A stretch of 64,000 bases of DNA from the NCBI GenBank assembly GCA_965202585.1, contig OZ241826.1, positions 43,648,001 through 43,712,000 of the forward strand. Direction: 5' to 3'. The translations under genes were made by a program, and so were the position numbers. Source of the stretch: Thalia democratica. Taxonomy: Eukaryota. Positions 1-64,000 of the stretch are shown one piece after another. The notes under the pieces are model-generated. The model worked only from the letters and a program-made list of their open reading frames with translations. It had not been told where the DNA came from and did not search any database. The stretch's first letter is position 1, and every line of letters begins with the position of its first letter.

Positions 1-3000
1 GTAACATGTTGTACACGGACTGCGGGCCAAAGTGCATGGAAAGCTGTCAAAACTTGCTCCCCGGCAGCTGCGACAACACAAACTGCGTCAAAGGATGTTT
101 CTGCCCCGAAGGTTGGTTTTGGTGTTAGAACACACCGGTAGAGCATCGTTTTTAAATTAATTTTTACAGGACTTGTGTACGACCACGACGTTGAAACTTG
201 CATTGAAAGAGAAGGTTGCACGTGCGTCCACGGAAACATCACCTACTCGAGAAACTCCGTCATCATGCAGGACTGTAACAACTGGTTAGATGTTTTTTCT
301 AGCAGTTTAAAAAAAATCCTGAAAGAATTGAAGCGAATTTAAAACTAGCTTATAAAGTAATATAATGACAATGACACAAATTATTCAAACAGTACTTGCG
401 AGGGGGGTTACTGGAAATGTACTGAAGATGAATGTGCCGAAACGTGCTCGATTGTCGCAGAAGATCACTACCTTACATTTGATGGAAAGTGGTTTCAGGT
501 TTACAGAAATTTTTTGTTAGTGTTCAATTAAAAAAAAAGTTCTTAATTTATACAAGAGTTAAACGACTAATATTTAAGATTTCAAGCAAGATTTTTTTGT
601 TATTTATATTTATTTATATAGAAAAAGTTTCTAATCTAAAGTTATTTTTAAATAATTTCATAATAACAGTTTCGAGGGGGCTGCAAATATGTTGTTGTTG
701 AAACAACAGAAGATGCCACCAACCAGTTCTCAATACTCCTTGACAATTCTGCATGTTCAGTAGAACCTTCTGCCATGAACAATGATTGTAAGAAATCTGT
801 TATTGTCAAGTTGCACGATAGAAGTATATACACGTCAGTATTTTAATTTTCCTTAATAGTTTTTTATTTGATTTTAAAATGAAAATAAAAAATACTGCAG
901 TAATAATAAGAGTTAAAAATAAAAAAATATAGTAAACTTTTTTTTTAATTAATACTGCCCTAAACACTTTAGTGTTATTTATAAATTTTTATAACACTTT
1001 TAACAATTGTTAGATAAATTGAATGATACGAGTCTAATATAAGAGTCCTTTCTCTTGTTTTTAATTATTTCATTATAACAAAACTTTAAATAATTTATGC
1101 TCTTGAATACAAAACTTGAGCTTAACTAGCAGTTTTCTAATAGATATTTTAATCGAACTAATTTGATTTTTTAACCTTGCTTTTTGTTACGATTACTATT
1201 TTTAATATCACAGTATCACAAGCGAGGGTTTCATAATGCACGAGAACAACCTCTTAGATCTCCCGTACAGCTCTCTTGATGAAGACGAAGCCCCTAATGA
1301 GTTGCGCATCAAACGAGTGTCGACCATGTACTACAGACTGGAAACTGAATTCGGTTTGATGATTGAATGGAACACTGAACTGGGCTTTTATATTACTTTG
1401 TCTGCGACCATGAAGAATAAGGTCAGTTTGGTTTTTCTAAAGCATGTTACTAAAGCAATTAAAAATAAATATATCTTGGAACAACGTAAAAAAATTCAGA
1501 GTGTAGTTTTAAAAATTTTAAGTTTTCTAGTAGTTATGATATATCAGAAAATGCATACAGTTAGTTTGAAATGAAATAAAAAAACAGGTACGAGGTTTGT
1601 GCGGAGTGTTCAACTACGACATCAGGGACGACCTCACCATGGCGGAGGGTCAAGTCACCGTGAGCGCGGCTGAGTTTGGAAATTCGTGGAAAGTGGGACA
1701 CACTTGCGAGAAGGACATGTCTCTGCTGCCAACCTCAACGGGAGGCTGCAAGGCCAACTTGAACTTTCACAAGGAAGCCGAACGCGCTTGCAAAATATTC
1801 AAAAACGGTACATTTTATAAAAGTTCATATTTAACAGCTCTGAACTTTGTTTAATAAAGTTTAAAAGTTTTTGAAAATTTTCTTGAGTTTTTAAAGTACA
1901 TTAACTGCTAATAAGAGTATCTAAATCAATTTTTAACAACCACCTTAACAACTAACTTTCCTCTTCAGACTAACTTGCTTTTTTTAACTTTAAAAGCATG
2001 TAAATTATTAGTTAGCGACTCACTTAACCACTAACTTTTCTCTTAACCTTTAAAAACCTTATCAGACGTGTTCAAAACGTGCAACGCGCGCGTCGCACCG
2101 CAGCACTACATGCGGATGTGCGAGCACGAGATATGCCTGTGCAATGAGCGCGGCGGAACAGACGCCACTAGGTGTCGCTGCTCGGTACTGTCCAGTTACG
2201 CGCGGGCGTGCTCGCAAGAGGGCGCCAACCTGCACAACTGGAGGGACGTGAGCGGGTGCGAGGAGCGGTGCGAGGCGGGAACAATGTGGAGCTCTTGCGG
2301 CAGCGTTGAGGAGGCGACCACTTGCGAGCACGTGAGGAGTTATGAGCTGATGAATGAGACGAGTGTTAGTTGTTTTAATGACTGTAGTAATATTTTTTTA
2401 ATTAACATATGTTTAAGTACGCACTGACTCTATTTTAGTCAACATGAAAATGATTATAACAACTTTTATGTTATTGTTTTTATTTTAAATATTTTTTGGT
2501 AAACTAAACCTTTTTTTTTTCTAATAGCCACTAATGGTAGAACAACAAAACAAACAGTTTTGTTAATAAAAGCTTTAATGAGAGTTTATAAGCTTAATAG
2601 CAACCAAAATTTAAAAGTAATGTTTTATAAAGTATAAAAATTTTACACGAAAACAAATGTTATTAGTTTAGTTAAACATTTTAAATTAACAATAGCATAC
2701 CAACTGTCTTGAAGGATGTATTTGCCCTGAAGGAAAAATTTTCCTAGACCAAGACTTCAACAAGTGTGTAACGCCTGACTCCTGTCCTTGCATTTATCAG
2801 TAAGTTAAAACTGCTTTGCCTTAGTAAGAGAAACTTTTTTCTTGAATTAATTGCTTACTTATTAAATGTCACAAACAGCGAAAGGTCGTATGAAAGCGGT
2901 CACGTCAGAATTTCGCTCTGCAAGTCTCACACGTGCGAAAAAGGAACTTGGAAAGAAAAACCGATTCCGGGGTGCCACGAAAAGAGCTGCGAGAACGTAA

Positions 3001-6000
3001 GACATCACTAAAATCAAGAAGTTGATTAATATATTTATGTTATTTTAATTTCAATTCACTAGGGAATGGTGTGGAGCAACTGCACCTCGGCGAGATGCCG
3101 CAGAACTTGCCAGCACAAAGATGCCGAGTGCAGCGTAGACGCTTGCGAGGAAGGATGCACTTGCCCCGCAGGTCAAGTCTTGCATGATCTCAAATGCGTT
3201 CCGGCTGAAGAGTGCCCGTGCTTTTTGAACGGACAGCAGTACGAAAACGGAGCAGTTTTGAAAAAAGACTGCAATCATTGGTAGCATTTTTTTTGTCCGT
3301 TTTATTTTGTTAAAAAAGATTGAAAATATGCTTTCAAGTATGGCGTTAACAGTCGCAATGCTTTATCGATTTTAATCATTAAGTCTGGTTAAAAATAAAT
3401 TTCATAGCACGTGTTCGTCTTCAAAATGGGAGTGTACGAAGCACTCGTGCTCGCAAACTTGCTCCACCTTTGCCGATTCCCACTACGAGACGTTCGACAG
3501 GAGGGCGTTCGACTTTTTCGGCGAGTGCGCCTACGTGCTGGCTGAAGACTTCTGCGGCAGCGACAACGGCAGCTTCAGGGTTGTGATCGAAAACGTTCCG
3601 TGCGACGCAGGTGGCATCGTCTGCTCCAGAGCTGTGAAGGTATGACGTCACAAACAAGCAACTGATTAACAGTGATAATGACAATTTGAATACCGACAAA
3701 AAGTGTTATATATTTTTAAGGTATATAAAAACCGGTTATAAATCTAGTTAATAAGATTATGATAGTAAAAAATAGTTACAAAAACTATTTATTCAAACAG
3801 AATGAAAAAAATATCTTAAATATAGCAAAAATTAAGAAATGCTTTTTTGGTATTTTTAAGACCTAGATACGCATTTTTTAAATTTTTTGAACGTATATTA
3901 CTTTTTGAAATATAGCTTGTTAAACATTTTTCAAAGAATTTAAATAGTCGCAGTTTGAATTTTTTGTGCCTAAAAACTCGTGCACCTGAAGAAAGCTTTA
4001 CAAAAAAGTAGATAAAACTTTTAACATTGTTGAATTGTTCTTTTTCCTAACAGGTTGTCTATTACGACAAAGTGATACGCATGATCAGAGGGACCGAGCC
4101 AACAATTTACGGAAACCCGTACGCGAACCCAGACGCTGAAGAAGGGTTTGTTGAAATAGAGGAGCTCGGTCTTTTCTTTATCATCCATTTACAGGTAAAT
4201 ACACTATATTACTATACTTATGTTTAAAAAAAGTTGTTATTTTAAACGCGTAAAACTACTACTTTTAAACATTTGCAGCATGGTGTACGAATTATGTGGG
4301 ATAAGGGCACCAGGGTTTACATAAGTTTGGAACCTCATTTCATGGGTAGAGTTTGCGGGTTGTGCGGAAACTTTGACGGAAACATACTGAATGACTACAA
4401 AACTAGACAAGGTAAATTTTGCCAATATATCGAAAGCCAATGAAACAGTAACTTATTTCTAAAATGTAATTTTCTCAGTATTATCTTAGTAAAAACATTA
4501 AAACTTTTACCAACGTGTAGAACTTAGCAGTTTAATGTACGGAAGTTCTATTTCAGGTGAACAGGAGTCCAACTTGGAAGATTTCACTCATTCCTGGCGC
4601 GTTTTCGGCTCTTGCGCCCGGCCCTCCGTCGACCAAGTTCACCCTTGCGAGCTCAACCCGGGCAGGTCCCACTGGGCCAAGGCTTCGTGCAAGGTCATCC
4701 TCGAGGACGTTTTCGCCCCGTGCCACCCCTTGGTGGACCCGCAGCCGTACTACGAGTACTGCTTGTGGGACTCGTGCCACTGCGACCGCGGCGGCGACTG
4801 CGAGTGCTTCTGCACGGCGCTGGCCGCCTACGCCAGGGTCTGCCACGAGCAGAACGTCGGCATCCGGTACAGAACCGAGGACCGGTGCGGTGAGTGAAAG
4901 TTTATAAAATAGTAAATAAAGTATTCAGTTATTTAATTCAGGCTGTATGATTTATTTTCATTTAATTTGCTTATTTACATTTTTAATATCTAGTGGTTTA
5001 ATACTGACTGTGCTATCAATTTGCTTTATAAAATACTTTTCAAACTTTATACAGGACTTCAGTGCGAAAACGGCACGCAGTACAAGGAGTGCGGGTCGAC
5101 CTGCTCGGAAACCTGCCCCGAGTACCGCAACGAAGAAACGGACTGCGAGGAGTGCTTCGAGGGCTGCTTCTGCCCGCAAGGCCACGTCATGCACGGTGGT
5201 GAGTGCGTCAGGGGCGCGGAGTGTCCCTGCATGTACAACGGAACCGTCATTGAGAGCGGAGAAGTCATTGAGTTTGTGTGCGAAAAATGGTATGTTTTAG
5301 AATAAGCTTGTTGACAGTGTACAGCGAATATTTTGATGATGACTATTTCAATCTAAAGCCTTTATCTTTTTTAACTTTATAGTTAAGTTTGTTTTTTTTT
5401 ATAAAAAGTTGTATATTTAAAAACTATTAACTTAAAACATTTTCTTACAGTATCTGTGAAGACGGTAAGACGAAATGCGAAAGTATATGTGAAGAAACAA
5501 CCACAACCAATTTCTTCACAACAACCCCGTTCACCACTGAAACCATGGGAACGACCACCCTTTCAACTTCGAAGGAGACCACAGTCGAGCGGACTACGAC
5601 ACCCCGCGGCGAGACCACTGTTGTGACGACTACGACGTCGTCATTGAAAACTACGAGCGAGCCGACTTTCACGACGACTGCCCAGTACACAACTGCTTCG
5701 GGAGTTGAAACCACTACGGCAAACGAGTATGAAGTGGAAACCACGACGACTGTCGTTGAAACAACAAACTCGCCTTTTGAAACTACGACTGGTACTTGTT
5801 TAAAGAACTTTTTTGTACATTTTTTTCATAAACAAATATTAACTTTACTTTCGCTTTTAAATAGAAGTATAGTTCGATGAAAGTTACTCCTACTGTTGTT
5901 TTTTATTAAAGTACTTTTATAAATCTTTTAGATTACTTAAACAAAATACATTTGATATTAAATCTAACCAGTAATTGAAGAGCCAACGCGTACAGTGAAA

Positions 6001-9000
6001 ACAACTGAAGTTGTGACGACAACACCAATCAAGTCAAGCACCTTCAGCTACGGTCAATCTACTCAAATTCCAACAACCGTTGTTCAAACTACTACAACTG
6101 GTAAGTTAAAATAATTGATAGTATAAACCTTCTTATGAGTAACTAAATGAATTTAAACAGAATATTTTCCCAATGCAACCACTACTTTACCGGAGTCTAC
6201 AACAAAACACTCGCTCACTACTACCTACAAACCAACTCTCGTTGTGACTACTAGTGCACAAGGTGAAACCTCTACTGCTTTAGTCTACGAGACGACAACT
6301 ACAACAGAGCAATCTAAAGAAACCGCGTCAACACCTTATTCTGGTGAGTACACGTCAACGCCAATTTACTCTTCGACAACTTCGGTTGGTACAACTACGA
6401 GCGTACCCTCGCACAAAACTACTGTTCAGTCAAGTAGCACCCCAGCTCCGACTTTTAATTTTACTACCACAACTTCTCCAATAACTTTTACTACTTCCAC
6501 TCCTCATATTACTTTAACAACTTTAACAACCTCATTGCCTCAGCAAACCACTTCACAGACTCCAGGAGACATCTGCTACGTGCCAATGGATCTTGAAATA
6601 GTTTCCGGAACTCAAACTTCTGAACTGCCGTTGGTTTATGAATCGAATGGGAAGGAGTTAGAGAACAACGTTGGACATTTCGGATCTTCTAGTCCGTGGA
6701 CTCCGACTGATGATGACTTGACTCCGGAAAACGATGTCTTCATAGAAATAAGATTCAAAACTCCAGTTTACATTTTTGGTGTGAAAATCGAAGGTGCTGG
6801 AGAGGGAAGTAACAAGTACGTGAAAAAGATCAAAGTGGATTACAAACTGCAAGAAAGTGATGCTGACTTCACGGTCGTCGAATCGGGTCGGAGTGATAAC
6901 TACTTTGATGCAAATGTGGACTCGATAAACCCTGCAGATATTTACTTTCCTAATGAAACATCTGTATTGGTTACAGTCATTCGAATCCATCCTGAAGAGT
7001 GGACGGGCTTCTTTCCGGTTTTCAATGTAGGATTGTTAGGTTGTTACCATTCTTTTGCTACAACAACAGCGTATCAGCAAACGACTCATCTACCGACTTC
7101 TCAACCAACTACCACAGATACTCAAAACAAAGTATGTTACGATCTTAGAGATTTAGAAAACATTTATGGAACTACGTCAGTTGTTCAACCGGTGCTTTCC
7201 AGTTCAAACGGAGAACTGCTGAGTGAAAACATCGCACGTTTTGGATCTTCTAATCCATGGACCCCTTCTGACAAGGACTTGACTTCAGACAACGATCTGT
7301 TCATCGAAATCAAGTTCGACTCTCCCGTTTATATTTTTGGTGTTTTGACAGAAGGTGCGGGTGTTGAAACCAACAAGTTTGTTAAAAAAATCAAAGTGGA
7401 CTACAAAGTTCACGAAGACGACGCTGATTTCACAGTTATAAAATCCGGTGCCGGCAATGAATATTTTGATGCGAACGTAGACTCGATTAACCGAGCCACT
7501 CTGTATTTTCCCGGTAAAAAGCCGGTATTGGCAACAGTAGTTCGAGTTCATCCTGAAGAGTGGACAGGTTTTCTCCCGGTTTTCAATGTGGGATTGCTCG
7601 GTTGCTACAAGGAGTTTGAGTACTCCACGACTTCGCTGAAAACTACAGGAATTTTTACAACTTCACCGCCGGCGTTTGAAAGCACTACAGCAGCAACTGC
7701 ACCGATGCAAGAAGAGACGACTGTGATTACAATGACGACAACAGCAGTTACCCAGGAGCCAGTGGAAGCAACAAGCGTTTTGCACACCACAGAGAAAGCG
7801 ACTCAAACGTACGAAGTTCAAACAACTACCAGTGTGGCTAAAAAGACTACCAGTCTACCTTATGAAACGACAAGTAAGTTTAAAGAAAGATAAAGAAAGA
7901 TAAGTTTCAGTAAAATAAAAAAAAAGCATTTAAGTAAGAACTATTTTGAAGTTTATAAGTAAAAGAACAAAAAAATATTTTGCAACCATATTTCTTTGAT
8001 TAAAAAGAAAATTTAAGTACAAATGTTTACACTAAATATAAGAGGAAACTAAACTTATGACAGTATTTTATTTAAGTTTGTAGTGTAGATAAACAAGATG
8101 AACACTTTTATAATAAGATTTCTTTCAATGAATTTTGCTTAAAATATTACATTTACAGCTAGCAAACAAACACCAACAACTGAAGTAGTAACAAGTAAAG
8201 TGACTACCAAGACACCAGTAGTATCAAGCGTTTCTCCTACCACTTCTTCTACTATTGTCACTGAAACAACGCAAAAAGGTTTCAAAATAAGTTTATTAGT
8301 TACGAACATTTTGCTTACTTAACTTTTCAATTATAAAACAGAAACATATCAACCAACATTACCAGAAACATCAACTGAGCAGTCACCAGTATCTTCAACA
8401 AAACAAATTGTTACAACTACTTACAAACCAACTGTCGTAGTAAGTACTACATCTGAAGGTGAAACTGTTCCAACTGTAGTCTATGAAACAACAACTACAA
8501 CTCAACAAGAAACTACTCCAATAATATCAGGAGAAACAACACCTTACTCATCAGAAGAAACAACACCTGTTTACTTTTCTACTGTTACTGTTGGTAAAAC
8601 TACTGAAATTCCTTCACATCAAACAACTGTCGAATCAACAACAAAACCAACTTTTGCGTATACTACAACTTCGTACGAGTATCCAGAAAGTAAGTATAAA
8701 TTTAGTGTAAACTTTTATAATATTTAAAATGTTTCTTTAAATATTATATTTTAAACTAGTTACTTATTTTCTCCATTATAACAACTGTTTTATAAACAAC
8801 AGAATCGACTGCTATTCAGACAACGAGTAAAACTACGCCTACAGGTAAGAAGTTTAAAAGATTTTAGGATTTTAAGTTACTTTTACCTTTAATTGATGAA
8901 TTTATGGGTTAAGTTCAACTTTGATGTTTTAGTCCAATTATATATAAGATCTTGTCCACAGAAAATAACGTAAAGTAGTTCAACCATTAAAATTAATTTA

Positions 9001-12000
9001 AATTTTACCAAATGTTTGTAAACACCACAGAGTGAATAGTGTTATAAATAAAAACTACCAACTTAACTACTAAATATCTCAATTGAACAGTAACATTAAT
9101 AACTTCAGATAAAAAATAACTAAAAATTACCAAACGATTAAATATAGTTGCTTATTCTTAGACATATATATTATTAGTTTAGAAAACATTTTTAACAAAA
9201 CAGAAACATCAACTCCTAGTGAGACTGTTTCTTTCACAACAACAAAAGTTGAAACTACAAGTGAAATTGTAACAAACACTCCAACTGAAGGAGTAACTCC
9301 TCCATTTGAAGAAGAAGTAACAACTGTTGTTACAACTACAACTTCAAAGCAACAAACTTCACAACCATCAGCAACAACTGAACATCCTGAAACACCAGTT
9401 ATCATTGAAACAACAACTACAACTGTTGAGAAAACTCCGACACCAATAACATCTCAAACCACTGAAGGTAAACAATATCTTAACAAAACAGTTTTAATAA
9501 ACTTAGTTAACATAGATGATACATTTCCGAAACTGATAAATATGAAAATTACCTTCATCTACTTATCACTTTGAAGTATTTTTCTCGATTAGTTTGTATT
9601 AAGTAAATGAATAAATAAATTTAGCAGTATAATTTTTTTTATACAACCCTTTTTTGTTTTATAGTCGAGTAAAAATACACAAAAATTAATGATTAATTCT
9701 TGAATTTAGGACAAAAACCAAATGCAACAGTCGAGGTTACGACAACTGAAGTTGTTACAAAAACTCCTGTAATTTCTACAACATCTGAAGAAACTGGTAT
9801 CACTACAACACCTGTTACAGTTACAAAAACTACCACAAAAGGTAAAGTACAGCTGTTTTGTAATTTAATACTATTTTTATACTACTTTTATCTATGTTAT
9901 ATTGATTTTATAATTCTAATAAGTTTTTTACATTAAAATTTTCAAAACAGAAACGTATCAACCAACATCACCAGAAACTTCAACTGAGCAGTCACCAGTA
10001 TCTTCAACAAAACAAATTGTTACAACTACTTACAAACCAACTGTCGTAGTAAGTACTACCTCTGAAGGTGAAACTGTTCCAACTGTAGTCTATGAAACAA
10101 CAACTACAACTCAACAAGAAACTACTCCAATAATATCAGGAGAAACAACACCTTACTCATCAGAAGAAACAACACCTGTTTACTTTTCTACTGTTACTGT
10201 TGGTAAAACTACTGAAATTCCTTCACATCAAACAACTGTCGAATCAACAACAAAACCAACATTTGTTTATACTACAACTTCGTACGAGTATCCAGAAGGT
10301 AAACTTAAATTTATTTTATACTTTTATAAGTCTAATTAATTTTACCTACATTAACTTTCTTCAACCAAAAAACTTTTTATAAACGACAGAAACAACCGCA
10401 ATCCAATCAACAAGTGAATTTGTTCCTACAGGTAATAAATTTGTTATTTTACTAAAACCTATTTTATGCTACTTTTCTGTTTTTCTTTTTTTTTCTGTTT
10501 AATAACTAATTACATGAGTTAAAATTAAAATCATGATGGCAAATGTTTTGTAAAATTAAAATATTAAATTTTAGTTAAGTACTTCAGTCGATAATAACAC
10601 TGAAACAGTAGAAGTATTCTTGGTGAAAACTAATGTGATGCTTTGTTTATTTCGAGTAATATTGTGTATATCCACCTAGATTGTAATGAAATTAGATTAT
10701 GTTGCAAAGTTTCAGTACATTCTCTCTTCTGTTAGAAACACATGTTAAGACTTTCTAAATGAAAAGTACTAATTCCTGTTAATAATATTTTTAATTGAAA
10801 TCAAATAATTAATAAGAGTATTTTATAATATTTAACAAATTATGAAACCCCAATGGAGTCAACAACAACCAATAAGTCGTAATTTTAAATATCAACAATT
10901 GATGAAAATATAGTTAGTTATTCATAAGTTCAGCGAGAAAAATATAAAAAGTTATTAACTAAACAGAAACATCAACTCCAAGCGAGACAGTTTCTTTCTC
11001 AACAACAAAAGTTGAAACTACAAGTGAAATTGTAACAAACACTCCAACTGAAGGAGTAACTCCTCCATTTGAAGAAGAAGTAACAACTGTTGTTACAACT
11101 ACAACTTCAAAACAACAAACTTCACAACCATCGGCAATAACTGAACATCCTGAAACACCAGTTATCATTGAAACCACAACTACAACTGTTGAGAAAACTT
11201 CGACACCAATAACTTCTGAAACTACTGGAGGTTAACAATAACTAATTAAACTTAGTTAACGAAGATGATACATTTCCGAAACTGATAAATATGATAAAAA
11301 CTACCTTCATCTACTTATTATTTTAAAGTATTTTAACTGTTATTTATATAAAGTAAATGAATAAATAAAGAAGCAGTATAATTTTTTTTTTATATAACCC
11401 TTTTTTGTTTTATAGTCGAGTAAAAATACACAAAGATTAATATTTTTTCTTGAATTTAGGACAAAAACCAAATGCAACAGTCGAGGTTACGACAACTGAA
11501 GTTGTTACGAAAACTCCTGTAATTTCTACAACATCTGAAGAGGCCGGTATCACTACAACACCTGTTACAGTTACTAAAACCACAACAAAAGGTAAAATAA
11601 AACTGTTTTGTTATTTAATTTTTTTTTTTATACTACTTTAAACTATGTTTAATTGATTTTGTAATACTAATAAGTTTTTTAAATTAAAATTTTCCAAAAC
11701 AGAAACATATCAACCAACATCACCAGAAACTTCAACTGAGCAGTCACCAGTATCTTCAACAAAACAAATTGTTACAACTACTTACAAACCAACTGTCGTA
11801 GTAAGTACTACATCTGAAGGTGAAACTGTTCCAACTGTAGTCTATGAAACAACAACTACATTTCAACAAGAAACCACTCCAATAATATCAGCAGAAACAA
11901 CACCTTACTTATCAGAAGAAACAACACCTGTTTACTTTTCTACTGTTACTGTTGGTAAAACTACTGAAATTCCTTCACATCAAACAACTGTCGAATCAAA

Positions 12001-15000
12001 AACGAAACCAACATTTATTCATACTACAACTTCGTACGAGTATCCAGAAGGTGAGCTTAATTTTATTATATACTTTTATAAGTCTAAATAATTTTACCAA
12101 CATTAACTTTCTTTAACCAAAAAACTTTTTATAAACAACAGAAACAACCGCAATTCAAACAACAAGTGAAGTTGTTCCTACAGGTAATAAATTTCATACT
12201 TTACCAAAACCAATTTTATGCTACTTTTCTGTTCAAAAACTTATTACATGAGTTAAATTAAAGCCATGATGACAAAAGTTTTATATGATAAAAATATTAA
12301 GTTTTAGTTAAGTACTTTAATCGATAATAACACTGAAACAGTAGAAATATTTTGGTGAAAATTAATGTGATGATTTGTTTATTTCGAGTAATATTGTCTA
12401 TATCCACCTAGATTGTAATGAATTTAATTTATGTTGCAAAGTTTCAGTACATTCTCTCTTCTGTTAAAAACACATGTTAAGACTTTCAAAAAAAAAAACA
12501 CAAATTCTTATTAAAAGTAATTTTAATTGAAATCTATTAACTAATAAGAGTATTTCTTACTATTAAACACATTTTGAGACCCCAGTGGAGTCAACAACAA
12601 CCAATAAGTCGTAATTTTAAATATCAGCAATTGATCAAGATATAGTTCATATATTCATATATTCAGCGAAAAAGTTATAAAATGTTATCAACTAAACAGA
12701 AACATCAACTCCAAGCGAGACAGTTTGTTTCACAACAACAAAAGTTGAAACTACAAGTGAAATTGTAACAAACACTCCAACTGAAGGAGTAACTCCTCCA
12801 TTTGAAGAAGAAGTAACAACTGTTGTAACAACTACAACTTCAAAACAACAAACTTCACAACCATCAGCAACAACTGAACATTCTGAAACACCAGTTATCA
12901 TTGAAACCACAACTACAACTGTTGAGAAAACTTCGACACCATTAACTTCTGAAACTACTGAAGGTTAAATATAGTTTTAGATGTGAAACTGACAAATCTT
13001 TAGAAGTTTTGAAATATATTAAAGTCCGTTTCTACTTTTTTAACAAAGAATCGTTTAATGTTCTATAAAACTAAATAATATAATTACATAGAAATTGTGA
13101 TTTTTTTTATTATTGATACAACACATTTTATTTTTTCTCTACAGCAAAAATAAAAGTTGTTTATTAGGTAAAAAACCAAATGCAACAGTCGAGGTAACGA
13201 CAACTGAAGTTGTTACAAAAACTCCTGTAATTTCTACAACATCTGAAGAAGCTGGTATCACTACAACTCCTGTTACAGTTACCAAAACTACAACGAAAGG
13301 TAATGTTAACTAATTTGTATTTTTATACTTAAGTGATATAGAAATTTTTCAACACAGAAACATACTCGCCAACATCACCAGAAACATCAACTGAGCAGTC
13401 ACCAGTATCTTCAACAAAACAAGTTGTTACAACTACGTACAAACCAACTGTCGTAGTAAGTACTACATCTGAAGGTGAAACTGTTCCAACTGTAGTCTAT
13501 GAAACAACAACTACAACTCAACAAGAAACTACTCCAATAATATCAGGAGAAACAACACCTTACTTATCAGGAGAAACAACACCTGTATTTACAACTGTTA
13601 TTGGTACTACTACTAAAGTTCCTTCACACGAAACTACAGTTCAATCTCATTCAACGTTTATTCCTTCAAGTAAGTTGAATAATAACAGTTAATTTAAAAA
13701 AATGTAAGTATTATGTTTACAAAACTTTTCAAAACAATTATCACATTAAATATTTGCATTTTGAATAAACTAAGTTAAATGTTTGAAATAAAATTTTAAA
13801 TACAAAAAGGTACAACAGCTGAAAGTTTCGAAACAACCATATCAACAGGTTAGTATTTCATTTGTTTATAGATATTTCATGTTGAAGTATTAATGGTATT
13901 TGTATAGAACTAATTTAAAAGTTCAAAAATGCGTCTATTTCTGTAAATTCTTATTCTTTTTTTCTTTTTTTTTTGAAATATTTATAGTATCATTAAAATA
14001 AAAAACTTTGTTTATTAAAAACCAAATAATCCCGAAACACAAAAGTAATATTTATTCAAAACTTAACAAACCCCTTTTCGTATTATTTTCTTAGAGATAC
14101 TTTAATTTACTTTTTTATATAATTTTAATTAATGTAGTATCTATTGTAGCATCAACCAACCTGAAATACGAAAATTAACCATATAAAATATATATCCGTT
14201 ATCAAAAAGTTTTAAATGATTCAATTTTTTTTAATAGTTTGCACTTTTGACAAAGCGATTAGAAATTTATATGACAAAGTAAAAATATTTTTTATTATAA
14301 AATGTAAATTTAAAGGTCTATCAGTACACGCTTAAAATTTATTTACTTTTAAAGCATTCAACATACATTTAAATTGTTATAGAAACTACAACTCCTAACA
14401 AAACTGTTTCGTTTACAACAACAAAAGTTGAAAATACAAGTGAAATTGTAACAAACACTCCAACTGAAGGAGTAACTCCTCCATTTGAAGAAGAAGTAAC
14501 AACTATTGTTACAACTACAACTTCAAAACAACAAACTTCACAACCATCAGCAACAACTGAACATCCTGAAACACCAGTTATCATTGAAACAACAACTACA
14601 ACTGTTGAGAAAACTTCGACACCAATAACTTCTGAAACTACTGAAGGTTAACAATATCTAATTAAAACAGTTTTAATTAAATTTAGTTAACATAGATGAT
14701 ACATTTCCGAAACTGATAAATATGAAAACTACCTTCATCTACTTATTACTTTAAAGTATTTTTCTTTATTATTTTGTATAAGGTAAATGAATAAATAAAG
14801 GTAGCACTATAATTTTTTTTTATTAACCCTTTTTTGTTTTATAGTCGAGTAAAAATAAACAAAAATTAATGATTTATTCTTGAATTTAGGACAAAAACCA
14901 AATGCAACAGTCGAGGTTACGACAACTGAAGTTGTTACAAAAACTCCTGTAATTTCTACAACATCTGAAGAAACTGGTGTCACTACAACACCTGTTACAG

Positions 15001-18000
15001 TTACAAAAACTACAACGAAAGGTAAAGTAAAGCTGTTTTGTTAATTAATATTTTTTTATACTACTTTTAACTATGTTATATTGATTTTGTAATTCTAATA
15101 AGTTTTTTACATTCAAATTTTCAAAACAGAAACATATCAACCAACACTACCAGAAACATCAACTGAGCAGTCACCAGTATCTTCAACAAAACAAATTGTT
15201 ACAACTACTTACAAACCAACTGTCGTAGTAAGTACTACATCTGAAGGTGAAACTGTTCCAACTGTAGTCTATGAAACAACAACTACAACTCAACAAGAAA
15301 CTACTCCAATAATATCAGGAGAAACAACACCTTACTTATCAGAAGAAACAACACCTGTTTACTTTTCTACTGTTACTGTTGGTAAAACTACTGAAATTCC
15401 TTCGCATCAAACAACTGTCGAATCAACAACAAAACCAACTTTTGTTCATACTACAACTTCGTACGAGTATCCAGAAGGTAAGCTTAATTTTATTATATAC
15501 TTTTATAAGCCTAAATAATTTTACCAACATTAACTTTCTTTAACCAAAAAACTTTTTATAAACAACAGAAACAACCGCAATTCAAACAACAAGTGAAGTT
15601 GTTCCTACAGGTAATAAATTTCATACTTTACCAAAACCAATTTTATGCTACTTTTCTGTTCAAAAACTTATTACATGAGTTAAAATTAAAATCATGATGG
15701 CAAATGTTTTGTAAAATTAAAATATTAAATTTTAGTTAAGTACTTCAGTCGATAATAACACTGAAACAGTAGAAGTATTCTTGGTGAAAACTAATGTGAT
15801 GCTTTGTTTATTTCGAGTAATATTGTGTATATCCACCTAGATTGTAATGAAATTAGATTATGTTGCAAAGTTTCAGTACATTTTCTCTTCTGTAAAAACA
15901 CATGTTAAAACTTTTAAAATGAAAAGTACTAATTCCTGTTAATAATATTTTTAATTGAAATCTAGTTTATAATAAGAGTTTTTTATAATATTTAACAAAT
16001 TATGAGACCCCAGTGGAGTCAACAACAACCAATAAGTCGTAATTTTAAATATCAACAATTGATGAAAATATAATTAGTTATTCATAAGTTCAGCGAGAAA
16101 AATATAAAAAGTTATTAACTAAACAGAAACATCAACTCCAAGCAAAACTGTTTCTTACACAACGACAAAAGTTGAAACTACAAGTGAAATTGTAACAAAC
16201 ACTCCAACTGAAGGAGTAACTCCTCCATTTGAAGAAGAAGTAACAACTGTTGTTACAACTACAACTTCAAAACAACAAACTTCACAACCATCAGCAACAA
16301 CTGAACATCCTGAAACACCAGTTATCATTGAAACCACAACTACAACTGTCGAGAAAACTTCGACACCAATAACTTCTGAAACTACTGGAGGTTAACAATA
16401 ACTAATTAAACTTAGTTAACGAAGATGATACATTTCCGAAACTGATAAATATGATAAAAACTACCTTCATCTACTTATTATTTTAAAGTATTTTAACTGT
16501 TATTTGTATAAAGTAAATGAATAAATAAAGGAGCAGTATAATTTTTTTTTTATATAACCCTTTTTTGTTTTATAGTCGAGTAAAAATACACAAAGATTAA
16601 TATTTTTTTCTTGAATTTAGGACAAAAACCAAATGCAACAGTCGAGGTCACGACAACTGAAGTTGTTACGAAAACTCCTGTAATTTCTACAACATCTGAA
16701 GAAGCCGGTATCACTACAACACCTGTTACAGTTACTAAAACTACCACAAAAGGTAAAATAAAACTGTTTTGTTATTTAATTTTTTTTTTTTTATACTACT
16801 TTAAACTATGTTTAATTGATTTTGTAATACTAATAAGTTTATTATATTAAAATTTTTCAAAACAGAAACATACACATCAACACCACTAGAAGCTTCAACT
16901 GAGCAGTCATCAGTATCTTCAACAAAACAAATTGTTACAACTACTTACAAACCAACTGTCGTAGTAAGTACTACATCTGAAGGTGAAACTGTTCCAACTG
17001 TAGTCTATGAAACAACAACTACAACTCAACAAGAAACTACTCCAACAATATCAGGAGAAACAACACCTTACTCATCAGGAGAAACAACACCTGTTTACTT
17101 TTCTACTGTTACTGTTGGTAAAACTACTGAAATTCCTTCACATCAAACAACTGTCGAATCAAAAACAAAACCAACATTTGTTTATACTACAACTTCGTAC
17201 GAGCATCCAGAAGGTAAGCATATTTTTTTGTTATAGGCTTCAAAAATTTTATCAACAAGAGCAACTGTAGAAATTTTAATTTTATAAACGACAAAATCAA
17301 CTGCTATTCAAACAACAAGTGAAAATGTTCCTACAGGTAATAAGTTTGATATTTTAGATAAAGAGATTTTAAGTTTTCTTTGAGTTCAATAACTTAAACC
17401 GCTTTTTTAAATTAGAACCATATTATAAAATTTTGTATCACTAAAATTTCTTAAAAATTTGTTAAGTACTTTAATCAACAATGTTACTTTATCGATAGAC
17501 CTATGCTTTGGTACAAAATATTTAAGTAGTACTTTGTATATCTATTTAAGTTACAAAACATAGATGTATATAATATTTAAAGTTTCTATATATTCTCTGT
17601 TCTCTTCAAACGTATGTTATGATATTTTGAATAAAAAACGCTAATTATTATTAGTATCAGATTAGTTTGAAATCTGATTATTAATGATGTTTTTTCTTAA
17701 ATTAAGATACTTTGAAACAACAGTGAATTCAACAATTAACGATAAATAGTAATTATAAACATCAACAATTGATAGAAATATAGTTGTATATTCATAAATA
17801 CACTGGAAAAGTTATAAATCGTTTGTAATAATACAGAAACATCAATTCCTAGTGAGACTGTTTATTTCACAACAACAAAAGTTGAAACTACAAGTGAAAT
17901 TGTAACAAACACTCCAACTGAAGGAGTAACTCCTCCATTTGAAGAAGAAGTAACAACTGTTGTTACAACTACAACTTCAAAACAACAAACTTCACAACCA

Positions 18001-21000
18001 TCAGCAACAACTGAACATCCTGAAACACCAGTTATCATTGAAACCACAACTACAACTGTTGAGAAAACTTCGACACCTATAACTTCTCAAACTACTGAAG
18101 GTAAATAAATAAGTTTTTAGCAACTTATGCTCATATACTTAATAAAAACTCGCCAAAAGTATAAGTAACTTCATTCATCTTCTAACATGTTAAAACTAAC
18201 TATTACTATTTTAAATTTTAAACATACTGAAAATTTCAAAATATTAATTAAACAATTAAAATGTTTGTTTAACAACAACTTTTCATGCTTCTAAACTAGG
18301 CAAAGAACCAAATGCAACAGTCGAGGTTACCACAACTGAAGTTGTTACAAAATCTCCTGTAATTTCTACAACATCTGAAGAAGCTGGTGTCACTACAACA
18401 CCTGTTACAGTTACAAAAACTACAACAAAAGGTAATGTTAAGTAATCATTTAGTTTTTATTTTTATTTGATACATGTTTTTCCATACAGAAACATATTCG
18501 CCAACATCACCAGAAACATCAACTGAGCAGTCATCAGTATCTTCAACAAAACAAATTGTTACAACTACTTACAAACCAATTGTCGTAGTAAGTACTACAT
18601 CCGAAGGTAAAACTGTTCCAACTGTAGTCTATGAAACAACAACTACGACTCAACAAGAAACTACTCCAATAATATCAGAAGAAACAACACCTTACTCATC
18701 AGAAGAAACAACACCTGTGTTTACAACTGTTATTGGTACAACTACTGAAGTTCCATTGCACGAAACTACAGTTCAATCTCATTCAACGTTTATTCCTTCA
18801 GGTAAGTTAAGTGTTTTTAGTTTCTAAAATAAGTTTGAAGTTTATCTTTCAAGTATTAAAATGTAAATGTTTTAATTTTTAATATATCTCTGTTATATAT
18901 TTTACCACAATTTTTATATATAAAAAGGTACAACTACCGAAAGTTTGGAAACAACCGTCTCAACAGGTTTGAATTTGATATATTTGAATTAATGATATAG
19001 GTATATTTAAGAAATTAAAAAGACTACAATTTTTTAAAACTTCATTCTTAGTCTCAACTGTTGTGTTAGTATAACCTACTTAGATAGCCAATAAAATTAA
19101 AATACTTTTAACTTTTAAGTACTAAATATACTTGAAACACAACATTACAATTTTAAACAAATTTATAACGATTCCTTTTTATAGATTTTTTTCTAAATCC
19201 TGTTTAATTTAACTTTTGATATACTTTTGTTTGAAGAGTATTTCGATATGCTTTTACACAACTTTAAAATACAACAGTTTATAAATTATTCGATCTTTTC
19301 AAAAATTTTGTGAGTAATTTAATATTCTTTCTGTTTTGTACTTTTGACAAAGAAATAAAACGGTTTGGAATGCAACGTGAAGAATTGTTTACTATAAAAT
19401 GTAAATTAAAATATTTTTACAGCACTAATTAATTTTTAAGAATTTGATAAACATTTAAATTGTTATAGAAACATCAACTCCAAGCAAAACTGTTTCTTTC
19501 ACAACAACAAAAGTTGAAACTACAAGTAAAATTGTAACAAACACTCCAGCTGAAGGAGTAACTCCTCCATTTGAAGAAGAAGTAACAACCATTTTTACAA
19601 CTACAACTTCAAAACACCAAACTTCACAACCATCAGGAACAACTGAACATCCTGAAACACCAGTTATCATTGAAACCACAACTACAACTGTTGAGAAAAC
19701 TTCGACACCAATAACTTCTGAAACTACTGAAGGTTAGCAAACTAGTTTTTAATTAACCATAATGTAAGATGTGAAATTTAGGAGTCTGATATAACATTAA
19801 AATGTTTAAAATTGGTGACTCTTTGTTAACAGAGGATTTTTCAATGTTCTAAAAGGGTAAAATAATAAATATAGATCGAAGTTTTGACGTTTTTGATTAT
19901 TTTTTCAACAGTTTTCATGTTTTTTTCTTATGTAAAAAGTTAACATAAACAAAAAATAATATTGTTTATCAGGTAAGAAACCAAATGCAACAGTCGAGGT
20001 CACGACAACTGAAATTGTTACAAAAACTCCTGTAATTTCTACAACATCTGAAGAAGCTGGTATCACTACAACACCGGTTACAGTTACAAAAACTACCACA
20101 AAAGGTTAAGTAAAGCTGTTTTGTTATTTAATATTATTTTTTGTGCTACTTTAAATTATGTTAAATTTATTTTGTAATTCTAATAAGTTTTTTACATTAA
20201 AATTTTCCAAAACAGAAACATATCAACCAACATCACCAGAAACATCAACTGAGCAGTCACCAGTATCTTCAACAAAACAAATTGTTACAACTACTTACAA
20301 ACCAATTGTCGTAGTAAGTACTACATCTGAAGGTGAAACTGTTCCAACTGTAGTCTATGAAACAACAACTACAACTCAACAAGAAACTACTCCAATAATA
20401 TCAGGAGAAACAACACCTTACTCATCAGAAGAAACAACACCTGTTTACTTTTCTACTGTTACTGTTGGTAAAACTACTGAAATTCCTTCACATCAAACAA
20501 CTATCGAATCAACAACAAAACCAACTTTTGTTCATACTACAACTTCGTACGAGTATCCAGAAAGTATGCTTAAGTTCTTGTAAACTTTTTTATTACTTAA
20601 AATATTTCTTTAAAGACTTGATTTTAAACTAATTGTTTATTTTCTCTACTATATCAACTATTTTATAAACAACAGAATCGACTGCCATTCAGACAACGAG
20701 TAAAACTACGCCTACAGGTAAGAAGTTTTAAACATTTTAGGCTTTTAAGTTACTTTTACCTTTAACTACTAAATTCACAGGTTAAATCAAATTTGATATT
20801 TTGTTCCAACTTTATATAAGTCCTTGTCCACAGAAAATAACGTAAAATAGTCCAATAATTAGAGTAAGTAAGAAACTGATTGAAACTTTACTAAATGTTT
20901 GTAAATACCACAGAGTAAAAAGTTTTATAAATAAAACTACCAACTTAACTACTAAATTTTTCAGTTAAACAGCAACATTAACAACTTCAGATAGAGTGTA

Positions 21001-24000
21001 ACTAAAAATTACCAAACGATGAAAAAGAGTTGCTTATTTTTAGGCATACATTATTAGTTTAAAAAACGTTTTTAACAAAACAGAAACATCAACTCCTAGC
21101 GAAACTGTTTCTTTCACGACAACAAAAGTTGAAACTACAAGTGAAATTGTAACAAACACTCCAACTGTAGGAGTAACTCCTCCATTTGAAGAAGAAGTAA
21201 CAACTGTTGTAACAACTACAACTTCAAAACAACAAACTTCACAACCATCAGCAACAACTGAACATCCTGAAACACCAGTTATCATTGAAACAACAACTGC
21301 AACTGTTGAGAAAACTTCGACACCAATAACTTCTGAAACTACTAAAGGTAAATATTTTCCATTAACCCGCAGTTTATCTTTGAAATTAAAATTCCTGATA
21401 CCAAGCTGAAAATTACAGCATTAATAGTTTTCTTTTAATACCTTTTATTTTAAGGAACAGTGTAATTTTTTATATAAAAAGTGTAATTAAAGTCTGCATT
21501 TTCGATAATAATAACTGTTTTTTGAACAGTTTTTAAGTTTTTTTTTTTTTGTATGAAAGTAAATTTAAACACAAAGTAATATTGTATATTAGGACAAAAA
21601 CCAAATGCTACAGTCGAGGTTACGACAACTAAAGTTGTTACAAAAACTCCTGTAATTTCTACAACATCTGAAGAAACTGGTGTCACTACAACACCTATTA
21701 CAGTTACAAAAACAACTACAAAAGGTAAAGTAAAGCTGTTTTGTTATTTAATATTATTTTTGTACTATTCTAAATTATATTAAATTGATTTTTTAATTCT
21801 AATAAGTTTTTTACATTAAAATTTTCAAAACAGAAACATATCAACCAACATCACCAGAAACATCAACTGAGCAGTCACCAGTATCTTCAACAAAACAAGT
21901 TGTTACAACTACTTACAAACCAACTGTCGTAGTAAGTACTACATCTGAAGGTGAAACTGTTCCAACTGTAGTCTATGAAACAACAACTACAACTCAACAA
22001 GAAACTACTCCAATAATATCAGGAGAAACAACACCTTACTCATCAGAAGAAACAACACCTGTGTTTACAACTGTTACTGGTACAACTACTGAAGTTCCAT
22101 CGCATCAAACAACTGTTCTATCTCATTCAACGTTTATTCCTTCAAGTAAGTTAAATAATAACAGTTAATTTAAAAATATTTTAAATATTATGTTTACAAA
22201 ATTTTGCAAAACAATTATCAAATTAAATATTTGCATTTTGAATAAACTAAGTTAAATGTTTGAAATAAAACTTTAAATAAAAAAAGGTACAACAGGTGAA
22301 AGTTTGGAAACAACCATATCAACAGGTTAGTATTTCATTTGTTTATAGATATTTTATGTTAAAGTTTTAATGGTATTTGTATAGATCTAATTTAGAAGTT
22401 CAAAAATGCGTCTATTTCTGTAAATTCTTATTCTTTTTTTTTGAAATATTTATAGTAGCATTAAAATAAAAAACTTAGTTTATTATAAACCAAATAATCC
22501 CGAAACACAAAAGTAATATTTATATCAAAACTTAACAAACCCCTTTTCGTATTAATTTTATAGAGATACTTTAATTTACTTTTTTATATAATTTTAATTA
22601 AGGTAGTATCTATTGTGGTTTCAAACAACCTGAAATACCAAAATTAACCATATAAGATATATATTCGTTATCAAAAATATTTTAATAATTCAATTTTTTT
22701 TTAGTAGTTTGCACTTTTGACAAAGCGATTATAAATTTACAATACAAAGTAAAAAAATTGTTTATTATAAAATGTAAATTAAAAAGTCTATTAGAACACG
22801 CTTAAAGTTTACTTACTTTTAAAGCATTCAACATATCTTTTAATTGTTTTAGAAACATCAACTCCTAACAAAACTGTTTTTATTACAACAACAAGAGTTG
22901 AAACTACAAGTGAAATTGTAACAAACGCTCCAACTGAAGGAGTAACTCCTCCATTTGAAGAAGAAGTAACAACTATTGTAACAACTACAACTTCAAAACA
23001 ACAAACTTCACAACCATCAGCAACAACTGAACATCCTGAAACACCAGTTATCATTGAAACCACAACTACAACTGTTGAGAAAACTTCGACACCAATAACT
23101 TCTCAAACTACTGAAGGTTAACAATATCTTTACAAAACAGTTTTAATAAACTTAGTTAACATAGATGATACATTTCCGAAACTGATAATTATGAAAATTA
23201 CCTTCATCTACTTATTACTTTAAAGTATTTTTCTTTATTATTTTGTATAAAGTAAATAAATAAATTTAGCAGTATAATTTTTTTTTTATATAACCCTTTT
23301 TTCTTTTATAGTCGAGTAAAAATACACAAAAATTAATGATTTTTTTTTTGAATTTAGGACAAAAACCAAAAGCAACAGTCGAGGTTACGACAACTGAAGT
23401 TGTTACAAAAACTCCTGTAATTTCTACAACATCTGAAGAAGCTGGTATCACTACAACACCTGTTACAGTTACCAAAACTACAACAAAAGGTAAAGTAAAA
23501 CTGTTTTGTTATTTAATATTAATTTATTATTTAGAATTTTATATTAATTAACTATTCAATATTATTTTTTGTACTATTTTAACTATGTTAAATTGATTTT
23601 GTAACTCTAATGATTTTTTACACTAAAATTTTCAAATCAGAAACATATCAGCCAACATTACCAGAAACATCAACTGAGCAGTCACCAGTATCTTCAACAA
23701 AACAAATTGTTACAACTACTTACAAGCCAACTGTCGTAGTAAGTACTACATCTGAAGGTGAAACTGTTCCAACTGTAGTCTATGAAACAACAACTACAAC
23801 TCAACAAGAAACTACTCCAATAATATCAGGAGAAACAACACCTTACTCATCAGAAGAAACAACACCTGTTTACTTTTCTACTGTTACTGTTGGTAGAACT
23901 ACTGAAATTCCTTCACATCAAACAACTGTCGAATCAACAACAAAACCAACATTTGTTCTTACTACAACTTCGTACGAGTATCCAGAAAGTGAGTAAAAAT

Positions 24001-27000
24001 TTATTTTGTGGTTACATATGGCTTTAAACTTTTTACTAACACTAGTATCTATATAAAACAAACAACTTATCTATAAATAACAGAATCAACTGCCGTTCAA
24101 ACATCTAGTGAAAACGTTCCTACAGGTAATAAGTTTGATATTTTAATAAAACGGATTCTAAGTTCCTTTTTTTTTTCTTTAATAATTGAGTATATTAATT
24201 AAAAATAATCATAATGCAACTTTTGCATGAGATGCTAGTTTTAAACATTTTTTAAGTATTTTGATCAATTATATTCCATAAACAGTAGAACTATATTTTG
24301 AATAGAAATAGTATAATAGTTTATATATTTTGAGTAAAATCTGACTATCTATCTAGGTGGAAAAACAAAAATTTATACAATGTAGTAAAGTTTCAGTATA
24401 TTATCTCTTCTATTCAAACACATGTTCAGACTTTTAGAATACAGAAATTATATTTTTTATCAAAACTTTTTTTTTATCTAAAAACTGAAAAAAAAAAATT
24501 ATTATATTCAATTTATTAACTTTCTCAACTAATTAATCTTTAAAAAAAGTTTTATAACTGTACAACAATTTGAAGCAAGATCGAATTTTATCTTAATTTA
24601 GATTTTAATTATTTCAGCTAAAGTTGTTCAGTTTAGTTTCTTAAGTTATGAACTTATATTGATAAAAAAAAAGTAGTTTTTGTTTTTTTACATTTCGTGG
24701 TCAATTTAGAAACATGTTTGACAAGATAATTATTTTATTATTTAAACTTAGACCGTGAGTTTTAAACAAAATTTTATAAATAAAATTATATTTTAAAGCT
24801 TATAAAGAAATCTAATAGCATCTTAATTTTTATGAAACTGTCTTAAACAAAAAATTATAAAATAAACTTTCAGTAAACTTACCAACTCACATACCAAATT
24901 ATCCGCCGGTTGAAGAGACCACAGTGGAGTCTTTAATTTCCGGTAAGTTGTAACTATAAACTTCAACAATCGATGAAAATACAGTTGTTTACTCATAAAT
25001 GCAGTTAAAAAATTATAAAGCGTTTGTAATAATACAGAAACATCTACTCCTGTAAAAACTGTTTATTTCACGACAACAAAAGTTAAAACTACAAGTGAAA
25101 TTGTAACAAACACTCCAACTGAAGGAGTAACTCCTCCATTTCAAGAAGAAGTAACAACTGTTGTTACAACTACAACTTCAAAACAACAAACTTCACAACC
25201 ATCAGCAACAACTGAACATCCTGAAACACCAGTTATCATTGAAACCACAACTACAACTGTTGAGAAAACTTCGACACCAATAACTTCTGAAACTACTGAA
25301 AGTTTTTTTTTTGTTCATTAAGTTTTAATTTGTCTTTAAAGTTTATGGTACTGATACGAAGCTAAGTTGTTTTATCAACACCTATTTATTTTGAAGATCA
25401 ATTTCTTTTTTATACAGAATTTATGAAAAATATATCTTGTCTGTATTTTTGGTATAAATAACTGATTTTCGAACAGTCTTTAAGTTTTTGCTTTGTTCAA
25501 TGAAAGTTAATATTTGACAAGAACTACTTTTTGGTAATAGGTGAAGAATCTAATGCAACAGTCGAGGTTACCACAACTGAAGTTGTTACAAAAACTCCTG
25601 TAATTTCTACAACATCTGAAGAAGCTAGTATCACTACAACACCTGTTACAGTTACTAAAACTACAACAAAAGGTAAAGTAATACTATGTTATTAACAAAT
25701 TAATTTTTTATACTATATTTTCTAATAGAAACATACCAACCAACATCACCAGAAACATCTACTGAGCAGTCATCAGCATCTTCAACAAAACAAATTGTTA
25801 CAACTACTTACAAACCAACTGTCGTAGTAAGTACTACATCTGAAGGTGAAACTGTTCCAACTGTAGTCTATGAAACAACAACTACAACTCAACAAGAAAC
25901 TACTCCAATAATATCAGGAGAAACAACACCTTACTCATCAGTAGAAACAACACCTGTGTTTACAACTGTTACTGGTACAACTACTGAAGTTCCATCACAC
26001 GAGACTACTGTTCAATCCCATACAACAGAAGTTTATCAGACTTTCAAAACACCAAAGGGTACGTAATCTATATTTTGTTACACAAAAATAGTATTTTATT
26101 AATTAGTTTACTCAAACTTAATAAACATATAAAACATATTTTCAAATTTAATAGACATTTATTTCGTAAGAATATACATGCAAATTTAAATATTTTAATA
26201 AGAACTTTTTTTAATGTCGCAGGTACTACAACTAAGGTTCCAAGTACAGAGTTCACTGCAAGTTCTACAGAAAAAGAAACTACTGTGACATATGAACCTG
26301 GTAGCAGACAAACTGGTTAGATCTGTAGTTTCTTGTGGTCCTTAATAATACAAACTATTGCAAAAATTTCAAATATTATTCAACAGAAACAACGTCACAT
26401 TTTCCAACTGAAGCACCATCGGCAACTGTTGTGAGCTCAACATCTTCAGTTGAGACAACTTCGGAACCAACAAGTGTCACAACTCAAACTGGAACAATCG
26501 AGTCCACTGTTACTTTCAACGTTGAAACAACAACGGTCATCACTGAAACAGCGACCCCGACTGCTGGTATACAAATACCTTTTTTTTAATTTACTTTAAA
26601 AAAATACTTTTAATTATATATAAATTTAAATCGTTTATTTTTCACTATAACTTTCCAGGTGGAGAAACTACTACTTTAGAAGTGACTAAAACTGAAGTTG
26701 TCACTAAAACACCAGTTGCTACACAATCCCCAGAAACTTCAGAAACGACAACTCCAGTGACTGTGGTTGAAACTACAGAAACAGGTAATTTAGTATGACG
26801 TGTTAAAAAATGTAAACATCATTAAACAGCTTTTATTACAGAAATATTTGAAACAACAACACCGTTGGGCACATCAACCGAGGCTCCCTCAGTACCAGTT
26901 ACCACAACAACAAAAGTCGTAACAACCGCTTACATTCCGACAACAACAACAACAGAAAGTGAAAACAACACCACCGTCTACCGGACGGTGACCAGCACTA

Positions 27001-29025
27001 AGCAGACCCACCAGGCAACCACCACGTCACCCGTTGTCATGGAAACAACGAACAGGGAAAGCACCAGCGAAGGTACGACTGTTGGCATGACAACGACCGT
27101 GCCGGGCCACGCGACGACGGTTGAACTGACTACAGGCTTCACCACTGAACAGCTCGCTAGCACGACTAGCGGTTTGTTCTCCACTAATTTGAGTTTTTAA
27201 AAGAGATAAATAATTTACTAGCTATCGCTAGACATTAAGTTATTCAGCTCTTACTTGACTTGAAAAAAAGAACTATAAATGAATATTTTTTTTAAGAATG
27301 ATTTTTGAATAAATGAATAAGTTATAGAATAGATAGAATTAAAAAGCAAAAAATAACAAAAACATTAACTTTATTAAAACTTTCAGCTCCAACTAGTTAT
27401 AATACTACAACGGTGATACCATCGACATCTACAGAACTATCAACCGTAACAGAAACAACTTCATCCTTCACAAGTACAACATACCCTACAACTTTGTACA
27501 ACACAACCTTTGAAACATCCACGTATCCCATGTGCATCAATGGTTTGTTGTTTTAAAAACGATAAAATTAATATCAGACGTTTTATTGAAACAGTTCTAT
27601 CATCTATTAGTTTTTTTTTCCTTTGTGTGTGGCTAAATTTACTTAGCAGATTTTTTTTTATATGTAACGCTCAACTATAAAAGTTAAATTTTTCACTGCA
27701 AATTAATTTTTTTAAATATAATCTAAGGATGCGCATACAACGGTGTCATTTACGACTACGGGGAATCGTGGACAAAAGACGAATGCACAACTTGTCAATG
27801 CAGCAACGAGTTGGGAATGGTCTGCACCGATCAGCGCGATACTTGCGATTTATCCTGCCCCGCCAAACAACAGCTCGTTTTCACAGAAGGAAAATGTTGC
27901 CCTGAATGCGGTTAGTTATTTCATTATTTAATTGTTAGTTATTTCTAGCTATGCAGCTTTTGCCATTCTACAAGTAGTACTTTATAACCTAACCCGAAGT
28001 CATCAAACTAGTTTTACTACTAAAAAAATTACAGACTATACTATACAATACTTAAACAAATAACCTACTGTACAACATTTGCTTTTCTTAACAAAAAAAA
28101 TCAAATTTTATCAAGCTAATAACAATTAATAAAGTTGCAACGGAACAAAACGAAGCGGACTGCAAACCGACAGTGACGTCACATCTGTTCAACGTGAGCG
28201 GTTGCGTCAGTTCGGCTCCCGTTGACGTCAGCGTCTGCTCCGGAACGTGCGCTTCGAACACAAGGATGCTTGACACCCCTCCCTACGTCACCGTCAGTTT
28301 TAGCAGTTGACTTTGTCGTTTAATTTAGTTACCAAAATATTTCCAACTGAAGCTTTATTTCATGGAAATTTTAAAACAGAGAAAAGCTTATTTTGATAAA
28401 TTTCGTACAGAGCGAATGCAGCTGTTGCCAACCGTTGAAACATGGCGAAGTGGAGGTGGAGCTGACGTGTCCGTCGGGAGAAAGGTCCTCGATCAGCGTC
28501 GGAGTGGCGACAGCATGCGGATGCCGATCCTGCCTTGGAGGCGGAAAGGAAAGTAAATCTTCGACCTTTGACCTAAAAGCGAAGGTCTTGGACGTCGGCA
28601 AAGTAAAAAGGTCTGGCAGCAAGAAAGTGAAGAGTGTGACGACGGAGGACGAAGAGGGGAACAATAAAACGAAAACTGTCAGCAAGGAGAAGGCTGCCAG
28701 CTTGAAAGTGGACAAATCGAAGAACTCAGCCAAGTACGAGACTAAAGACATAGTGGGAGGTGAAGCGAAGGTTAAAGTTTCAAACTCAGATTTGAGCGTG
28801 GAGAAGATTCTGGAAAGCAAAAAAGAGAAAGTTGTCACGGTGCAGGATGCTGGTGGGAATATTCAAGTGAGCAGCTCCAAACAACTCACGAGTGGCCAGA
28901 AACTGAAGAAAGCGAAGGAAGAAAAAACCTCGATCACAAAAAGCGGAGACAAAAAAGGTTCTGGCGAAAAAAATACTGAAAGAAACAAGAAAAAAAAACA
29001 TCGAAAAGATCAAAACAAAAACTAA
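1..29025 (+). CDS. Gel-forming mucin / VWF-family protein, 5'-truncated: TIL-VWD(D2)-C8-TIL-TIL-VWD(D3)-C8-TIL, PTS with 2x F5/8C-like domains and tandem exon units, VWC, CTCK, basic tail
   Basis: Frame-consistent exons: <1-111, 170-284, 393-498, 670-833, 1214-1421, 1588-1807, 2066-2364, 2696-2799, 2879-2996, 3063-3280, 3408-3639, 4054-4194, 4279-4411, 4557-4889, 5055-5289, 5451-5791, 5972-6100, 6161-7873, 8160-8278, repeat array 8342-26058, ~26223-26316, ~26385-26567, ~26659-26784, ~26842-27171, ~27387-27542, 27728-27910, 28135-28292, 28411-29025 (TAA). Motifs: HYLTFDGK, VRGLCG, HYETFD, IENVPC, WDKGTRV, VCGLCGNFDGN, C8 '[29 protein letters not shown]', TIL 'CGPKCMESC..GCFCPEG'. Orthology to a specific vertebrate MUC cannot be assigned. 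Confidence 0.95.
393..2364 (+). other. VWD + C8 domain (D2-like assembly)
   Basis: Spliced translation TCSIVAEDHYLTFDGKWFQFRGGCKY...VRGLCGVFNYDIRDD...FGNSWKV...CEHEICLC...CRCSVLSSYARAC. It has GLCG without the preceding Cys, as in mucin D2. Confidence 0.88.
3408..5289 (+). other. VWD + C8 + TIL (D3-like assembly with CGLCG motif)
   Basis: TCSTFADSHYETFD..., IENVPCDAGGIVCSRAVK, WDKGTRVYISL, VCGLCGNFDGNILND, DFTHSW, complete C8 and TIL cysteine patterns. Confidence 0.92.
6574..7044 (+). other. F5/8 type C (discoidin)-like domain 1 inside PTS region
   Basis: About 157 aa bracketed by Cys (ICY...LLGCY). PWTP, FIEIRF, 'IRIHPEEW..FPVFNVGLLGC' resembles the discoidin C-terminal 'IRIYP.SW...LRLELLGC'. 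Confidence 0.8.
7134..7605 (+). other. F5/8 type C (discoidin)-like domain 2 (tandem paralog of domain 1)
   Basis: Colinear with domain 1 (FGSSNPWTP, FIEIKF.SPVYIFGV, VRVHPEEWTGFLPVFNVGLLGCY). Confidence 0.8.
8342..26058 (+). repeat. Tandem array of ~1.7-kb multi-exon PTS units (exons A 264 nt, B 132 nt, C 348 or 312 nt, D 42 or 39 nt), introns included
   Basis: A starts: 9204, 10967, 12700, 14383, 16127, 17837, 19469, 21084, 22853, 25038. B starts: 9710, 11460, 13168, 14890, 16621, 18300, 19973, 21593, 23358, 25541. C starts: 8342, 9951, 11703, 13358, 15130, 16866, 18490, 20216, 21834, 23641, 25729. D starts: 8803, 10390, 12142, 13810, 15569, (17295, acceptor lost), 18928, 20676, 22287, 24084. 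One extra exon E at 24874-24942. The exons total 8100 nt = 2700 Thr/Ser/Pro/Glu-rich codons. Confidence 0.95.
27728..27910 (+). other. VWC domain exon
   Basis: CAYNGVIYDYGESWTKDECTTCQCSNELGMVCTDQRDTCDLSCPAKQQLVFTEGKCCPEC has the canonical VWC cysteine spacing. Confidence 0.88.
28161..28533 (+). other. C-terminal cystine knot (CTCK), 11 Cys
   Basis: Spliced sequence C-KPTVTSHLFNVSG-C-VSSAPVDVSV-CSGTC-...-ECSCC-...-LTCPSG-...-CGCRSC has the 11-Cys pattern of VWF/mucin cystine knots. Confidence 0.92.
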
Positions 29026-29142
29026 ACAATGATGCTAAAAATTAAAACAAATTTCTGTTTTGAGAATGTTTTAAGCTAGCGGATACGGCTTCGACTTGAC
29101 CATGATACTGTTTTGTAAATATATTTTTCTATATTCTTTGTA

Positions 29143-29148
29143 AATAAA
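29143..29148 (+). promoter_or_regulatory. Candidate polyadenylation signal of the mucin
   Basis: AATAAA about 120 nt after the stop codon. The AT-rich context makes it weak evidence alone. Confidence 0.45.
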
Positions 29149-29831
29149 CTTGCAAACTAAAGTTATGAGTTTTAATTCTTATGCATCAAATAAATTCTAC
29201 CTTTTATTAATCACATATGATATTGTACAATATAAACCATTTTGTTGTACTTTTAAGAACTAAAAATTACATCAAAAAAAAATATTAAGCTTTAAAAAAC
29301 TCTTTAATTTTTAACATATACAAAGTAAAGAAGTTTTTGTTTTTAAACACACTACTTGCAATAACAGTTTGCACAAACTAGAAACTTTTATGTCCAAAAT
29401 TTTTTTTTACTTTTTATTAACTTTAAAACCTTTTTTTTAACCAATTTAAAACTTTTTCTAAACATTTAATAAATAAGTTACAATACAACAGAAAAGAAAA
29501 GTTAACTATTTTTAACTTAAAAATTAAAAGAACTTAGTATAGTACTGTTAGGTTTATTAGTCTAAAAAGTAATAATTAAAAACCTTGTAAGGTAGAGATA
29601 AATACCACTAAAAATGCATTAGTTTTAACATTTTTAAAAGTTTAAGATACTAAACAACAATTCTTTAATCTTAAAAAAAATAATCTAAAGTTAATATACT
29701 GTAAGATGTAAATATTTAACCCCAACACTAAAATAAATTTCTTGTTTTTCTTTTCAAATTTCTTGAATTTGTTACAATTATTAAAATTCTATCAAACAAT
29801 GAAATTACTTTAACAGTGGATTTTTTTTTTT

Positions 29832-30320
29832 GGAACGGGTCAAAAATGCATAAAGGGACACTTTTACACGAAGGATCATTATTGCACGAGAGTAAAAAAA
29901 ACAAATGAATAAAACTATTTAAAAAAACAAGAAAACAATAAAAAAACATAAAAATGAATTTAAAAAAAAAAAAGAGGAAAAATTAGTTACCGACCGAGGG
30001 TAAGGGATAGGGATAACAGTGGTATTAAAATCAAATATGAATAAGAAAAAATAACTAATAAAAAAAATTGTTAATATAAAGCTACTAGTAAAATTTAATA
30101 AAATAATTAAGTAAAAAAGATACAAAAGATAGGGAAAATAAGTTACCGACCGAGGGTAAGGGTTAGGGGAAGAGTGATAGTATAAAGAAAATTAATAGAA
30201 AAAAAAATTTATCCCGTGCAAAAGTGTCTCTGTGCAAAAGTGACCGGTCGTGCAAAATTGACGCCGTGCAAAAAGTTCTTCGTGCAAAAGTGTCCCTTTG
30301 TGCATATTTGACACCTACCC
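29832..30320. mobile_element. Non-autonomous DNA transposon (MITE) with ~40-bp TIRs and subterminal TGCAC(A/G)A repeats
   Basis: Left ggaacgggtcaaaaatgcataaagggacacttttacacgaag versus right-end reverse complement gggtaggtgtcaaatatgcacaaagggacacttttgcacgaag. Two internal copies of ttaccgaccgagggtaaggg. Related to 38924-39546. Confidence 0.8.
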
Positions 30321-30627
30321 TATTTTTTTATACTTATTCAAATAGACTTAAACTAGTATACACTGCTTAATTAAATATATAAAAACTACATCGTCTTTGT
30401 AATGGCATTGTTTCAAATAATTTAAAAACTCCATCTTGCTAACCCATTGAAACAGTTTATTCTAAAATAACAAAAGTTTCATAGAAAGTTTGCAACAAAA
30501 AGCTTTTTCTGTATTTGAAAGTAAATTATAAAAAAGTTTTTATGTTTTGATTTTTTAAGACATTTTCAAAATTAGTTAAATTATAATTTTAATATTTACC
30601 AATTATAGCTTTATAAATTACTTCAAG

Positions 30628-30725
30628 AAATGGTGGTGTATGACTAGATAACCAAAAGGTTTTTTCGTGTACCAGGTCCATATACCAAACTTATTTAGCG
30701 CTTTTTTGTGTCGCTGAATAAACAG
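30628..30725 (+). repeat. Dispersed ~110-bp repeat, copy 1
   Basis: gtggtgtatgactagataaccaaaagg...ccaggtcc...tttagcgcttttttgtgtcg aligns with the copies at 38503, 38661, 39148 and 50160 (minus strand). Confidence 0.7.
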
Positions 30726-32891
30726 AAAAATTGGAAAGAAAAAACTTAAAAGTTTTAAAGAACAGCTACTACTAGAAACAGCAAAGTACAATATAGAAGC
30801 AGCAAAATGAATAAAATAAGTTAAATCATTATCAAAAACTTTTTTTTCAAAATTTATTTTTAATGTAAACTTGTTAGCTTTTTGGTTGTTAAAATTTAAA
30901 TTTAGTGCGCTTATATACATCTTTTTTTTTTTTCTTTGTATTCTTTAATTTCAACCATTTAACTCTGTGTAGATAAACTAAAAACTAAAATTTTGAACAT
31001 TGAAACATAAAAAGTTCAGAGTTTTTATGACACAATACTTGATAAAGCTCTGTTGAGCACATAGTTTAATTTAGATAAATTTAAGTTTGTCAAAACAGTT
31101 AAGGCTTTTTTTTACTATACAGTTTTAATAAACATAAACCACATAGAATCAAAAAACATAAATCAGGGGCAGCTTTAGGAATTTTCTATTAGGTAGCAAT
31201 GACTTAACTTTAATTAGCTTAAAGAGCAATTAGTTATTAAAACGTACTTTGTAAAAAGACAGAAGTGTTTACTTAATATAAACATAATAAAGTTTTAATG
31301 AAATTTATACTAAATTATTAGTAATATTTGTTACAGTTTTTTTATATTTAGTTCAACTTTTTTTAAATAACAATAAAAACTTTGGTAGAAACTTTTATTT
31401 TATTTACAAGTTCTTTATCTTGTTATAGTTTACTAAAAACTGATAATGTTATTTAAGTTTAAATTTTTCTCTTAGCTTTGATCTCTAGCTTTTTTATATT
31501 TAGAAGTCTTTAGTCTATGAAGTTATATTAGTTAGAAGTTTAAGTTTTAATTTAACTCTTTAAAAAAAATTAAATAAAACCATAATAAACTTTATTCATT
31601 TTACCCTAGTAATATTAGAGTATCTTTAAAAGATAAAGCAGTATAAAAGTATTTAATTTTAGCTAGGCGGCCAGTTTAAAGAAAATGTTGAATGATGATC
31701 AGTTTTTTTTGGACTATAAAAAACAGATTTTTTTTCCTTAAAATTACCAAAAGCAAAATGTCATGTTTGAAAGCTTGCAAGAATTTACTTCATTATAACA
31801 CAATTTTCAAATGTATATTTTGAAGAAATATATAAAGTTTTCTGTGAATAAGCTTATAGCACACAAGCTAACAAGTGAAAATAAATATCAATAACATATC
31901 ATTAAATTTTTTTTTTAAACTGCAGTATCTAGTTTAGAAATAGTGATCATCTACTAAGTTTGTTTACATATACTGGTAATTTCATTCAAAAACTTATGTG
32001 AATTAGTAAAAGGTGTTTTTTTTTAAATACTCACATTAGTTAAATTTTGTTATAAAATCATAATTAATTTCTAACCTAAGGCTAGTTATAGCTGTTATAT
32101 AGGTGTACATTTTATGTGAGTACTCTTTTTTTCATCCAATGTTAACATTTAATAAATCAGAATAAATTTTAAACATTTTACCTTTTAAATTAATAAAAAA
32201 AACATAAGTAAGTCTACCAACATAAGTAAAGTTTCTGATTTAACAATTTTTTCACCAGGAATAGATGTTCAAACTTCAAAGCTTCTTTTTATTTTATTTT
32301 AGTAGCACTGGTTTTAGAAAACTAGTCAAAAGCCGCTTCTGTAACAAGCTATAAAGCAAAACTAGATAATAAAAACTTTTAATTAAGCAATTTAAAATGA
32401 TACTTATTGTTGGGTAAAAATAGTAGTAACTTTTTTATTAAGTTTATAACTGTTAAATAATCAAAACTTTTAATTTTAAAATAGTCTCGGTTTTCTACAG
32501 CAAACAACACTTAATGCTTAAACAACACTATTGTATAAATAAAGTTTATTATATAAAAAAAAATACTATCTATTTTTAAAACAATCATTGAAATATAGTT
32601 TATTTAACTAAATAGTTTGGTAAACCTAATGATAAAGTATCAAAAAGCTTTCAAAGCAACAAAATTATAAACAACTAGACCAAGTAGTTGATAGACACAA
32701 ACAATTTTTTATAACTAGAAACTAACGAAAGAAGAAGCTTTCTTATAAAAAAGTATGCTCTATGTTATTAGTGATACTCACAATAAATACTTTTAAGTAT
32801 TGAAGCATTATTAACAACTTTGTTTTAACTTGTGTCTGCATTTTAAGAATAATGTTTTTTTTGTCTTTTAAAACTTTAAAACTCTTTAAAC

Positions 32892-33155
32892 CACGATTTT
32901 CCAAAGTGGGTTGTACCGCCCCCCTGAGGGCTATTTTAGTAAGCTGGGGGCAATAATTAGTAAAGGTGCGAAAGAGAGAGGAAATTTTTTAAATTTTAAG
33001 AAATTTTTAAACTTACACTAGATATTCTTGAGTTGCAGATGAAGAGGAAAAAAAAAGGTCTACGGTGTTTTAAATGGTATTTTTGTTGAAGGGGGCAATA
33101 GCCTTTTTTATTTCTTCCAAGGGGGAAATTTGAAAAAAAAGTTTGGGAAACCCTG
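32892..33155. mobile_element. hAT-type MITE with 8-bp target-site duplication
   Basis: Left end cacgattttccaaagtggg; right-end reverse complement cagggtttcccaaac. Flanks ctttaaac (32884-32891) and ctttaaaa (33156-33163) match at 7/8. A related partial copy starts at 62410. Confidence 0.7.
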
Positions 33156-33465
33156 CTTTAAAACTATAGTTGTAATGAAATCTAAGCTCAAACTAGCACC
33201 TTTGATTACTGCCAATATAACAAAAAACTGTTTCTAAAAATTATTAGTGTTTTTTATTTTTTTATGTAAGAAATACCATCGCAAGCTTAATATTCCCATG
33301 CAATCTGGGCCAAGTTTGCCGACTGTATGACACTAAAACAAGTTTATTATAAGATAAAACTAAAATTTCGACGTGATTGCCGACCCTTATCTCTGGCGTA
33401 TTTCTTTTTAAAAGTTTTTAATAAACCCGAGTTTTCACCAACAGAACTTACACAAGCAGTTAAAA

Positions 33466-36114
33466 ATGGAATACATCTGCAGCATTTGCCTCGAAACCCT
33501 GTTCAAAACGAAAACCGACGTCTCATTGACACCTTGCGGCCATCTGTTCCACGCAGACTGCATAGTAAAATCCATGCAGAACAAGCTGGCATGTCCCAAC
33601 TGCAACCAGGCGTTCAACGAAGAAAGCGATGTGAAAAAGGTAAAAATGTTTGTTGGATTTTAAAAAATTAATTGAACTTTTGGTGAGAATTTCTTTTATG
33701 ATTTTCCTTCATCAACGCAGTAAAGTAAATGTACCAGTTTTTTAAGTAAATCAATATTTTAATTTTTTTTTTTTGTTAATTCAAACATTTTTCTAGTTTT
33801 ACTTAAGTAAAAATTTAATTTTAATTGAGTATCTCATTAACCTCATTGGTTAACTGAGTGAGCTTTTTTAATGAAAGAGTTCTTAAAATAATAAACTACG
33901 AAAACAGGTGAACTTCGACGTGCACGATCACCTCGTTTTCGGCGCTTGCTCGGAAGAAGCCAAGAACTTCCTCGTCGAAACGGGCGAGATGGAAGGCGAG
34001 CAGAGAGCTATAATGCTGAACCTGATCAGGAAGCTGGAGAAGGAAAACGCGAGGCTGAAGGAGGCAAGGGAAACGAGCTCGGGCAAGGTTGAAACGTGCA
34101 AACTGTTTTTGAAGAGTTTCCGGGAATTTAGAAAAAAATTGCAGGAGCAAAACCGCGAGTTGAAGTTGCAAAACAATGCCTTGTTGGCTGAGGCAAGAAG
34201 AACAAGCAAAGATGAGGAAGCCATAAAGGATCAAGCGTTGGAGGAATACGAAACAGAAGTTGAGAAAGCTCTTGATGTTCTTGTAAATTACGACTATGGT
34301 ATCGAGGAAGAAAGTAAAAACCAAACAAACGAAAACATACCACAGTCTGTAAATGACAAGACTTATAAAAGCGTAAATTCAACGAAAAGTCTTCTTATGG
34401 AAGGCTTACCTGGTGAAATTCAACAGCAGATTGATAAACTGAATGAGTTTGATAGAAAGATTAATAATATATTTTGTAAGAAGATTACTGAAGTTGAAAA
34501 TGAAAACAAATTGCTAACAGAAGTTAACAAAAAACGTGAGGTCGACCTTAAAATTTTAAAGAGCTTTTTGGAAAAGGCTCAAGCTGATGTAAACAACTGC
34601 ATAGAAACAAACAAAAAGTTGAAGACAGAATATAAAGACCTGATGGCTGAGCTACGCAGAAATAAAACAAATAATGATGATTCTAACTTACTCGAAGAGA
34701 TACCAAGAAAAAAGTGCAAAAGAGAGAATGAAACCTCAAAAAGTATAAAAATTTTAGGTAAGAGTAACTTTTATAAAAATTGCTATTGTACTGCTTTTGT
34801 CTGTTTCCATAAAAAAGCTCAAAGATTTTTTTTTGGATTAAAAAAAAATTAAGCCTAACTATATTGCGATTAAATATTATTAAAAAGTTATATTTTTAAA
34901 ACAACAGTTTAACATATTTTTGTTAACTGACGATTGAACGATCTTCTCATTGTACTAATTTTCATTGAAAAGTTTAAACGTAATTCAGTCTTTTAAGCAT
35001 TTTTTAAATGTATTAAAGTTATTTATTTAGCACTTGATAGATTAAATTTTCTTAAAACAAAATATGTACAAATAATTAAAAAAAAATTTGATCGTTTTAC
35101 CATAAAAAGGCAATTGCAAGAAATGCATATAATAAAAGACTTTTTTTTCATTCTAAGTCCATGAAACTTCAAAAATAATATACAGAACCTCAGGCACAAA
35201 ATCAGGACGATGGAATAATTCTCAGCGGAGGTTTCGCAACAGAAAACAACCCAAACCGAGTTGTGTGCAACGATTCCATCTACAAGCTTCACCTGAAGTT
35301 AGGTGAATGGAAGCGTTTTAATAAACTGGAGGCGGAAAAATTTCAATATCAGCCTGCAGCTGTTGAAAGTAAAATGCATTTGTTCGGTGGTTTTAACAGA
35401 ACATCTCTAACTTGTACTGGAACTTTCAGTAGACAAACACTAAACTTATGTGACAATGTTCCTGCGATGCACGGCGAAAGGAACAAGTCTGCAGTGTGTT
35501 CCGTCGCAGGTCTCACTTTTGCCACGGGGGGCGTCCGTAACAAAGTTGAATTTTCAAAGCAGTGCGAAGTTTACAGTTTCGAGCGGCGTTCGTGGACCAG
35601 AGTTGCGAGCATGAACGCCAAAAGAAGCGCGTTTTCCATGATCTACTTCCAGCGCGAACTGTGGGCGATCGGCGGTTTTTCAAACAGTGGCTGCTTGGAT
35701 TCGATAGAAACGTACGACTTGGCCGAAAACAAATGGACACCCGTCGACGCCAAACTGTTGACGAAAAGAGAAGGCCACGGCGCTGCAGTTCACAACAAAA
35801 AATTCTTTGTCATCGGAGGACTGAATAGTGAGGGATTCGTTTCGTCAGTCGAGGTTTACTCAAGCGAAACGAACCGGTTCAGCTTCGTTCGTCCAATGAG
35901 AAAAGGTCTCGCTTATTTTGGGTGCTGTGTTGTTGGTTTAAATGTATACGTTATTGGAGGACTCGTTAGCGCTCACAAAGCCACTGATGACGTCATTGCG
36001 GGACCTGAAGACGCTCACAAAGCCACTGAAGAGGTTGAAATTTACGACATCGAAAATGATACTTGGAAGAGAGGTCCGAATTTACCTATGAAAATATCCG
36101 GCTTTGAGCATTAG
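33466..36114 (+). CDS. RING-H2 (TRAIP-like) + coiled coil + six Kelch repeats; putative single-chain E3 ubiquitin ligase, 650 aa
   Basis: Exons 33466-33639 (phase 0, AG|gtaaaa), 33908-34757 (phase 1, G|gtaaga) and 35186-36114 (tatacag|AA CCT) total 1953 nt, in frame. RING: CSIC...PCGHLFHADC...CPNC. Exon 2 is heptad-rich in E/K/L. Six GG motifs with Kelch 'E.YD....W' signatures. Confidence 0.85.
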
Positions 36115-38502
36115 CAAGATTGGTAGGATGAACAGCTGGTAGATATGACTCTGAGCTAAAGTGAAATATTTTAAACTAAGTATATATGCTTTTGAAAGAT
36201 TATTTGAACCTTTAAACTTTGGTGTTGTTCCTTTTTTAGTTTAAATTTAAAAGTAGTTGTGAAGAACATGCTTTTTTGTTTAATTGAACTACAAATTAAA
36301 TACTGCATACTGTTACTAACTACAAATATTATATTTAACTTGTTGTTTCAAATAGTAGCATAAAGTAATATACTAAAATTTAAAACGATGATAATATTTT
36401 AAATTTTAACTGGTTAATTTGAAGTCATAAGTATTTTTGTTTAGTAAAGTAGTATTATTTTAACTAGTTTAGGTTCTTTATTTTTAATATAAACTTTTTA
36501 ACACTTAGAACTCACTGTCCTGATTGATGGAAGCTAATTCTTAATTTTTTTAACACAGATTTTTTGTAAATTTATTACCTACTACTAAAATTAGATTGTT
36601 TATTATTAAATGCTCATTACCATACCTAGAGTCCATAATTTAATAGTTTATATTAAACATACCAACTTTATCGTCTTTCAGCTGAAATTCTTAATAAAAG
36701 ATGTTAATATTACAAAACATTGACTTTTGTTTTATATTTTTTTAGGATATTGTGACCATACAAGGTCTATCTTACTTGTTCTTATACGGTAAAACGTATC
36801 TTGAACGTTTTATTTACCAGGTATTTTGCTGATCTTAATAGTTTTGCTCCTACAAATTGTATACGATTTTGCTAACCTAAAATGTATCTAAAAACTAAGA
36901 TGAAAACAGAGATCAAATCTCATTAGTTAGTTTTTAAGTTCTGATAACTCGCTTTACTTATCTTCTAAGTAACTTACAAAACTTTTCATACACTTTTTAA
37001 ACTGACTTATCCAAATGATTAATTAACACTCGTTAAGTAGATTATAAAACAGTAGGTGTATAAAAAGCTGTTTGGTTAGAAACTTAATGTGTTAAAGAGC
37101 TCAGTCAATTTTTAATAACAATAGCAAATTAAAAACTTTTTAAACTATTATTCTATCAAAAAAATAATTTATTTTATCTAAAATTGTTTAATTCTCAGTT
37201 TACTCTTTTTATTTTAGAATTTTATTTTCAAGTTAAATTGTAAAATATTTTATTTTTTTACATGTCAATAGTTTTTAGGGTTTCAACTAAAAAACATATA
37301 CTGATGTTTAAAACTTCTTTCTAAAACTTCAATCTATTCGATCAGTTGACAGTTAAAAATGTCTTTAATAATTTACACATACATAAATAACTAATTACAA
37401 CGAAATCCTAAAAGTTTTTATACTTTTCTTAAACTAGTCTATTGTTTATTTTTTAGATTTAATGAAACAACGATTTTAACATTTGACATGATAGCTTTAA
37501 TAGCTGTTCCTGTTATAAAGTAATAAGTATTTTTAACTGTATATTTTTTCTACATCTCTTTTTAGCTATATACCTTTGTAGTGGAAAAAGCTATACAAAA
37601 CTAAACCAACTTATACTGTAATTATAGTTATACAACAAATTTTAGTTAGAATTTTCAAATTTTTGTTCATTATTTTATCATCACATTTTTATTACTTTAT
37701 TTTAAGATAAAAGTAGTCAAAAGTCTTCTTTAACTAATGACATATCACTAAGTGAAAGAGAGGTTGTAATCTGATTAAACATAAAACATTTATCTAATAT
37801 TAAACCTAGTTGAGCAAGTAAAACTTTCATAAAACTTGTATTGAAAAATTTTTTAGAATTTTTAACTTGTACCTACGCTCTAAAGCAGGAATTGAAAGCA
37901 ATTTACAAACGACATGTCGTATATAACAAAAAAACATTTTGCATAACACATTTAAAAAAAAAGAGCTAACGTAATTTTAAATAATGATATAAAATATGTG
38001 TATAAGTTCTTCAGATGAATATTTGTATTTGAAATTTTATCTACACAGTTTATTTACATTAAATTTGAGAAAAACTACTTATATTAATTTAAATTTTTAA
38101 TTTGCACATTTTATTTTTAAGCTGAAAATACGTCGCTGGTCATATATTCATGCTTTGGGGACCAGCGAAGTACTATGTGTACTATGACGTACTATGTGTA
38201 TTTAAGCCGACAGTCTGCTCACCCTTGTACTAAAATCTAAAATCTAAATGTTCATTTATTTTCCGTGTTACATTCAACAGTATGTTGTATACAGAGTAAC
38301 AAAAAAAATTAAAAGTTTTATTTTATGTTTTGTTAATTTAGATATAACATTTAATATTTTTAACTTGATTAGGTTTGTCATTTACATTTGTTGTATTGTC
38401 ATGATACTAGTTTCTTAAATCCTTCTAGTTTAAATTAAAGTTATTTGGCAAATGCCAAAGGAAAAATCTTTTACTAAATCGTATAATGGACAAGACGTAA
38501 AA

Positions 38503-38755
38503 GGTGTCCGTGGTGTGCGTCACAATAACGAAAGGTCCTTCGTGCACTAGGTCCTAGGAAAAAATAATTTCTAAATGTAAATAAACTATTTCATGATCAT
38601 TCATAGAAATAAATCTAAGTATTGATTTTTTTTTTTGTAGCTTTCTAAATTTAAGGTATCAAAGTGGTGTACGACTCGCTAACCGAAAGGATTTTTCATG
38701 CAACAGGTCCTACAACCAAATATTTTGAGCGCTTTTTTTGTCGTTCAACAAACTA
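38503..38755 (+). repeat. Two copies (38503-38565 partial; 38661-38755) of the ~110-bp dispersed repeat
   Basis: ggtgtccgtggtgtgcg...aacgaaagg...cgtgcactaggtcct and aagtggtgtacgactcgctaaccgaaagg...caggtcctacaaccaaatattttgagcgc. Confidence 0.7.
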
Positions 38756-38923
38756 GTACAATTTGAAACTTTCTTTGATTTATAAGTCCTCATTTTAAAC
38801 AAATACAATGACTTGCATATTAGTTATACTAAATAAGGGTTTAATTAGAGTTAGATAGAACCATAGTTGCTATATTTTTTTTAGTCTTATATTTATTCAT
38901 AATAGTATTAAGGTTAAAGTTAT

Positions 38924-39546
38924 GGGAACGGTTCAAAATTGCACAAAGACAAAATTGCACGAGATTACTAAATTGCACAAAGACAATTTTGGACGAGTTA
39001 CAGTTTTGCACGAGAGTAAAACAAAAAACAGATAAAAAACTTAAAAAAAAAATTAATAAAAAAAACAAAAAGAAATAAAAAGTTACTGACCGAGGGTAAG
39101 GAATAGGGGTAACAGTGATAGTAATATAAAAATTAAAAATGAACTATTTGCTTTGGGTATGTAACTCTACCGAGAGGTCTTTTTGCGTATCCAGGTCCTT
39201 AAACCAAAATGTTTTGAGCAATTTTTCGTTTTTGTTAAAAAACCACCTATAAGATTATTATTAGAAAAAAAAAAGTTACCCACTGAGGGTAAAGGTTAGA
39301 GGTAACAGTGATAGTAAAAAAAAATATACATAAAAGTTACCGACCGAGGGTAAGAGTTAGGGGTAACGGTGAAAGTAAAAAAAAACAAAAAAAATTTATA
39401 ATAACCCTTGCAAAATTGTCTGCTCGTGCTATAGTGTCTTCCTGCAAAAGTATCTTTGTGCAACTTTACCCCCTCGTGCAAAAGTGTATTCGTGCAATTT
39501 TGTCCCCTGCAATTTTGTACGCTCGTGAAAGTTTGACAGCTACCCC
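38924..39546. mobile_element. MITE with perfect 8-bp TSD (aaagttat) and GG-initiated termini, containing a nested copy of the dispersed repeat
   Basis: aaagttat at 38916-38923 and 39547-39554. Ends gggaacggttcaaaattgcac and (reverse complement) ggggtagctgtcaaactttcac. Subterminal tgcacga/tgcacaa repeats. ttac(c/t)gaccgagggtaag cores. Repeat insert at ~39148-39240. Confidence 0.8.
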
Positions 39547-40446
39547 AAAGTTATCTATAAGTTTAAGTTTCTATAAATCTAACAGCTTTAAGTGTTGTAG
39601 TTTCTTCAGCGTCTAATTTTGAAAATTTAGCATTAAAAAATTTACTTTTAAAGCAGCTAGATTTAGTAAAGCTTCACTTATATCGGGTTTTCTCTGCAAA
39701 CTCAAAAAATGTATTAGAAAAAGTTCATTCCGTCAAGTATAGTCGTATTGAGAACATTTTGCAACTTTAAAAATGTTCATAAAAGTTTTTGATTGTCTGA
39801 GAAAATCGTCACACAACTACTTGAGCATGACATTTTAAGTAAAAATTAACAAACATTTATACTTTTTCATTATTGTATTCTGGCAATCCTATTGAAGGTT
39901 TTCACAAAATAGTTATCTAACAATTTTTAACTTTAATCATTGATATTGTATTTTTTTTTTTTTTTCTTGATTGTAAAAAAGTCAGTGAGATTTATAAAAT
40001 TGTTAACCATTACTAACTTTTTTGTACCTTATAAACTTAGACGGAGTTTGTTATAGTTTAGATATTTTTTTATTTAAACTATTAATCTAATAGTTTATAG
40101 ATAAAGTCTTAAAATAGTCACAAAATGTATCATAAATCAGTAAAAATCATAAAAACTGATATAAATACTAATATACATAATTTTCTTTGACTACTTTTAT
40201 TTCATGGCAAACTTTCAGAAGCACTGCTTTTCAACCCTGGAGTTGAAGCTTGAATAAAAAAACTTACTGCTTCTATGTCATTTTTGAATGCTATAGTATG
40301 CACTTTATAACTAATTCATTTCCTTCAACAGCAATGGGTGAGTAGTTGAACTATTGTCAATGATTTGACTGTTACAAAATCATAATAATATTAACTTCAA
40401 GTATTCTTTAGTAAGTAGACTTAAATTGTTTATAATAACTATATGT

Positions 40447-40531
40447 GTGCATTGATGACTAATACTTAGGACACCTAAGGAGAGTGTGACAACTCAATGT
40501 TTAAGAACCAAGTTATTTCCACACTGAGCAC
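40447..40531 (+). ncRNA. SNORD58: C/D box snoRNA, SNORD58 (U58)-like
   Basis: C box TTGATGA 40452, D box CTGA 40524, terminal stem gtgc/gcac. Guide cttaggacacct (40465-40476) is antisense to LSU rRNA AGGUGUCCUAAG and matches the U58 element as recalled. Lies in an intron gtaagt(40411)..tttcacag(40596). Confidence 0.78.
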
Positions 40532-42290
40532 ATGTTATTTTAAAATTTATGTATGTTATTTTTCAATATTTTCTAATGAAAATATTATTTCACAGAGCAC
40601 AAAAGTTACAGCACCCACAGTCTTGGTGGAATATGGATGGATAGTGAAGTGAAAATTTGAGGTTGGTATTTTTCAAGTTATAACAATCAACTATTTATTT
40701 TTAGTATAAATCATTACAGTTGTTATTAAGTTAGTCCATATTTAGCTTCATTAATTTGGTTAAAATTTAGCAATTTAGACAATTGCTGTGTTGTTGTACT
40801 ATTACATAAAAAAGTAATATTTAACTGTTTTTACTAAATACTATCATGAAATTTTACTAATCAAAATGGTATTTTCTAATCTTCTTCTCAAACGGGTTGT
40901 AAAGGTTTTCCATCCACGTTTGTTATACTATTTTTAATAATAATTACACTCAAATAAACACACTGTGAGTATGATATTGAAAGTTTAAATGTGTCAAGGT
41001 TTGGTACAGTTATCTGAACCATAAATCGACATTATATTGTGAATTAGTAATCATCATTCATATGAATATAACATAACATTTGTGAATCTATATTATTACC
41101 AAATAGTCACATTCAATCACTAATCCATTTTCACTAAATAGCTAAATTTCCTAATTGGTATCATTTAGTTTGAGTCAAGAAGACTTCAACATAATATCAA
41201 TTACACTGTAATACTGAACTAAAATCTTAAACTGAATGGTTCTTAAAGTTTTAAATTATACATTACAGTTAAAACTAAACAAAGACTGTAGAGCAAAACA
41301 TTGTTATAGTGACATTTTAACACACTTAGTTTGATTGTTCATTTCACCCAAATATCAATACCATACTGCATTTATTCTTTTGGTACATGTGTAGATTGTC
41401 ATGATCAGTGTTTAGGAAATTTTAGGTTAATAAACTACAATGTTTCTAGTAATCTAATGTTGTAATAGGTGTAATTTATAGGAAATATGTAAGAAATTTC
41501 ACAAGTAATATTAATTAAGAAACTGCATTATTGTATATTATCACAATTTAATTTGGACTATACATGATTTAAACTGTTTTAACTAAACATAAACTGTACA
41601 TAATTATATAACTAAGTTTAAATTTTTGTTAGGATTATCCAAGTAAATCTAATTTATTTAACTAATACTAGCCTAATAAATGTCTAGAAATAAAAAAAAT
41701 CTGAGTCTATCTGAAAGTATCTAAATTCTTGGTTTGAAATTTGTAGCTAGATTATTGTAAACATGTTTCATATATAGTAAAGGATCCCAAAGCTTGTTTT
41801 TAGTAACAAAATTATTCTTGAAATAACTGTATATCTGTAGCCTTGGCACACATATTGTGAATACTCAAAGTAGTAACTTACCTGAAATTAGTTATCTTCA
41901 AAGGAATTAAATTATTGCCAAAGAAGATATTAGAATTCTTGCTAAACACTAAACTACAGATAAAATATAACTATTAATTGCCTTTATATAAGTTAACATT
42001 TGCAAATGATTAATTTATACGTGGCATTTGGTCAGATTATGCTCAGATTTGAAATGTTCTATTTTAATCAGAGCTCATTATGGCGATTCTCGTTATATGA
42101 TGCAAAAAATAAAAACTAATCATAAATACTTCACCAATACTTATTAATAACATTTAATTTTTCCACAGATCTGAAACTAGTTGCTGACAGATGCACTCCA
42201 GAATATATCACAAGGCGACTCAATTGAAAAAGCAGTTCTATGGGTAAGTTTGAAAATATATATTTACATATTATTATACTTAGATATAAA

Positions 42291-42368
42291 TTAATGATGA
42301 CTTCGTGCACCACTCTCAAGAAGGACAATGTGGAAAATTTACGAATTTACCCAAATAACTCTGAATAA
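42291..42368 (+). ncRNA. SNORD32: C/D box snoRNA, SNORD32 (U32)/snR40-like
   Basis: C box ATGATGA 42294, D' CTCA 42315, D box CTGA 42361. D' guide gtgcaccact pairs 18S GGUGGUGCAU with the 5th nt on the G equivalent to human Gm1328. A possible second guide tacccaaat pairs LSU AUUUGGGUA. Confidence 0.7.
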
Positions 42369-42527
42369 TTGTATTATTTAACCCAAATTAAAGCATTTAA
42401 GTTAATCCGTGTCAACATGATATTTTTTTATTTAGGTAAAAGACAATCTGCTGAATGAAAACAAACAGAGAGAGAGAGTATGTACATGTTAATTATTGTT
42501 TGTAGTTTTCAGTGGTATAAATTATAT

Positions 42528-42592
42528 TGCTATGATGACAATTTAGAAGCGCTTACATAACATATTGATGACTTCTCTATCCCACTGAGCAC
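42528..42592 (+). ncRNA. C/D box snoRNA, target unassigned
   Basis: C box ATGATGA 42532, C' TGATGA, D box CTGA 42585, stem tgc/gca, intronic. D guide cttctctatccca has only a 9-nt match to an 18S-like GGGAUAGAG. Confidence 0.68.
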
Positions 42593-42754
42593 TTACATAA
42601 TATCAAGCTAAATTATGATAGTTTGTATTATTTGTAATAATTTTAATACTTTTGCAGAACAAAAAAAGAAGCAAATGAAAAGAAAAAAAAAAACAAATAA
42701 AAAGTGATACTAGGTAATTTAAGTTCAATTCATTTATTTCTATCCATAATATGT

Positions 42755-42816
42755 TAACATGATAGAAACTATTTGTATCAGAATTATTTTGATGATACAC
42801 CCAGCTCTCTGAAAAC
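42755..42816 (+). ncRNA. C/D box snoRNA predicted to methylate the C of LSU GAGCUGGGU (yeast Cm2948/snR69-equivalent)
   Basis: Degenerate C box ATGATAG 42759, D' CAGA 42779, C' TGATGA 42790, D box CTGA 42809. Guide acccagctc pairs GAGCUGGGU, and the 5th nt (g42804) pairs the C. Confidence 0.62.
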
Positions 42817-42977
42817 TATAATTTAATCTATACACACAATTAATGTGATTACATTTTCTAATCTTACATTTTTTTTCAGAAACTTGTTGTCATGGATTTG
42901 GTGATCCAAAAGAAAAGAACAATTTCAAAAGGTGAGCTTTAAATTTAATAACTAGTTTTAACTTTTAAGCAGTTAAC

Positions 42978-43045
42978 TAAAATGATGAGATTTACTTCTG
43001 GTCCGTGTTTTTGATAAATATGATAACATAAGAAGCTCTGAAACA
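42978..43045 (+). ncRNA. SNORD18: C/D box snoRNA U18
   Basis: C box 42982, D' TTGA 43011, D box 43038. 12-nt guide tggtccgtgttt is antisense to LSU AAACACGGACCA, the U18 element. Confidence 0.88.
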
Positions 43046-43188
43046 TAAATTGATGCTACTTAATTTTTTTATGGTGATAACTAATTTATTAACTAAAATA
43101 ATTTTTGTAGTTACAAATCAAGTTGAAACAAGAACAAGGGATGGCAGTGAAAGCACGAAATGGTTACTATTTTATATGTTTTTATGAT

Positions 43189-43328
43189 TTTGTCCTCAAA
43201 AAAGCACCATTATAATGCATATATTACTTTGTGGTTGTCGAACGGGACTAAATAAATTGGTGTTGTGTTTGTGGGTGAGTGGGCTAGTTTTCACATATTT
43301 GCCCCACTCAAGAACATAACACACATTT
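43189..43328 (+). ncRNA. SNORA21: H/ACA snoRNA, SNORA21 (ACA21)/snR10-like
   Basis: Hairpin 1 pocket aaaagc / tgtcg fits LSU CGACG-Psi-N-GCUUUU, 14 nt from H box aaataa (43250). Hairpin 2 pocket gtgggtg / caa fits the A-loop UUG-Psi-U-CACCCAC, 14 nt from ACA (43323) followed by ttt. Confidence 0.85.
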
Positions 43329-43520
43329 AATTAAAAATAATATTTTTATCAACATTAAACTTTCATTATCAATTATATATATTTATTTTAAATTTTAATG
43401 CTTAACAAATTATTAGAAATGAGCATCACAACCACAACCTACCTGCCAACCACGATTCTAAGTTGGTCTCCAAACCCAAGTGGTGAGTATTTTTGAATAT
43501 TCGTATCATGTTATAAATTA

Positions 43521-43584
43521 AGCAATGATGAACTTTTGATAGGGACAACTGAAAATCAGTGATTATTTATCGTTTTCTGAGTCT
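43521..43584 (+). ncRNA. SNORD74: C/D box snoRNA U74-like
   Basis: C box 43525, D' CTGA 43549, D box 43577. Guide gatagggaca is antisense to LSU UGUCCCUAUC with the 5th nt on C (human Cm3820 equivalent as recalled). Confidence 0.8.
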
Positions 43585-43756
43585 ACTTAATTAAACCTAT
43601 TGATATGCCTAAATTATATCCTTTCTTTGAATATGAATATTTTTTCAGGTATTTCAACATCAATAATTAGTAGACGATGTTCCGTGAAAAAGTGGTGTTT
43701 TGGTAAGTTCTGTTAAAGTTGTTGAGATGCAAGACCTATTTAGATTTATTAGTTTT

Positions 43757-43823
43757 TTTAATGATGATATTCAAGGCATAGTTCACCTGAATATAAAGGA
43801 TGACAATTTACCTAACTGACAAA
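43757..43823 (+). ncRNA. SNORD80: C/D box snoRNA U77/U80-like, copy A
   Basis: C box 43761, D' CTGA 43787, D box 43816. 13-nt guide aggcatagttcac is antisense to LSU GUGAACUAUGCCU with the 5th nt on A (human Am1521 / yeast Am817 equivalent). Confidence 0.82.
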
Positions 43824-43993
43824 ATAAATATAAAGTACATTTTAAATTTCAAAAGTCAACCACAACTTAAAGTATAAATTAATTGCAGGGTTACTAACCT
43901 TCTGAACAACAAGATAAGTTGCGCCTTAAGTCCTACCATTTACAGGTAAGAATTGACTATATTTGACCATATTAATCATTTTAATTTAATTCT

Positions 43994-44134
43994 ACCCTGT
44001 TGTTGCTTGTCTGTCAGTTTCTCAATAAACTAAAAGCAGATTTTATATATAACAGGAAAATTAAATATTTACATTTAACCGTGCTTGATTTCGCAACATT
44101 GATGTTTGAAAGCCTCCGTGATGTAAATACATTT
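43994..44134 (+). ncRNA. H/ACA snoRNA copy A (3' pocket compatible with 18S GGAG-Psi-AUGGUUG; SNORA40-like?)
   Basis: Stem cctgtt/aacagg, then H box aaatta; stem tttacatt/tgatgtaaa, then ACA at 44129 followed by ttt. Pocket taaccg / ctcc lies 15 nt from ACA. Confidence 0.75.
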
Positions 44135-44317
44135 AATTGTATTAAAAATTTGCATTAAAAAAATTAGTTTCACATATTTATGATTGCCTATTTTTGTAGG
44201 TACCAAGTCTTGGCGATTGTTGTGCTGAAAATTTCCAGGCACTAAAAGAATTAGTCAATTAAACCATCGGGTAATTACAATATTATTATTTAACTGTTTT
44301 TATAAATATAATAAAAT

Positions 44318-44406
44318 CTGCAATGATGATGTTTCCACGTTCGCAGTTTCCACTGAATACTTTTTAAGTAAATGTCAGCGAAAATCTTCCTTGGATGTCT
44401 GAGCAG
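44318..44406 (+). ncRNA. SNORD14: C/D box snoRNA U14
   Basis: Stem ctgc/gcag, C box 44323, D box 44399. Domain A cgttcgcagtttc pairs 18S GAAACUGCGAAUG; domain B cttccttggatgt-CTGA. Both hallmark U14 elements are present. Confidence 0.93.
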
Positions 44407-44583
44407 TTATAAAAATATTAGAAGTTCATTTTATTTAATTTGAATTGAATTAACCATGTATTTCAATACACAGGTCACATTTATGCTAATGTTCCTAGCA
44501 ACTGGATGTTTCATGCTGAAGTCTTCCCAACAAAGTAATTGAAATTTTAGATACATACTAAAGAAATAATAAGTATAAAAGCT

Positions 44584-44653
44584 AAGCAATGATGATTCTG
44601 TCTCGTTCGTCTGAACATATTTTGTTGACCCATCTCTAAGAAGTCCTGAGCTT
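44584..44653 (+). ncRNA. C/D box snoRNA with two 18S guides: U30-type (D') and U61-type (D)
   Basis: Stem aagc/gctt, C box 44589. D' CTGA 44611 follows gtctcgttcgt (antisense ACGAACGAGAC). D box CTGA 44646 follows ctctaagaagt-c (antisense ACUUCUUAGAG). Confidence 0.85.
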
Positions 44654-44844
44654 ATTTTTGTAATAATATTATACATGATTGTATTATATCATATGAGTTC
44701 ATTGAAACAATATTAAATAATTAAATTTTTAGATACCACTGAACAATCTGAAGACCTGATACGTGCTGTGAAAAAGTGAAACTAAGCTGAAACTAAGCTG
44801 TGAAGGTCAGTACTTGAGTTTTTTATTTTGCAAATAAATATGAA

Positions 44845-44911
44845 TTTTGTGATGATATTCAAGGCATAGTTCACCTGAATAATAAGGATGACAATTTACC
44901 TAGCTGATAAA
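44845..44911 (+). ncRNA. SNORD80: C/D box snoRNA U77/U80-like, copy B
   Basis: Near-identical to 43757-43823. C box GTGATGA 44849, D' 44875, D box 44904. Confidence 0.82.
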
Positions 44912-45058
44912 TTTAAAAGTATGTATACTACTAAGTAACAAAAAATACTTCTATTAATTTATCAATATAAATAACAGGAGGAAGAATATCGACAAATCAA
45001 CTGTTGGAATTCACCTCACTCAGGTAATTTTCAACTAAAAAATATTTAGTTAAATTAT

Positions 45059-45201
45059 ACCCTGTTGTTGCTTGTCTGTCAGTTTCTCAATAAACTAAAA
45101 GCAGATTTTATATATAACAGGAAAATTAAATTAATTTACATTTAACCGTGCTTGATTTCGCAACATTGATGTTTGAAAGCCTCCGTGATGTAAATACATA
45201 T
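45059..45201 (+). ncRNA. H/ACA snoRNA copy B
   Basis: Near-identical to 43994-44134, differing only in the hinge. ACA at 45196. Confidence 0.75.
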
Positions 45202-45437
45202 ATTTATAAAATTACAAGTGCAACAACAGTAAAATATGAAATTTTATTTATGAATTTTTATATTTACAGTTTTCTAAATGCTAGCAGTAAAGTTGTGAAA
45301 TCTATACAAATCAGATGAATCAAGCCGTAAGCAGTCAGATGGTCAAATAAGCTTCATTTCCATAATTTCATATTTTAAAAAGGTAATTTGACTGGAGTTG
45401 TTGGTTTTACTAAAGAATATGGTTTAACTAAAGATAA

Positions 45438-45512
45438 AGCTATGATGATATTTTCTGTCAATCCCCAGAAATGAGATTTTTTAGTGTTGAAAATTGCTAA
45501 CTTCCTGAGCTT
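45438..45512 (+). ncRNA. SNORD110: C/D box snoRNA, SNORD110 (HBII-55)-like
   Basis: Stem aagc/gctt, C box 45442, D' CAGA 45466, D box 45505. Guide tctgtcaatcc is antisense to 18S GGAUUGACAGA with the 5th nt on the first U. Confidence 0.78.
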
Positions 45513-45676
45513 AAAAACTATAACTAAATGATTAACTTTTCAGATTCCGACAATTTTAATAAATATATTATTTGTTTCAGGCGGTTCAAAAGCCAAGGAA
45601 TGAAAAATAGATGAGCATAATCTCACAAGAATTTCAAAAGGTAAAATATTGTTAAACTTACTAAAATAAAACTAAT

Positions 45677-45752
45677 AAAAATGATGATACCTGGAATTAC
45701 CGTCTGAGATAATTACTATTATTGAAGACAACAATAAGGCTGTTTCTGATTT
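45677..45752 (+). ncRNA. SNORD65: C/D box snoRNA, SNORD65/snR77-like
   Basis: C box 45681, D' CTGA 45704, D box 45746. 13-nt guide ctggaattaccgt is antisense to 18S GCGGUAAUUCCAG with the 5th nt on U (human Um627 / yeast Um578 equivalent). Confidence 0.85.
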
Positions 45753-45944
45753 ACATATTTTAAATTGTCTTAAAAACTTATAAGGTTAATTTATCTCTAA
45801 AAAAACTGTTAAATTTTAGGTTCCATACCGATATCAGGCGGGACCAAAGTCGTCCACTTGTAACAAATGAATTTCCACACCATGTCAGTGGAAGTACTTA
45901 TTAAGAGGTGAGATTCATTGTGTAGTATTTTATTGAAAATAAAA

Positions 45945-46009
45945 CCATTATGATGAGAATTCCACAAGACAGAATTTTAAATTGTTGAGTTGGGTGAGAT
46001 CCTGAATGG
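45945..46009 (+). ncRNA. C/D box snoRNA, target unassigned
   Basis: Stem ccat/atgg, C box ATGATGA 45950, D' CAGA 45970, D box CTGA 46002. Guides (ttccacaaga; gttgggtgagatc) were not confidently matched to rRNA. Confidence 0.68.
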
Positions 46010-46174
46010 CAATGATTAAATTCAACTAAGTATACTGAGGTTTAAGTATAAAGTTTTCAATTGTTTATATTTTGCAGATTCCTCTGAGTATGGAATCATG
46101 GCGGGATTCTATATAAAGACTTGCGGAACTTTGTACTGATGTGAGTTAATTGAAAACATAATTTTAAATTAAAA

Positions 46175-46301
46175 GCGCAAATAAGTTCCAAAGCTTTACT
46201 TGATTGAGCATTTGGCGTTCCCTTTGCGAAAACCAAAATCTTGGCATGCTATGTGTATTTTGCTATATATGCAATTTTACATACGTCGTCAATAGACATT
46301 T
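46175..46301 (+). ncRNA. SNORA10: H/ACA snoRNA, SNORA10/snR37-like
   Basis: Stem gcgcaaa/tttgcg; upper stem ccaaa-gct/agc-tttgg. Pocket agtt / cgttccc fits LSU GGGAACG-Psi-G-AGCU, 14 nt from H box aaacca (46230). Second hairpin ttggc/gtcaa, ACA at 46296 followed by ttt. Confidence 0.8.
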
Positions 46302-49300
46302 TGTTTAGTATTATAATCTAATTACCAGAAATTTCAATAAAAACTATATTATAATATAATATATTCAAACAGAAAGAAAACCACCAAATAACCACCAAAC
46401 CTCTTGGATGATGCTGTTTGATGGCCGAGTTTTTATTATTTTTGATCGTATCATTTGTTTTAATAAAAGAAAAAAAAATACTAATCACTTGTTAAATGTA
46501 TAAAGCTATATTAAATATTAAACAAGTTTTTAACGAAATATCAACTGAAAGCCTAATCAATAAAAGTTATCTAAGATTGGGAGATTAGTTGAAAACAAAA
46601 TAAATATAAAAAACAAATATTTAAATAGCAATAAGTATTTGGTAGGCTTGATCGCATCGACAGGGCAATTTTGAAATCTGCCATACTAAAAGCAACAAAA
46701 ATAGCCTTGGTATTGCAATATAAGATTCCTTGGTTACTTTTTTACATTTGAAACGATTATTTTAAAAAAAATATCTTCAAACAGATAAATTTTGTTAAGC
46801 AAGATGGTTTAAAGGCCAATAATATGAAACGCAACCTAAAAAAATCTTGAATTGCTTCGTATTAAGTGCAGGGGTTGGCTATATGCAACCGTACAGTAGT
46901 TCAGTAACGCTCCAGCCTACGATAATGTTATTTTTAAATCGGATGTTACCTGCGACCTCGTAATCGTAGCCCGCGAGTATCAAAATAGAAACATATAACA
47001 ATCCTGATGTTTCTATATCGAAGATCTAAAATTGGGACTGAAATACTATTGAAATATATTTTTGAAATTTGTCCGAGACCATCAAATGCATGCCATCCCT
47101 GGAGTGTAACAAATTTAGATATAAATTAATAATGCAATAGTTTTTAGATTATTGGTGAATTTTGTTGCATTATTAAATTTATTTAAAAATAATCGAAATG
47201 TTAACTATTAGAATCCTTTATCCGCCCTGCGTTTAGGAGTATGCAGTGACTTGGTGAAGGGCAAAAATTAGTAAACAGTTTAGCAGCACTTTTTCTACCA
47301 AAATTTCTATACTAAATATTTATAACCCACTTAATAATAAGATTGCTCCTGAATGGTAATGTCTGACTGATAGTAACATTTAAGATCTTTTGTTTTTAAA
47401 CTACTCTAGTGTAATTATAGATCCATCGTATATCTTTTTAATTATTTGAGTAAAACTTATATTTAGTATTATAGTTACAGCCGCTAATTTAGCTAGGATA
47501 TATACACTTATCATTTATGCCCTTGTAATAATCTGAAACGTCAAAATTCATACATCCTAATCGTTCGAATATCAATTTAACATAGGTTTTTCGAGATGAA
47601 ATCACAAGTATTAACTTTGTTAACAACTAGGTTCAAATCTATTCACGAACATACCTATAAAACTCAATTAATCTAAGAGATTATCTGTTCAAGGTTGCCA
47701 ATGAATCTGGAAGCCTAGAAAAAAATATGGGATTTTAAACAACTTTAATATGTTGAGCAGTAAGATTTTGACTTGACTCAAAAAGTCTATGGTATCGATA
47801 AATATTTTTGTAGTCGAAAATTTATGTTATTAAAAAAAGACATCTAAAGAAGCTAACATAAAATTTCAATGTCGTTATACTATATATCACATTTTTTACC
47901 TAAAACTTATATTTAAACAAAAAATAGACCTTTGAGCGTGTAATTTTAAACAAAAAATAGACCCTATAGCGTGTAAATTTTAAAACTTGAAAGAAATTTT
48001 GCAAACTGGGAGAAAAATTACCAAACACATTTGTCAATCCTGTCTGTTACAATGTGTTTTTGAAAATAAACAATTAGGTTTAGCTTAAGTTTTGAATAAT
48101 TTTTTTACATAACAAAAACTGAGGAAATGTTTAGATTACTATGAATAAAATTATTTGAAATAGAAAAATAAGGCTACTAAAAATTATTATGATTGTTTCT
48201 TTTGATGTATTCAAGGTTGTCAAAAAACATGAAATCCTGGAAAAACAACTAAAGCCAAAAAACCTAGAAATTTGAACAAAAACCACTAGATAAAGATAAT
48301 ATTTTAGACTATTTATATGATACTATTATGTAACGTAATGGAATTTCGATAAGTTACGTAAAATATATCATATAGATATAGTTTTTTTTTGTTTCATTTA
48401 AAATTGTTATATATCAAACAGCATATTTAAAGTAGCTTCAATACATCTTTACTATGTTGTTTTATTAATATAGTCAGTTTTCTACCTTAAATTTAGTTTC
48501 TTTCTTCAAATAAGCCAAAAAACTTGCTTTTAACTTACCTATAAGTAATTCAGAAAACCTTGTAGAACTTTCAAAAAAACCTTTGGCAACCTAGTATATA
48601 CTAAAAGTATACAATTTATTTCCTAGTTTAAGTTCCCTCACATCTAATATTATTCATTTTGAATTAGTTTTTGTTTAAACTAAATACATTTAAAATAGAT
48701 ACAAAAATCATATTTGTTAATATTGCATCTTAAATTATCAGAAGTCCTATATTAACATTGTACATGTTAAAAATATACTTTTAATATACTACAAACGTTT
48801 AATTAATAAAAAAGAGGCAAGTTTCTTTAAAATTAGTCGATTGAATCAATCTCACATATAAAACTTAATTTAGAATATATCTACCTCCATTTCTACACTC
48901 TTTTTGTTATGCAGCATACTTAATTTACCTGATAATTACTGCTAATTTACTTCGTAAGCTACCGCAAGTTGAGTATTTGCTTCGCGCTGTGTAAATAGAG
49001 CCAGTTGTCATTAATTTAATAAATCAAGCCAATATATTAAAACTTTCAAAAATAAATTACTGAAAAAGAGTTCGTTTTTAGACTTTGTTAAGAGATTTTT
49101 TTAGCTGTTCAATTCTCTTACTTACAGATAGTAAGAAAACTAGTGATCCGGATTCCGGTCAGATCTTTTTTCAGATAGCAATTTGTGTTAAATTATACAA
49201 CTTTTAACCATTTAGTTGTTTCTTAGCAGTTATTAGGTTCAACCTAATAAGATATCAAGTAGCTTGTAATTTTATTTATAATCAATATACTTTGGTATAT

Positions 49301-50159
49301 AAAACATTAAATAAACTGTACATAGGCTAATTAAAATATAAGAATTCTACTAAATTCAAAAAGAGTACAGGAAAAGAAGACAAGTGTTGGTGTTTCCTGA
49401 AAACGAAGTAATAAATAATAATACGTTAAATCAACCAGATGCTAGTAAAGTACATATTGAAAACTTATCTAAAAACATTTAATTTAGTATTTTTGTAATT
49501 TTTTGTAATGAAGTAGTCAAATAGCGTTTTAGTTAGTATCTCTTTTGTTTCTACTTTTAACTTTAAAGAGCTTCTGTGTTGTTCCAAATAATTTTTGTAA
49601 CACTTAGGTATGATTGTTTTTAAAGTTGTAGATGTTTCGTTCCTAAAACTAAAGTTGACTTAATACTCTTTCCATTTAAAGGTGAATCTCTTTTTTTAAT
49701 GTACATCACTCAATTTAACTAGTAATAAACTGTCAAAATTTGGATTGAAAAAACAAATTAATGTTTATTTAAAACAATTTCCATGTTGCACACTTTGAGA
49801 AGCACTGACATATTTCATGAGCAAGAGATACCTTAAAATGTTTACTGTTAGAGAAATTGAAAATTGTTTAAAAAAAAGAATCTTGTAAAAAATTATAAAA
49901 TTTACTTCTAAACATTTGTTCAACTAAAAATTAAAACTTACTAAGCTAACCATAGTTTAATATTTCACTTCATTTTGAATACAAAATTGTATATCACCAT
50001 TTTGTTAAGATAGATAACATGCTAGTTGTTTATACTAGGTATTTAGTTAAAAAAAAAGGCATGGAACTTTTTATTGTTGTTATTTGACCATTAAAGATAT
50101 CATCTGATGAATAAAACAATGCAAAAATAAGTAGTTTGATATAGAACTTACATATATAG

Positions 50160-50256
50160 TTTATTGAACGAACAAAAAGACGCTTAAAATATTTGGTCCT
50201 TGGGTCTGATGCACGAAAAACCCTTTCTGTTATCGAGTCGCACACCACGGATACCT
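50160..50256 (-). repeat. Dispersed ~110-bp repeat, minus-strand copy (a further fragment at ~50585-50612)
   Basis: Reverse complement ggtatccgtggtgtgcgactcgataacagaaagggtttttcgtgcatcagaccc...aaatattttaagcgtctttttg. Confidence 0.7.
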
Positions 50257-52940
50257 TTTAACGTCTTGTCCAGAACAACTGCTGATTTATATAGTTTGCA
50301 ATTAAAAGTTTTTTTTAATATACTTGTTAAAAATACATGTTAAGGAATGCTTATTTGAAGACTTTAGAGTACGTTTAAAAAAATCATTTAATATTTTAAA
50401 GTTAAAAATACAAAGAGTTAGGGCCTTAAAAAAACAATCAAAATACAGTATGAATAACAGGTTCTAAATACTACTAAGGTTGCTGTTAAATCTGGTTTTC
50501 TTAAAAAGGTTTTTTGTATGATAAAATGAGTATCAGAAACAAATTTAGGCTTTTATTGTTTCTTGAACAAAAAAAAAAAACAATAAGCGCTCAAAAAACT
50601 TTAGTAATCGCACAGGTAATTTCTTATTAAAACAGATCGCATTTTGAATTGTGGAAAAGATTTAATAAAGTTTATTGTATATTTTCTTTTGATAAGTATG
50701 ACTGTGCTAGTTTTTTGTAAAAAAAAAGTTTTGCTATGTTTAGATGAAAACTAAAAAAACACTAAGAAAATAAACTATATTCAATTAGAGTTAACTGACA
50801 CAATCATAGTGTTGCTTATTAAAAAAAAAAGAAATTAATGATTTTTTAAGCATTTATAATGTTATATTTTTCAAAAGAGATTTTTTACTAAAAAACAGTC
50901 TTATAGAAACTTTTTTATTGCTTTTCTAAAAACAAAATGATTGCAATTTAAATGAGCATACTAAAACTGTTTTATCAATATCATTGTCCAACATTTAAAA
51001 ATGTAAGACTTCAGTATGTTTTATCTTCTGTTACATACTAAGTCTATTCAAAAATAGCTTACAAGGCGAAGAAATGTTTACTGTAAAACATTTTACTTTA
51101 TTTGTAAACTGTACTTAATAAACTTATTGGCCTTTTTAACTGTTTTTAAATTAGTCAATACTTTGTTTGTAATCATTTTTATGTATACATGTACTTTTTA
51201 TTAGAACTTTATTAGTATGAATAATAAACTGGTTCATTTTTTATTTTGAATTAGAGATTTAAATGAAAACTAAATGGATAAGCCAGAAAGAAAACTAATA
51301 ATTCAGATAGTCCTTAGAAAACAGTGATTTCAGACAAAAAATAGTTTAAAGAAACAATTTTCTTATTATTAACTTAGTTTTTACAAAACTATAATTTTTT
51401 TACTGCTAGGTGTTGTATGTTTTTTTGACCATATATATATAGTAATACTTTAAGTTTTACATTATATTGTTGTTTGGTCGCTTAAAAATCTAATTTTTTC
51501 TTTCTAAATTTTGTCCTTTGCGTGTAAGAAAAGCATCTTTTATACGTTACATTTACTAATTTACTCAGTTGTATTTTTATATTAAGGTGGTGTTCGATAA
51601 CTTCTAATATGGAATTCAATTTTTTTTCTATTAAAAAATCCGATGAGATATAATATAATGTTAAATTCGTTAAAAATTGATCTTGATTTACCTCTGAAAC
51701 TTGCCTAGTTTCATAATAAAATACAAAATGAATCCATAAATTAATTTACTTAAAAAGATAAAAATATCATTAAAAAAGTTTTTACTTTTTAAATAATTGG
51801 TAGTATTGGTAGGTTAAGTAGTAAAAAAAACCTTATACTCTTTTATTTATTTATTTTTTGATTTAATTTTTTGTTTATAGTACAATTATAAGAAAAACTG
51901 TTTACTTAAAAAATTTATCAGATGCAATAAGCAAATTTTGTAAAAGCACAAAAGTTTTGTATAGTAAATCAATACTAACATGTCTTAAGTTTAAGAGCTA
52001 ATAAGCATTCAGTATAATAAAAATATCTTAGTAAATGTTTTTTCTTAAAAAAGTAAAAAGTTTTACATACATAACTGAAAAATATAAACATTTAGTTTAG
52101 TGTAAATGATAACAGTCTTTGAATTTTACAAAACTATGTGTACATTTAATAGCTAATGTAATTGTGCTAGAGTCTATTTTTACAAGTATAGTATAAATCT
52201 AATCGTTTTAAAATTTTACTTTTTTAGTACAATAAGTGCTTAAGCTATAATTACTATTACTATCGAAGTTAAATATTATCTTATAAAAAAAATTAATAAC
52301 GTTTTTCCCTTTTCATATTATACAACATACTTTATTAAATATAACTTTAGTTTTACTGTTCAAAGTTTTCACTACACAAAATACACACTTCTGTGCTAAC
52401 ATGTACAATTAAACAAAAATATTCACATTTGAAACAGTTTTATTTGATTTTTTCAACAAATAGAAATTAAAATTAAGTTGATACAAAAATTAATTACAAA
52501 AAATGGAAAACTTATTATCAAATTAAATTAAAACATAAAGTTTTATAAATTTTAAAATATACACAAACATGAAGAATTTTGGGTAAGAAATAAGCAATTT
52601 AAAAACATTTAGCAAAATATTTTTAATGAACATCGTTATATCTAACAAAATTATTAAGAAAAGCACTTGAAAAATATTAGACAAGTCAAAACAAGTACCT
52701 TATAAAACATCTTGAGTAGAAAGCGACTTATAACCAAGAAAATCGGTCAGTAGTTTTTTGTAAACAAGAATAATACGTAAACATTTATTTAAATTTAATC
52801 TTGTCATTAAACTGACAATAGAGCTGGATTTGAATACTTTATATTAAGTTTTTCTTTTGTCGCTATTTAAATCAAATTATAAATTTTTTAAGCAGTTTTA
52901 TTTAAATTGTGTGTATGGATAGTATTTTATTGAGTTGAAA

Positions 52941-55900
52941 ATGAAGGCTTTGGATATTGCATTAATCTTGTTTATAAAAACAAACATATCATTTTGTTTT
53001 TACGATGAAACACTAATAAAAGGATCTACAGGGCTAAATGTAGTTATGAGATGTTTGGAAAAAATAAAAAAATCAGGTGAAATTTATTATTTTTAGACTA
53101 TAGTTTAAATTATAAGAAAGTTTAAACTTTGGTGTTCTACAAAGTTCTTTATTAATGTGAAATATATGTTTAGGTAAAAAAATCAAAAAAACAAACAACA
53201 CTTCAAAGTCTGTTGAAAATATTTGCTTAATAAGTTTTATAAATAGATAAAATAAAATTGCATGAATTTGATAATATAAACATAACTAAAATGAAAATTT
53301 AAAATGTTAAGAATTCGCAATTAGACCTTGATAAGTGTACTTTTTTTTTAAATGAATAGTTTTTAAATGAAAAGGTGTAAGATATAGCTCAGAATTTTTT
53401 TTAAATGTTAAAAACCATTTATAATATTTTAAAGATTTATGAAAAAGTAATACATAGCATTTGTCGTTGAGAGTAGGCTATCAAATTTTTTAAATTTTCT
53501 AATTTAAAAGTTTTTCTAATAAAAACAAAACTTCAGTATTATTTTTTTACTATATGCAAAATATTTAATGTAACAAGAGTTTTTCATGTCCCCTGTAATT
53601 AATTTTCGTTTTAGTAAAAACAAAGTATGAAACATTTTTGGCGCTAGGTGTATTTTTACTTTAAAATTGAAAGTTTAGTTTTTAACATATTTAAAAGTTA
53701 ATTTTGAAATAGTTTTAGTACTTAAAGAAAAACTTTCAGAAATTGATAAAATAGTTTGGTTTTTCGTAAATAACTAAACTTTAAACGTTTCAAATTTAAA
53801 GTTTGTTTTTCTAAAAGAATACAGTCTAACTTTTATTATTAAAACCTTATTATCGTTTTAAGAAACTAATGAGTAGAAGGTTTAAAAGTTTTATGTTTAG
53901 GTATTTTTAGAAATGATTGGGAATTCACTAGAAAGCTTGCTTATATTCAAAGTAAGGACGGCGAAAGCAAAACAATAGACATAAATGGTGGTATTTGGAA
54001 GGTTTACGTTCAAATTTTATTTGTTGAACTACTTTTAGTCGATAAATAAACTACTTGTTTCAAAAGACTTTGTTTTGACGCTAAAAAACTTTTATTGTAC
54101 TTAATTTTGTATTATTTAGTTTATATTAAAAAAAAGATTGCATATAGTTTAACTTACAGATAGATGCTTGTTTTATTTAGTTTATTAAAATTTTACAGCT
54201 CTCTTATGATTAACTTAGTGTTTCTAAACTTCTTTTTTATATAAGATTTTATAAGAAAAGACATAAACTTTTATTTTCTTTTAAACATATCAAACATATC
54301 AACAAGTCACGTTCAAATATATAAAACTATACAAGGCTAATTATTAAAAATTTTGGATAATAAAATATTGAAGCACAAAAAATATTTACCTTTTTTTCAT
54401 AGTAAAAAAATTAATAAACTAATTGCTTTAAAACTGAGTCAATGAATAGTACTATGCTTTTATGAAAAATAACAAAAATCAAGTTGATTTAAATTAAAAC
54501 TTGGTTAAATTTATATTCAAATTACTTAATTTTAAAAGAAAAAAAAAACTGTCCACATTTTATAAGTAAACCACACAATTTTATAAAAAGGAAAATGAAT
54601 CAAGTAAATTCTTTTGGCGAGATTTTTCACTGTATTTATGATTGATTTTTTTGTTTATAAGTTAAAAACAGATGCATTAATAAGATCTCAAATTAATTAT
54701 AAAAACAGAAAATAGTAGTATAAAACTGATTTCTGTAGCAATTACTTTTTTAGCCTAAAAACTTTTATACTATAAAAACTCAAATATTTTTTAAAAATCA
54801 AAAATAAACTCATAGAAACATATTGGTATTAACTATTTAACTTTTTAAAGGTTGTTACTACAATACTAGTTTTTGTTTCCTTGTTTACGATACAGAATGG
54901 TTTTTAGGTGGCAAAGGAACAGTTCTTATTCACTAAAGTTTCAAAAACGTGTTATTCAAACAAGCTACGCAATCAAATACTAGAAAAGTTCAACATTAGT
55001 TGGGAGGAAGCTTTGTATGAGCATTTAGACATACCGCTGTATTCAGCTATCGCATCAAGAATGTACATTGAGATTTCGTGTAGAAGAATAAACATTCCAA
55101 AAGATTTAAAAGGACAAGTACTATTTTACTTAAAATTTTATTTTTCTATTAAATCTTTTTATTAAAATACTTTTAGATAAAACATACTATCTAACAAGGT
55201 TCTAATTATTGCAAAAATTTAAAGCAATTCTCTATTTTAGTTTGACTTCTGGAAAACTCACTTTGAAAACGTTACAGCATCGCATTATGCGCCAAAAAAC
55301 TATGAAGAGTACAAATTTGTTGACTCATTAATACCAGAAAGTAATTGTCTATCAAATATATTGTGCATGTAGTTTTTAAATTAAAAGACTTCAATTTTTA
55401 GAATGCAAGTTGGCATTAGACGAGTTGATATTTTTGGTAGACACTTCATGGAAAACAGTTGTTGGCACGATGTCAGCCTACAAAAGCTTTATTTTACGAA
55501 TTTTAGAACACTTACCTACAAGTGGTCTTAAACTTGGGGTAGCAAGTTTTTCTAAGGACTTAATTGTTAGCATTCTTAATATTGAATACAAATAAATTGG
55601 TTTAAACATAAGAATGTAAATAAAAATGGTTGTGTGCAATAAACAAATGTAAAATATGAAAAATTAAAATCTATTAGTAAATACTAATAATTTGTTTTTA
55701 CTATATATTGAACCACTATTTTACCTTTGAATCTAAAAAGTATGTTTAGATTAAACTTGATAACATCAAATTTAATAAACGAAATATAATTATAAAATCT
55801 AAATAAAAACTCCTTAACTATAAATTATTAAACTAGCAACTATTACATCTTTTTTTAAACAGAATACTTACGTTAATATAATATAATTTAATTCGCGAAA

Positions 55901-58900
55901 TAAATGTTTTCAAATTTTATTTTTTAGTAAAAATTGAAAAGATTATGTACAAATTATAATTCATACACGCAAGTGTTCAAAAATATAAACATGTAAAATA
56001 GGTTTAACCAACATGATTAAATTATTTATCTTTTACAGGTCAACTTTCCATTGAGTACTGTAAATTCTTCAGAAAAAGTAAAACTTTCAATAAATAACAT
56101 TCAAATGCATAATGAGGAAATAAGTGATGTACCAAGTGCCTTTAGTTTTGTTCTTAACAGTTTTACTTCTGAGGATAAAAAAGAAAATATTTCAACTGCT
56201 AAGGTAAACTATGCAATAATATTCAGCTAGCATTATAATAAGGTGTCTTAAAATGTAGCAAAAAAAAACTAACAGTAGTTCTTATATAAGTAGTACAAAA
56301 TATTAAATTATTAAACACAAATAAGAAGTTATAATATTTCTATTAAACAATCAAAAAAGGTTCAAGTGGTTTTTGTACTTAGTGAAAACAGCAAAATTTT
56401 GGATTCAGAGTACTTTCATGACTTCAGATCTAAAGGAAACAATGTAATTAGAGTTTATGTGGAAAATGGTAGATCGGTTAGAAACATTACACTTTTTTTA
56501 GAAAAAGTTTTTATACTAATATTTAATAGTTAGTAGTGAGTTTATATTTCTTAAAGTGTTCAAAAAAACTTACCACAAATTTAAGAAAATTTAACTTTGT
56601 TGTAAACTTTGATTTTAATTAAACTTGTTTCTTGTAAGTTAAAAAAAAGGTACATTGAGGTTTTCAAAATCGACATTGAAATTTTGTTGCTAAGTCTATA
56701 TAAAAGTTATAATTAAAAAAAATGTATAAAATTACTTAAACATTTCTCTAATTTGGATTATTAATCTTACTTAATATTTAACTTATCAATTTATTTTTGA
56801 TTATGCAGTTTGCTTAAATTTACAACAATCAACAAAATCAGTTTCTGTTCTTTCTATCAAAATCGTCAATGGTATTTTACTTATATTTAAACTTATATTT
56901 TATAAACTGCATTATCATACACAATATTATTTATAGAGTAACTTTCCAAAAACCATAAAACTTTCAATCGTGTAAATAAATATCAAAACTCAGGTAGAGC
57001 ATAACCAAACAGTTTCAAACAAAGTTTTTGTTGTTCCGAATCACAAGTATCTTTACCAACTTGAGCAACCTGCAGCCGAAGCTGTTTGTGAAAGTTTGGT
57101 TTTATATATACTTTTGTAACTTTTTCATTACCGAATAAACTTGTATTACAAATGTAGGTTCCTTTTTAATCCAAAACTTTACTGCATTCGAAAAAATTTT
57201 GGAGCCCGGAAAAAAGATTATTTTTGAAATTGCTCTATCATCAAGTTACTTAATAAGAATAAAGTCAAACATATCAGAAGTTTATGGGTACACATCGGAA
57301 GACGACTCTGTGCTGCCAGATTCTTCATTTTATCAACAAATGTTACTAGTTGTTTTTCTGAATGCTCTTATTGACTTAATAATAATGTAATATATGCCTA
57401 TCATAGAAAAACTTGTCCGAACTTAGTAAATTAAATGATCTTTAAGACACTAAACATATTTAATATGTGTCAACTTGCTTTAGCATTTATTAAAAGTCAT
57501 ATTTTTGTATTTTAAATGACTCTTTATACTTTTTTCTTTCTAGTGTTAATATGGTTCCGCTTTGTGAAAAATTATTTCTTTTTTTAATTATTATGTTTAA
57601 TAAAAATAAATTAGTTTAAAGTATTTAGCTTGAAACTTGCAAACTCAATAAAAAAACCACAAACACAGGTTAAATATCACTACGCAGTCTTCTGAATACG
57701 TGTTTACAAATTTTCTTATACTAACTGTTTCAAACGAAGGTAAGACCTGCGCGTCACTTACTGTTAGTATTGAAAAACCGGAAAATTTAGACAATGAAAA
57801 AGCTCAGCAGCAATTCATTCCAACAGGTTTACAAATTAATATTTAAGATAATGGAAAGGATTTAACTTACTATTCAACAGGTAAATACCAACCGAACTCA
57901 CTCATAGTAGTAGTTTCAAGTTTACTTGCCTTATTGCTCATCTTGATACTTTTTATGCGCGGTTGCCATAACAAACAGAAGGTTCATTCTCAGCACCAGT
58001 ACGCATTTAAGGTGAGAGTTTGTTTGTGATCTAGCTAAAATAAATTAAAGCTTTTAATTATGTTGATTCTAACAGGAAGACACTCCAAATGCAGAACAAA
58101 GCAAAAATAGGTGGGTTATTATTAGATTTGTTTAAAAGTAGTATATTATTTTTTCAAACAGCTCTAGTTTTATTTTATACTTAATTCTGGATGATTAAAA
58201 AGCTAATAGATTTTTAAAATAAAACAGAGACACTCGAAAAGTTAGCCCAGAGAGCCGAGCGTTGGACAAACAAGATATTTCAGATAAAGCTGAAAACTTT
58301 ACATCTGTTATAACAGAGAGTAGGCATTTTGAAGTTGATACTCAAGAAGACAAACAAGTGAAGACATCAGAAGAATCAGGTCACTACTCATCAGCGACTG
58401 ACATTTACAAAAATGAAGATGCGTTCTGCACTCTTCACGGAGTTGAAGCACGAAGAACTGCTGCACAAGAAACTACATCGGTGGAGCAAAAAAGTGTTGC
58501 AAGTAAATCTTTCAGCTTTGAAGTGTTTGAAAATACCGAGAGAGGTGAGAATTTACAAAACCGTAAAACGGTAATAAGTATTTGATTATTATATTTTTAG
58601 TAGACAAGTTAAATAATAAAAAGTGTATGATTTTTATGTTTTTAAATTTTATGTTAAGTAGATTATTTATTTAAAGTTACAGATGAAGAAATTGAGAATA
58701 GCTCTACTCAAGAAACGTTCGGGTTTAAAGAACAATCACAAAAACTTGATGCAGAATCTCAAGAAAGTTCTCTAAATACAGAAGACGACCAGAAACCTGT
58801 CGAAGTTTGTTATTTTGTTGGTTCTTTGCAAGGCCTTTTTAGCGATAAAAATGTTTGTTTCAGAAAGCTAATCATAAAAGCTATAACTTTGTGTAAATTA

Positions 58901-61697
58901 TTTTAAAATTTGTGCCTTTTTTGTCTATTTTAAGTTTTTGCACATTTTTCTGTTTTTCACAAACTATTTCTTAAAAGTAAAAGTAAAAATAACTAACTAT
59001 TGTTTTTAACACTTGTTTTTGTAAGTACGAAATATTTTTAAAATTTAAAACTTTTAACTTTTTACGTTTGACTTTACTTCTAAGTTAAAGCGAAATAGTG
59101 ACTAGTCTCGCTTGAAAAAATCAGCAAAAAATAAACACAGGACATGATAGACGACCTGAAATCAGCAATTTACAGTTGCGACACTGATCAGGTGATCATG
59201 GTGAGACAAGAGCTTGAAAGTTATATGGCGCCACCGGAAGTAGAACGGATAATTGATACAACCCAGCTAACCTTCGGTTCGTTGAATAATTTCAATGCAA
59301 AGTTATTAAAATGTTCCTATAGTTTAAATTGAAAGTTTAAAAACTAATTTAAAAATTTTAAACCTAAAATTAGGTTTTTTATTTAGTGTTCCACATTTAA
59401 GAGTGAATTTTTAAAGTTTATTGTTATTTTTTCTCTTTTTTCCATGAACTACTATTGATTATTTTAGTAGGTATAAACTTTTTTTTACCTTAAAATTTAA
59501 AAAAAAAAATTGATGATGACCAAACACACTCAAATTTAATTTATACACATTAAGTATTTATGTACATAAAACAGTTTAAAATATTAAAAACTAAAAGCTA
59601 TTTAAGGGTAACGTTTTTTTAAATGACCTTAAAGAAAGTTAAAAAAGTTCCAAGCCTTTTTAAAATAAAAGTTACTTTTAGCCAAATTATTTTCATTGTA
59701 AGTTTAGATTTATTTTTAAAATTTTTATATGTTTTTCAGAAATTTTATAAAAGTTTAAGTTTTATAACTGAAATATAAAACAATAAATAAAAAAAAAACT
59801 AATAGTTATAATAAAGTTTCTCGGTAAGACATTTTGCTATTAAATTAAAAGCAAGATGACTTGTTTAGTGATTACCCAAAATTGTACAGTTGTGTTTATA
59901 AATATTTCTTATTTTGAAAGTTACTAAGTAGTACAAACTATAGTTTAGTAAGCATATGTTCTATCTCAGATAACAAAGATTATTTTATCACAATTTTACT
60001 AAAATCATTTCTTTTCAAAGTTCTTCAAAGTTTTAACTTATCTTATTATAATAGTATAAAAAGACCAAAGAATAATAAATCAGATTTTGTTAAAATAATT
60101 CTTAATTGGTATTCCGGTGTGCACAACATCTTTAATTTAAAAATAAACTATGTAGAAACTGACAATTATTTTGAACCAATTGACTAGTTTATGAAATACA
60201 AAATTTGATACTGACATTTAAAAAAATTATTTAGATTTTGATGAGTTTTTGACTGGTGATGATTTACCAAGTTGTTATATGGTCATTAAAAAGCTAAAAG
60301 ACAAAAACTTAATGAACGAAGCCTCAAAAGATATAGATAAAAAATGTACCGAAAAGTTTGTTAGTAAAAGACAGGTTTATAATTTGTTTTTACATAGATT
60401 ACAGCAAATTAAAGTTAGAAACTTATTTTTATCTAAAAGTGTTGAAGATTTCAAGCTAAAAAATAATTTGAAAAATGTTAAAAACTCTATAAGTAGTTTT
60501 TAAATTTTAAACTATAACTGTACAATAAACATAAACTTTTATACCAGTAACTTTTATTTTACATTGCAGAAAAGAATAAAAACAAAGGTAAGTTTTGTTT
60601 ATTATTTATCAAAATAACATTATTTACCTAAACAACTAGGGTTTAAAAATATAAAATGTAAGCACTAAATAAATATAAAAGTTAAGCTACGTATTGTAGC
60701 TAAATGTTCAAAAGTTTTATTCTTACATTTTTTTAATTAGTTCTTTAATTAAATACAAAATAATAGTCCTTAATTGGTTATTTAATATTTATGTTGTTGG
60801 AATAAATACTATAATTTACTTCTGTGGAGAGTTAAGTTTAAGATATTAAGCGACAATTATTTTTACTTCACTCATGACTATAAACTTACTTTTTTAAACA
60901 ATCATAATTAAAAAACAAAAATAATTCAGATTCGCCGGAAAATGCTCCAGATGAGCCAGGCAAGGGTTTCCGAGATCAGGAGTTACCAGTTTCCACCCGC
61001 GGGAGTTCAGGAAGTGATGACGTCAGTCCTCATCCTGCTCGGGTACCGTCATCACAATATTCAGGTTGTCAAAAGTTTGAATAAATAAAAGTTATAAAAT
61101 TCAAAGTATGTAAATTTAAATATAGTAAAACGATTAGTTTAGACAAAACTTTTACAAACTTGTAAAAACAGAAAATTTTATCCTCTCAATTTTATTTTAC
61201 TGAGGTTTTGATTTTAAATAAAAACTTTAAAGTTTTATTTTAAAAGCTTAAATTTAAAAAATACCTCACTAAAAGAAGTGGAACCAGATACAGAGCATTC
61301 TGGGAAGGACGGGTAAAAGATCTCTGTTGAGGAAGATTTACGTGTTCGATCCTCATAACGTTAGCAAGAAGCAAGCTTTGCAGGCAAAAAGAATTTTGAA
61401 GAATTTTACTTTAAATTCAGTTGCTGAAATAAGTGCCGGGCTCGCTCTTTTCTACGTATTTGTGAGTTTGCTATTGATTTCAAGCACAATCTGATTTATA
61501 AAGCACTGTTTTGTATGTAAATTAATTCTTTTTAATTAACTCAATATTCAAACAACTTTTATATAAGCTTTCGATTGAATTAAATTTTTTTTGACAAGGC
61601 TCACTTTGTCATTGAGGAGGTTCAAGAAATTCCAGAAGCAAAAAGAAAATTCAAGTCACTTTCAATTGATATGAAGCTAAAACACTTGAAAAATTAA
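52941..61697 (+). CDS. Predicted type I membrane protein (~916 aa): signal peptide, lysozyme/SLT-like domain, VWA, beta-rich domain, TM, acidic linker, helical region, dynein-stalk MTBD-like domain
   Basis: Frame-consistent exons: 52941-53076, 53901-54001, 54908-55117, 55241-55340, 55402-55565, 56039-56203, 56360-56476, 56994-57093, 57158-57341, 57669-57826, 57881-58011, 58076-58109 (or -58113), 58230 (or 58228)-58544, 58683-58804, 59141-59276, 60235-60374, 60570-60587, 60930-61064, 61276-61461, 61599-61697 (TAA); total 2751 nt. Motifs: RKLAYIQSKDG..GGIWKV, DIPLYSAIASRMY, GQFDFWKTHF; CKLALDELIFLVDTS (VWA); TM LIVVVSSLLALLLILILFM; EIRSYQFPPAGVQEVMTSVLILLG..WNQIQSIL. Confidence 0.78.
57902..57958 (+). 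other. Transmembrane helix of the VWA/MTBD-like protein
   Basis: 19 consecutive uncharged, mostly aliphatic residues followed by R-G-C-H-N-K-Q-K (positive-inside). Confidence 0.85.
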
Positions 61698-62409
61698 GAA
61701 CAACAGTTGAAAAATTTAACTTTTGAAGTTTTTAAAAGTACTTAACATCAAAACTTAGTAACTTAAAACATTTTGTCATTATAGCGAGAATACCATTTGT
61801 AAGATACAGTGGAGAGAAGTTATTTATTATAGTATAAAGAAGTGCTAAATAACTACAAGTATTACGAAAAATGATCCTAACACTACTATTTCAGTGGTAA
61901 TTCTACGTTTTACAAGTATTTTTTATAAACAAATTTGTAATCAAAATAAATTAAAAAATTAAAAAGTTCAAATAAAACTATAATGAGTTTTGTAAGAAAA
62001 GGTTCATGAACTAATTAATCTTAAAAATAAAAAGTTATAATCGTTTGCTTTCGAATACTTATTAACAAAAGCTTAATAGATTTTATACAAATCAAATATA
62101 CAAAACTACTGAGTACTTGATTATATGTGTACAATGAAAAAACACTACTTTTATCGTGACAAAATAAATAAAAAGTACAGTAATTATATTTTTCATAACT
62201 AATTAAAACCTGAGTAATGTTTTTATCTTTATCTATAAGTGTTGCAAATGCTACATAAGTATAAAAATTTTCCTCCAGTAACACATATGAAGATTTTTAG
62301 CTTTCTTTTAATAACTAAGACTATAAAGTTGATATGCTTTAAAAATACACAACAGTTTATAAATTTTATATTACTTTGCAGCAGTGTTTTCTAAAATGTA
62401 ACTATAGAG

Positions 62410-62560
62410 CAGGGTTTCCAAAAGTAGGCCATTATAGAAAGTAAGGGGGCCACAAGGTAAAGGGGCCCTAAAACCATAGTTTTAGGTTTACACTAGATAT
62501 TATGGAGTTGATGATGAAGAGCAAAAAAAAGTTCTTAAGCGTATTCAAGGGTAGTTTTGC
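62410..62560. mobile_element. Truncated relative of the hAT-type MITE at 32892
   Basis: Starts cagggtttccaaaagtagg. Shares tacactagatatt..gagttg..gatgaagag.aaaaaaaa with 33014-33060. Confidence 0.6.
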
Positions 62561-62572
62561 AGGTATACTTAC

Positions 62573-62710
62573 AATTCCCACCCAAGATAAGTTCTAACCC
62601 AGTTTTTTCATTTTTTAAACTTAATTATTATTATCACTGTTACCCCTAATCCTTGGTCGGTAAGCGGTTCTTGGATTAGGTCGATTAGGAATTGATCGTG
62701 GGTTGGAATT
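62573..62710. mobile_element. Short MITE with ~27-bp imperfect TIRs
   Basis: aattcccacccaagataagttctaacc versus right-end reverse complement aattccaacccacgatcaattcctaatc. Internal cccctaatccttggtcggtaa is the reverse complement of the core seen in the 29832 and 38924 elements. Confidence 0.55.
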
Positions 62711-63309
62711 TAACGGTTCCCAGTTTTGAAACACCAGATTTTACTAGGAATTTTTTTAATTTTTAAAAATATACTAAGCCGGATACTAGTTTTATGGATC
62801 AAGAGTGCACATATTATGTTTCTAAGAGAAATCTTATTGCAGGGAGGCTATTGTTTATTTAATTTCTTTAAAGGGCGCGATGTGAAAAGTTTTTTTTAAA
62901 AAAACAAATAAACTTTACAAATCATTTTTAAATTATAAAGTACTTAACAACTTTTAAGTTTATCACAGTATTAAAAATCTATCACAGTATTGATAGAACT
63001 TTGCAACTTTATTGAAATCGACATTTTATTTCTGGGTCAGCTTGTTTTTCATTCAACATTTTTTTAAGTTTGTAAGTTACAGTCATCTTAAGATTAAGCT
63101 ATGGTCACAGCTTTTTTAATATTTAGCAGTAATTACATTTAATTTTTATACAACATTAATTGATCAAAGTTTTTTTGTCAAAGATCCCTTAAAGAAGATC
63201 CCTTAAAGGGTGAAACTGAGTTTTACAAATAAAGTTTTGATTAATTAATGTTGTATATCTGTCTCCTTATTTTCAAATAAGTTAAGAACTATTTTTGTTC
63301 AATTTAGAA

Positions 63310-63520
63310 CCTCAGATATAAATTTAATTTTTATCATTTATTATAATACTAAAAAATTGGTTAAAAAACCACTGAAAATAACTGTCTCAGTTATTTAAAA
63401 TAAAAACACTGAATATTGAAACGAAAGATCTCTGTTTTTATTTTAAAAATTTAAGACAGTTATTTTGAATAGTTTTTTAACCATTTTTTTTAATCAAATT
63501 AAAATATGTCCGATTTTTGT
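63310..63520. repeat. Long imperfect inverted repeat (foldback/MITE-like)
   Basis: aaaaaattggttaaaaaaccactgaaaataactgtct (~63351-63387) versus agacagttattttgaatagttttttaaccatttttt (~63455-63490), with weaker outer arms. Confidence 0.55.
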
Positions 63521-64000
63521 CTAAAATAGGCAGAGTTCCTATTTTTCATTTATCGTCCTTATCATGTTACTGTGACAATTTTCAAAAAATAATTTCTAAA
63601 CACGAAAAGTTCAATAAAACAAATATATACGGTTTTACAACCTACTTAACTTACTCTTTAATCCATTTCAAACTTAAATAACAAGCACTTAAACGTTTAT
63701 CATTAGTACATCATTACATATTCATCAGATTATTAAAGTACAAGTTTTGTTAAAGCAACTTCTCATTTTATTACAAATTTAAACTACTGATAGTAAAAAA
63801 ATAAAGTTTCAAAAATAACTGTGAATGTAATTTTATATAGAGTTAATAGCTTTGTCAGCACTTTATAATTATATGAATGTAAAAAAGTAGGTTTTTGATT
63901 TTGTTAATAACCACTTTTTTGTATGCTGTACTTGGTCTAAAACTTTACATTATTGATATCTTTTTTAATAAAACTTACTTCTTTGTTTTAAACTTAATTT

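What the first reader, a model, noticed from the sequence alone, without database searches (positions are those of the whole stretch)
40332..46490. Dense non-coding snoRNA host gene: at least 17 snoRNAs, one per intron, in about 6 kb
Seen: consecutive short GT-AG introns each hold one C/D or H/ACA unit with boxes, terminal stems and rRNA-antisense guides, while the exons are non-coding. Established (recalled): in human these families sit in many different hosts (U74/U77/U80 in GAS5, U30 in SNHG1, U18 in RPL4, U14 in HSPA8/RPS13, U58 in RPL17, U32 in RPL13A, ACA21 in RPL23, ACA10 in RPS2, U61 in RBMX, SNORD110 in NOP56, SNORD65 in SNHG29). Inference: a lineage-specific 'super-host' assembled by snoRNA relocation, including the processing snoRNA U14. 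Protein-centred annotation would call this region intergenic.
Basis: partly seen in the sequence, partly recalled or inferred. Interest (0 to 1): 0.8.

Follow-up and report, generated by a model that had tools for sequence, protein, structure and literature searches.

The report
Non-coding host gene with 18 intronic snoRNAs
This 6-kb stretch is very probably a gene that makes no protein and exists to release 18 small ribosome-modifying guide RNAs, one from each intron; it is a well-known kind of gene (like fly Uhg1 or human GAS5), here one of several duplicated copies in the genome of an AT-rich marine invertebrate.

Summary
Window 40338-46372 (+) holds 18 GT-AG introns. Each carries one snoRNA-like unit: 14 box C/D (one of unassigned family) and 4 H/ACA.

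- **Family matches:** Rfam finds SNORD18 above threshold. U14, SNORD61, two snR60/Z15 copies and a U74-clan unit fall just below it.
- **Guides:** Against this genome's own rRNA, 16 of 41 box-anchored guide tests score high, against 2 of 41 with reversed rRNA.
- **Position:** Every snoRNA ends 59-88 nt (median 65) before the 3' splice site.
- **Exons:** The spliced exons have stops in all frames.
- **Conservation:** Against paralogous arrays, snoRNAs are 86% identical, exons 58% and intron flanks 62%.

It is a non-coding multi-snoRNA host, but not a unique 'super-host'. The genome has at least three more arrays of the same families in similar order. The scan has already noted one of them, at C1:31.13 Mb, on other DNA (s1-301179, 'at least 43'). 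U14 has at least 22 copies, some in HSP90 introns. Drosophila Uhg1, with 16 snoRNAs one per intron, is a close precedent.

No usable RNA data exist, so splicing and expression are inferred. I class it as a new member of a known kind, of moderate interest.

The parts
40200..40337 (+). Exon 1. The 5' end is unknown. The donor is TGG|GTGAGT at 40338. A TATA-like CTATAGTA lies about 30 nt upstream of a pyrimidine run TTTCCTTC.
   Evidence: Read from the sequence. No CAGE or RNA data. No E-box within 39000-40700.
40447..40532 (+). Intron 1, box C/D snoRNA, SNORD58-like. A 12/12-bp guide pairs with 28S 2891-2902. A second guide of 11 bp pairs with 28S around G1639.
   Evidence: Conserved 92-94% in paralogs, with flanks diverged.
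42002..42106 (+). Intron 2 (1507 nt), a C/D-like RNA of 105 nt. Terminal stem TTTGCA/TGCAAA, C = ATGATTA, D = ATGA. The D' guide is 13 nt with 1 mismatch, pairing with 28S around A2518. Family unassigned.
   Evidence: 83-85% identical in two paralog arrays. No Rfam hit. Ends 62 nt before the 3' splice site.
42287..42371 (+). Intron 3, box C/D snoRNA. The guide after box C is conserved. Pairing with 18S 1273-1284 or 28S 1757-1769 is ambiguous.
42525..42592 (+). Intron 4, box C/D snoRNA with boxes C, C' and D. The stretch after box C is nearly invariant and has no convincing rRNA match, so it is an orphan guide.
42756..42816 (+). Intron 5, box C/D snoRNA. C = ATGATAG, C' = TGATGA, D = CTGA. The D guide is 12 nt with 1 mismatch and pairs with 28S, pointing at C3192.
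42977..43045 (+). Intron 6, SNORD18 (U18). The guide GGTCCGTGTTT pairs with 28S 816-831, which by the family's geometry points at A821.
   Evidence: Rfam 47.1 bits against a threshold of 41. Pairing. Alignment.
43190..43328 (+). Intron 7, H/ACA snoRNA: hairpin, AAATAA hinge, hairpin, then ACA 3 nt from the end. Target not resolved.
   Evidence: 40 consensus pairs, 4 of them compensatory, with 8 of 280 cells unpaired across 7 copies. Target search no better than the control.
43519..43589 (+). Intron 8, box C/D snoRNA of the Me28S-Cm2645 / U74 clan. The D' guide GATAGGGACA pairs with 28S, pointing at C2575.
43752..43827 (+). Intron 9, box C/D snoRNA of the snR60/Z15 clan (U77/U80-like). The D' guide pairs with 28S 988-1001 over 14/14 bp, pointing at A993.
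43992..44133 (+). Intron 10, H/ACA snoRNA, 96-99% identical to copies in three other arrays.
44318..44406 (+). Intron 11, U14 (SNORD14). Element A pairs with 18S 82-94. The D guide pairs with 18S 412-425, pointing at C416.
   Evidence: Rfam 59.8 bits, E 1e-11. Pairing. At least 22 copies in the genome.
44586..44653 (+). Intron 12, SNORD61-like. The D' guide pairs with 18S, pointing at A1332. The D guide pairs with 18S, pointing at U1385.
44841..44915 (+). Intron 13, second copy of the snR60/Z15-clan snoRNA, with the same 28S A993 guide.
   Evidence: Part of a duplicated block: 43762-44141 against 44850-45208, 76.6% identity over 385 nt.
45059..45200 (+). Intron 14, second copy of the H/ACA snoRNA found in intron 10.
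   Evidence: In the duplicated block the snoRNAs are 94% identical, the exon 51% and the intron flanks 57%.
45437..45513 (+). Intron 15, box C/D snoRNA, SNORD110-like. An 11/11-bp D' guide lies before a CAGA box and pairs with 18S, pointing at U1237.
   Evidence: 14 further distinct sequences in the fetched arrays.
45675..45757 (+). Intron 16, box C/D snoRNA (snoR77Y/Afu_300 hits, SNORD65-like by target). A 12/12-bp D' guide pairs with the 18S 530-loop region, pointing at U581.
45945..46009 (+). Intron 17, box C/D snoRNA with terminal stem CCATT/AATGG. The D guide is 12 bp with 2 G-U pairs and pairs with 18S 1209-1220. This is not better than the control.
46174..46301 (+). Intron 18, H/ACA snoRNA. 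The 5' hairpin pocket pairs over 8+4 bp around 28S U3188. The paralogs fall into two sub-families with the same 5' hairpin and unrelated 3' hairpins.
40596..46140 (+). Seventeen internal exons of 42-113 nt: 40596-40661, 42169-42243, 42436-42477, 42658-42713, 42880-42931, 43111-43162, 43417-43482, 43649-43702, 43889-43945, 44200-44270, 44474-44534, 44733-44805, 44978-45023, 45270-45382, 45581-45640, 45820-45907, 46078-46140.
   Evidence: Predicted from GT...AG sites. The donor of exon 7 (ATG|GTTACT) is weak, and 43147 is an alternative. Exon GC is 37%, against 21% in intron flanks.
46373..46490 (+). Last exon, with AATAAA at 46463-46468.
   Evidence: Read from the sequence. No snoRNA-like hit from 46302 to 48000.

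Best explanation
The locus is a dedicated non-coding snoRNA host gene of the Uhg / SNHG type.

**Proposed mechanism (inferred).** RNA polymerase II transcribes one precursor of about 6.3 kb. The spliceosome removes 18 short introns. Each excised, debranched intron is trimmed by exonucleases down to the snoRNP-protected core. This releases 14 box C/D and 4 H/ACA RNAs.

**What the products do (inferred).** Most guide 2'-O-methylation or pseudouridylation of 18S and 28S rRNA. U14 additionally pairs with 18S for processing. The spliced exons are a by-product with no protein product.

**How the locus arose.** It is one member of a family of such arrays that grew by duplication of whole arrays and of intron-plus-exon modules.

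**Shown here:** the snoRNA features, guide complementarity to this genome's own rRNA, the splice-site layout, the lack of an ORF, and the conservation pattern.

**Inferred:** transcription, splicing, processing and the actual modifications.
For: 1. **Family matches.** Rfam matches to six units lie at or near threshold, with the family guide elements conserved.
2. **Guide pairing.** 16 of 41 box-anchored guide tests score at least 19 against the genome's own rRNA. Only 2 of 41 do so against reversed rRNA. Perfect 12-14-bp duplexes sit directly before D/D' boxes in five units, and the SNORD58-like unit in intron 1 has a 12-bp one with no clear D' box.
3. **Splice layout.** All 18 introns are GT-AG. 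The distance from snoRNA 3' end to 3' splice site is 59-88 nt (median 65), and from donor to snoRNA the median is 44 nt. This matches the known preferred position of intronic C/D snoRNAs, about 50 nt upstream of the branch point (PMC5519232).
4. **Same layout in paralogs.** In 100 spacers of the fetched arrays, 95 have a better acceptor-plus-donor pair on the snoRNA strand than on the opposite strand. The medians are 64 nt, 64 nt and 41 nt.
5. **No ORF.** Stops occur in all frames, and the longest ATG ORF is 52 aa.
6. **Conservation.** Against paralogs, snoRNAs are 86% identical, exons 58% and intron flanks 62%.
7. **H/ACA structure.** The H/ACA folds are kept across copies, with compensatory changes.
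8. **Copy integrity.** Boxes and guides in this locus are as intact as in the paralogs.
Against: - There is no RNA evidence. The three runs that hold the stretch are genomic DNA contigs with flat coverage.
- The 5' end, promoter and any 5'TOP are undefined, and no E-box was found.
- The exon 7 donor is weak.
- H/ACA target predictions are no better than the control.
- Four C/D units (introns 3, 4 and 17, and the second guides of several others) lack a convincing rRNA target.
- With several paralogous arrays present, this copy could contribute little.
Confidence: 0.82

Rival explanations
1. The locus is a silent or decaying duplicate. The larger arrays at C1:39.33 Mb and C1:31.13 Mb would supply the snoRNAs, and this smaller copy would be a recent duplicate that is not expressed or is on its way out.
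For: Every family but one here also occurs in the larger arrays, often in several copies. Intron 2 has 1.3 kb with no recognisable unit where the paralog has extra units. No RNA evidence exists.
Against: All 18 introns keep GT-AG and the tight spacing. Boxes and guides are as canonical as in the paralogs, or more so; for example, SNORD18 has TGATGA here and TGATCA at C1:39.33 Mb. The snoRNAs are 86% conserved while their flanks have drifted to about 60%, which indicates continued selection since the duplication.
Confidence: 0.08
2. The locus is an unspliced polycistronic cluster. The units would be cut out of a precursor by endonucleases, as in plant or yeast snoRNA clusters, and the 'exons' would be mere spacers.
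For: The array is dense and same-strand with about 260-nt spacing. Splicing has not been observed.
Against: Consensus donors and pyrimidine-rich acceptors flank every unit at fixed distances. G|GTRAG occurs 9 times on the + strand and once on the - strand. The pattern recurs in 95 of 100 paralog spacers. Spacer 'exons' are GC-richer than their surroundings, 37% against 21%.
Confidence: 0.07
3. The introns belong to a protein-coding gene, lying in its UTR or between short coding exons.
For: In this genome other snoRNAs, including U14, do sit in protein-coding hosts such as HSP90.
Against: No frame stays open across the spliced exons. No coding-looking ORF lies within 4 kb on either side, and the 102-aa ORF at 39308-39616 has no Pfam match. 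The exons are the least conserved part of the locus.
Confidence: 0.02

Closest known systems
Drosophila Uhg genes, above all Uhg1 (16 snoRNAs, deletion spans about 4.2 kb; PMC4430873)
   Same: Both lack an ORF. Both have many short introns, each with a single rRNA-guide snoRNA, in mixed families on one strand. Size and density are similar.
   Different: This locus mixes C/D and H/ACA units and includes U14. It belongs to a set of paralogous arrays with repeated modules, and no E-box was found near its start. Expression is untested.
Vertebrate non-coding hosts GAS5, SNHG1 (UHG) and other SNHGs
   Same: In both, exons are poorly conserved while the intronic snoRNAs are conserved. The one-per-intron rule holds. 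C/D units sit at a fixed distance from the 3' splice site.
   Different: The human hosts carry about 8-10 snoRNAs and are single-copy. This locus carries 18, with sister arrays of roughly 30-40 or more. A 5'TOP start and NMD sensitivity were not testable.
Mammalian imprinted tandem arrays: SNORD115/116 in SNHG14 and SNORD113/114 in MEG8
   Same: Both grew by tandem duplication of intron-plus-exon modules, giving dozens of one-per-intron units.
   Different: Those arrays are homogeneous orphan families expressed in brain. These are heterogeneous guides with canonical rRNA targets.
Plant, yeast and trypanosome polycistronic snoRNA clusters
   Same: Dense multi-family clusters arranged on one strand.
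   Different: Those clusters are released by endonucleases and are not separated by spliced exons. Here every unit is bracketed by splice signals.

Membership tests
Non-coding multi-snoRNA host gene (Uhg / SNHG type) | Several introns, each holding a single snoRNA in the sense orientation | tested here: met
   18 predicted GT-AG introns hold 18 units. The splice sites are predicted, not observed.
Non-coding multi-snoRNA host gene (Uhg / SNHG type) | Spliced exons have no conserved ORF and evolve faster than the snoRNAs | tested here: met
   Stops in all frames and a longest ORF of 52 aa. Exons are 58% identical to paralogs against 86% for the snoRNAs.
Non-coding multi-snoRNA host gene (Uhg / SNHG type) | A spliced, polyadenylated host transcript exists | not testable with these tools
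   Only genomic DNA runs were available. AATAAA at 46463 is the only hint.
Non-coding multi-snoRNA host gene (Uhg / SNHG type) | 5'TOP or growth-regulated promoter (Myc E-box in flies) | tested here: inconclusive
   A pyrimidine run TTTCCTTC lies about 30 nt downstream of a TATA-like motif. There is no CACGTG in 39000-40700 and no motif shared with the paralog upstream regions.
Box C/D snoRNA | Boxes C (RUGAUGA) and D (CUGA) near the ends, usually with a short terminal stem | tested here: met
   12 of 14 units have canonical C and D boxes. The units in introns 2 and 5 have variant boxes that are conserved in the paralogs.
Box C/D snoRNA | A guide of at least 10 bp ending next to D or D', placing the target opposite the 5th nucleotide upstream | tested here: met
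   Met for 10 of 14 units against the genome's own rRNA, with 16 of 41 tests against 2 of 41 in the control. Not met or ambiguous for the units in introns 3, 4 and 17. For the unit in intron 1, the D' box after the 12-bp duplex is unclear.
SNORD14 (U14) | Two 18S-complementary elements (A and B) plus C/D boxes | tested here: met
   Element A pairs over 13 bp with 18S 82-94, and element B over 14 bp with 18S 412-425. Rfam gives 59.8 bits, just under its threshold of 64, because the Y-domain hairpin is shortened.
Box H/ACA snoRNA | Hairpin, H box (ANANNA), hairpin, then ACA 3 nt from the 3' end | tested here: met
   All four units fold this way. Conservation stops just after ACA, and the pairs are kept across copies.
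Box H/ACA snoRNA | A pseudouridylation pocket complementary to a target, 14-16 nt from the H or ACA box | tested here: inconclusive
   The best case is 8+4 bp around 28S U3188 for the unit in intron 18. Overall, scores do not exceed the reversed-rRNA control.
All units | Accumulation as stable RNAs of 60-145 nt, and modification of the predicted sites | not testable with these tools
   No small-RNA, RiboMeth-seq or pseudouridine data.

The most novel reading that the evidence does not exclude
In this probably cnidarian, spliced-leader-using animal, most rRNA-guide snoRNAs, including the essential U14, may have been gathered into a few very large non-coding host genes of 18 to more than 40 introns each. 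These would turn over by duplication and loss of intron-plus-exon modules and by swapping of H/ACA hairpins. That would place dedicated non-coding snoRNA hosts outside Bilateria, either as an ancient invention or as a convergent one. It would also offer a natural system for studying birth and death of snoRNAs.
Probability: 0.4. Interest if true: 0.55.

Novelty: new member of a known kind. Interest (0 to 1): 0.4.

Why it matters
The finding gives protein-blind annotation of an 'intergenic' stretch. It supplies a set of 18 guide RNAs with predicted rRNA targets for a poorly studied lineage.

Together with its sister arrays, it shows that snoRNA supply here depends on duplicated non-coding hosts rather than on ribosomal-protein introns alone. 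That makes two questions testable: how such hosts arise, and whether exon sequence matters at all.

It does not reveal a new mechanism.

Tried and rejected
- **RNA evidence.** Both run searches and the single read-laying run gave only genomic DNA contigs. No junctions, ends or expression could be read. The joints seen reflect paralogous copies, not splicing.
- **rRNA by Rfam family.** Searching the whole genome with Rfam rRNA families failed. I found the rDNA with a conserved 18S pattern instead.
- **H/ACA candidate at 40880-41040.** Rejected. The fold is non-canonical, there is no paralog and no Rfam hit, and target scores equal the control.
- **Unit at 42002-42106.** The H/ACA reading was rejected in favour of a C/D-like RNA.
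- **H/ACA target assignment.** Not distinguishable from the reversed-rRNA control.
- **Promoter.** No E-box, and no motif shared with the paralog upstream regions.
- **Coding potential nearby.** None within 4 kb on either side.
- **Literature.** I found no description of Uhg-like hosts in cnidarians. The Hydractinia genome paper lists snoRNAs only through Rfam. The search covered open-access papers only.
- **Organism.** Not established. 'Probably cnidarian' rests on weak protein-atlas taxa and on unchecked notes from other readers.

Full report
**What is there**

The window is AT-rich, about 27% GC. It lies at C1:43,648,001-43,712,000 of an 802-Mb assembly.

A threshold-level Rfam scan of the whole window finds one family, SNORD18 at 42977-43045. 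A permissive scan of 39-48 kb gives 35 matches. All but one are snoRNA families on the + strand, and they cluster at 13 places between 40447 and 46286. The strongest are:
- U14: 59.8 bits, E 1e-11.
- SNORD18: 47.1 bits.
- SNORD61: 40.7 bits.
- Two snR60/Z15 copies: 38.2 and 35.9 bits.
- Me28S-Cm2645: 32 bits.

Their alignments show that the family-specific guide elements are intact.

Reading the sequence and scanning for boxes gives 14 box C/D or C/D-like units and 4 hairpin-hinge-hairpin-ACA units.

**Gene structure**

I placed 19 exons by GT...AG sites. This gives 18 introns with a median length of 195 nt, each containing exactly one unit.

The layout is strikingly regular:
- From snoRNA 3' end to 3' splice site: 59-88 nt, median 65.
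- From donor to snoRNA 5' end: median 44 nt. Introns 1 and 2 are longer.

This is the position known to favour splicing-coupled assembly of intronic C/D snoRNPs, about 50 nt upstream of the branch point (PMC5519232).

G|GTRAG occurs 9 times on the + strand of the locus and once on the - strand. Internal exons are 37% GC, snoRNAs 34% and intron flanks 21%.

The 1351-nt spliced product has stops in every frame, and its longest ATG ORF is 52 aa. No coding-looking ORF lies within 4 kb upstream or downstream. An AATAAA sits at 46463. The 5' end is not defined.

**Do the guides fit this animal's rRNA?**

I located the rDNA with a conserved 18S pattern and fetched one repeat. Rfam delimited 18S, 5.8S and 28S within it.

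Unanchored duplex searches return perfect 12-14-bp matches directly in front of D or D' boxes:
- snR60/Z15 copies: 28S 988-1001.
- U14: 18S 412-425 and 82-94.
- SNORD61-like: 18S 1328-1338 and 1382-1393.
- The unit in intron 16: 18S 577-589.
- The SNORD58-like unit in intron 1: 28S 2891-2902, though no clear D' box follows this duplex.

In a test anchored on every D-like box, 16 of 41 boxes reach a score of 19 with real rRNA. Only 2 of 41 do so with the reversed sequence.

Differences between predicted 18S sites match the differences between the human sites I recall for the corresponding families: C462, U627, U1288, A1383, U1442. That is recall, not a tool result.

Three C/D units (introns 3, 4 and 17) and most second guides have no convincing target. 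The unit in intron 4 carries a nearly invariant 20-nt stretch with no rRNA, U2, U5 or 5S match, so it is an orphan guide.

For the H/ACA units my pocket search did not beat the control. The best case is 8+4 bp around 28S U3188 for the unit in intron 18. That site is four nucleotides from the C3192 predicted for the C/D unit in intron 5.

A search of the whole assembly with the 6.3-kb locus gives 118 matches, almost all confined to the snoRNA intervals. They fall in arrays at these places:
- C1:39.326-39.341 Mb.
- C1:31.129-31.141 Mb.
- C1:98.061-98.062 Mb.
- Two small contigs, C53 and C112. These are 85-92% identical to the first two arrays and are probably haplotigs.

After fetching them, each large array shows at least 29 units homologous to the window's, on one strand, at about 250-300-nt spacing and largely in the same order. 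Rfam adds families that this window lacks: SNORD83, SNORD31, SNORD16, SNORD24 and Me28S-Am982.

The array at 31.13 Mb is the one another first-stage reader noted as 'at least 43 intronic snoRNAs' (s1-301179). The scan has therefore met this kind of locus before, on other DNA of the same genome.

Splice-site matrices built from the window's sites were applied to 100 inter-unit spacers of the fetched arrays. In 95 of them the best acceptor-plus-donor pair is stronger on the snoRNA strand than on the opposite strand. The medians are 64 nt from snoRNA to acceptor, a 64-nt exon, and 41 nt from donor to snoRNA.

Aligned block by block, snoRNAs are 86% identical between this locus and the paralogs, exons 58% and intron flanks 62%. 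This is the signature of a host whose only selected products are the intronic RNAs.

Family alignments show sharp conservation boundaries at the snoRNA ends, with invariant boxes and guides. The H/ACA structures are maintained, with compensatory changes.

Inside the window, the block snR60-like unit, exon, H/ACA unit is duplicated: 43762-44141 against 44850-45208. In that duplicate the snoRNAs are 94% identical and the exon 51%.

**U14**

U14 has at least 22 copies in the assembly. Besides the arrays, copies lie in an intron of HSP90 genes on C2 and, as tandem duplicates, on C4. U14 is therefore not confined to this host. Its presence here looks like copy gain rather than a simple move.

**What it most likely is and how it works**

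It is a Uhg/SNHG-type non-coding host gene. The closest described precedent is Drosophila Uhg1. Fly Uhg genes have up to 16 introns, each coding for a single snoRNA, and no ORF (PMC4430873).

The inferred mechanism is the standard one: transcription, splicing, debranching and exonucleolytic trimming to the snoRNP core.

I could not observe any RNA. The only runs holding the stretch are genomic DNA contigs. Two marine metatranscriptomes hold a few words of one test stretch but could not be examined.

**Rivals**

The rivals are a silent duplicate, an unspliced polycistronic cluster and a coding host. The evidence against them is:
- the intact splice signals and boxes;
- the strand-specific splice pattern repeated across 100 paralog spacers;
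- the absence of any ORF.

**Verdict**

It overstates its uniqueness, and its proposed origin is untested.

Novelty: a new member of a known kind. Interest is moderate. It rests on the size and multiplicity of such arrays in what is probably a non-bilaterian animal; that lineage assignment is itself unverified.

Noticed in passing
L026 (G000:C2:71390001-71399000) about 4288-4389 (+); L025 (G000:C4:55218001-55227000) about 4415 (-): U14 copies lie in an intron of HSP90 genes, between exons matching Pfam HSP90 profile positions 70-119 and 117-177. Four such copies at C4:55.19-55.27 Mb suggest tandem HSP90 duplicates. In vertebrates U14 sits in HSC70 (recalled), so this is a different chaperone host. 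I found no paper on it.
   Followed up: partly
L015-L018 (G000:C1:39324001-39342000 and C1:31127001-31143000), L019 (C1:98059001-98064000): These are larger sister arrays with at least 29 units homologous to the window's, plus SNORD83, SNORD31, SNORD16, SNORD24 and Me28S-Am982. They share the same splice-site layout. C53 and C112 hold 85-92% identical versions, which are probably haplotigs.
   Followed up: partly
L014 (G000:C79:26000-35999): The 15-kb rDNA repeat carries U2 (6973-7168), U5 (7250-7364) and 5S rRNA (9142-9260) in the spacer after 28S.
   Followed up: no
window 46174-46301 and its paralogs: This H/ACA family splits into two sub-families. They share a nearly identical 5' hairpin but have unrelated 3' hairpins, as if hairpins had been exchanged between copies.
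   Followed up: no
window 42539-42560: The stretch after box C of the C/D unit in intron 4 is nearly invariant in eight copies. It has no match of 12 bp or more in 18S, 5.8S, 28S, ITS, U2, U5 or 5S, so it is an orphan guide whose target is unknown.
   Followed up: partly
window 8265-26001: Eleven tandem copies of a unit of about 1.7 kb, 80-97% identical, account for the block of strong GC and AT skew. They probably represent repeated exon-intron units of the mucin-like gene that ends near 29 kb.
   Followed up: no
L024 (G000:C1:74788001-74797000) about 3427 and 5821 (-): Two U14 copies lie in a 2.4-kb tandem unit with no recognisable coding exon nearby.
   Followed up: no

What the first reader, a model, noticed from the sequence alone, without database searches (positions are those of the whole stretch)
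53901..55340. Extracellular lysozyme/lytic-transglycosylase-like domain with both catalytic motifs substituted (candidate pseudo-enzyme sensor)
Seen: GIFRNDWEFTRKLAYIQSKDG...NGGIWKV...FNISWEEALYEHLDIPLYSAIASRMY...IPKDLKGQFDFWKTHF. Recalled: this matches an uncharacterised invertebrate domain (consensus about 'FLRRIAYVESxDG...GGIWQV...GIxW...DLxxPLYS.LAARL...QAxYWK') whose ES and GxxQ motifs parallel SLT/goose-type lysozyme motifs I and II. Here E is replaced by Q (IQSKDG) and Q by K (GIWK). Inference: a hydrolysis-dead glycan- or peptidoglycan-binding module on a membrane protein, so a possible pattern-recognition or adhesion receptor. The fold family may derive from bacterial or phage genes.
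Basis: partly seen in the sequence, partly recalled or inferred. Interest (0 to 1): 0.7.

Follow-up and report, generated by a model that had tools for sequence, protein, structure and literature searches.

The report
Dead lysozyme-like domain on membrane protein
This sea-squirt-type gene encodes a cell-surface protein whose outer tip is a relative of phage cell-wall-cutting enzymes that has lost all three conserved active-site residues, so it probably binds rather than cuts, and its family has no Pfam or NCBIfam model.

Summary
Coordinates 53901-55340 are exons 2-4 of a spliced + strand gene; exon 1 lies at 52941-53076. Together they encode a ~180-aa N-terminal domain, followed by a VWA domain, a stalk, one membrane helix and a long tail.

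The domain belongs to a large family with no Pfam or NCBIfam model. At least 405 mostly secreted eukaryote-type proteins belong to it. Named sources are a sea star, two snails and an annelid.

Models of the nearest relative (pLDDT 91) and of a phage member (pLDDT 95) match almost only lysozyme-like enzymes, with best Z of 8.1 and 10.5. Pfam register and profile-profile alignment place the family E on the catalytic Glu of MltE and Slt70, and GGIWQ on GLMQ.

New here: the family is homologous to phage family phrog_3108, of unknown function. Its phiKO2 member sits between a holin-like gene and the spanins. E, Q and a following D/E are invariant in 60 phage and bacterial representatives.

The window protein has Q, K and A at these positions; its nearest relative has Q, R and T.

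Loss of hydrolysis is well supported. Glycan binding is inferred. The scan's index lists only this same stretch, not other DNA.

The parts
52941..53076 (+). Exon 1: start codon, weak signal-like hydrophobic N-terminus, first helix of the domain (DETL..G..VV..C..KI).
   Evidence: ATG with an in-frame stop 18 nt upstream. The donor CAG|GTGAAA leaves one base, which completes GGT with exon 2. Collinear with P0003 residues 29-53 and with family columns M1, D22, T24, G31, V34, V35.
53901..54001 (+). Exon 2: motif I (AYIQSKDG) and motif II (GGIWK).
   Evidence: The family profile hits it at E 4.4e-5 in the whole genome. tblastn to P0003 residues 53-87 gives 51% identity.
53948..53950 (+). Codon CAA = Q62, at the family's near-invariant Glu. 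That Glu aligns with the catalytic Glu of MltE E64 and Slt70.
   Evidence: E in 128 and Q in 2 of 130 other domains. E in 60 of 60 phage and bacterial representatives. Register from Pfam SLT position 24 and hhalign. Unchanged in three runs.
53999..54001 (+). Codon AAG = K79, at the Gln of GGIWQ (aligned to GLMQ of SLT).
   Evidence: Q in 60 of 60 phage and bacterial representatives, and in 32 of 45 eukaryote-type representatives. hhalign register.
54908..55117 (+). Exon 3: central helices, including FNISW and DIPLYSAIASRMY.
   Evidence: E 6e-12. 44% identity to P0003 residues 87-163.
54911..54913 (+). Codon GCA = A81, at the acidic residue two positions after the Gln (family QVD).
   Evidence: D in 85% of eukaryote-type domains. 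D or E in 60 of 60 phage and bacterial representatives.
55241..55340 (+). Exon 4: last helices of the domain (FDFWKTHF ... KFVDSL).
   Evidence: Q149, W153 and F175 are kept at invariant family columns. Donor A|GTAATT, phase 1.
55402..55565 (+). Exon 5: start of the VWA domain. The MIDAS-like motif reads DTSWK (55440-55454), not DxSxS.
   Evidence: Pfam VWA E 0.0013, 19.5 bits, below the 23.8 cut-off on this exon alone. Collinear with P0003 residues 188-240, whose VWA domain scores 61.3 bits. The exon end is my reading of the only GT before the stop.
56039..56203 (+). Exon 6: middle of the VWA domain.
   Evidence: Collinear with P0003 residues 243-300. Acceptor AG and donor AAG|GTAAAC were read.
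56360..56506 (+). Exon 7 (ends approximate): later VWA strands (VQVVFVLSEN ... VIRVYVENG).
   Evidence: Read by eye against P0003 residues 298-345. No significant tool score.
57157..57342 (+). Stalk region between the VWA domain and the membrane.
   Evidence: tblastn to P0003 residues 373-431, E 0.004, collinear.
57901..57957 (+). Membrane helix (LIVVVSSLLALLLILILFM), followed by R..K.K. This gives a type I topology with the lysozyme-like domain outside.
   Evidence: Open frame 57847-58026. The hydrophobic run was read directly. P0003 has a matching helix at residues 505-530.

Best explanation
SHOWN. The stretch encodes exons 2-4 of the N-terminal extracellular domain of a single-pass membrane protein. 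The order is domain, VWA, stalk, membrane helix, long cytoplasmic tail. The domain belongs to a large family that has no Pfam or NCBIfam model and has the lysozyme-like fold. The solved structures nearest to it are GH23-type enzymes: SLT lytic transglycosylases, phiKZ gp144 and a GH23 chitinase.

The family is shared by phages, prophages and animals. In phages it is invariant at E-[ST] ... G-x-x-Q-x-[DE]. In phiKO2 it occupies the endolysin slot, between a 3-helix holin-like gene and the spanins.

INFERRED, strongly. The family is a glycan-strand-cleaving enzyme with that Glu as the acid catalyst. The window protein (Q62, K79, A81) and its nearest relative P0003 (Q, R, T) have lost all three positions, so they cannot hydrolyse. 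Thirty-three of 50 highly conserved family columns are kept, including G66, GGIW, W111, P122, S125, Q149 and W153. The domain therefore still folds.

INFERRED, weakly. Glu-to-Gln mutants of MltE and of the GH23 chitinase were crystallised with bound oligosaccharide. By analogy, the domain may hold a beta-1,4 GlcNAc/MurNAc glycan (peptidoglycan or chitin) without cutting it. The protein would then work as a non-enzymatic surface sensor or adhesion molecule. The VWA domain (MIDAS degenerate) would make protein contacts and the tail would couple to the cell interior.
For: Gene model and collinearity with the 880-aa relative.

Family size and consensus.

Fold:
- The P0003 domain model has pLDDT 91.3. 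Its best solved matches are MltE-E64Q (Z 8.1), gp144 (7.8), GH23 chitinase (7.8) and Slt70 (7.3). 49 of the 50 rows listed are lysozyme-like enzymes or alpha-lactalbumin.
- The phage member model has pLDDT 95.2. Fourteen chains score Z >= 8, the best at 10.5, and all 50 rows are lysozyme-like.
- After the family's own clusters, AFDB lists bacterial SLT proteins.

Register:
- The catalytic Glu of MltE and of Slt70 both fall on Pfam SLT position 24. So does the family Glu of P0004, in a sub-threshold SLT hit.
- hhalign of the phage profile against a 68-sequence SLT profile gives E 6.7e-5, probability 64%. The combined profile gives E 3.2e-4. Both align ES with ES and GxxQ with GLMQ.

Phage homology: phrog_3108 hits 38 of 44 members, best E 6.7e-20. 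tblastn of the sea-star protein hits phiKO2 Gp54 and Vibrio, Shewanella, Pseudomonas and Salmonella phages; a 636-kb phage matches at 43% identity, E 6e-25.

Lysis cassette: (spanin coordinates from PMC6139136, supplementary file 5).

Invariance.

The codons are confirmed in independent assemblies. The relative P0003 comes from an intron-free 3.2-kb contig.
Against: - No model of the window protein itself could be made, because a spliced sequence has no reference. The fold rests on a relative that is 44% identical.
- The sequence link to SLT is weak. No Pfam hit reaches its cut-off, and hhalign probability is at most 64%.
- Foldseek E-values against the PDB are all above 0.07.
- No member of the family, phage or animal, has a tested activity, so 'catalytic' is assigned by analogy.
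- Besides the three motif residues, the window copy lost other conserved positions (T71, Y73, D118, P141, and the Asn of YYN). The groove may be remodelled, and glycan binding may be gone too.
- No RNA run was found for this gene.
- The signal peptide is weak.
Confidence: 0.6

Rival explanations
1. The domain is catalytically dead and has also lost glycan binding. It would serve as a protein-protein interaction or purely structural cap on the VWA ectodomain, much as alpha-lactalbumin reuses the lysozyme fold for another job.
For: Many conserved family positions besides the three motif residues are changed in the window copy: T71I, Y73I, D118H, P141N and L55T. The clade of the window copy and P0003 sits on long branches, with a stem of 0.63 and tips of 0.8-0.9 against a median of 0.58. 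The VWA MIDAS motif is degenerate in both, so the whole ectodomain may have changed partners. Alpha-lactalbumin appears among the fold matches.
Against: The aromatic and glycine residues that recur across the eukaryote-type members (GGIW, W111, W153, Y124) are kept. Relatives in snails and an annelid carry chitin-binding CBM14 modules, which ties the family to glycan matrices.
Confidence: 0.3
2. The domain is still an enzyme and uses another acid, for example D65 of QSKDG, or a different chemistry.
For: D65 is conserved in 90% of eukaryote-type members. Some eukaryote-type members lack the Gln or the Asp yet keep the Glu, so the motif tolerates some change.
Against: The Glu is invariant in 60 of 60 phage and bacterial representatives and present in 128 of 130 eukaryote-type domains. 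It aligns with the single essential acid of SLT enzymes. D65 is not conserved in the phage members, which read ET.LG. From my own knowledge, Glu-to-Gln is the standard inactivating mutation in this fold; the PDB titles call Slt E503Q 'inactive'.
Confidence: 0.05
3. The gene is a decaying pseudogene or an assembly artefact, and the substitutions are noise.
For: No RNA run was found. It is the only family copy in the genome.
Against: The reading frame is open across at least seven exons with AG/GT borders. It is collinear with an 880-aa protein from an intron-free contig that shares the same Glu-to-Gln change. Thirty-three of 50 conserved columns are kept. Three runs from two samples agree at the codons, and all indels listed fall in introns.
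Confidence: 0.04
4. The resemblance to lysozymes is a chance likeness of a small helical domain.
For: The tool notes that Z of 7-8 is common for models with no clear match. Foldseek E-values are not significant.
Against: Almost every row in two independent wide searches is a lysozyme-like enzyme: 49 of the 50 rows and all 50. The phage member reaches Z 10.5, with 14 chains at Z >= 8. The sequence motifs align in register. The phage member sits in a lysis cassette.
Confidence: 0.02

Closest known systems
GH23-type enzymes: family-1 lytic transglycosylases (E. coli MltE, Slt70, MltC; phiKZ gp144), goose-type lysozymes and the Ralstonia GH23 chitinase
   Same: Same fold (Z 7.3-8.1 for the relative's model and 8.8-9.7 for the phage member). 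A Glu-Ser at the end of a helix is followed about 18-20 residues later by G-x-x-Q, aligned in register. From my own memory, not checked here, goose lysozyme reads GLMQVD with a catalytic Asp97 after the Gln, as this family reads GGIWQVD.
   Different: No Pfam SLT hit reaches the cut-off: best 17.8 bits against 21.3, in one member. The third SLT motif (AYNxG) has no counterpart; the family has PLYSALAARL and QAxYWKxYYN instead. The window copy lacks the Glu.
Phage family phrog_3108 (unknown function), e.g. Klebsiella phage phiKO2 Gp54 and Vibrio phage 2.096.O protein 37
   Same: Significant sequence homology over the whole domain. Same E-[ST] to Q spacing of 20 residues and the same C-terminal AAYWKKYYNT..G.G motif.
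   Different: The phage proteins are ~150-170-aa stand-alone proteins, or C-terminal modules of larger proteins, with E, Q and D/E invariant. The window domain is spliced, fused to VWA and a membrane anchor, and has lost all three residues.
Secreted eukaryote-type members, and domain+VWA+CBM14 proteins of Haliotis, Littorina and Owenia (P0128, P0129, P0004)
   Same: Same family. The VWA-fused snail proteins group with the window protein on the tree (support 90-94).
   Different: They keep the Glu (E-Q-D in 97 of 129 domains). They end in chitin-binding modules and have no membrane helix. Haliotis has an intact DSSSS MIDAS motif.
Non-catalytic peptidoglycan-recognition receptors such as insect PGRP-LC (from my own knowledge)
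   Same: By analogy only: a phage-type cell-wall hydrolase fold is kept in animals both as secreted enzymes and as a membrane receptor whose copy lacks catalytic residues.
   Different: A different fold (amidase_2, like T7 lysozyme) and a different bond. No homology, and receptor function here is untested.
Other inactive lysozyme-fold or glycosidase-fold proteins: human LYG1, alpha-lactalbumin, chitinase-like lectins
   Same: Loss of the catalytic acid with the fold retained. PMC11576321 reports that LYG1 and two sponge g-type genes lack the catalytic Glu and Asp.
   Different: Those are soluble proteins of curated families. This one is membrane-anchored, VWA-fused and from a family with no Pfam or NCBIfam model.

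Membership tests
ES...GGIWQ family (animal members plus phrog_3108) | Significant profile match over the domain | tested here: met
   Exon 3 scores E 6e-12 and exon 2 scores E 4.4e-5 against the family profile in the whole genome. Exon 3 alone scores E 1.7e-15 against a family protein. The spliced domain aligns end to end.
ES...GGIWQ family (animal members plus phrog_3108) | Conserved core columns (G66, G75-G76-I-W78, W111, P122, S125, Q149, W153) | tested here: met
   All are present. 33 of 50 columns conserved at 85% or more are identical in the window protein.
ES...GGIWQ family (animal members plus phrog_3108) | Motif residues E, Q and D/E | tested here: not met
   The window has Q62, K79 and A81. 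It is a member by descent, but not of the presumably active form.
Pfam SLT (PF01464) / CAZy GH23 | Score above the Pfam gathering cut-off | tested here: not met
   No SLT hit for the window exons. The best family member scores 17.8 bits against a cut-off of 21.3. One of 44 members hits at E 0.01.
Pfam SLT (PF01464) / CAZy GH23 | Lysozyme-like fold with the Glu at the end of a helix before a hairpin | tested here: met
   Tested on the models of P0003 and of a phage member, not on the window protein itself.
Pfam SLT (PF01464) / CAZy GH23 | Catalytic Glu present | tested here: not met
   Gln at the aligned position.
Pfam SLT (PF01464) / CAZy GH23 | Third motif AYNxG | tested here: not met
   hhalign places PLYSALAARL opposite it, without similarity.
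Phage endolysin (for the phage members only) | Gene lies in a lysis cassette with a holin and spanins | tested here: met
   In phiKO2, Gp53 has three hydrophobic helices, Gp54 is the family member, and the i- and o-spanin coordinates come from PMC6139136. In 32 of 49 other loci a small ORF with a membrane helix lies next door; no control was run.
Phage endolysin (for the phage members only) | Demonstrated cell-wall lysis | not testable with these tools
   No paper describing the family was found.
VWA domain (PF00092) | Pfam match and MIDAS motif DxSxS | tested here: inconclusive
   The first VWA exon scores 19.5 bits against a cut-off of 23.8. The collinear relative scores 61.3 bits. The MIDAS motif reads DTSWK here and DASLK in P0003, so the second Ser is not met.

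The most novel reading that the evidence does not exclude
An ancient phage-type cell-wall hydrolase family, with no Pfam or NCBIfam model, entered animals once and persists from sea stars and molluscs to tunicates as secreted enzymes. In the tunicate lineage one copy lost catalysis and became the ligand-binding head of a membrane receptor. This would be a GH23-fold counterpart of the PGRP receptors, tying recognition of bacterial wall or chitin at the surface to a cytoplasmic tail that another agent reads as microtubule-binding.
Probability: 0.22. Interest if true: 0.8.

Novelty: new variant of a known kind. Interest (0 to 1): 0.62.

Why it matters
Three things would follow if this holds.

First, hundreds of phage and prophage genes now called hypothetical (phrog_3108) would gain a likely role as endolysins of a lysozyme-like type that no Pfam or NCBIfam model covers.

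Second, animals would have one more family of cell-wall or chitin enzymes shared with phages. It would stand beside the g-type lysozymes, for which transfer from bacteria has been proposed (PMC12855814).

Third, the tunicate protein would be a natural Glu-to-Gln 'substrate trap' on a membrane anchor. That makes it a testable candidate for a new kind of innate-immune or matrix receptor in the closest invertebrate relatives of vertebrates.

Tried and rejected
- Pfam on the single exons gave nothing for the domain.
- A family profile against PDB sequences gave only a chance FF-domain hit at E 0.54.
- hmmsearch of the family HMM against three E. coli SLT domains gave nothing.
- hhalign against the single MltE or Slt70 sequences gave E 0.14-0.16; the Slt70 alignment was in the wrong place. 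Only profile against profile gave a usable register.
- Two further searches with P0003 for multi-domain relatives found three proteins and one protein. This is a limit of the word index, not evidence of absence.
- A scan of metagenome contigs for orthologues found none.
- Alignment A4 was too diverse to scan with.
- No RNA run holds the gene, so splicing rests on homology and splice signals.
- No second family copy was found in the genome. The weak hit L002 (E 0.027, with stops inside) is taken as chance.
- No SLT-family hit was found in the genome.
- Literature searches for the motifs, and for a phage-derived lysozyme of this type in animals, found no description of the family. Rusticalin (PMC6339383) belongs to a different, peptidase family.
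- NCBIfam has no model for the family.
- The window's own spliced domain could not be folded, because it has no reference and I did not type it.
Full report
**What is in the sequence**

The window is AT-rich animal DNA (GC 22-29% around the finding).

A further exon upstream, 52941-53076, begins with ATG and has an in-frame stop just before it. Its donor is CAG|GTGAAA, and it leaves one base that completes a Gly codon with exon 2. Its residues align with the N-terminal helix of the family.

Downstream, exon 5 (55402-55565) opens a VWA domain (Pfam E 0.0013 on that exon alone). Further exons are collinear with the 880-aa relative P0003, through the VWA domain and a stalk. A 19-residue hydrophobic helix at 57901-57957 is followed by basic residues.

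The domain is therefore the outermost part of a type I membrane protein. Another agent of this scan described the cytoplasmic tail. I did not test that.

**The family**

Exon 3 alone finds family proteins among 1.84 billion representatives at E 1.7e-15 to 2.5e-10.

A profile of eight domains finds at least 405 proteins. Most are ~190-aa secreted proteins on contigs of up to megabases, with no Pfam domain and almost no names. The named ones come from:
- a sea star (Acanthaster);
- two snails (Haliotis and Littorina);
- an annelid (Owenia).

AFDB clusters add fusions to VWA, death and chitin-binding domains.

Across 130 other domains the Glu of VES is E in 128 and Q in 2. The window has Q62.

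The genome holds only this one copy.

**Fold**

I could not fold the window's own spliced domain, since it has no reference. I folded its nearest relative instead: P0003 residues 24-190, which is 44% identical and carries the same Glu-to-Gln change.

That model is confident (pLDDT 91.3). An exhaustive structural comparison with 48,161 solved chains gave these best matches:

| Chain | Z |
|---|---|
| MltE-E64Q with chitopentaose | 8.1 |
| phiKZ gp144 | 7.8 |
| GH23 chitinase | 7.8 |
| Slt70 | 7.3 |

Of the 50 rows shown, 49 are lysozyme-like enzymes or alpha-lactalbumin; the lowest row, at Z 4.0, is an L,D-transpeptidase entry.

A second model, of a phage member, has pLDDT 95.2. It reaches Z 10.5, with 14 chains at Z >= 8, and all 50 rows are lysozyme-like.

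Foldseek ranks the same families first but without significant E-values. The uniformity of the lists, rather than any single score, is the argument for the fold.

**Do Q and K sit at the catalytic positions?**

Pfam SLT matches show that the catalytic Glu of MltE (E64) and that of Slt70 both fall on profile position 24. A sub-threshold SLT hit in family member P0004 puts the family Glu on position 24 too.

Profile-profile alignment against an SLT profile built from 68 E. coli and phage sequences gives:
- E 6.7e-5, probability 64%, for the phage half of the family;
- E 3.2e-4 for the whole family.

In both, ES lies on ES and G-x-x-Q lies on GLMQ.

The aligned ranges of the structural hits agree to within a few residues. 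In both models the Glu/Gln ends a helix that precedes a hairpin carrying the G-x-x-Q.

**The phage link**

This part is new here.

- A viral contig encodes a 462-aa protein whose C-terminus is a close relative of the animal domain.
- PHROGs family 3108, of unknown function, matches that protein. It also matches 38 of 44 family members, best E 6.7e-20.
- The sea-star protein finds cultured phages of Klebsiella, Vibrio, Shewanella, Pseudoalteromonas, Pseudomonas and Salmonella by tblastn. It also finds a 636-kb phage at 43% identity.
- At least 501 viral contigs and 70 bacterial genome loci carry relatives.

In phiKO2, the member Gp54 follows Gp53, a 101-aa protein with three hydrophobic helices and a charged tail. 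It precedes the i-spanin and o-spanin mapped by Kongari et al. (PMC6139136, supplementary file 5). That is the endolysin slot of a lysis cassette.

In 32 of 49 other loci a small ORF with a membrane helix is adjacent. No control was run for this, so it is only suggestive.

In 60 phage and bacterial representatives, each under 60% identical to the others, E, [ST], Q and an acidic residue two positions after Q are all invariant.

Neither Pfam nor NCBIfam has a model for the family.

**Tree**

The tree has 106 domains. The 45 eukaryote-type sequences lie on one side of a branch (SH-aLRT 94). They sit inside a well-supported group (99) with three viral or bacterial sequences. The remaining 56 phage and prophage sequences form the other half.

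This fits a single old transfer between phages or bacteria and an early animal. The root is only a midpoint, however, and I ran no AU test, so I name no donor.

The window protein and P0003 are sisters (support 97). They group with a three-repeat protein and with the VWA-fused snail proteins.

**Loss of the motif**

Among 129 eukaryote-type domains, 97 have E-Q-D. Several lack Q or D but keep E. Only the window (Q, K, A) and P0003 (Q, R, T) lack all three.

The shared Gln, in two proteins only 44% identical, argues that the loss is old and tolerated.

The rest of the domain is kept: 33 of 50 highly conserved columns are identical and several more are conservative changes. Some changes are not conservative, namely T71I, Y73I, D118H, P141N and the Asn of YYN. 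The groove may therefore differ from that of the enzymes.

Contigs of three DNA runs from two samples span the exons. They show no change at the three codons, two amino-acid variants elsewhere (E105K and R130K), and indels only in introns.

P0003 comes from an intron-free 3.2-kb contig of a JGI sample. Such a contig would fit a transcript.

**How it most likely works**

I commit to the following.

The family ancestor is a glycan-strand-cleaving enzyme of bacterial cell walls. In animals it may also act on chitin, given the recurrent CBM14 partners. The Glu is its acid.

The tunicate membrane protein cannot cut. I put this at about 0.9.

Whether it still binds a GlcNAc-type glycan is inference, at about 0.4-0.45. 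It rests on two things: the retained aromatic core, and the solved Glu-to-Gln mutants of MltE and the GH23 chitinase crystallised with bound oligosaccharide (titles).

The main rival is a change of partner to a protein, at about 0.3.

**Comparison and novelty**

In fold and motif register the domain works like a GH23-type enzyme. It is not a member of Pfam SLT, because the gathering cut-off, the catalytic Glu and the third motif are all not met.

It is a member by descent of the family shared with phrog_3108.

Dead lysozyme-fold proteins are known: LYG1 (PMC11576321) and alpha-lactalbumin. Receptors built from dead phage-type wall hydrolases are also known, namely the PGRPs (from my own knowledge).

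The kind is therefore known. Three things are new: the family, its tie to phages, and the membrane-anchored VWA architecture. I found no paper on the family. This does not prove that none exists.

Noticed in passing
window 55440-55454: The VWA domain's metal-site motif reads DTSWK (P0003: DASLK) instead of DxSxS. The Haliotis relative has DSSSS. Both modules of the tunicate ectodomain have therefore lost their canonical functional residues.
   Followed up: partly
L089 2558-3980 (Klebsiella phage phiKO2, genes 53-56): Gp54, annotated only as 'Gp54', lies between a three-helix holin-like Gp53 and the published spanin pair. It looks like an unrecognised endolysin of the same family as the window domain.
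   Followed up: yes
L086 162-4492 (IMG/VR contig, 31% GC): A 462-aa protein with the family domain at its C-terminus is followed directly by an open frame of more than 980 aa with no PHROG match. It may be a virion-borne lysin. It is among the three viral or bacterial sequences nearest the animal clade on the tree.
   Followed up: partly
L138, L152 (613-aa ORFs); L215, L228, L198 (344-659 aa): Some viral and bacterial members are modules of much larger proteins rather than ~160-aa stand-alone proteins. The BFVD best match is a 1021-aa uncharacterised phage protein.
   Followed up: no
whole genome G000: The genome shows no second copy of this family and no Pfam SLT match in six-frame searches. 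No canonical enzyme of this family, and no g-type lysozyme, was detected. Short exons limit the sensitivity of these searches.
   Followed up: partly
window 54983 and 55059: Two amino-acid variants between samples fall inside the domain: E105K in run X3 and R130K in runs X1 and X2. R130 is conserved in 96% of the family.
   Followed up: no
window 53452-53543 (intron 1): Contig word depth jumps about a hundred-fold in all three runs, so this is a high-copy repeat inside the intron.
   Followed up: no
P0001 (518 aa): This protein has three tandem copies of the domain. All keep the Glu, but the second and third have H/T and R/T at the Gln and Asp positions. It is the closest group to the window/P0003 pair on the tree.
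   Followed up: partly

Follow-up and report, generated by a model that had tools for sequence, protein, structure and literature searches.

To our knowledge, the microtubule-binding domain (MTBD) of dynein has been treated as a part that is peculiar to dynein. The affinity of this domain for microtubules is set by the registry of the coiled coil in the stalk. Here we describe a gene from the tunicate Thalia democratica whose protein has a homologue of this domain at the end of its tail and lacks the motor. The gene lies on the forward strand, at about 52941-61697 of the window (the 64,000 nucleotides of contig OZ241826.1 that we analyzed). Its product is a type I membrane protein that crosses the membrane once and is orthologous to LOC120325398 from Styela clava (XP_077966891.1). 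In order from the N terminus, the parts of the protein are a signal peptide, an N-terminal ectodomain, a VWA domain, a transmembrane (TM) helix, a linker of about 158 amino acids that is acidic and disordered, and a helical module of 212 amino acids. As originally predicted, a module without a motor is found on the cytoplasmic side of a VWA membrane protein with a signal peptide.

The dynein MTBD (PF12777; structures 3ERR, 6KIO/6KJN/6KJO, 6RZB, 6RZA, and 2RR7) and the module have a six-helix fold and the order of the helices in common. They also have in common an E-I-[KR]-S motif in helix H1, PP..V, LLG, a tryptophan that opens H3, and S-x-[AG]...aromatic in H6. As in the dynein MTBD, the family of proteins with this module has short stubs of CC1 and CC2 and a contact pair of Glu and Arg in H1. 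Relative to dynein, a 3-residue insertion and a T-G-K insertion flank H3 in the family, the equivalent of R3201 is lost, and a helical extension of about 95 amino acids is added N-terminal to the MTBD.

Homology between the tail module and the dynein MTBD

Both a sequence profile and the predicted fold of the Styela ortholog show that the module is genuinely homologous to the dynein MTBD and does not resemble it by chance. We compared the 45 amino acids encoded by the exon at 60930-61064 to 177,635 sequences from the PDB with phmmer and found 22 matches, all to dynein heavy chains and all at the position of H1-H3 of the MTBD (best E = 0.0015). The motif blocks listed in the original prediction (E-[IV]-R-S, PPAxV, S-x-x-LLG, and so on) are truly aligned with dynein. 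The exon at 61276-61461 had no match in the PDB on its own, and Pfam's MT model (PF12777) did not match any single exon of the window. A profile of the family (A1) that was built without dynein sequences had 56 matches in the PDB, 53 of which were dynein heavy chains (best E = 1.3e-11); its alignment to the yeast MTBD (E = 1.4e-10) spans H1-H6. The proposed comparison to Pfam MT, which failed for single exons, did succeed for 6 of 25 family members (E of 0.01 or better, best 8.2e-07). Most family members score under the gathering threshold of 24 bits, including the Styela ortholog (16.3 bits), while a member from Oscarella, taken as a whole protein, passes (26 bits).

The spliced tail from the window was compared to the family HMM, and the structure was predicted for the tail of the Styela ortholog. 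The AlphaFold 2 model of the Styela tail has a pLDDT of 91.9 and a pTM of 0.83, and its top 45 PDB matches from Foldseek are all dynein stalks or MTBDs, so the helical bundle that this check was meant to find was recovered in the ortholog. In structural comparisons with VIA-align, the model had Z scores of 12.4-16.9 against 11 dynein MTBD entries and of at most 6.3 against unrelated folds. The homologue of the MTBD is the C-terminal 120-130 amino acids of the module. This part comprises the six helices H1-H6 together with short pieces of CC1 (about 24 residues) and CC2 (about 13 residues). On its N-terminal side, the model has five short helices instead of one coiled coil, and this half of the module (about 95 amino acids) had no significant structural match (Z of at most 6.3). 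The model ends with a helix at residues 195-216, shortly after which (from about residue 219) pLDDT is lower than 50.

A family without stalk or motor

The original prediction placed similar modules without motors in uncharacterized invertebrate proteins, and this was correct. A search with the 62 amino acids encoded by 61276-61461 found 86 cluster representatives, none of which is the size of dynein (the longest has at most 1547 amino acids), and no dynein AAA domain was present in any of the family members that were scanned. The domain is always at the C terminus of these proteins, the long representatives included, and a protein from Pinctada has two further internal copies (three in tandem). 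We built a family HMM with 220 positions, leaving out the sequence from the window. The tail from the window matched positions 4-218 of this model with 168.5 bits (i-E = 8.5e-52), and the module ends 19 amino acids short of the stop, at the extreme C terminus. We conclude that the C-terminal MTBD-like module defines an uncharacterized domain family. In our literature searches for a prior description, or for a named example of an MTBD without a motor, we found no account of this family or of its function.

The family is found in sponges, rotifers, orthonectids, molluscs, brachiopods, annelids, echinoderms, amphioxus, and tunicates, and its proteins are described as uncharacterized in every named source. 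Scaffolds of at least three types bear the module: proteins of the transglutaminase-like/KY type, membrane proteins that combine CLCA with VWA, and membrane proteins with VWA, of which the one in the window is an example. The KY-like proteins (Transglut_core with Ig-like_KY repeats; from Lottia, Lingula, Patella, Pinctada, and "KY" of Branchiostoma) have the same C-terminal module of 220 amino acids (230-285 bits), but unlike the protein from the window, they are cytoplasmic scaffolds with neither a TM helix nor a VWA domain. In amphioxus, two proteins that are annotated as "calcium-activated chloride channel regulator 1-like" (XP_035689228.1 and XP_019614282.1) do resemble the protein from the window, with a signal peptide, a VWA domain, a TM helix, and a tail that ends with the module. 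The amphioxus CLCA-like proteins also have the metalloprotease-like domain of the CLCA N terminus (PF08434). In contrast, this domain had no Pfam match in the exons 53873-54046 and 54908-55162, in a test whose sensitivity was low because it was run exon by exon, and only the VWA domain was found in the Styela ortholog. We therefore rejected CLCA membership for this gene.

The closest relatives are from other tunicates. The protein from the window forms a clade (support 98/90) with the proteins from Styela, Ciona savignyi (H2Z6E4), and Phallusia mammillata (LOC104266065), which are uncharacterized and have the same layout. The Ciona, Phallusia, and Thalia proteins have the subfamily signature S-x-G-L-x-L-F-Y-x-F in common, where Styela has S-E-A-L-A-V-F-Y-T-F. 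The Thalia protein lies on a long branch, with at most 31% identity to any relative over the module; it is more basic than its tunicate orthologs and has lost the arginine before H6 that is kept in Styela. (A protein search with the Styela tail returned only Styela isoforms because the search required shared words.)

In agreement with the original claim that no motor accompanies the module, we found no AAA+ ring (AAA1-6): the stop codon comes right after the module, and the upstream exons encode the TM helix and the VWA domain. The long antiparallel coiled coil CC1-CC2 is also absent, as the protein has just about 35 residues after H6 (19 of them beyond the match to the family model). Other family members end 15-35 amino acids after H6.

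The tubulin interface and the role of the module

In yeast dynein, the Glu/Arg pair of H1 contacts alpha-R402 and beta-E199 (PMC7042235). We took the six contact residues of the yeast MTBD (K3117, E3122, R3124, R3152, R3159, and R3201) from the same study. The protein from the window keeps two of these six salt-bridge residues (the equivalents of E3122 and R3124). Three other contact positions are occupied by Q, N, and G, and the position of R3201 by a charge-reversed E. Across 25 family members, the equivalent of E3122 is kept in 24, and K or R is found at the position of R3124 in 22. The positions of R3152 (K or R in 12/25) and K3117 are not conserved. The position of R3159 is G in the family, and the neighboring position (K3160) is K or R in 24/25. 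At the position of R3201, 16 of the 25 members have D or E, and R or K is found one position earlier in 14. The MTBD core of the protein from the window has a net charge of +10 and a pI of 10.4, and the C-terminal tail adds another +6. Although the domain is very basic, just 2/6 contacts are kept, and microtubule binding by this module is therefore plausible but putative.

We think that the best overall explanation, which we consider somewhat better than an even bet, is that this is a VWA membrane protein whose MTBD-homologous tail acts as a docking site for microtubules. Without the stalk, which in dynein switches the affinity, docking would be constitutive: the module would most likely be a motor-independent dock on the acidic surface of the microtubule. 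It might bind via the conserved Glu/Arg pair of H1, via the end of H3, which is basic and carries the G-K-T-G-K loop, and via the surface, which is unusually basic in this protein. A VWA receptor at the cell surface would thereby be tethered to cortical microtubules.

A real but lesser possibility is that the fold of the MTBD was kept and its target was repurposed, so that the module would have a partner other than the microtubule lattice, such as free tubulin, some other protein of the cytoskeleton or of a scaffold, or the acidic lipids of the membrane close to the anchor. The loss of four of the six salt-bridge residues would fit with this, as would the acidic residues at the key arginine position of H6 in most of the family. 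Furthermore, the most conserved surface motif that is specific to the family (G-K-T-G-K-E-x-L-K-R-R) has no counterpart in dynein, nor has the N-terminal helical half a significant structural match, and a charge of +10 is equally suited to acidic lipids. However, the Glu/Arg pair of H1 hardly varies, H3 keeps its basic end, and the Styela model matches the fold and the order of helices of MTBDs that are bound to microtubules (Z = 12.6-14 against 6kio, 6rzb, and 6rza). Also, a non-dynein chain that was built into density on the outer side of the intraconoidal microtubule of Toxoplasma gondii (9ya2_L) is similar to the MTBD part of the model (Z = 10.2 over 125 residues), with 11% identity and no match by sequence profile; this protein is from a protist, and its context is different. 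Judging from its length and numbering, this chain is probably ICMAP2; the paper about the intraconoidal microtubule does not call its domain dynein-like (PMC12819142).

Gene structure and linkage of the module to the membrane protein

It is very improbable that the MTBD-like exons form a separate small cytoplasmic gene, apart from the VWA/TM protein. The databases do contain short family members without a TM helix, and none of the contigs covers the gene from end to end. However, RNA contigs, an open frame, and the layout of the orthologs (the TM helix and the tail are together in the proteins from Styela, amphioxus, and Phallusia) led us to reject a fusion artefact.

At the 5' end, the exon at 52941..53078 (+) has an ATG and encodes the hydrophobic, signal-peptide-like start of the ectodomain in an open frame. 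By tblastn, residues 13-64 of Styela LOC120325398 align to 52926-53078 (41% identity), and residues 59-98 and 103-150 align, in collinear order, to the two N-terminal ectodomain exons at 53885-54004 and 54929-55069 (53885..55069, +). The original prediction described the ectodomain as lysozyme-like, but the N-terminal ectodomain matches no Pfam family, either in the exons of the window or in the Styela ortholog. The VWA domain starts in the exon at 55380..55592 (+), which has a MIDAS-like motif (D-T-S-W-K; D-S-S-L-S in Styela) and matches Pfam's VWA model with E = 0.0018 and 19 bits, which is under the cut-off of 23.8 bits. The Styela ortholog has a complete VWA domain (92.5 bits).

The TM exon (57881..58011, +) encodes a hydrophobic helix and then basic residues, and we place the tail in the cytoplasm because of this order. 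Spliced RNA contigs of the X5 set have GT..AG joints on both sides of this exon (57826|57881 and 58011|58076). The linker exons at 58076-58110, 58228-58544, and 58677-58804 (58076..58804, +), which are supported by an X5 contig, encode a stretch that is acidic (pI 4.6) and rich in Ser and Thr. A 730-nt X5 contig runs from the TM exon to 59273, with 57895-58009, 58226-58542, 58675-58804, and 59141-59273 in one RNA; in this contig, the 35 nt that separate 57895-58009 from 58226-58542 fit 58076-58110 (joints 58009|58074 and 58108|58226).

The first exon of the module (59141..59276, +) encodes its helical N-terminal half and is supported by the family HMM (tail residues 204-415) and by RNA contigs that splice its 5' side to 58804 and its 3' side to 60235. 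The second (60235..60374, +) continues from the helical half into the CC1-like helix. Contigs from the X1 and X6 sets have the joint 59273|60234, and the X6 contig (584 nt, from a related organism) continues through 60234-60371 and 60928-61064 and then into 61276. An open frame requires the GT donor after 60374; no other donor keeps the frame. The depth of X5 also hints at an additional exon near 60567-60621, but this is more likely to be a repeat match.

The last three exons encode the end of the CC1-like helix and H1-H2, with E-I-R-S-Y, PPAGV, and LLG (60930..61064, +); H3-H6, with the invariant W, the family-specific G-R-T-G-K-R loop, and S-A-G...F-Y-V-F (61276..61461, +); and the end of H6, a short stub of CC2, the basic C-terminal tail of 19 amino acids, and the TAA stop at 61695-61697 (61599..61697, +). 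These are the exons of the original prediction, with identical translations, except that the third is 24 residues longer than was given. They are bordered by canonical AG acceptors and GT donors, all are in phase 0 when exon lengths are counted from the TM exon, and the joints 61064|61276 and 61461|61599 are present in spliced contigs from X5 (511 nt) and X1 (322 nt). (The junction 61064|61276 had no match in a metagenome scan.) X5 RNA covers 60928 through 61711, of which the part past the stop is 3' UTR. These three exons do belong to the module, but its extent had been under-drawn: it starts two exons upstream, at 59141, and comprises about 212 amino acids.

As for the claim of a single transcript with a continuous frame from the signal peptide to the tail, overlapping RNA contigs tie the MTBD exons to the TM exon, and from 57652, the frame stays open as far as the stop codon. 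No RNA contig bridges 57270-57670 or any part of the gene upstream of 56099, and in these parts, the linkage comes from the open frame and from collinearity with the ortholog, which extends from 52926 to 61461 and includes both ends of the Styela protein.

That the similarity arose by chance, or that the exons are decayed remains of a dynein gene, has a negligible probability, and we rejected a dynein pseudogene. Each exon is short, and two of the three had no match by themselves, but these readings are contradicted by profile E values down to 1e-11 (53 of 56 matches being dyneins), conservation from sponges to tunicates, intact frames, expression, a stop codon and 3' UTR directly after the module, the match to the family HMM, the dynein-free profile, and the VIA-align Z scores.

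Implications

An evolutionary account that we find credible, if a little short of an even chance, is that the tip of the stalk was copied out of the motor early in animal evolution and became a constitutive anchor that stands on its own, a MAP module of a new class that wires surface VWA/CLCA receptors and KY-like scaffolds to microtubules, and that it was later lost in vertebrates, arthropods, and nematodes. If so, then these losses would explain why the module escaped study. The original suggestion of a role in cilia or in the sensing of glycans is not supported.

A conserved animal MTBD with neither stalk nor motor would offer a naturally "registry-locked" form in which to examine tubulin binding by this fold. 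If the module does bind microtubules, then it would enlarge the MAP repertoire by a new microtubule-binding module; the terms MTBD and stalk are absent from the text of a 2026 review of MAP modules. If it does not, it would still be a clear example of a part of a motor that was recruited to a new partner, and the orthologs in Ciona (LOC100182150) and Phallusia (LOC104266065) make the question directly testable. If docking is true, then extracellular receptors of the VWA/CLCA type would be tied directly to microtubules in invertebrate chordates.

Gene structure

The original prediction placed dynein-like sequence in three exons (60930-61064, 61276-61461 and 61599-61697). This observation is confirmed. 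All three translations were reproduced exactly, and each stretch is bounded by AG on its acceptor side and GT on its donor side. Summed exon lengths, starting at the transmembrane (TM) exon, show that the three are in phase 0. The third translation was correct but too short: 24 more residues precede the TAA stop (61695-61697). The joints from 61064 to 61276 and from 61461 to 61599 are both present in a 511-nt contig from X5 (a run from the same organism, with coverage on exons only) and a 322-nt contig from X1 (a marine metatranscriptome).

With joints refined to GT..AG, the plus-strand model runs from the TM-helix exon (57881-58011) through 58076-58110, 58228-58544, 58677-58804, 59141-59276, 60235-60374, 60930-61064 and 61276-61461 to the last exon (61599-61697, with the stop), with no interruption of the frame between 57652 and the stop. 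A single 730-nt X5 contig spans the TM exon to 59273; contigs from X1 and from X6 (a second metatranscriptome, from a related organism) overlap it and reach 61276; and X5 covers 60928-61711. Because these contigs overlap, a single chain of transcripts connects the TM exon with the dynein-like exons, as had been proposed. The X6 contig (584 nt) joins 59273 to 60234-60371 and then 60928-61064, and extends from there into the 61276 exon. At the 60371/60928 joint, 19 of its letters are unaligned; we interpret them as about 18 additional in-frame bases between exon 60235-60374 and 60930. X5 depth also suggests a match of roughly 55 nt near 60567-60621, from what may be a cassette exon or a repeat. 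Two intron stretches (59390-59865 and 61175-61293) have several-fold raised depth in the DNA-like runs X2 and X4, from two organisms, and many chimeric joints; they are dispersed AT-rich repeats within introns.

Other X5 contigs contain the ectodomain joints linking 56099-56203, 56360-56476, 56994-57093 and an exon starting at 57158, and likewise the joint from 57826 to 57881. The RNA contigs bridge neither 57270-57670 nor anything upstream of 56099; there, the support is from tblastn. The Styela clava ortholog (LOC120325398, XP_077966891.1) is collinear with 52926-53078, 53885-54004 and 54929-55069 at its N-terminus (residues 13-150) and with 60927-61461 at its C-terminus (residues 782-889).

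Ectodomain and layout of the tail

The predicted VWA ectodomain was borne out by a weak Pfam match in exon 55380-55592 (E = 0.0018) and by a full VWA domain (92.5 bits), along with a TM helix, in the Styela ortholog. At the MIDAS position, this exon encodes D-T-S-W-K instead of the expected D-x-S-x-S; the motif is intact in the Styela ortholog (D-S-S-L-S) and in amphioxus (D-T-S-G-S). The metal site of the Thalia protein may be impaired. The N-terminal ectodomain exons (53885-55069) are 40-46% identical to Styela. Neither they nor the corresponding part of the Styela ortholog matched any Pfam family, which leaves the label "lysozyme-like" without support, and we found nothing here to support a link to cilia. 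We also rejected the idea that this gene is a CLCA, as neither the scanned exons nor the ortholog matched CLCA_N.

The TM helix is followed by basic residues, which places the tail in the cytoplasm. The TM-plus-tail product has 434 residues in four segments: residues 46-203 form an acidic linker rich in Ser/Thr (pI 4.6), residues 204-300 a helical segment, residues 301-415 the core resembling the dynein microtubule-binding domain (MTBD; pI 9.9), and the last 19 residues a basic end (charge +6). The 119 family-aligned residues of the core have a net charge of +10 and a pI of 10.4. A 220-position family HMM, built without this sequence, matched the tail at 168.5 bits (i-E = 8.5e-52), with model positions 4-218 on residues 204-415. 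Because the match starts at residue 204, the module begins at 59141, two exons 5' of the predicted start.

The module is related to the dynein microtubule-binding domain

Both sequence and predicted fold place the module in the dynein MTBD superfamily. The first of the three exons alone (45 amino acids) had 22 matches in PDB, all to dynein heavy chains at helices H1-H3 (best E = 0.0015). With a profile from 25 family sequences and no dynein, 53 of 56 PDB matches (E of 1 or better) were dynein heavy chains, led by DNAH6 (1.3e-11) and the yeast cytoplasmic MTBD (1.4e-10); the three others had E above 0.3. All six helices are covered by the alignment to the yeast MTBD, in which H3 has a small insertion on each side. 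Pfam's MT model (PF12777) matched 6 of the 25 members at E of 0.01 or better (best 8.2e-07). Most members fall below its 24-bit cut-off (the Styela ortholog scores 16.3 bits), which is why the family is mostly unannotated.

For the fold, the protein modelled was the Styela ortholog: AlphaFold2, given the alignment of 25 sequences, predicted thirteen helices followed by a disordered end for its tail, residues 687-925 (mean pLDDT 91.9, pTM 0.83). In Foldseek against PDB, the best 45 matches of this model were all dynein stalk or MTBD entries (6kjo: TM-score by target 0.74, rmsd 2.5 Å). Eleven dynein MTBD entries gave VIA-align Z of 12.4-16.9, including the microtubule-bound entries 6rzb (13.4), 6rza (14.0) and 6kio (12.6), versus 6.3 or less for unrelated helical proteins. 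On the mouse stalk (5ayh), model residues 67-217 superpose on dynein 3261-3408, a region that comprises the MTBD together with about 24 residues from coiled-coil strand CC1 and 13 from CC2. No significant structural match was found for the first ~95 module residues of this model. Among AFDB clusters, other family members matched over the full 220-residue length, with TM-scores by query reaching 0.84.

A motor-less family in invertebrates

When we compared the second exon (62 amino acids) to 1.84 billion cluster representatives with phmmer, 86 matched at E of 0.001 or better, none of dynein size. In all the long proteins, the match is no more than about 100 residues away from the C-terminus, except in Pinctada, which has internal copies too. 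None of the family's named sources gives a function, which agrees with the original prediction's statement that such domains exist in uncharacterised invertebrate proteins.

Using Pfam and source names, we distinguished several architectures: Transglut_core and Ig-like_KY repeats with the module and no TM (Lottia, Lingula, Patella, Sinanodonta, Branchiostoma "KY" and Pinctada); signal peptide, CLCA_N, VWA, TM and module (amphioxus "CLCA1-like"); signal peptide, VWA, TM and module (Styela, with a short TM form in Phallusia); and coiled-coil proteins of 540-600 amino acids (Apostichopus and Plakobranchus "trichohyalin-like", and a protein from the sponge Oscarella). Further members are from a rotifer (Adineta) and an orthonectid (Intoshia), along with the AFDB match T1F739, which we take to be from the leech Helobdella. 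The KY-like protein KAK3098481.1 of Pinctada imbricata has three modules in tandem (residues 526-734, 913-1138 and 1263-1434), which suggests multivalent binding. In a maximum-likelihood tree, the Thalia sequence sits on a long branch within a clade (98/90 support) that also contains Styela, Ciona savignyi and Phallusia, so that a tunicate source is most likely. Automatic annotation labels a 199-residue AFDB entry (A0A210PYQ3) "cytoplasmic dynein 2 heavy chain 1", and PF12777 is carried by 14% of members in certain Atlas clusters.

Does the module bind microtubules?

We rejected the module as a dynein or a stalk: it lacks the coiled-coil and AAA features and mostly stays under the Pfam threshold. 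As predicted, no AAA domain was found in this gene, nor in any family member scanned. In contrast to dynein, whose MTBD it resembles in fold and sequence, the module lacks the long CC2, and the chain ends 15-35 residues past H6. In dynein, microtubule affinity is switched by CC1 sliding against CC2 (PMC7042235). Because the stalk is absent, motor regulation would be impossible, and binding, if any, should be constitutive.

We mapped six salt-bridge residues of yeast dynein (PMC7042235) onto the 25 members via the alignment. E3122 is E in 24 members and in the Thalia protein; R3124 is K/R in 22 (R in Thalia); K3117 is Q in 20 (also Q); R3152 is K/R in 12 (N); R3159 is G in 22, then K/R in 24, with an inserted T-G-K (G, then R); and R3201 is D/E in 16, with R/K one position before in 14 (E, with A before). 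The main rival to microtubule binding, that the MTBD fold was repurposed, would fit the retention of just two of the six residues in the Thalia protein and the loss of the H6 arginine. Against it, the family retains the H1 pair as well as the basic end of H3. The Thalia core is the most basic of the set (+10 versus a family median of +3), and the C-terminal tail adds +6. We consider repurposing possible, though less likely than not; microtubule binding is plausible, with an even or slightly better chance.

Structural superposition also relates the MTBD part of the Styela model to two solved non-dynein chains that sit on microtubules: a chain of the Toxoplasma intraconoidal microtubule, 9ya2_L (Z = 10.2 over 125 residues), which is probably ICMAP2, and 9e5c_2e, a 507-residue doublet-microtubule protein of Trypanosoma brucei (Z = 8.2). 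The Toxoplasma paper describes ICMAP2's resolved globular domain, with the fold unnamed and no dynein likeness stated (PMC12819142). As precedents for non-dynein MTBD-like microtubule proteins, both chains are leads from structural comparison. AFDB also has the same fold in ciliate and kinetoplastid "dynein stalk domain-containing" proteins of roughly 500 amino acids and in trypanosome "antigenic proteins".

Our full-text literature search found no prior description of a motor-less MTBD family and no named motor-less example, and the terms "MTBD" and "stalk" are both absent from a 2026 review of MAP modules. The family represents a conserved, motor-less, stalk-less dynein MTBD module whose functional description is absent from the literature searched. 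In the Thalia protein, a tether from receptor to microtubule would be a reasonable mechanism.
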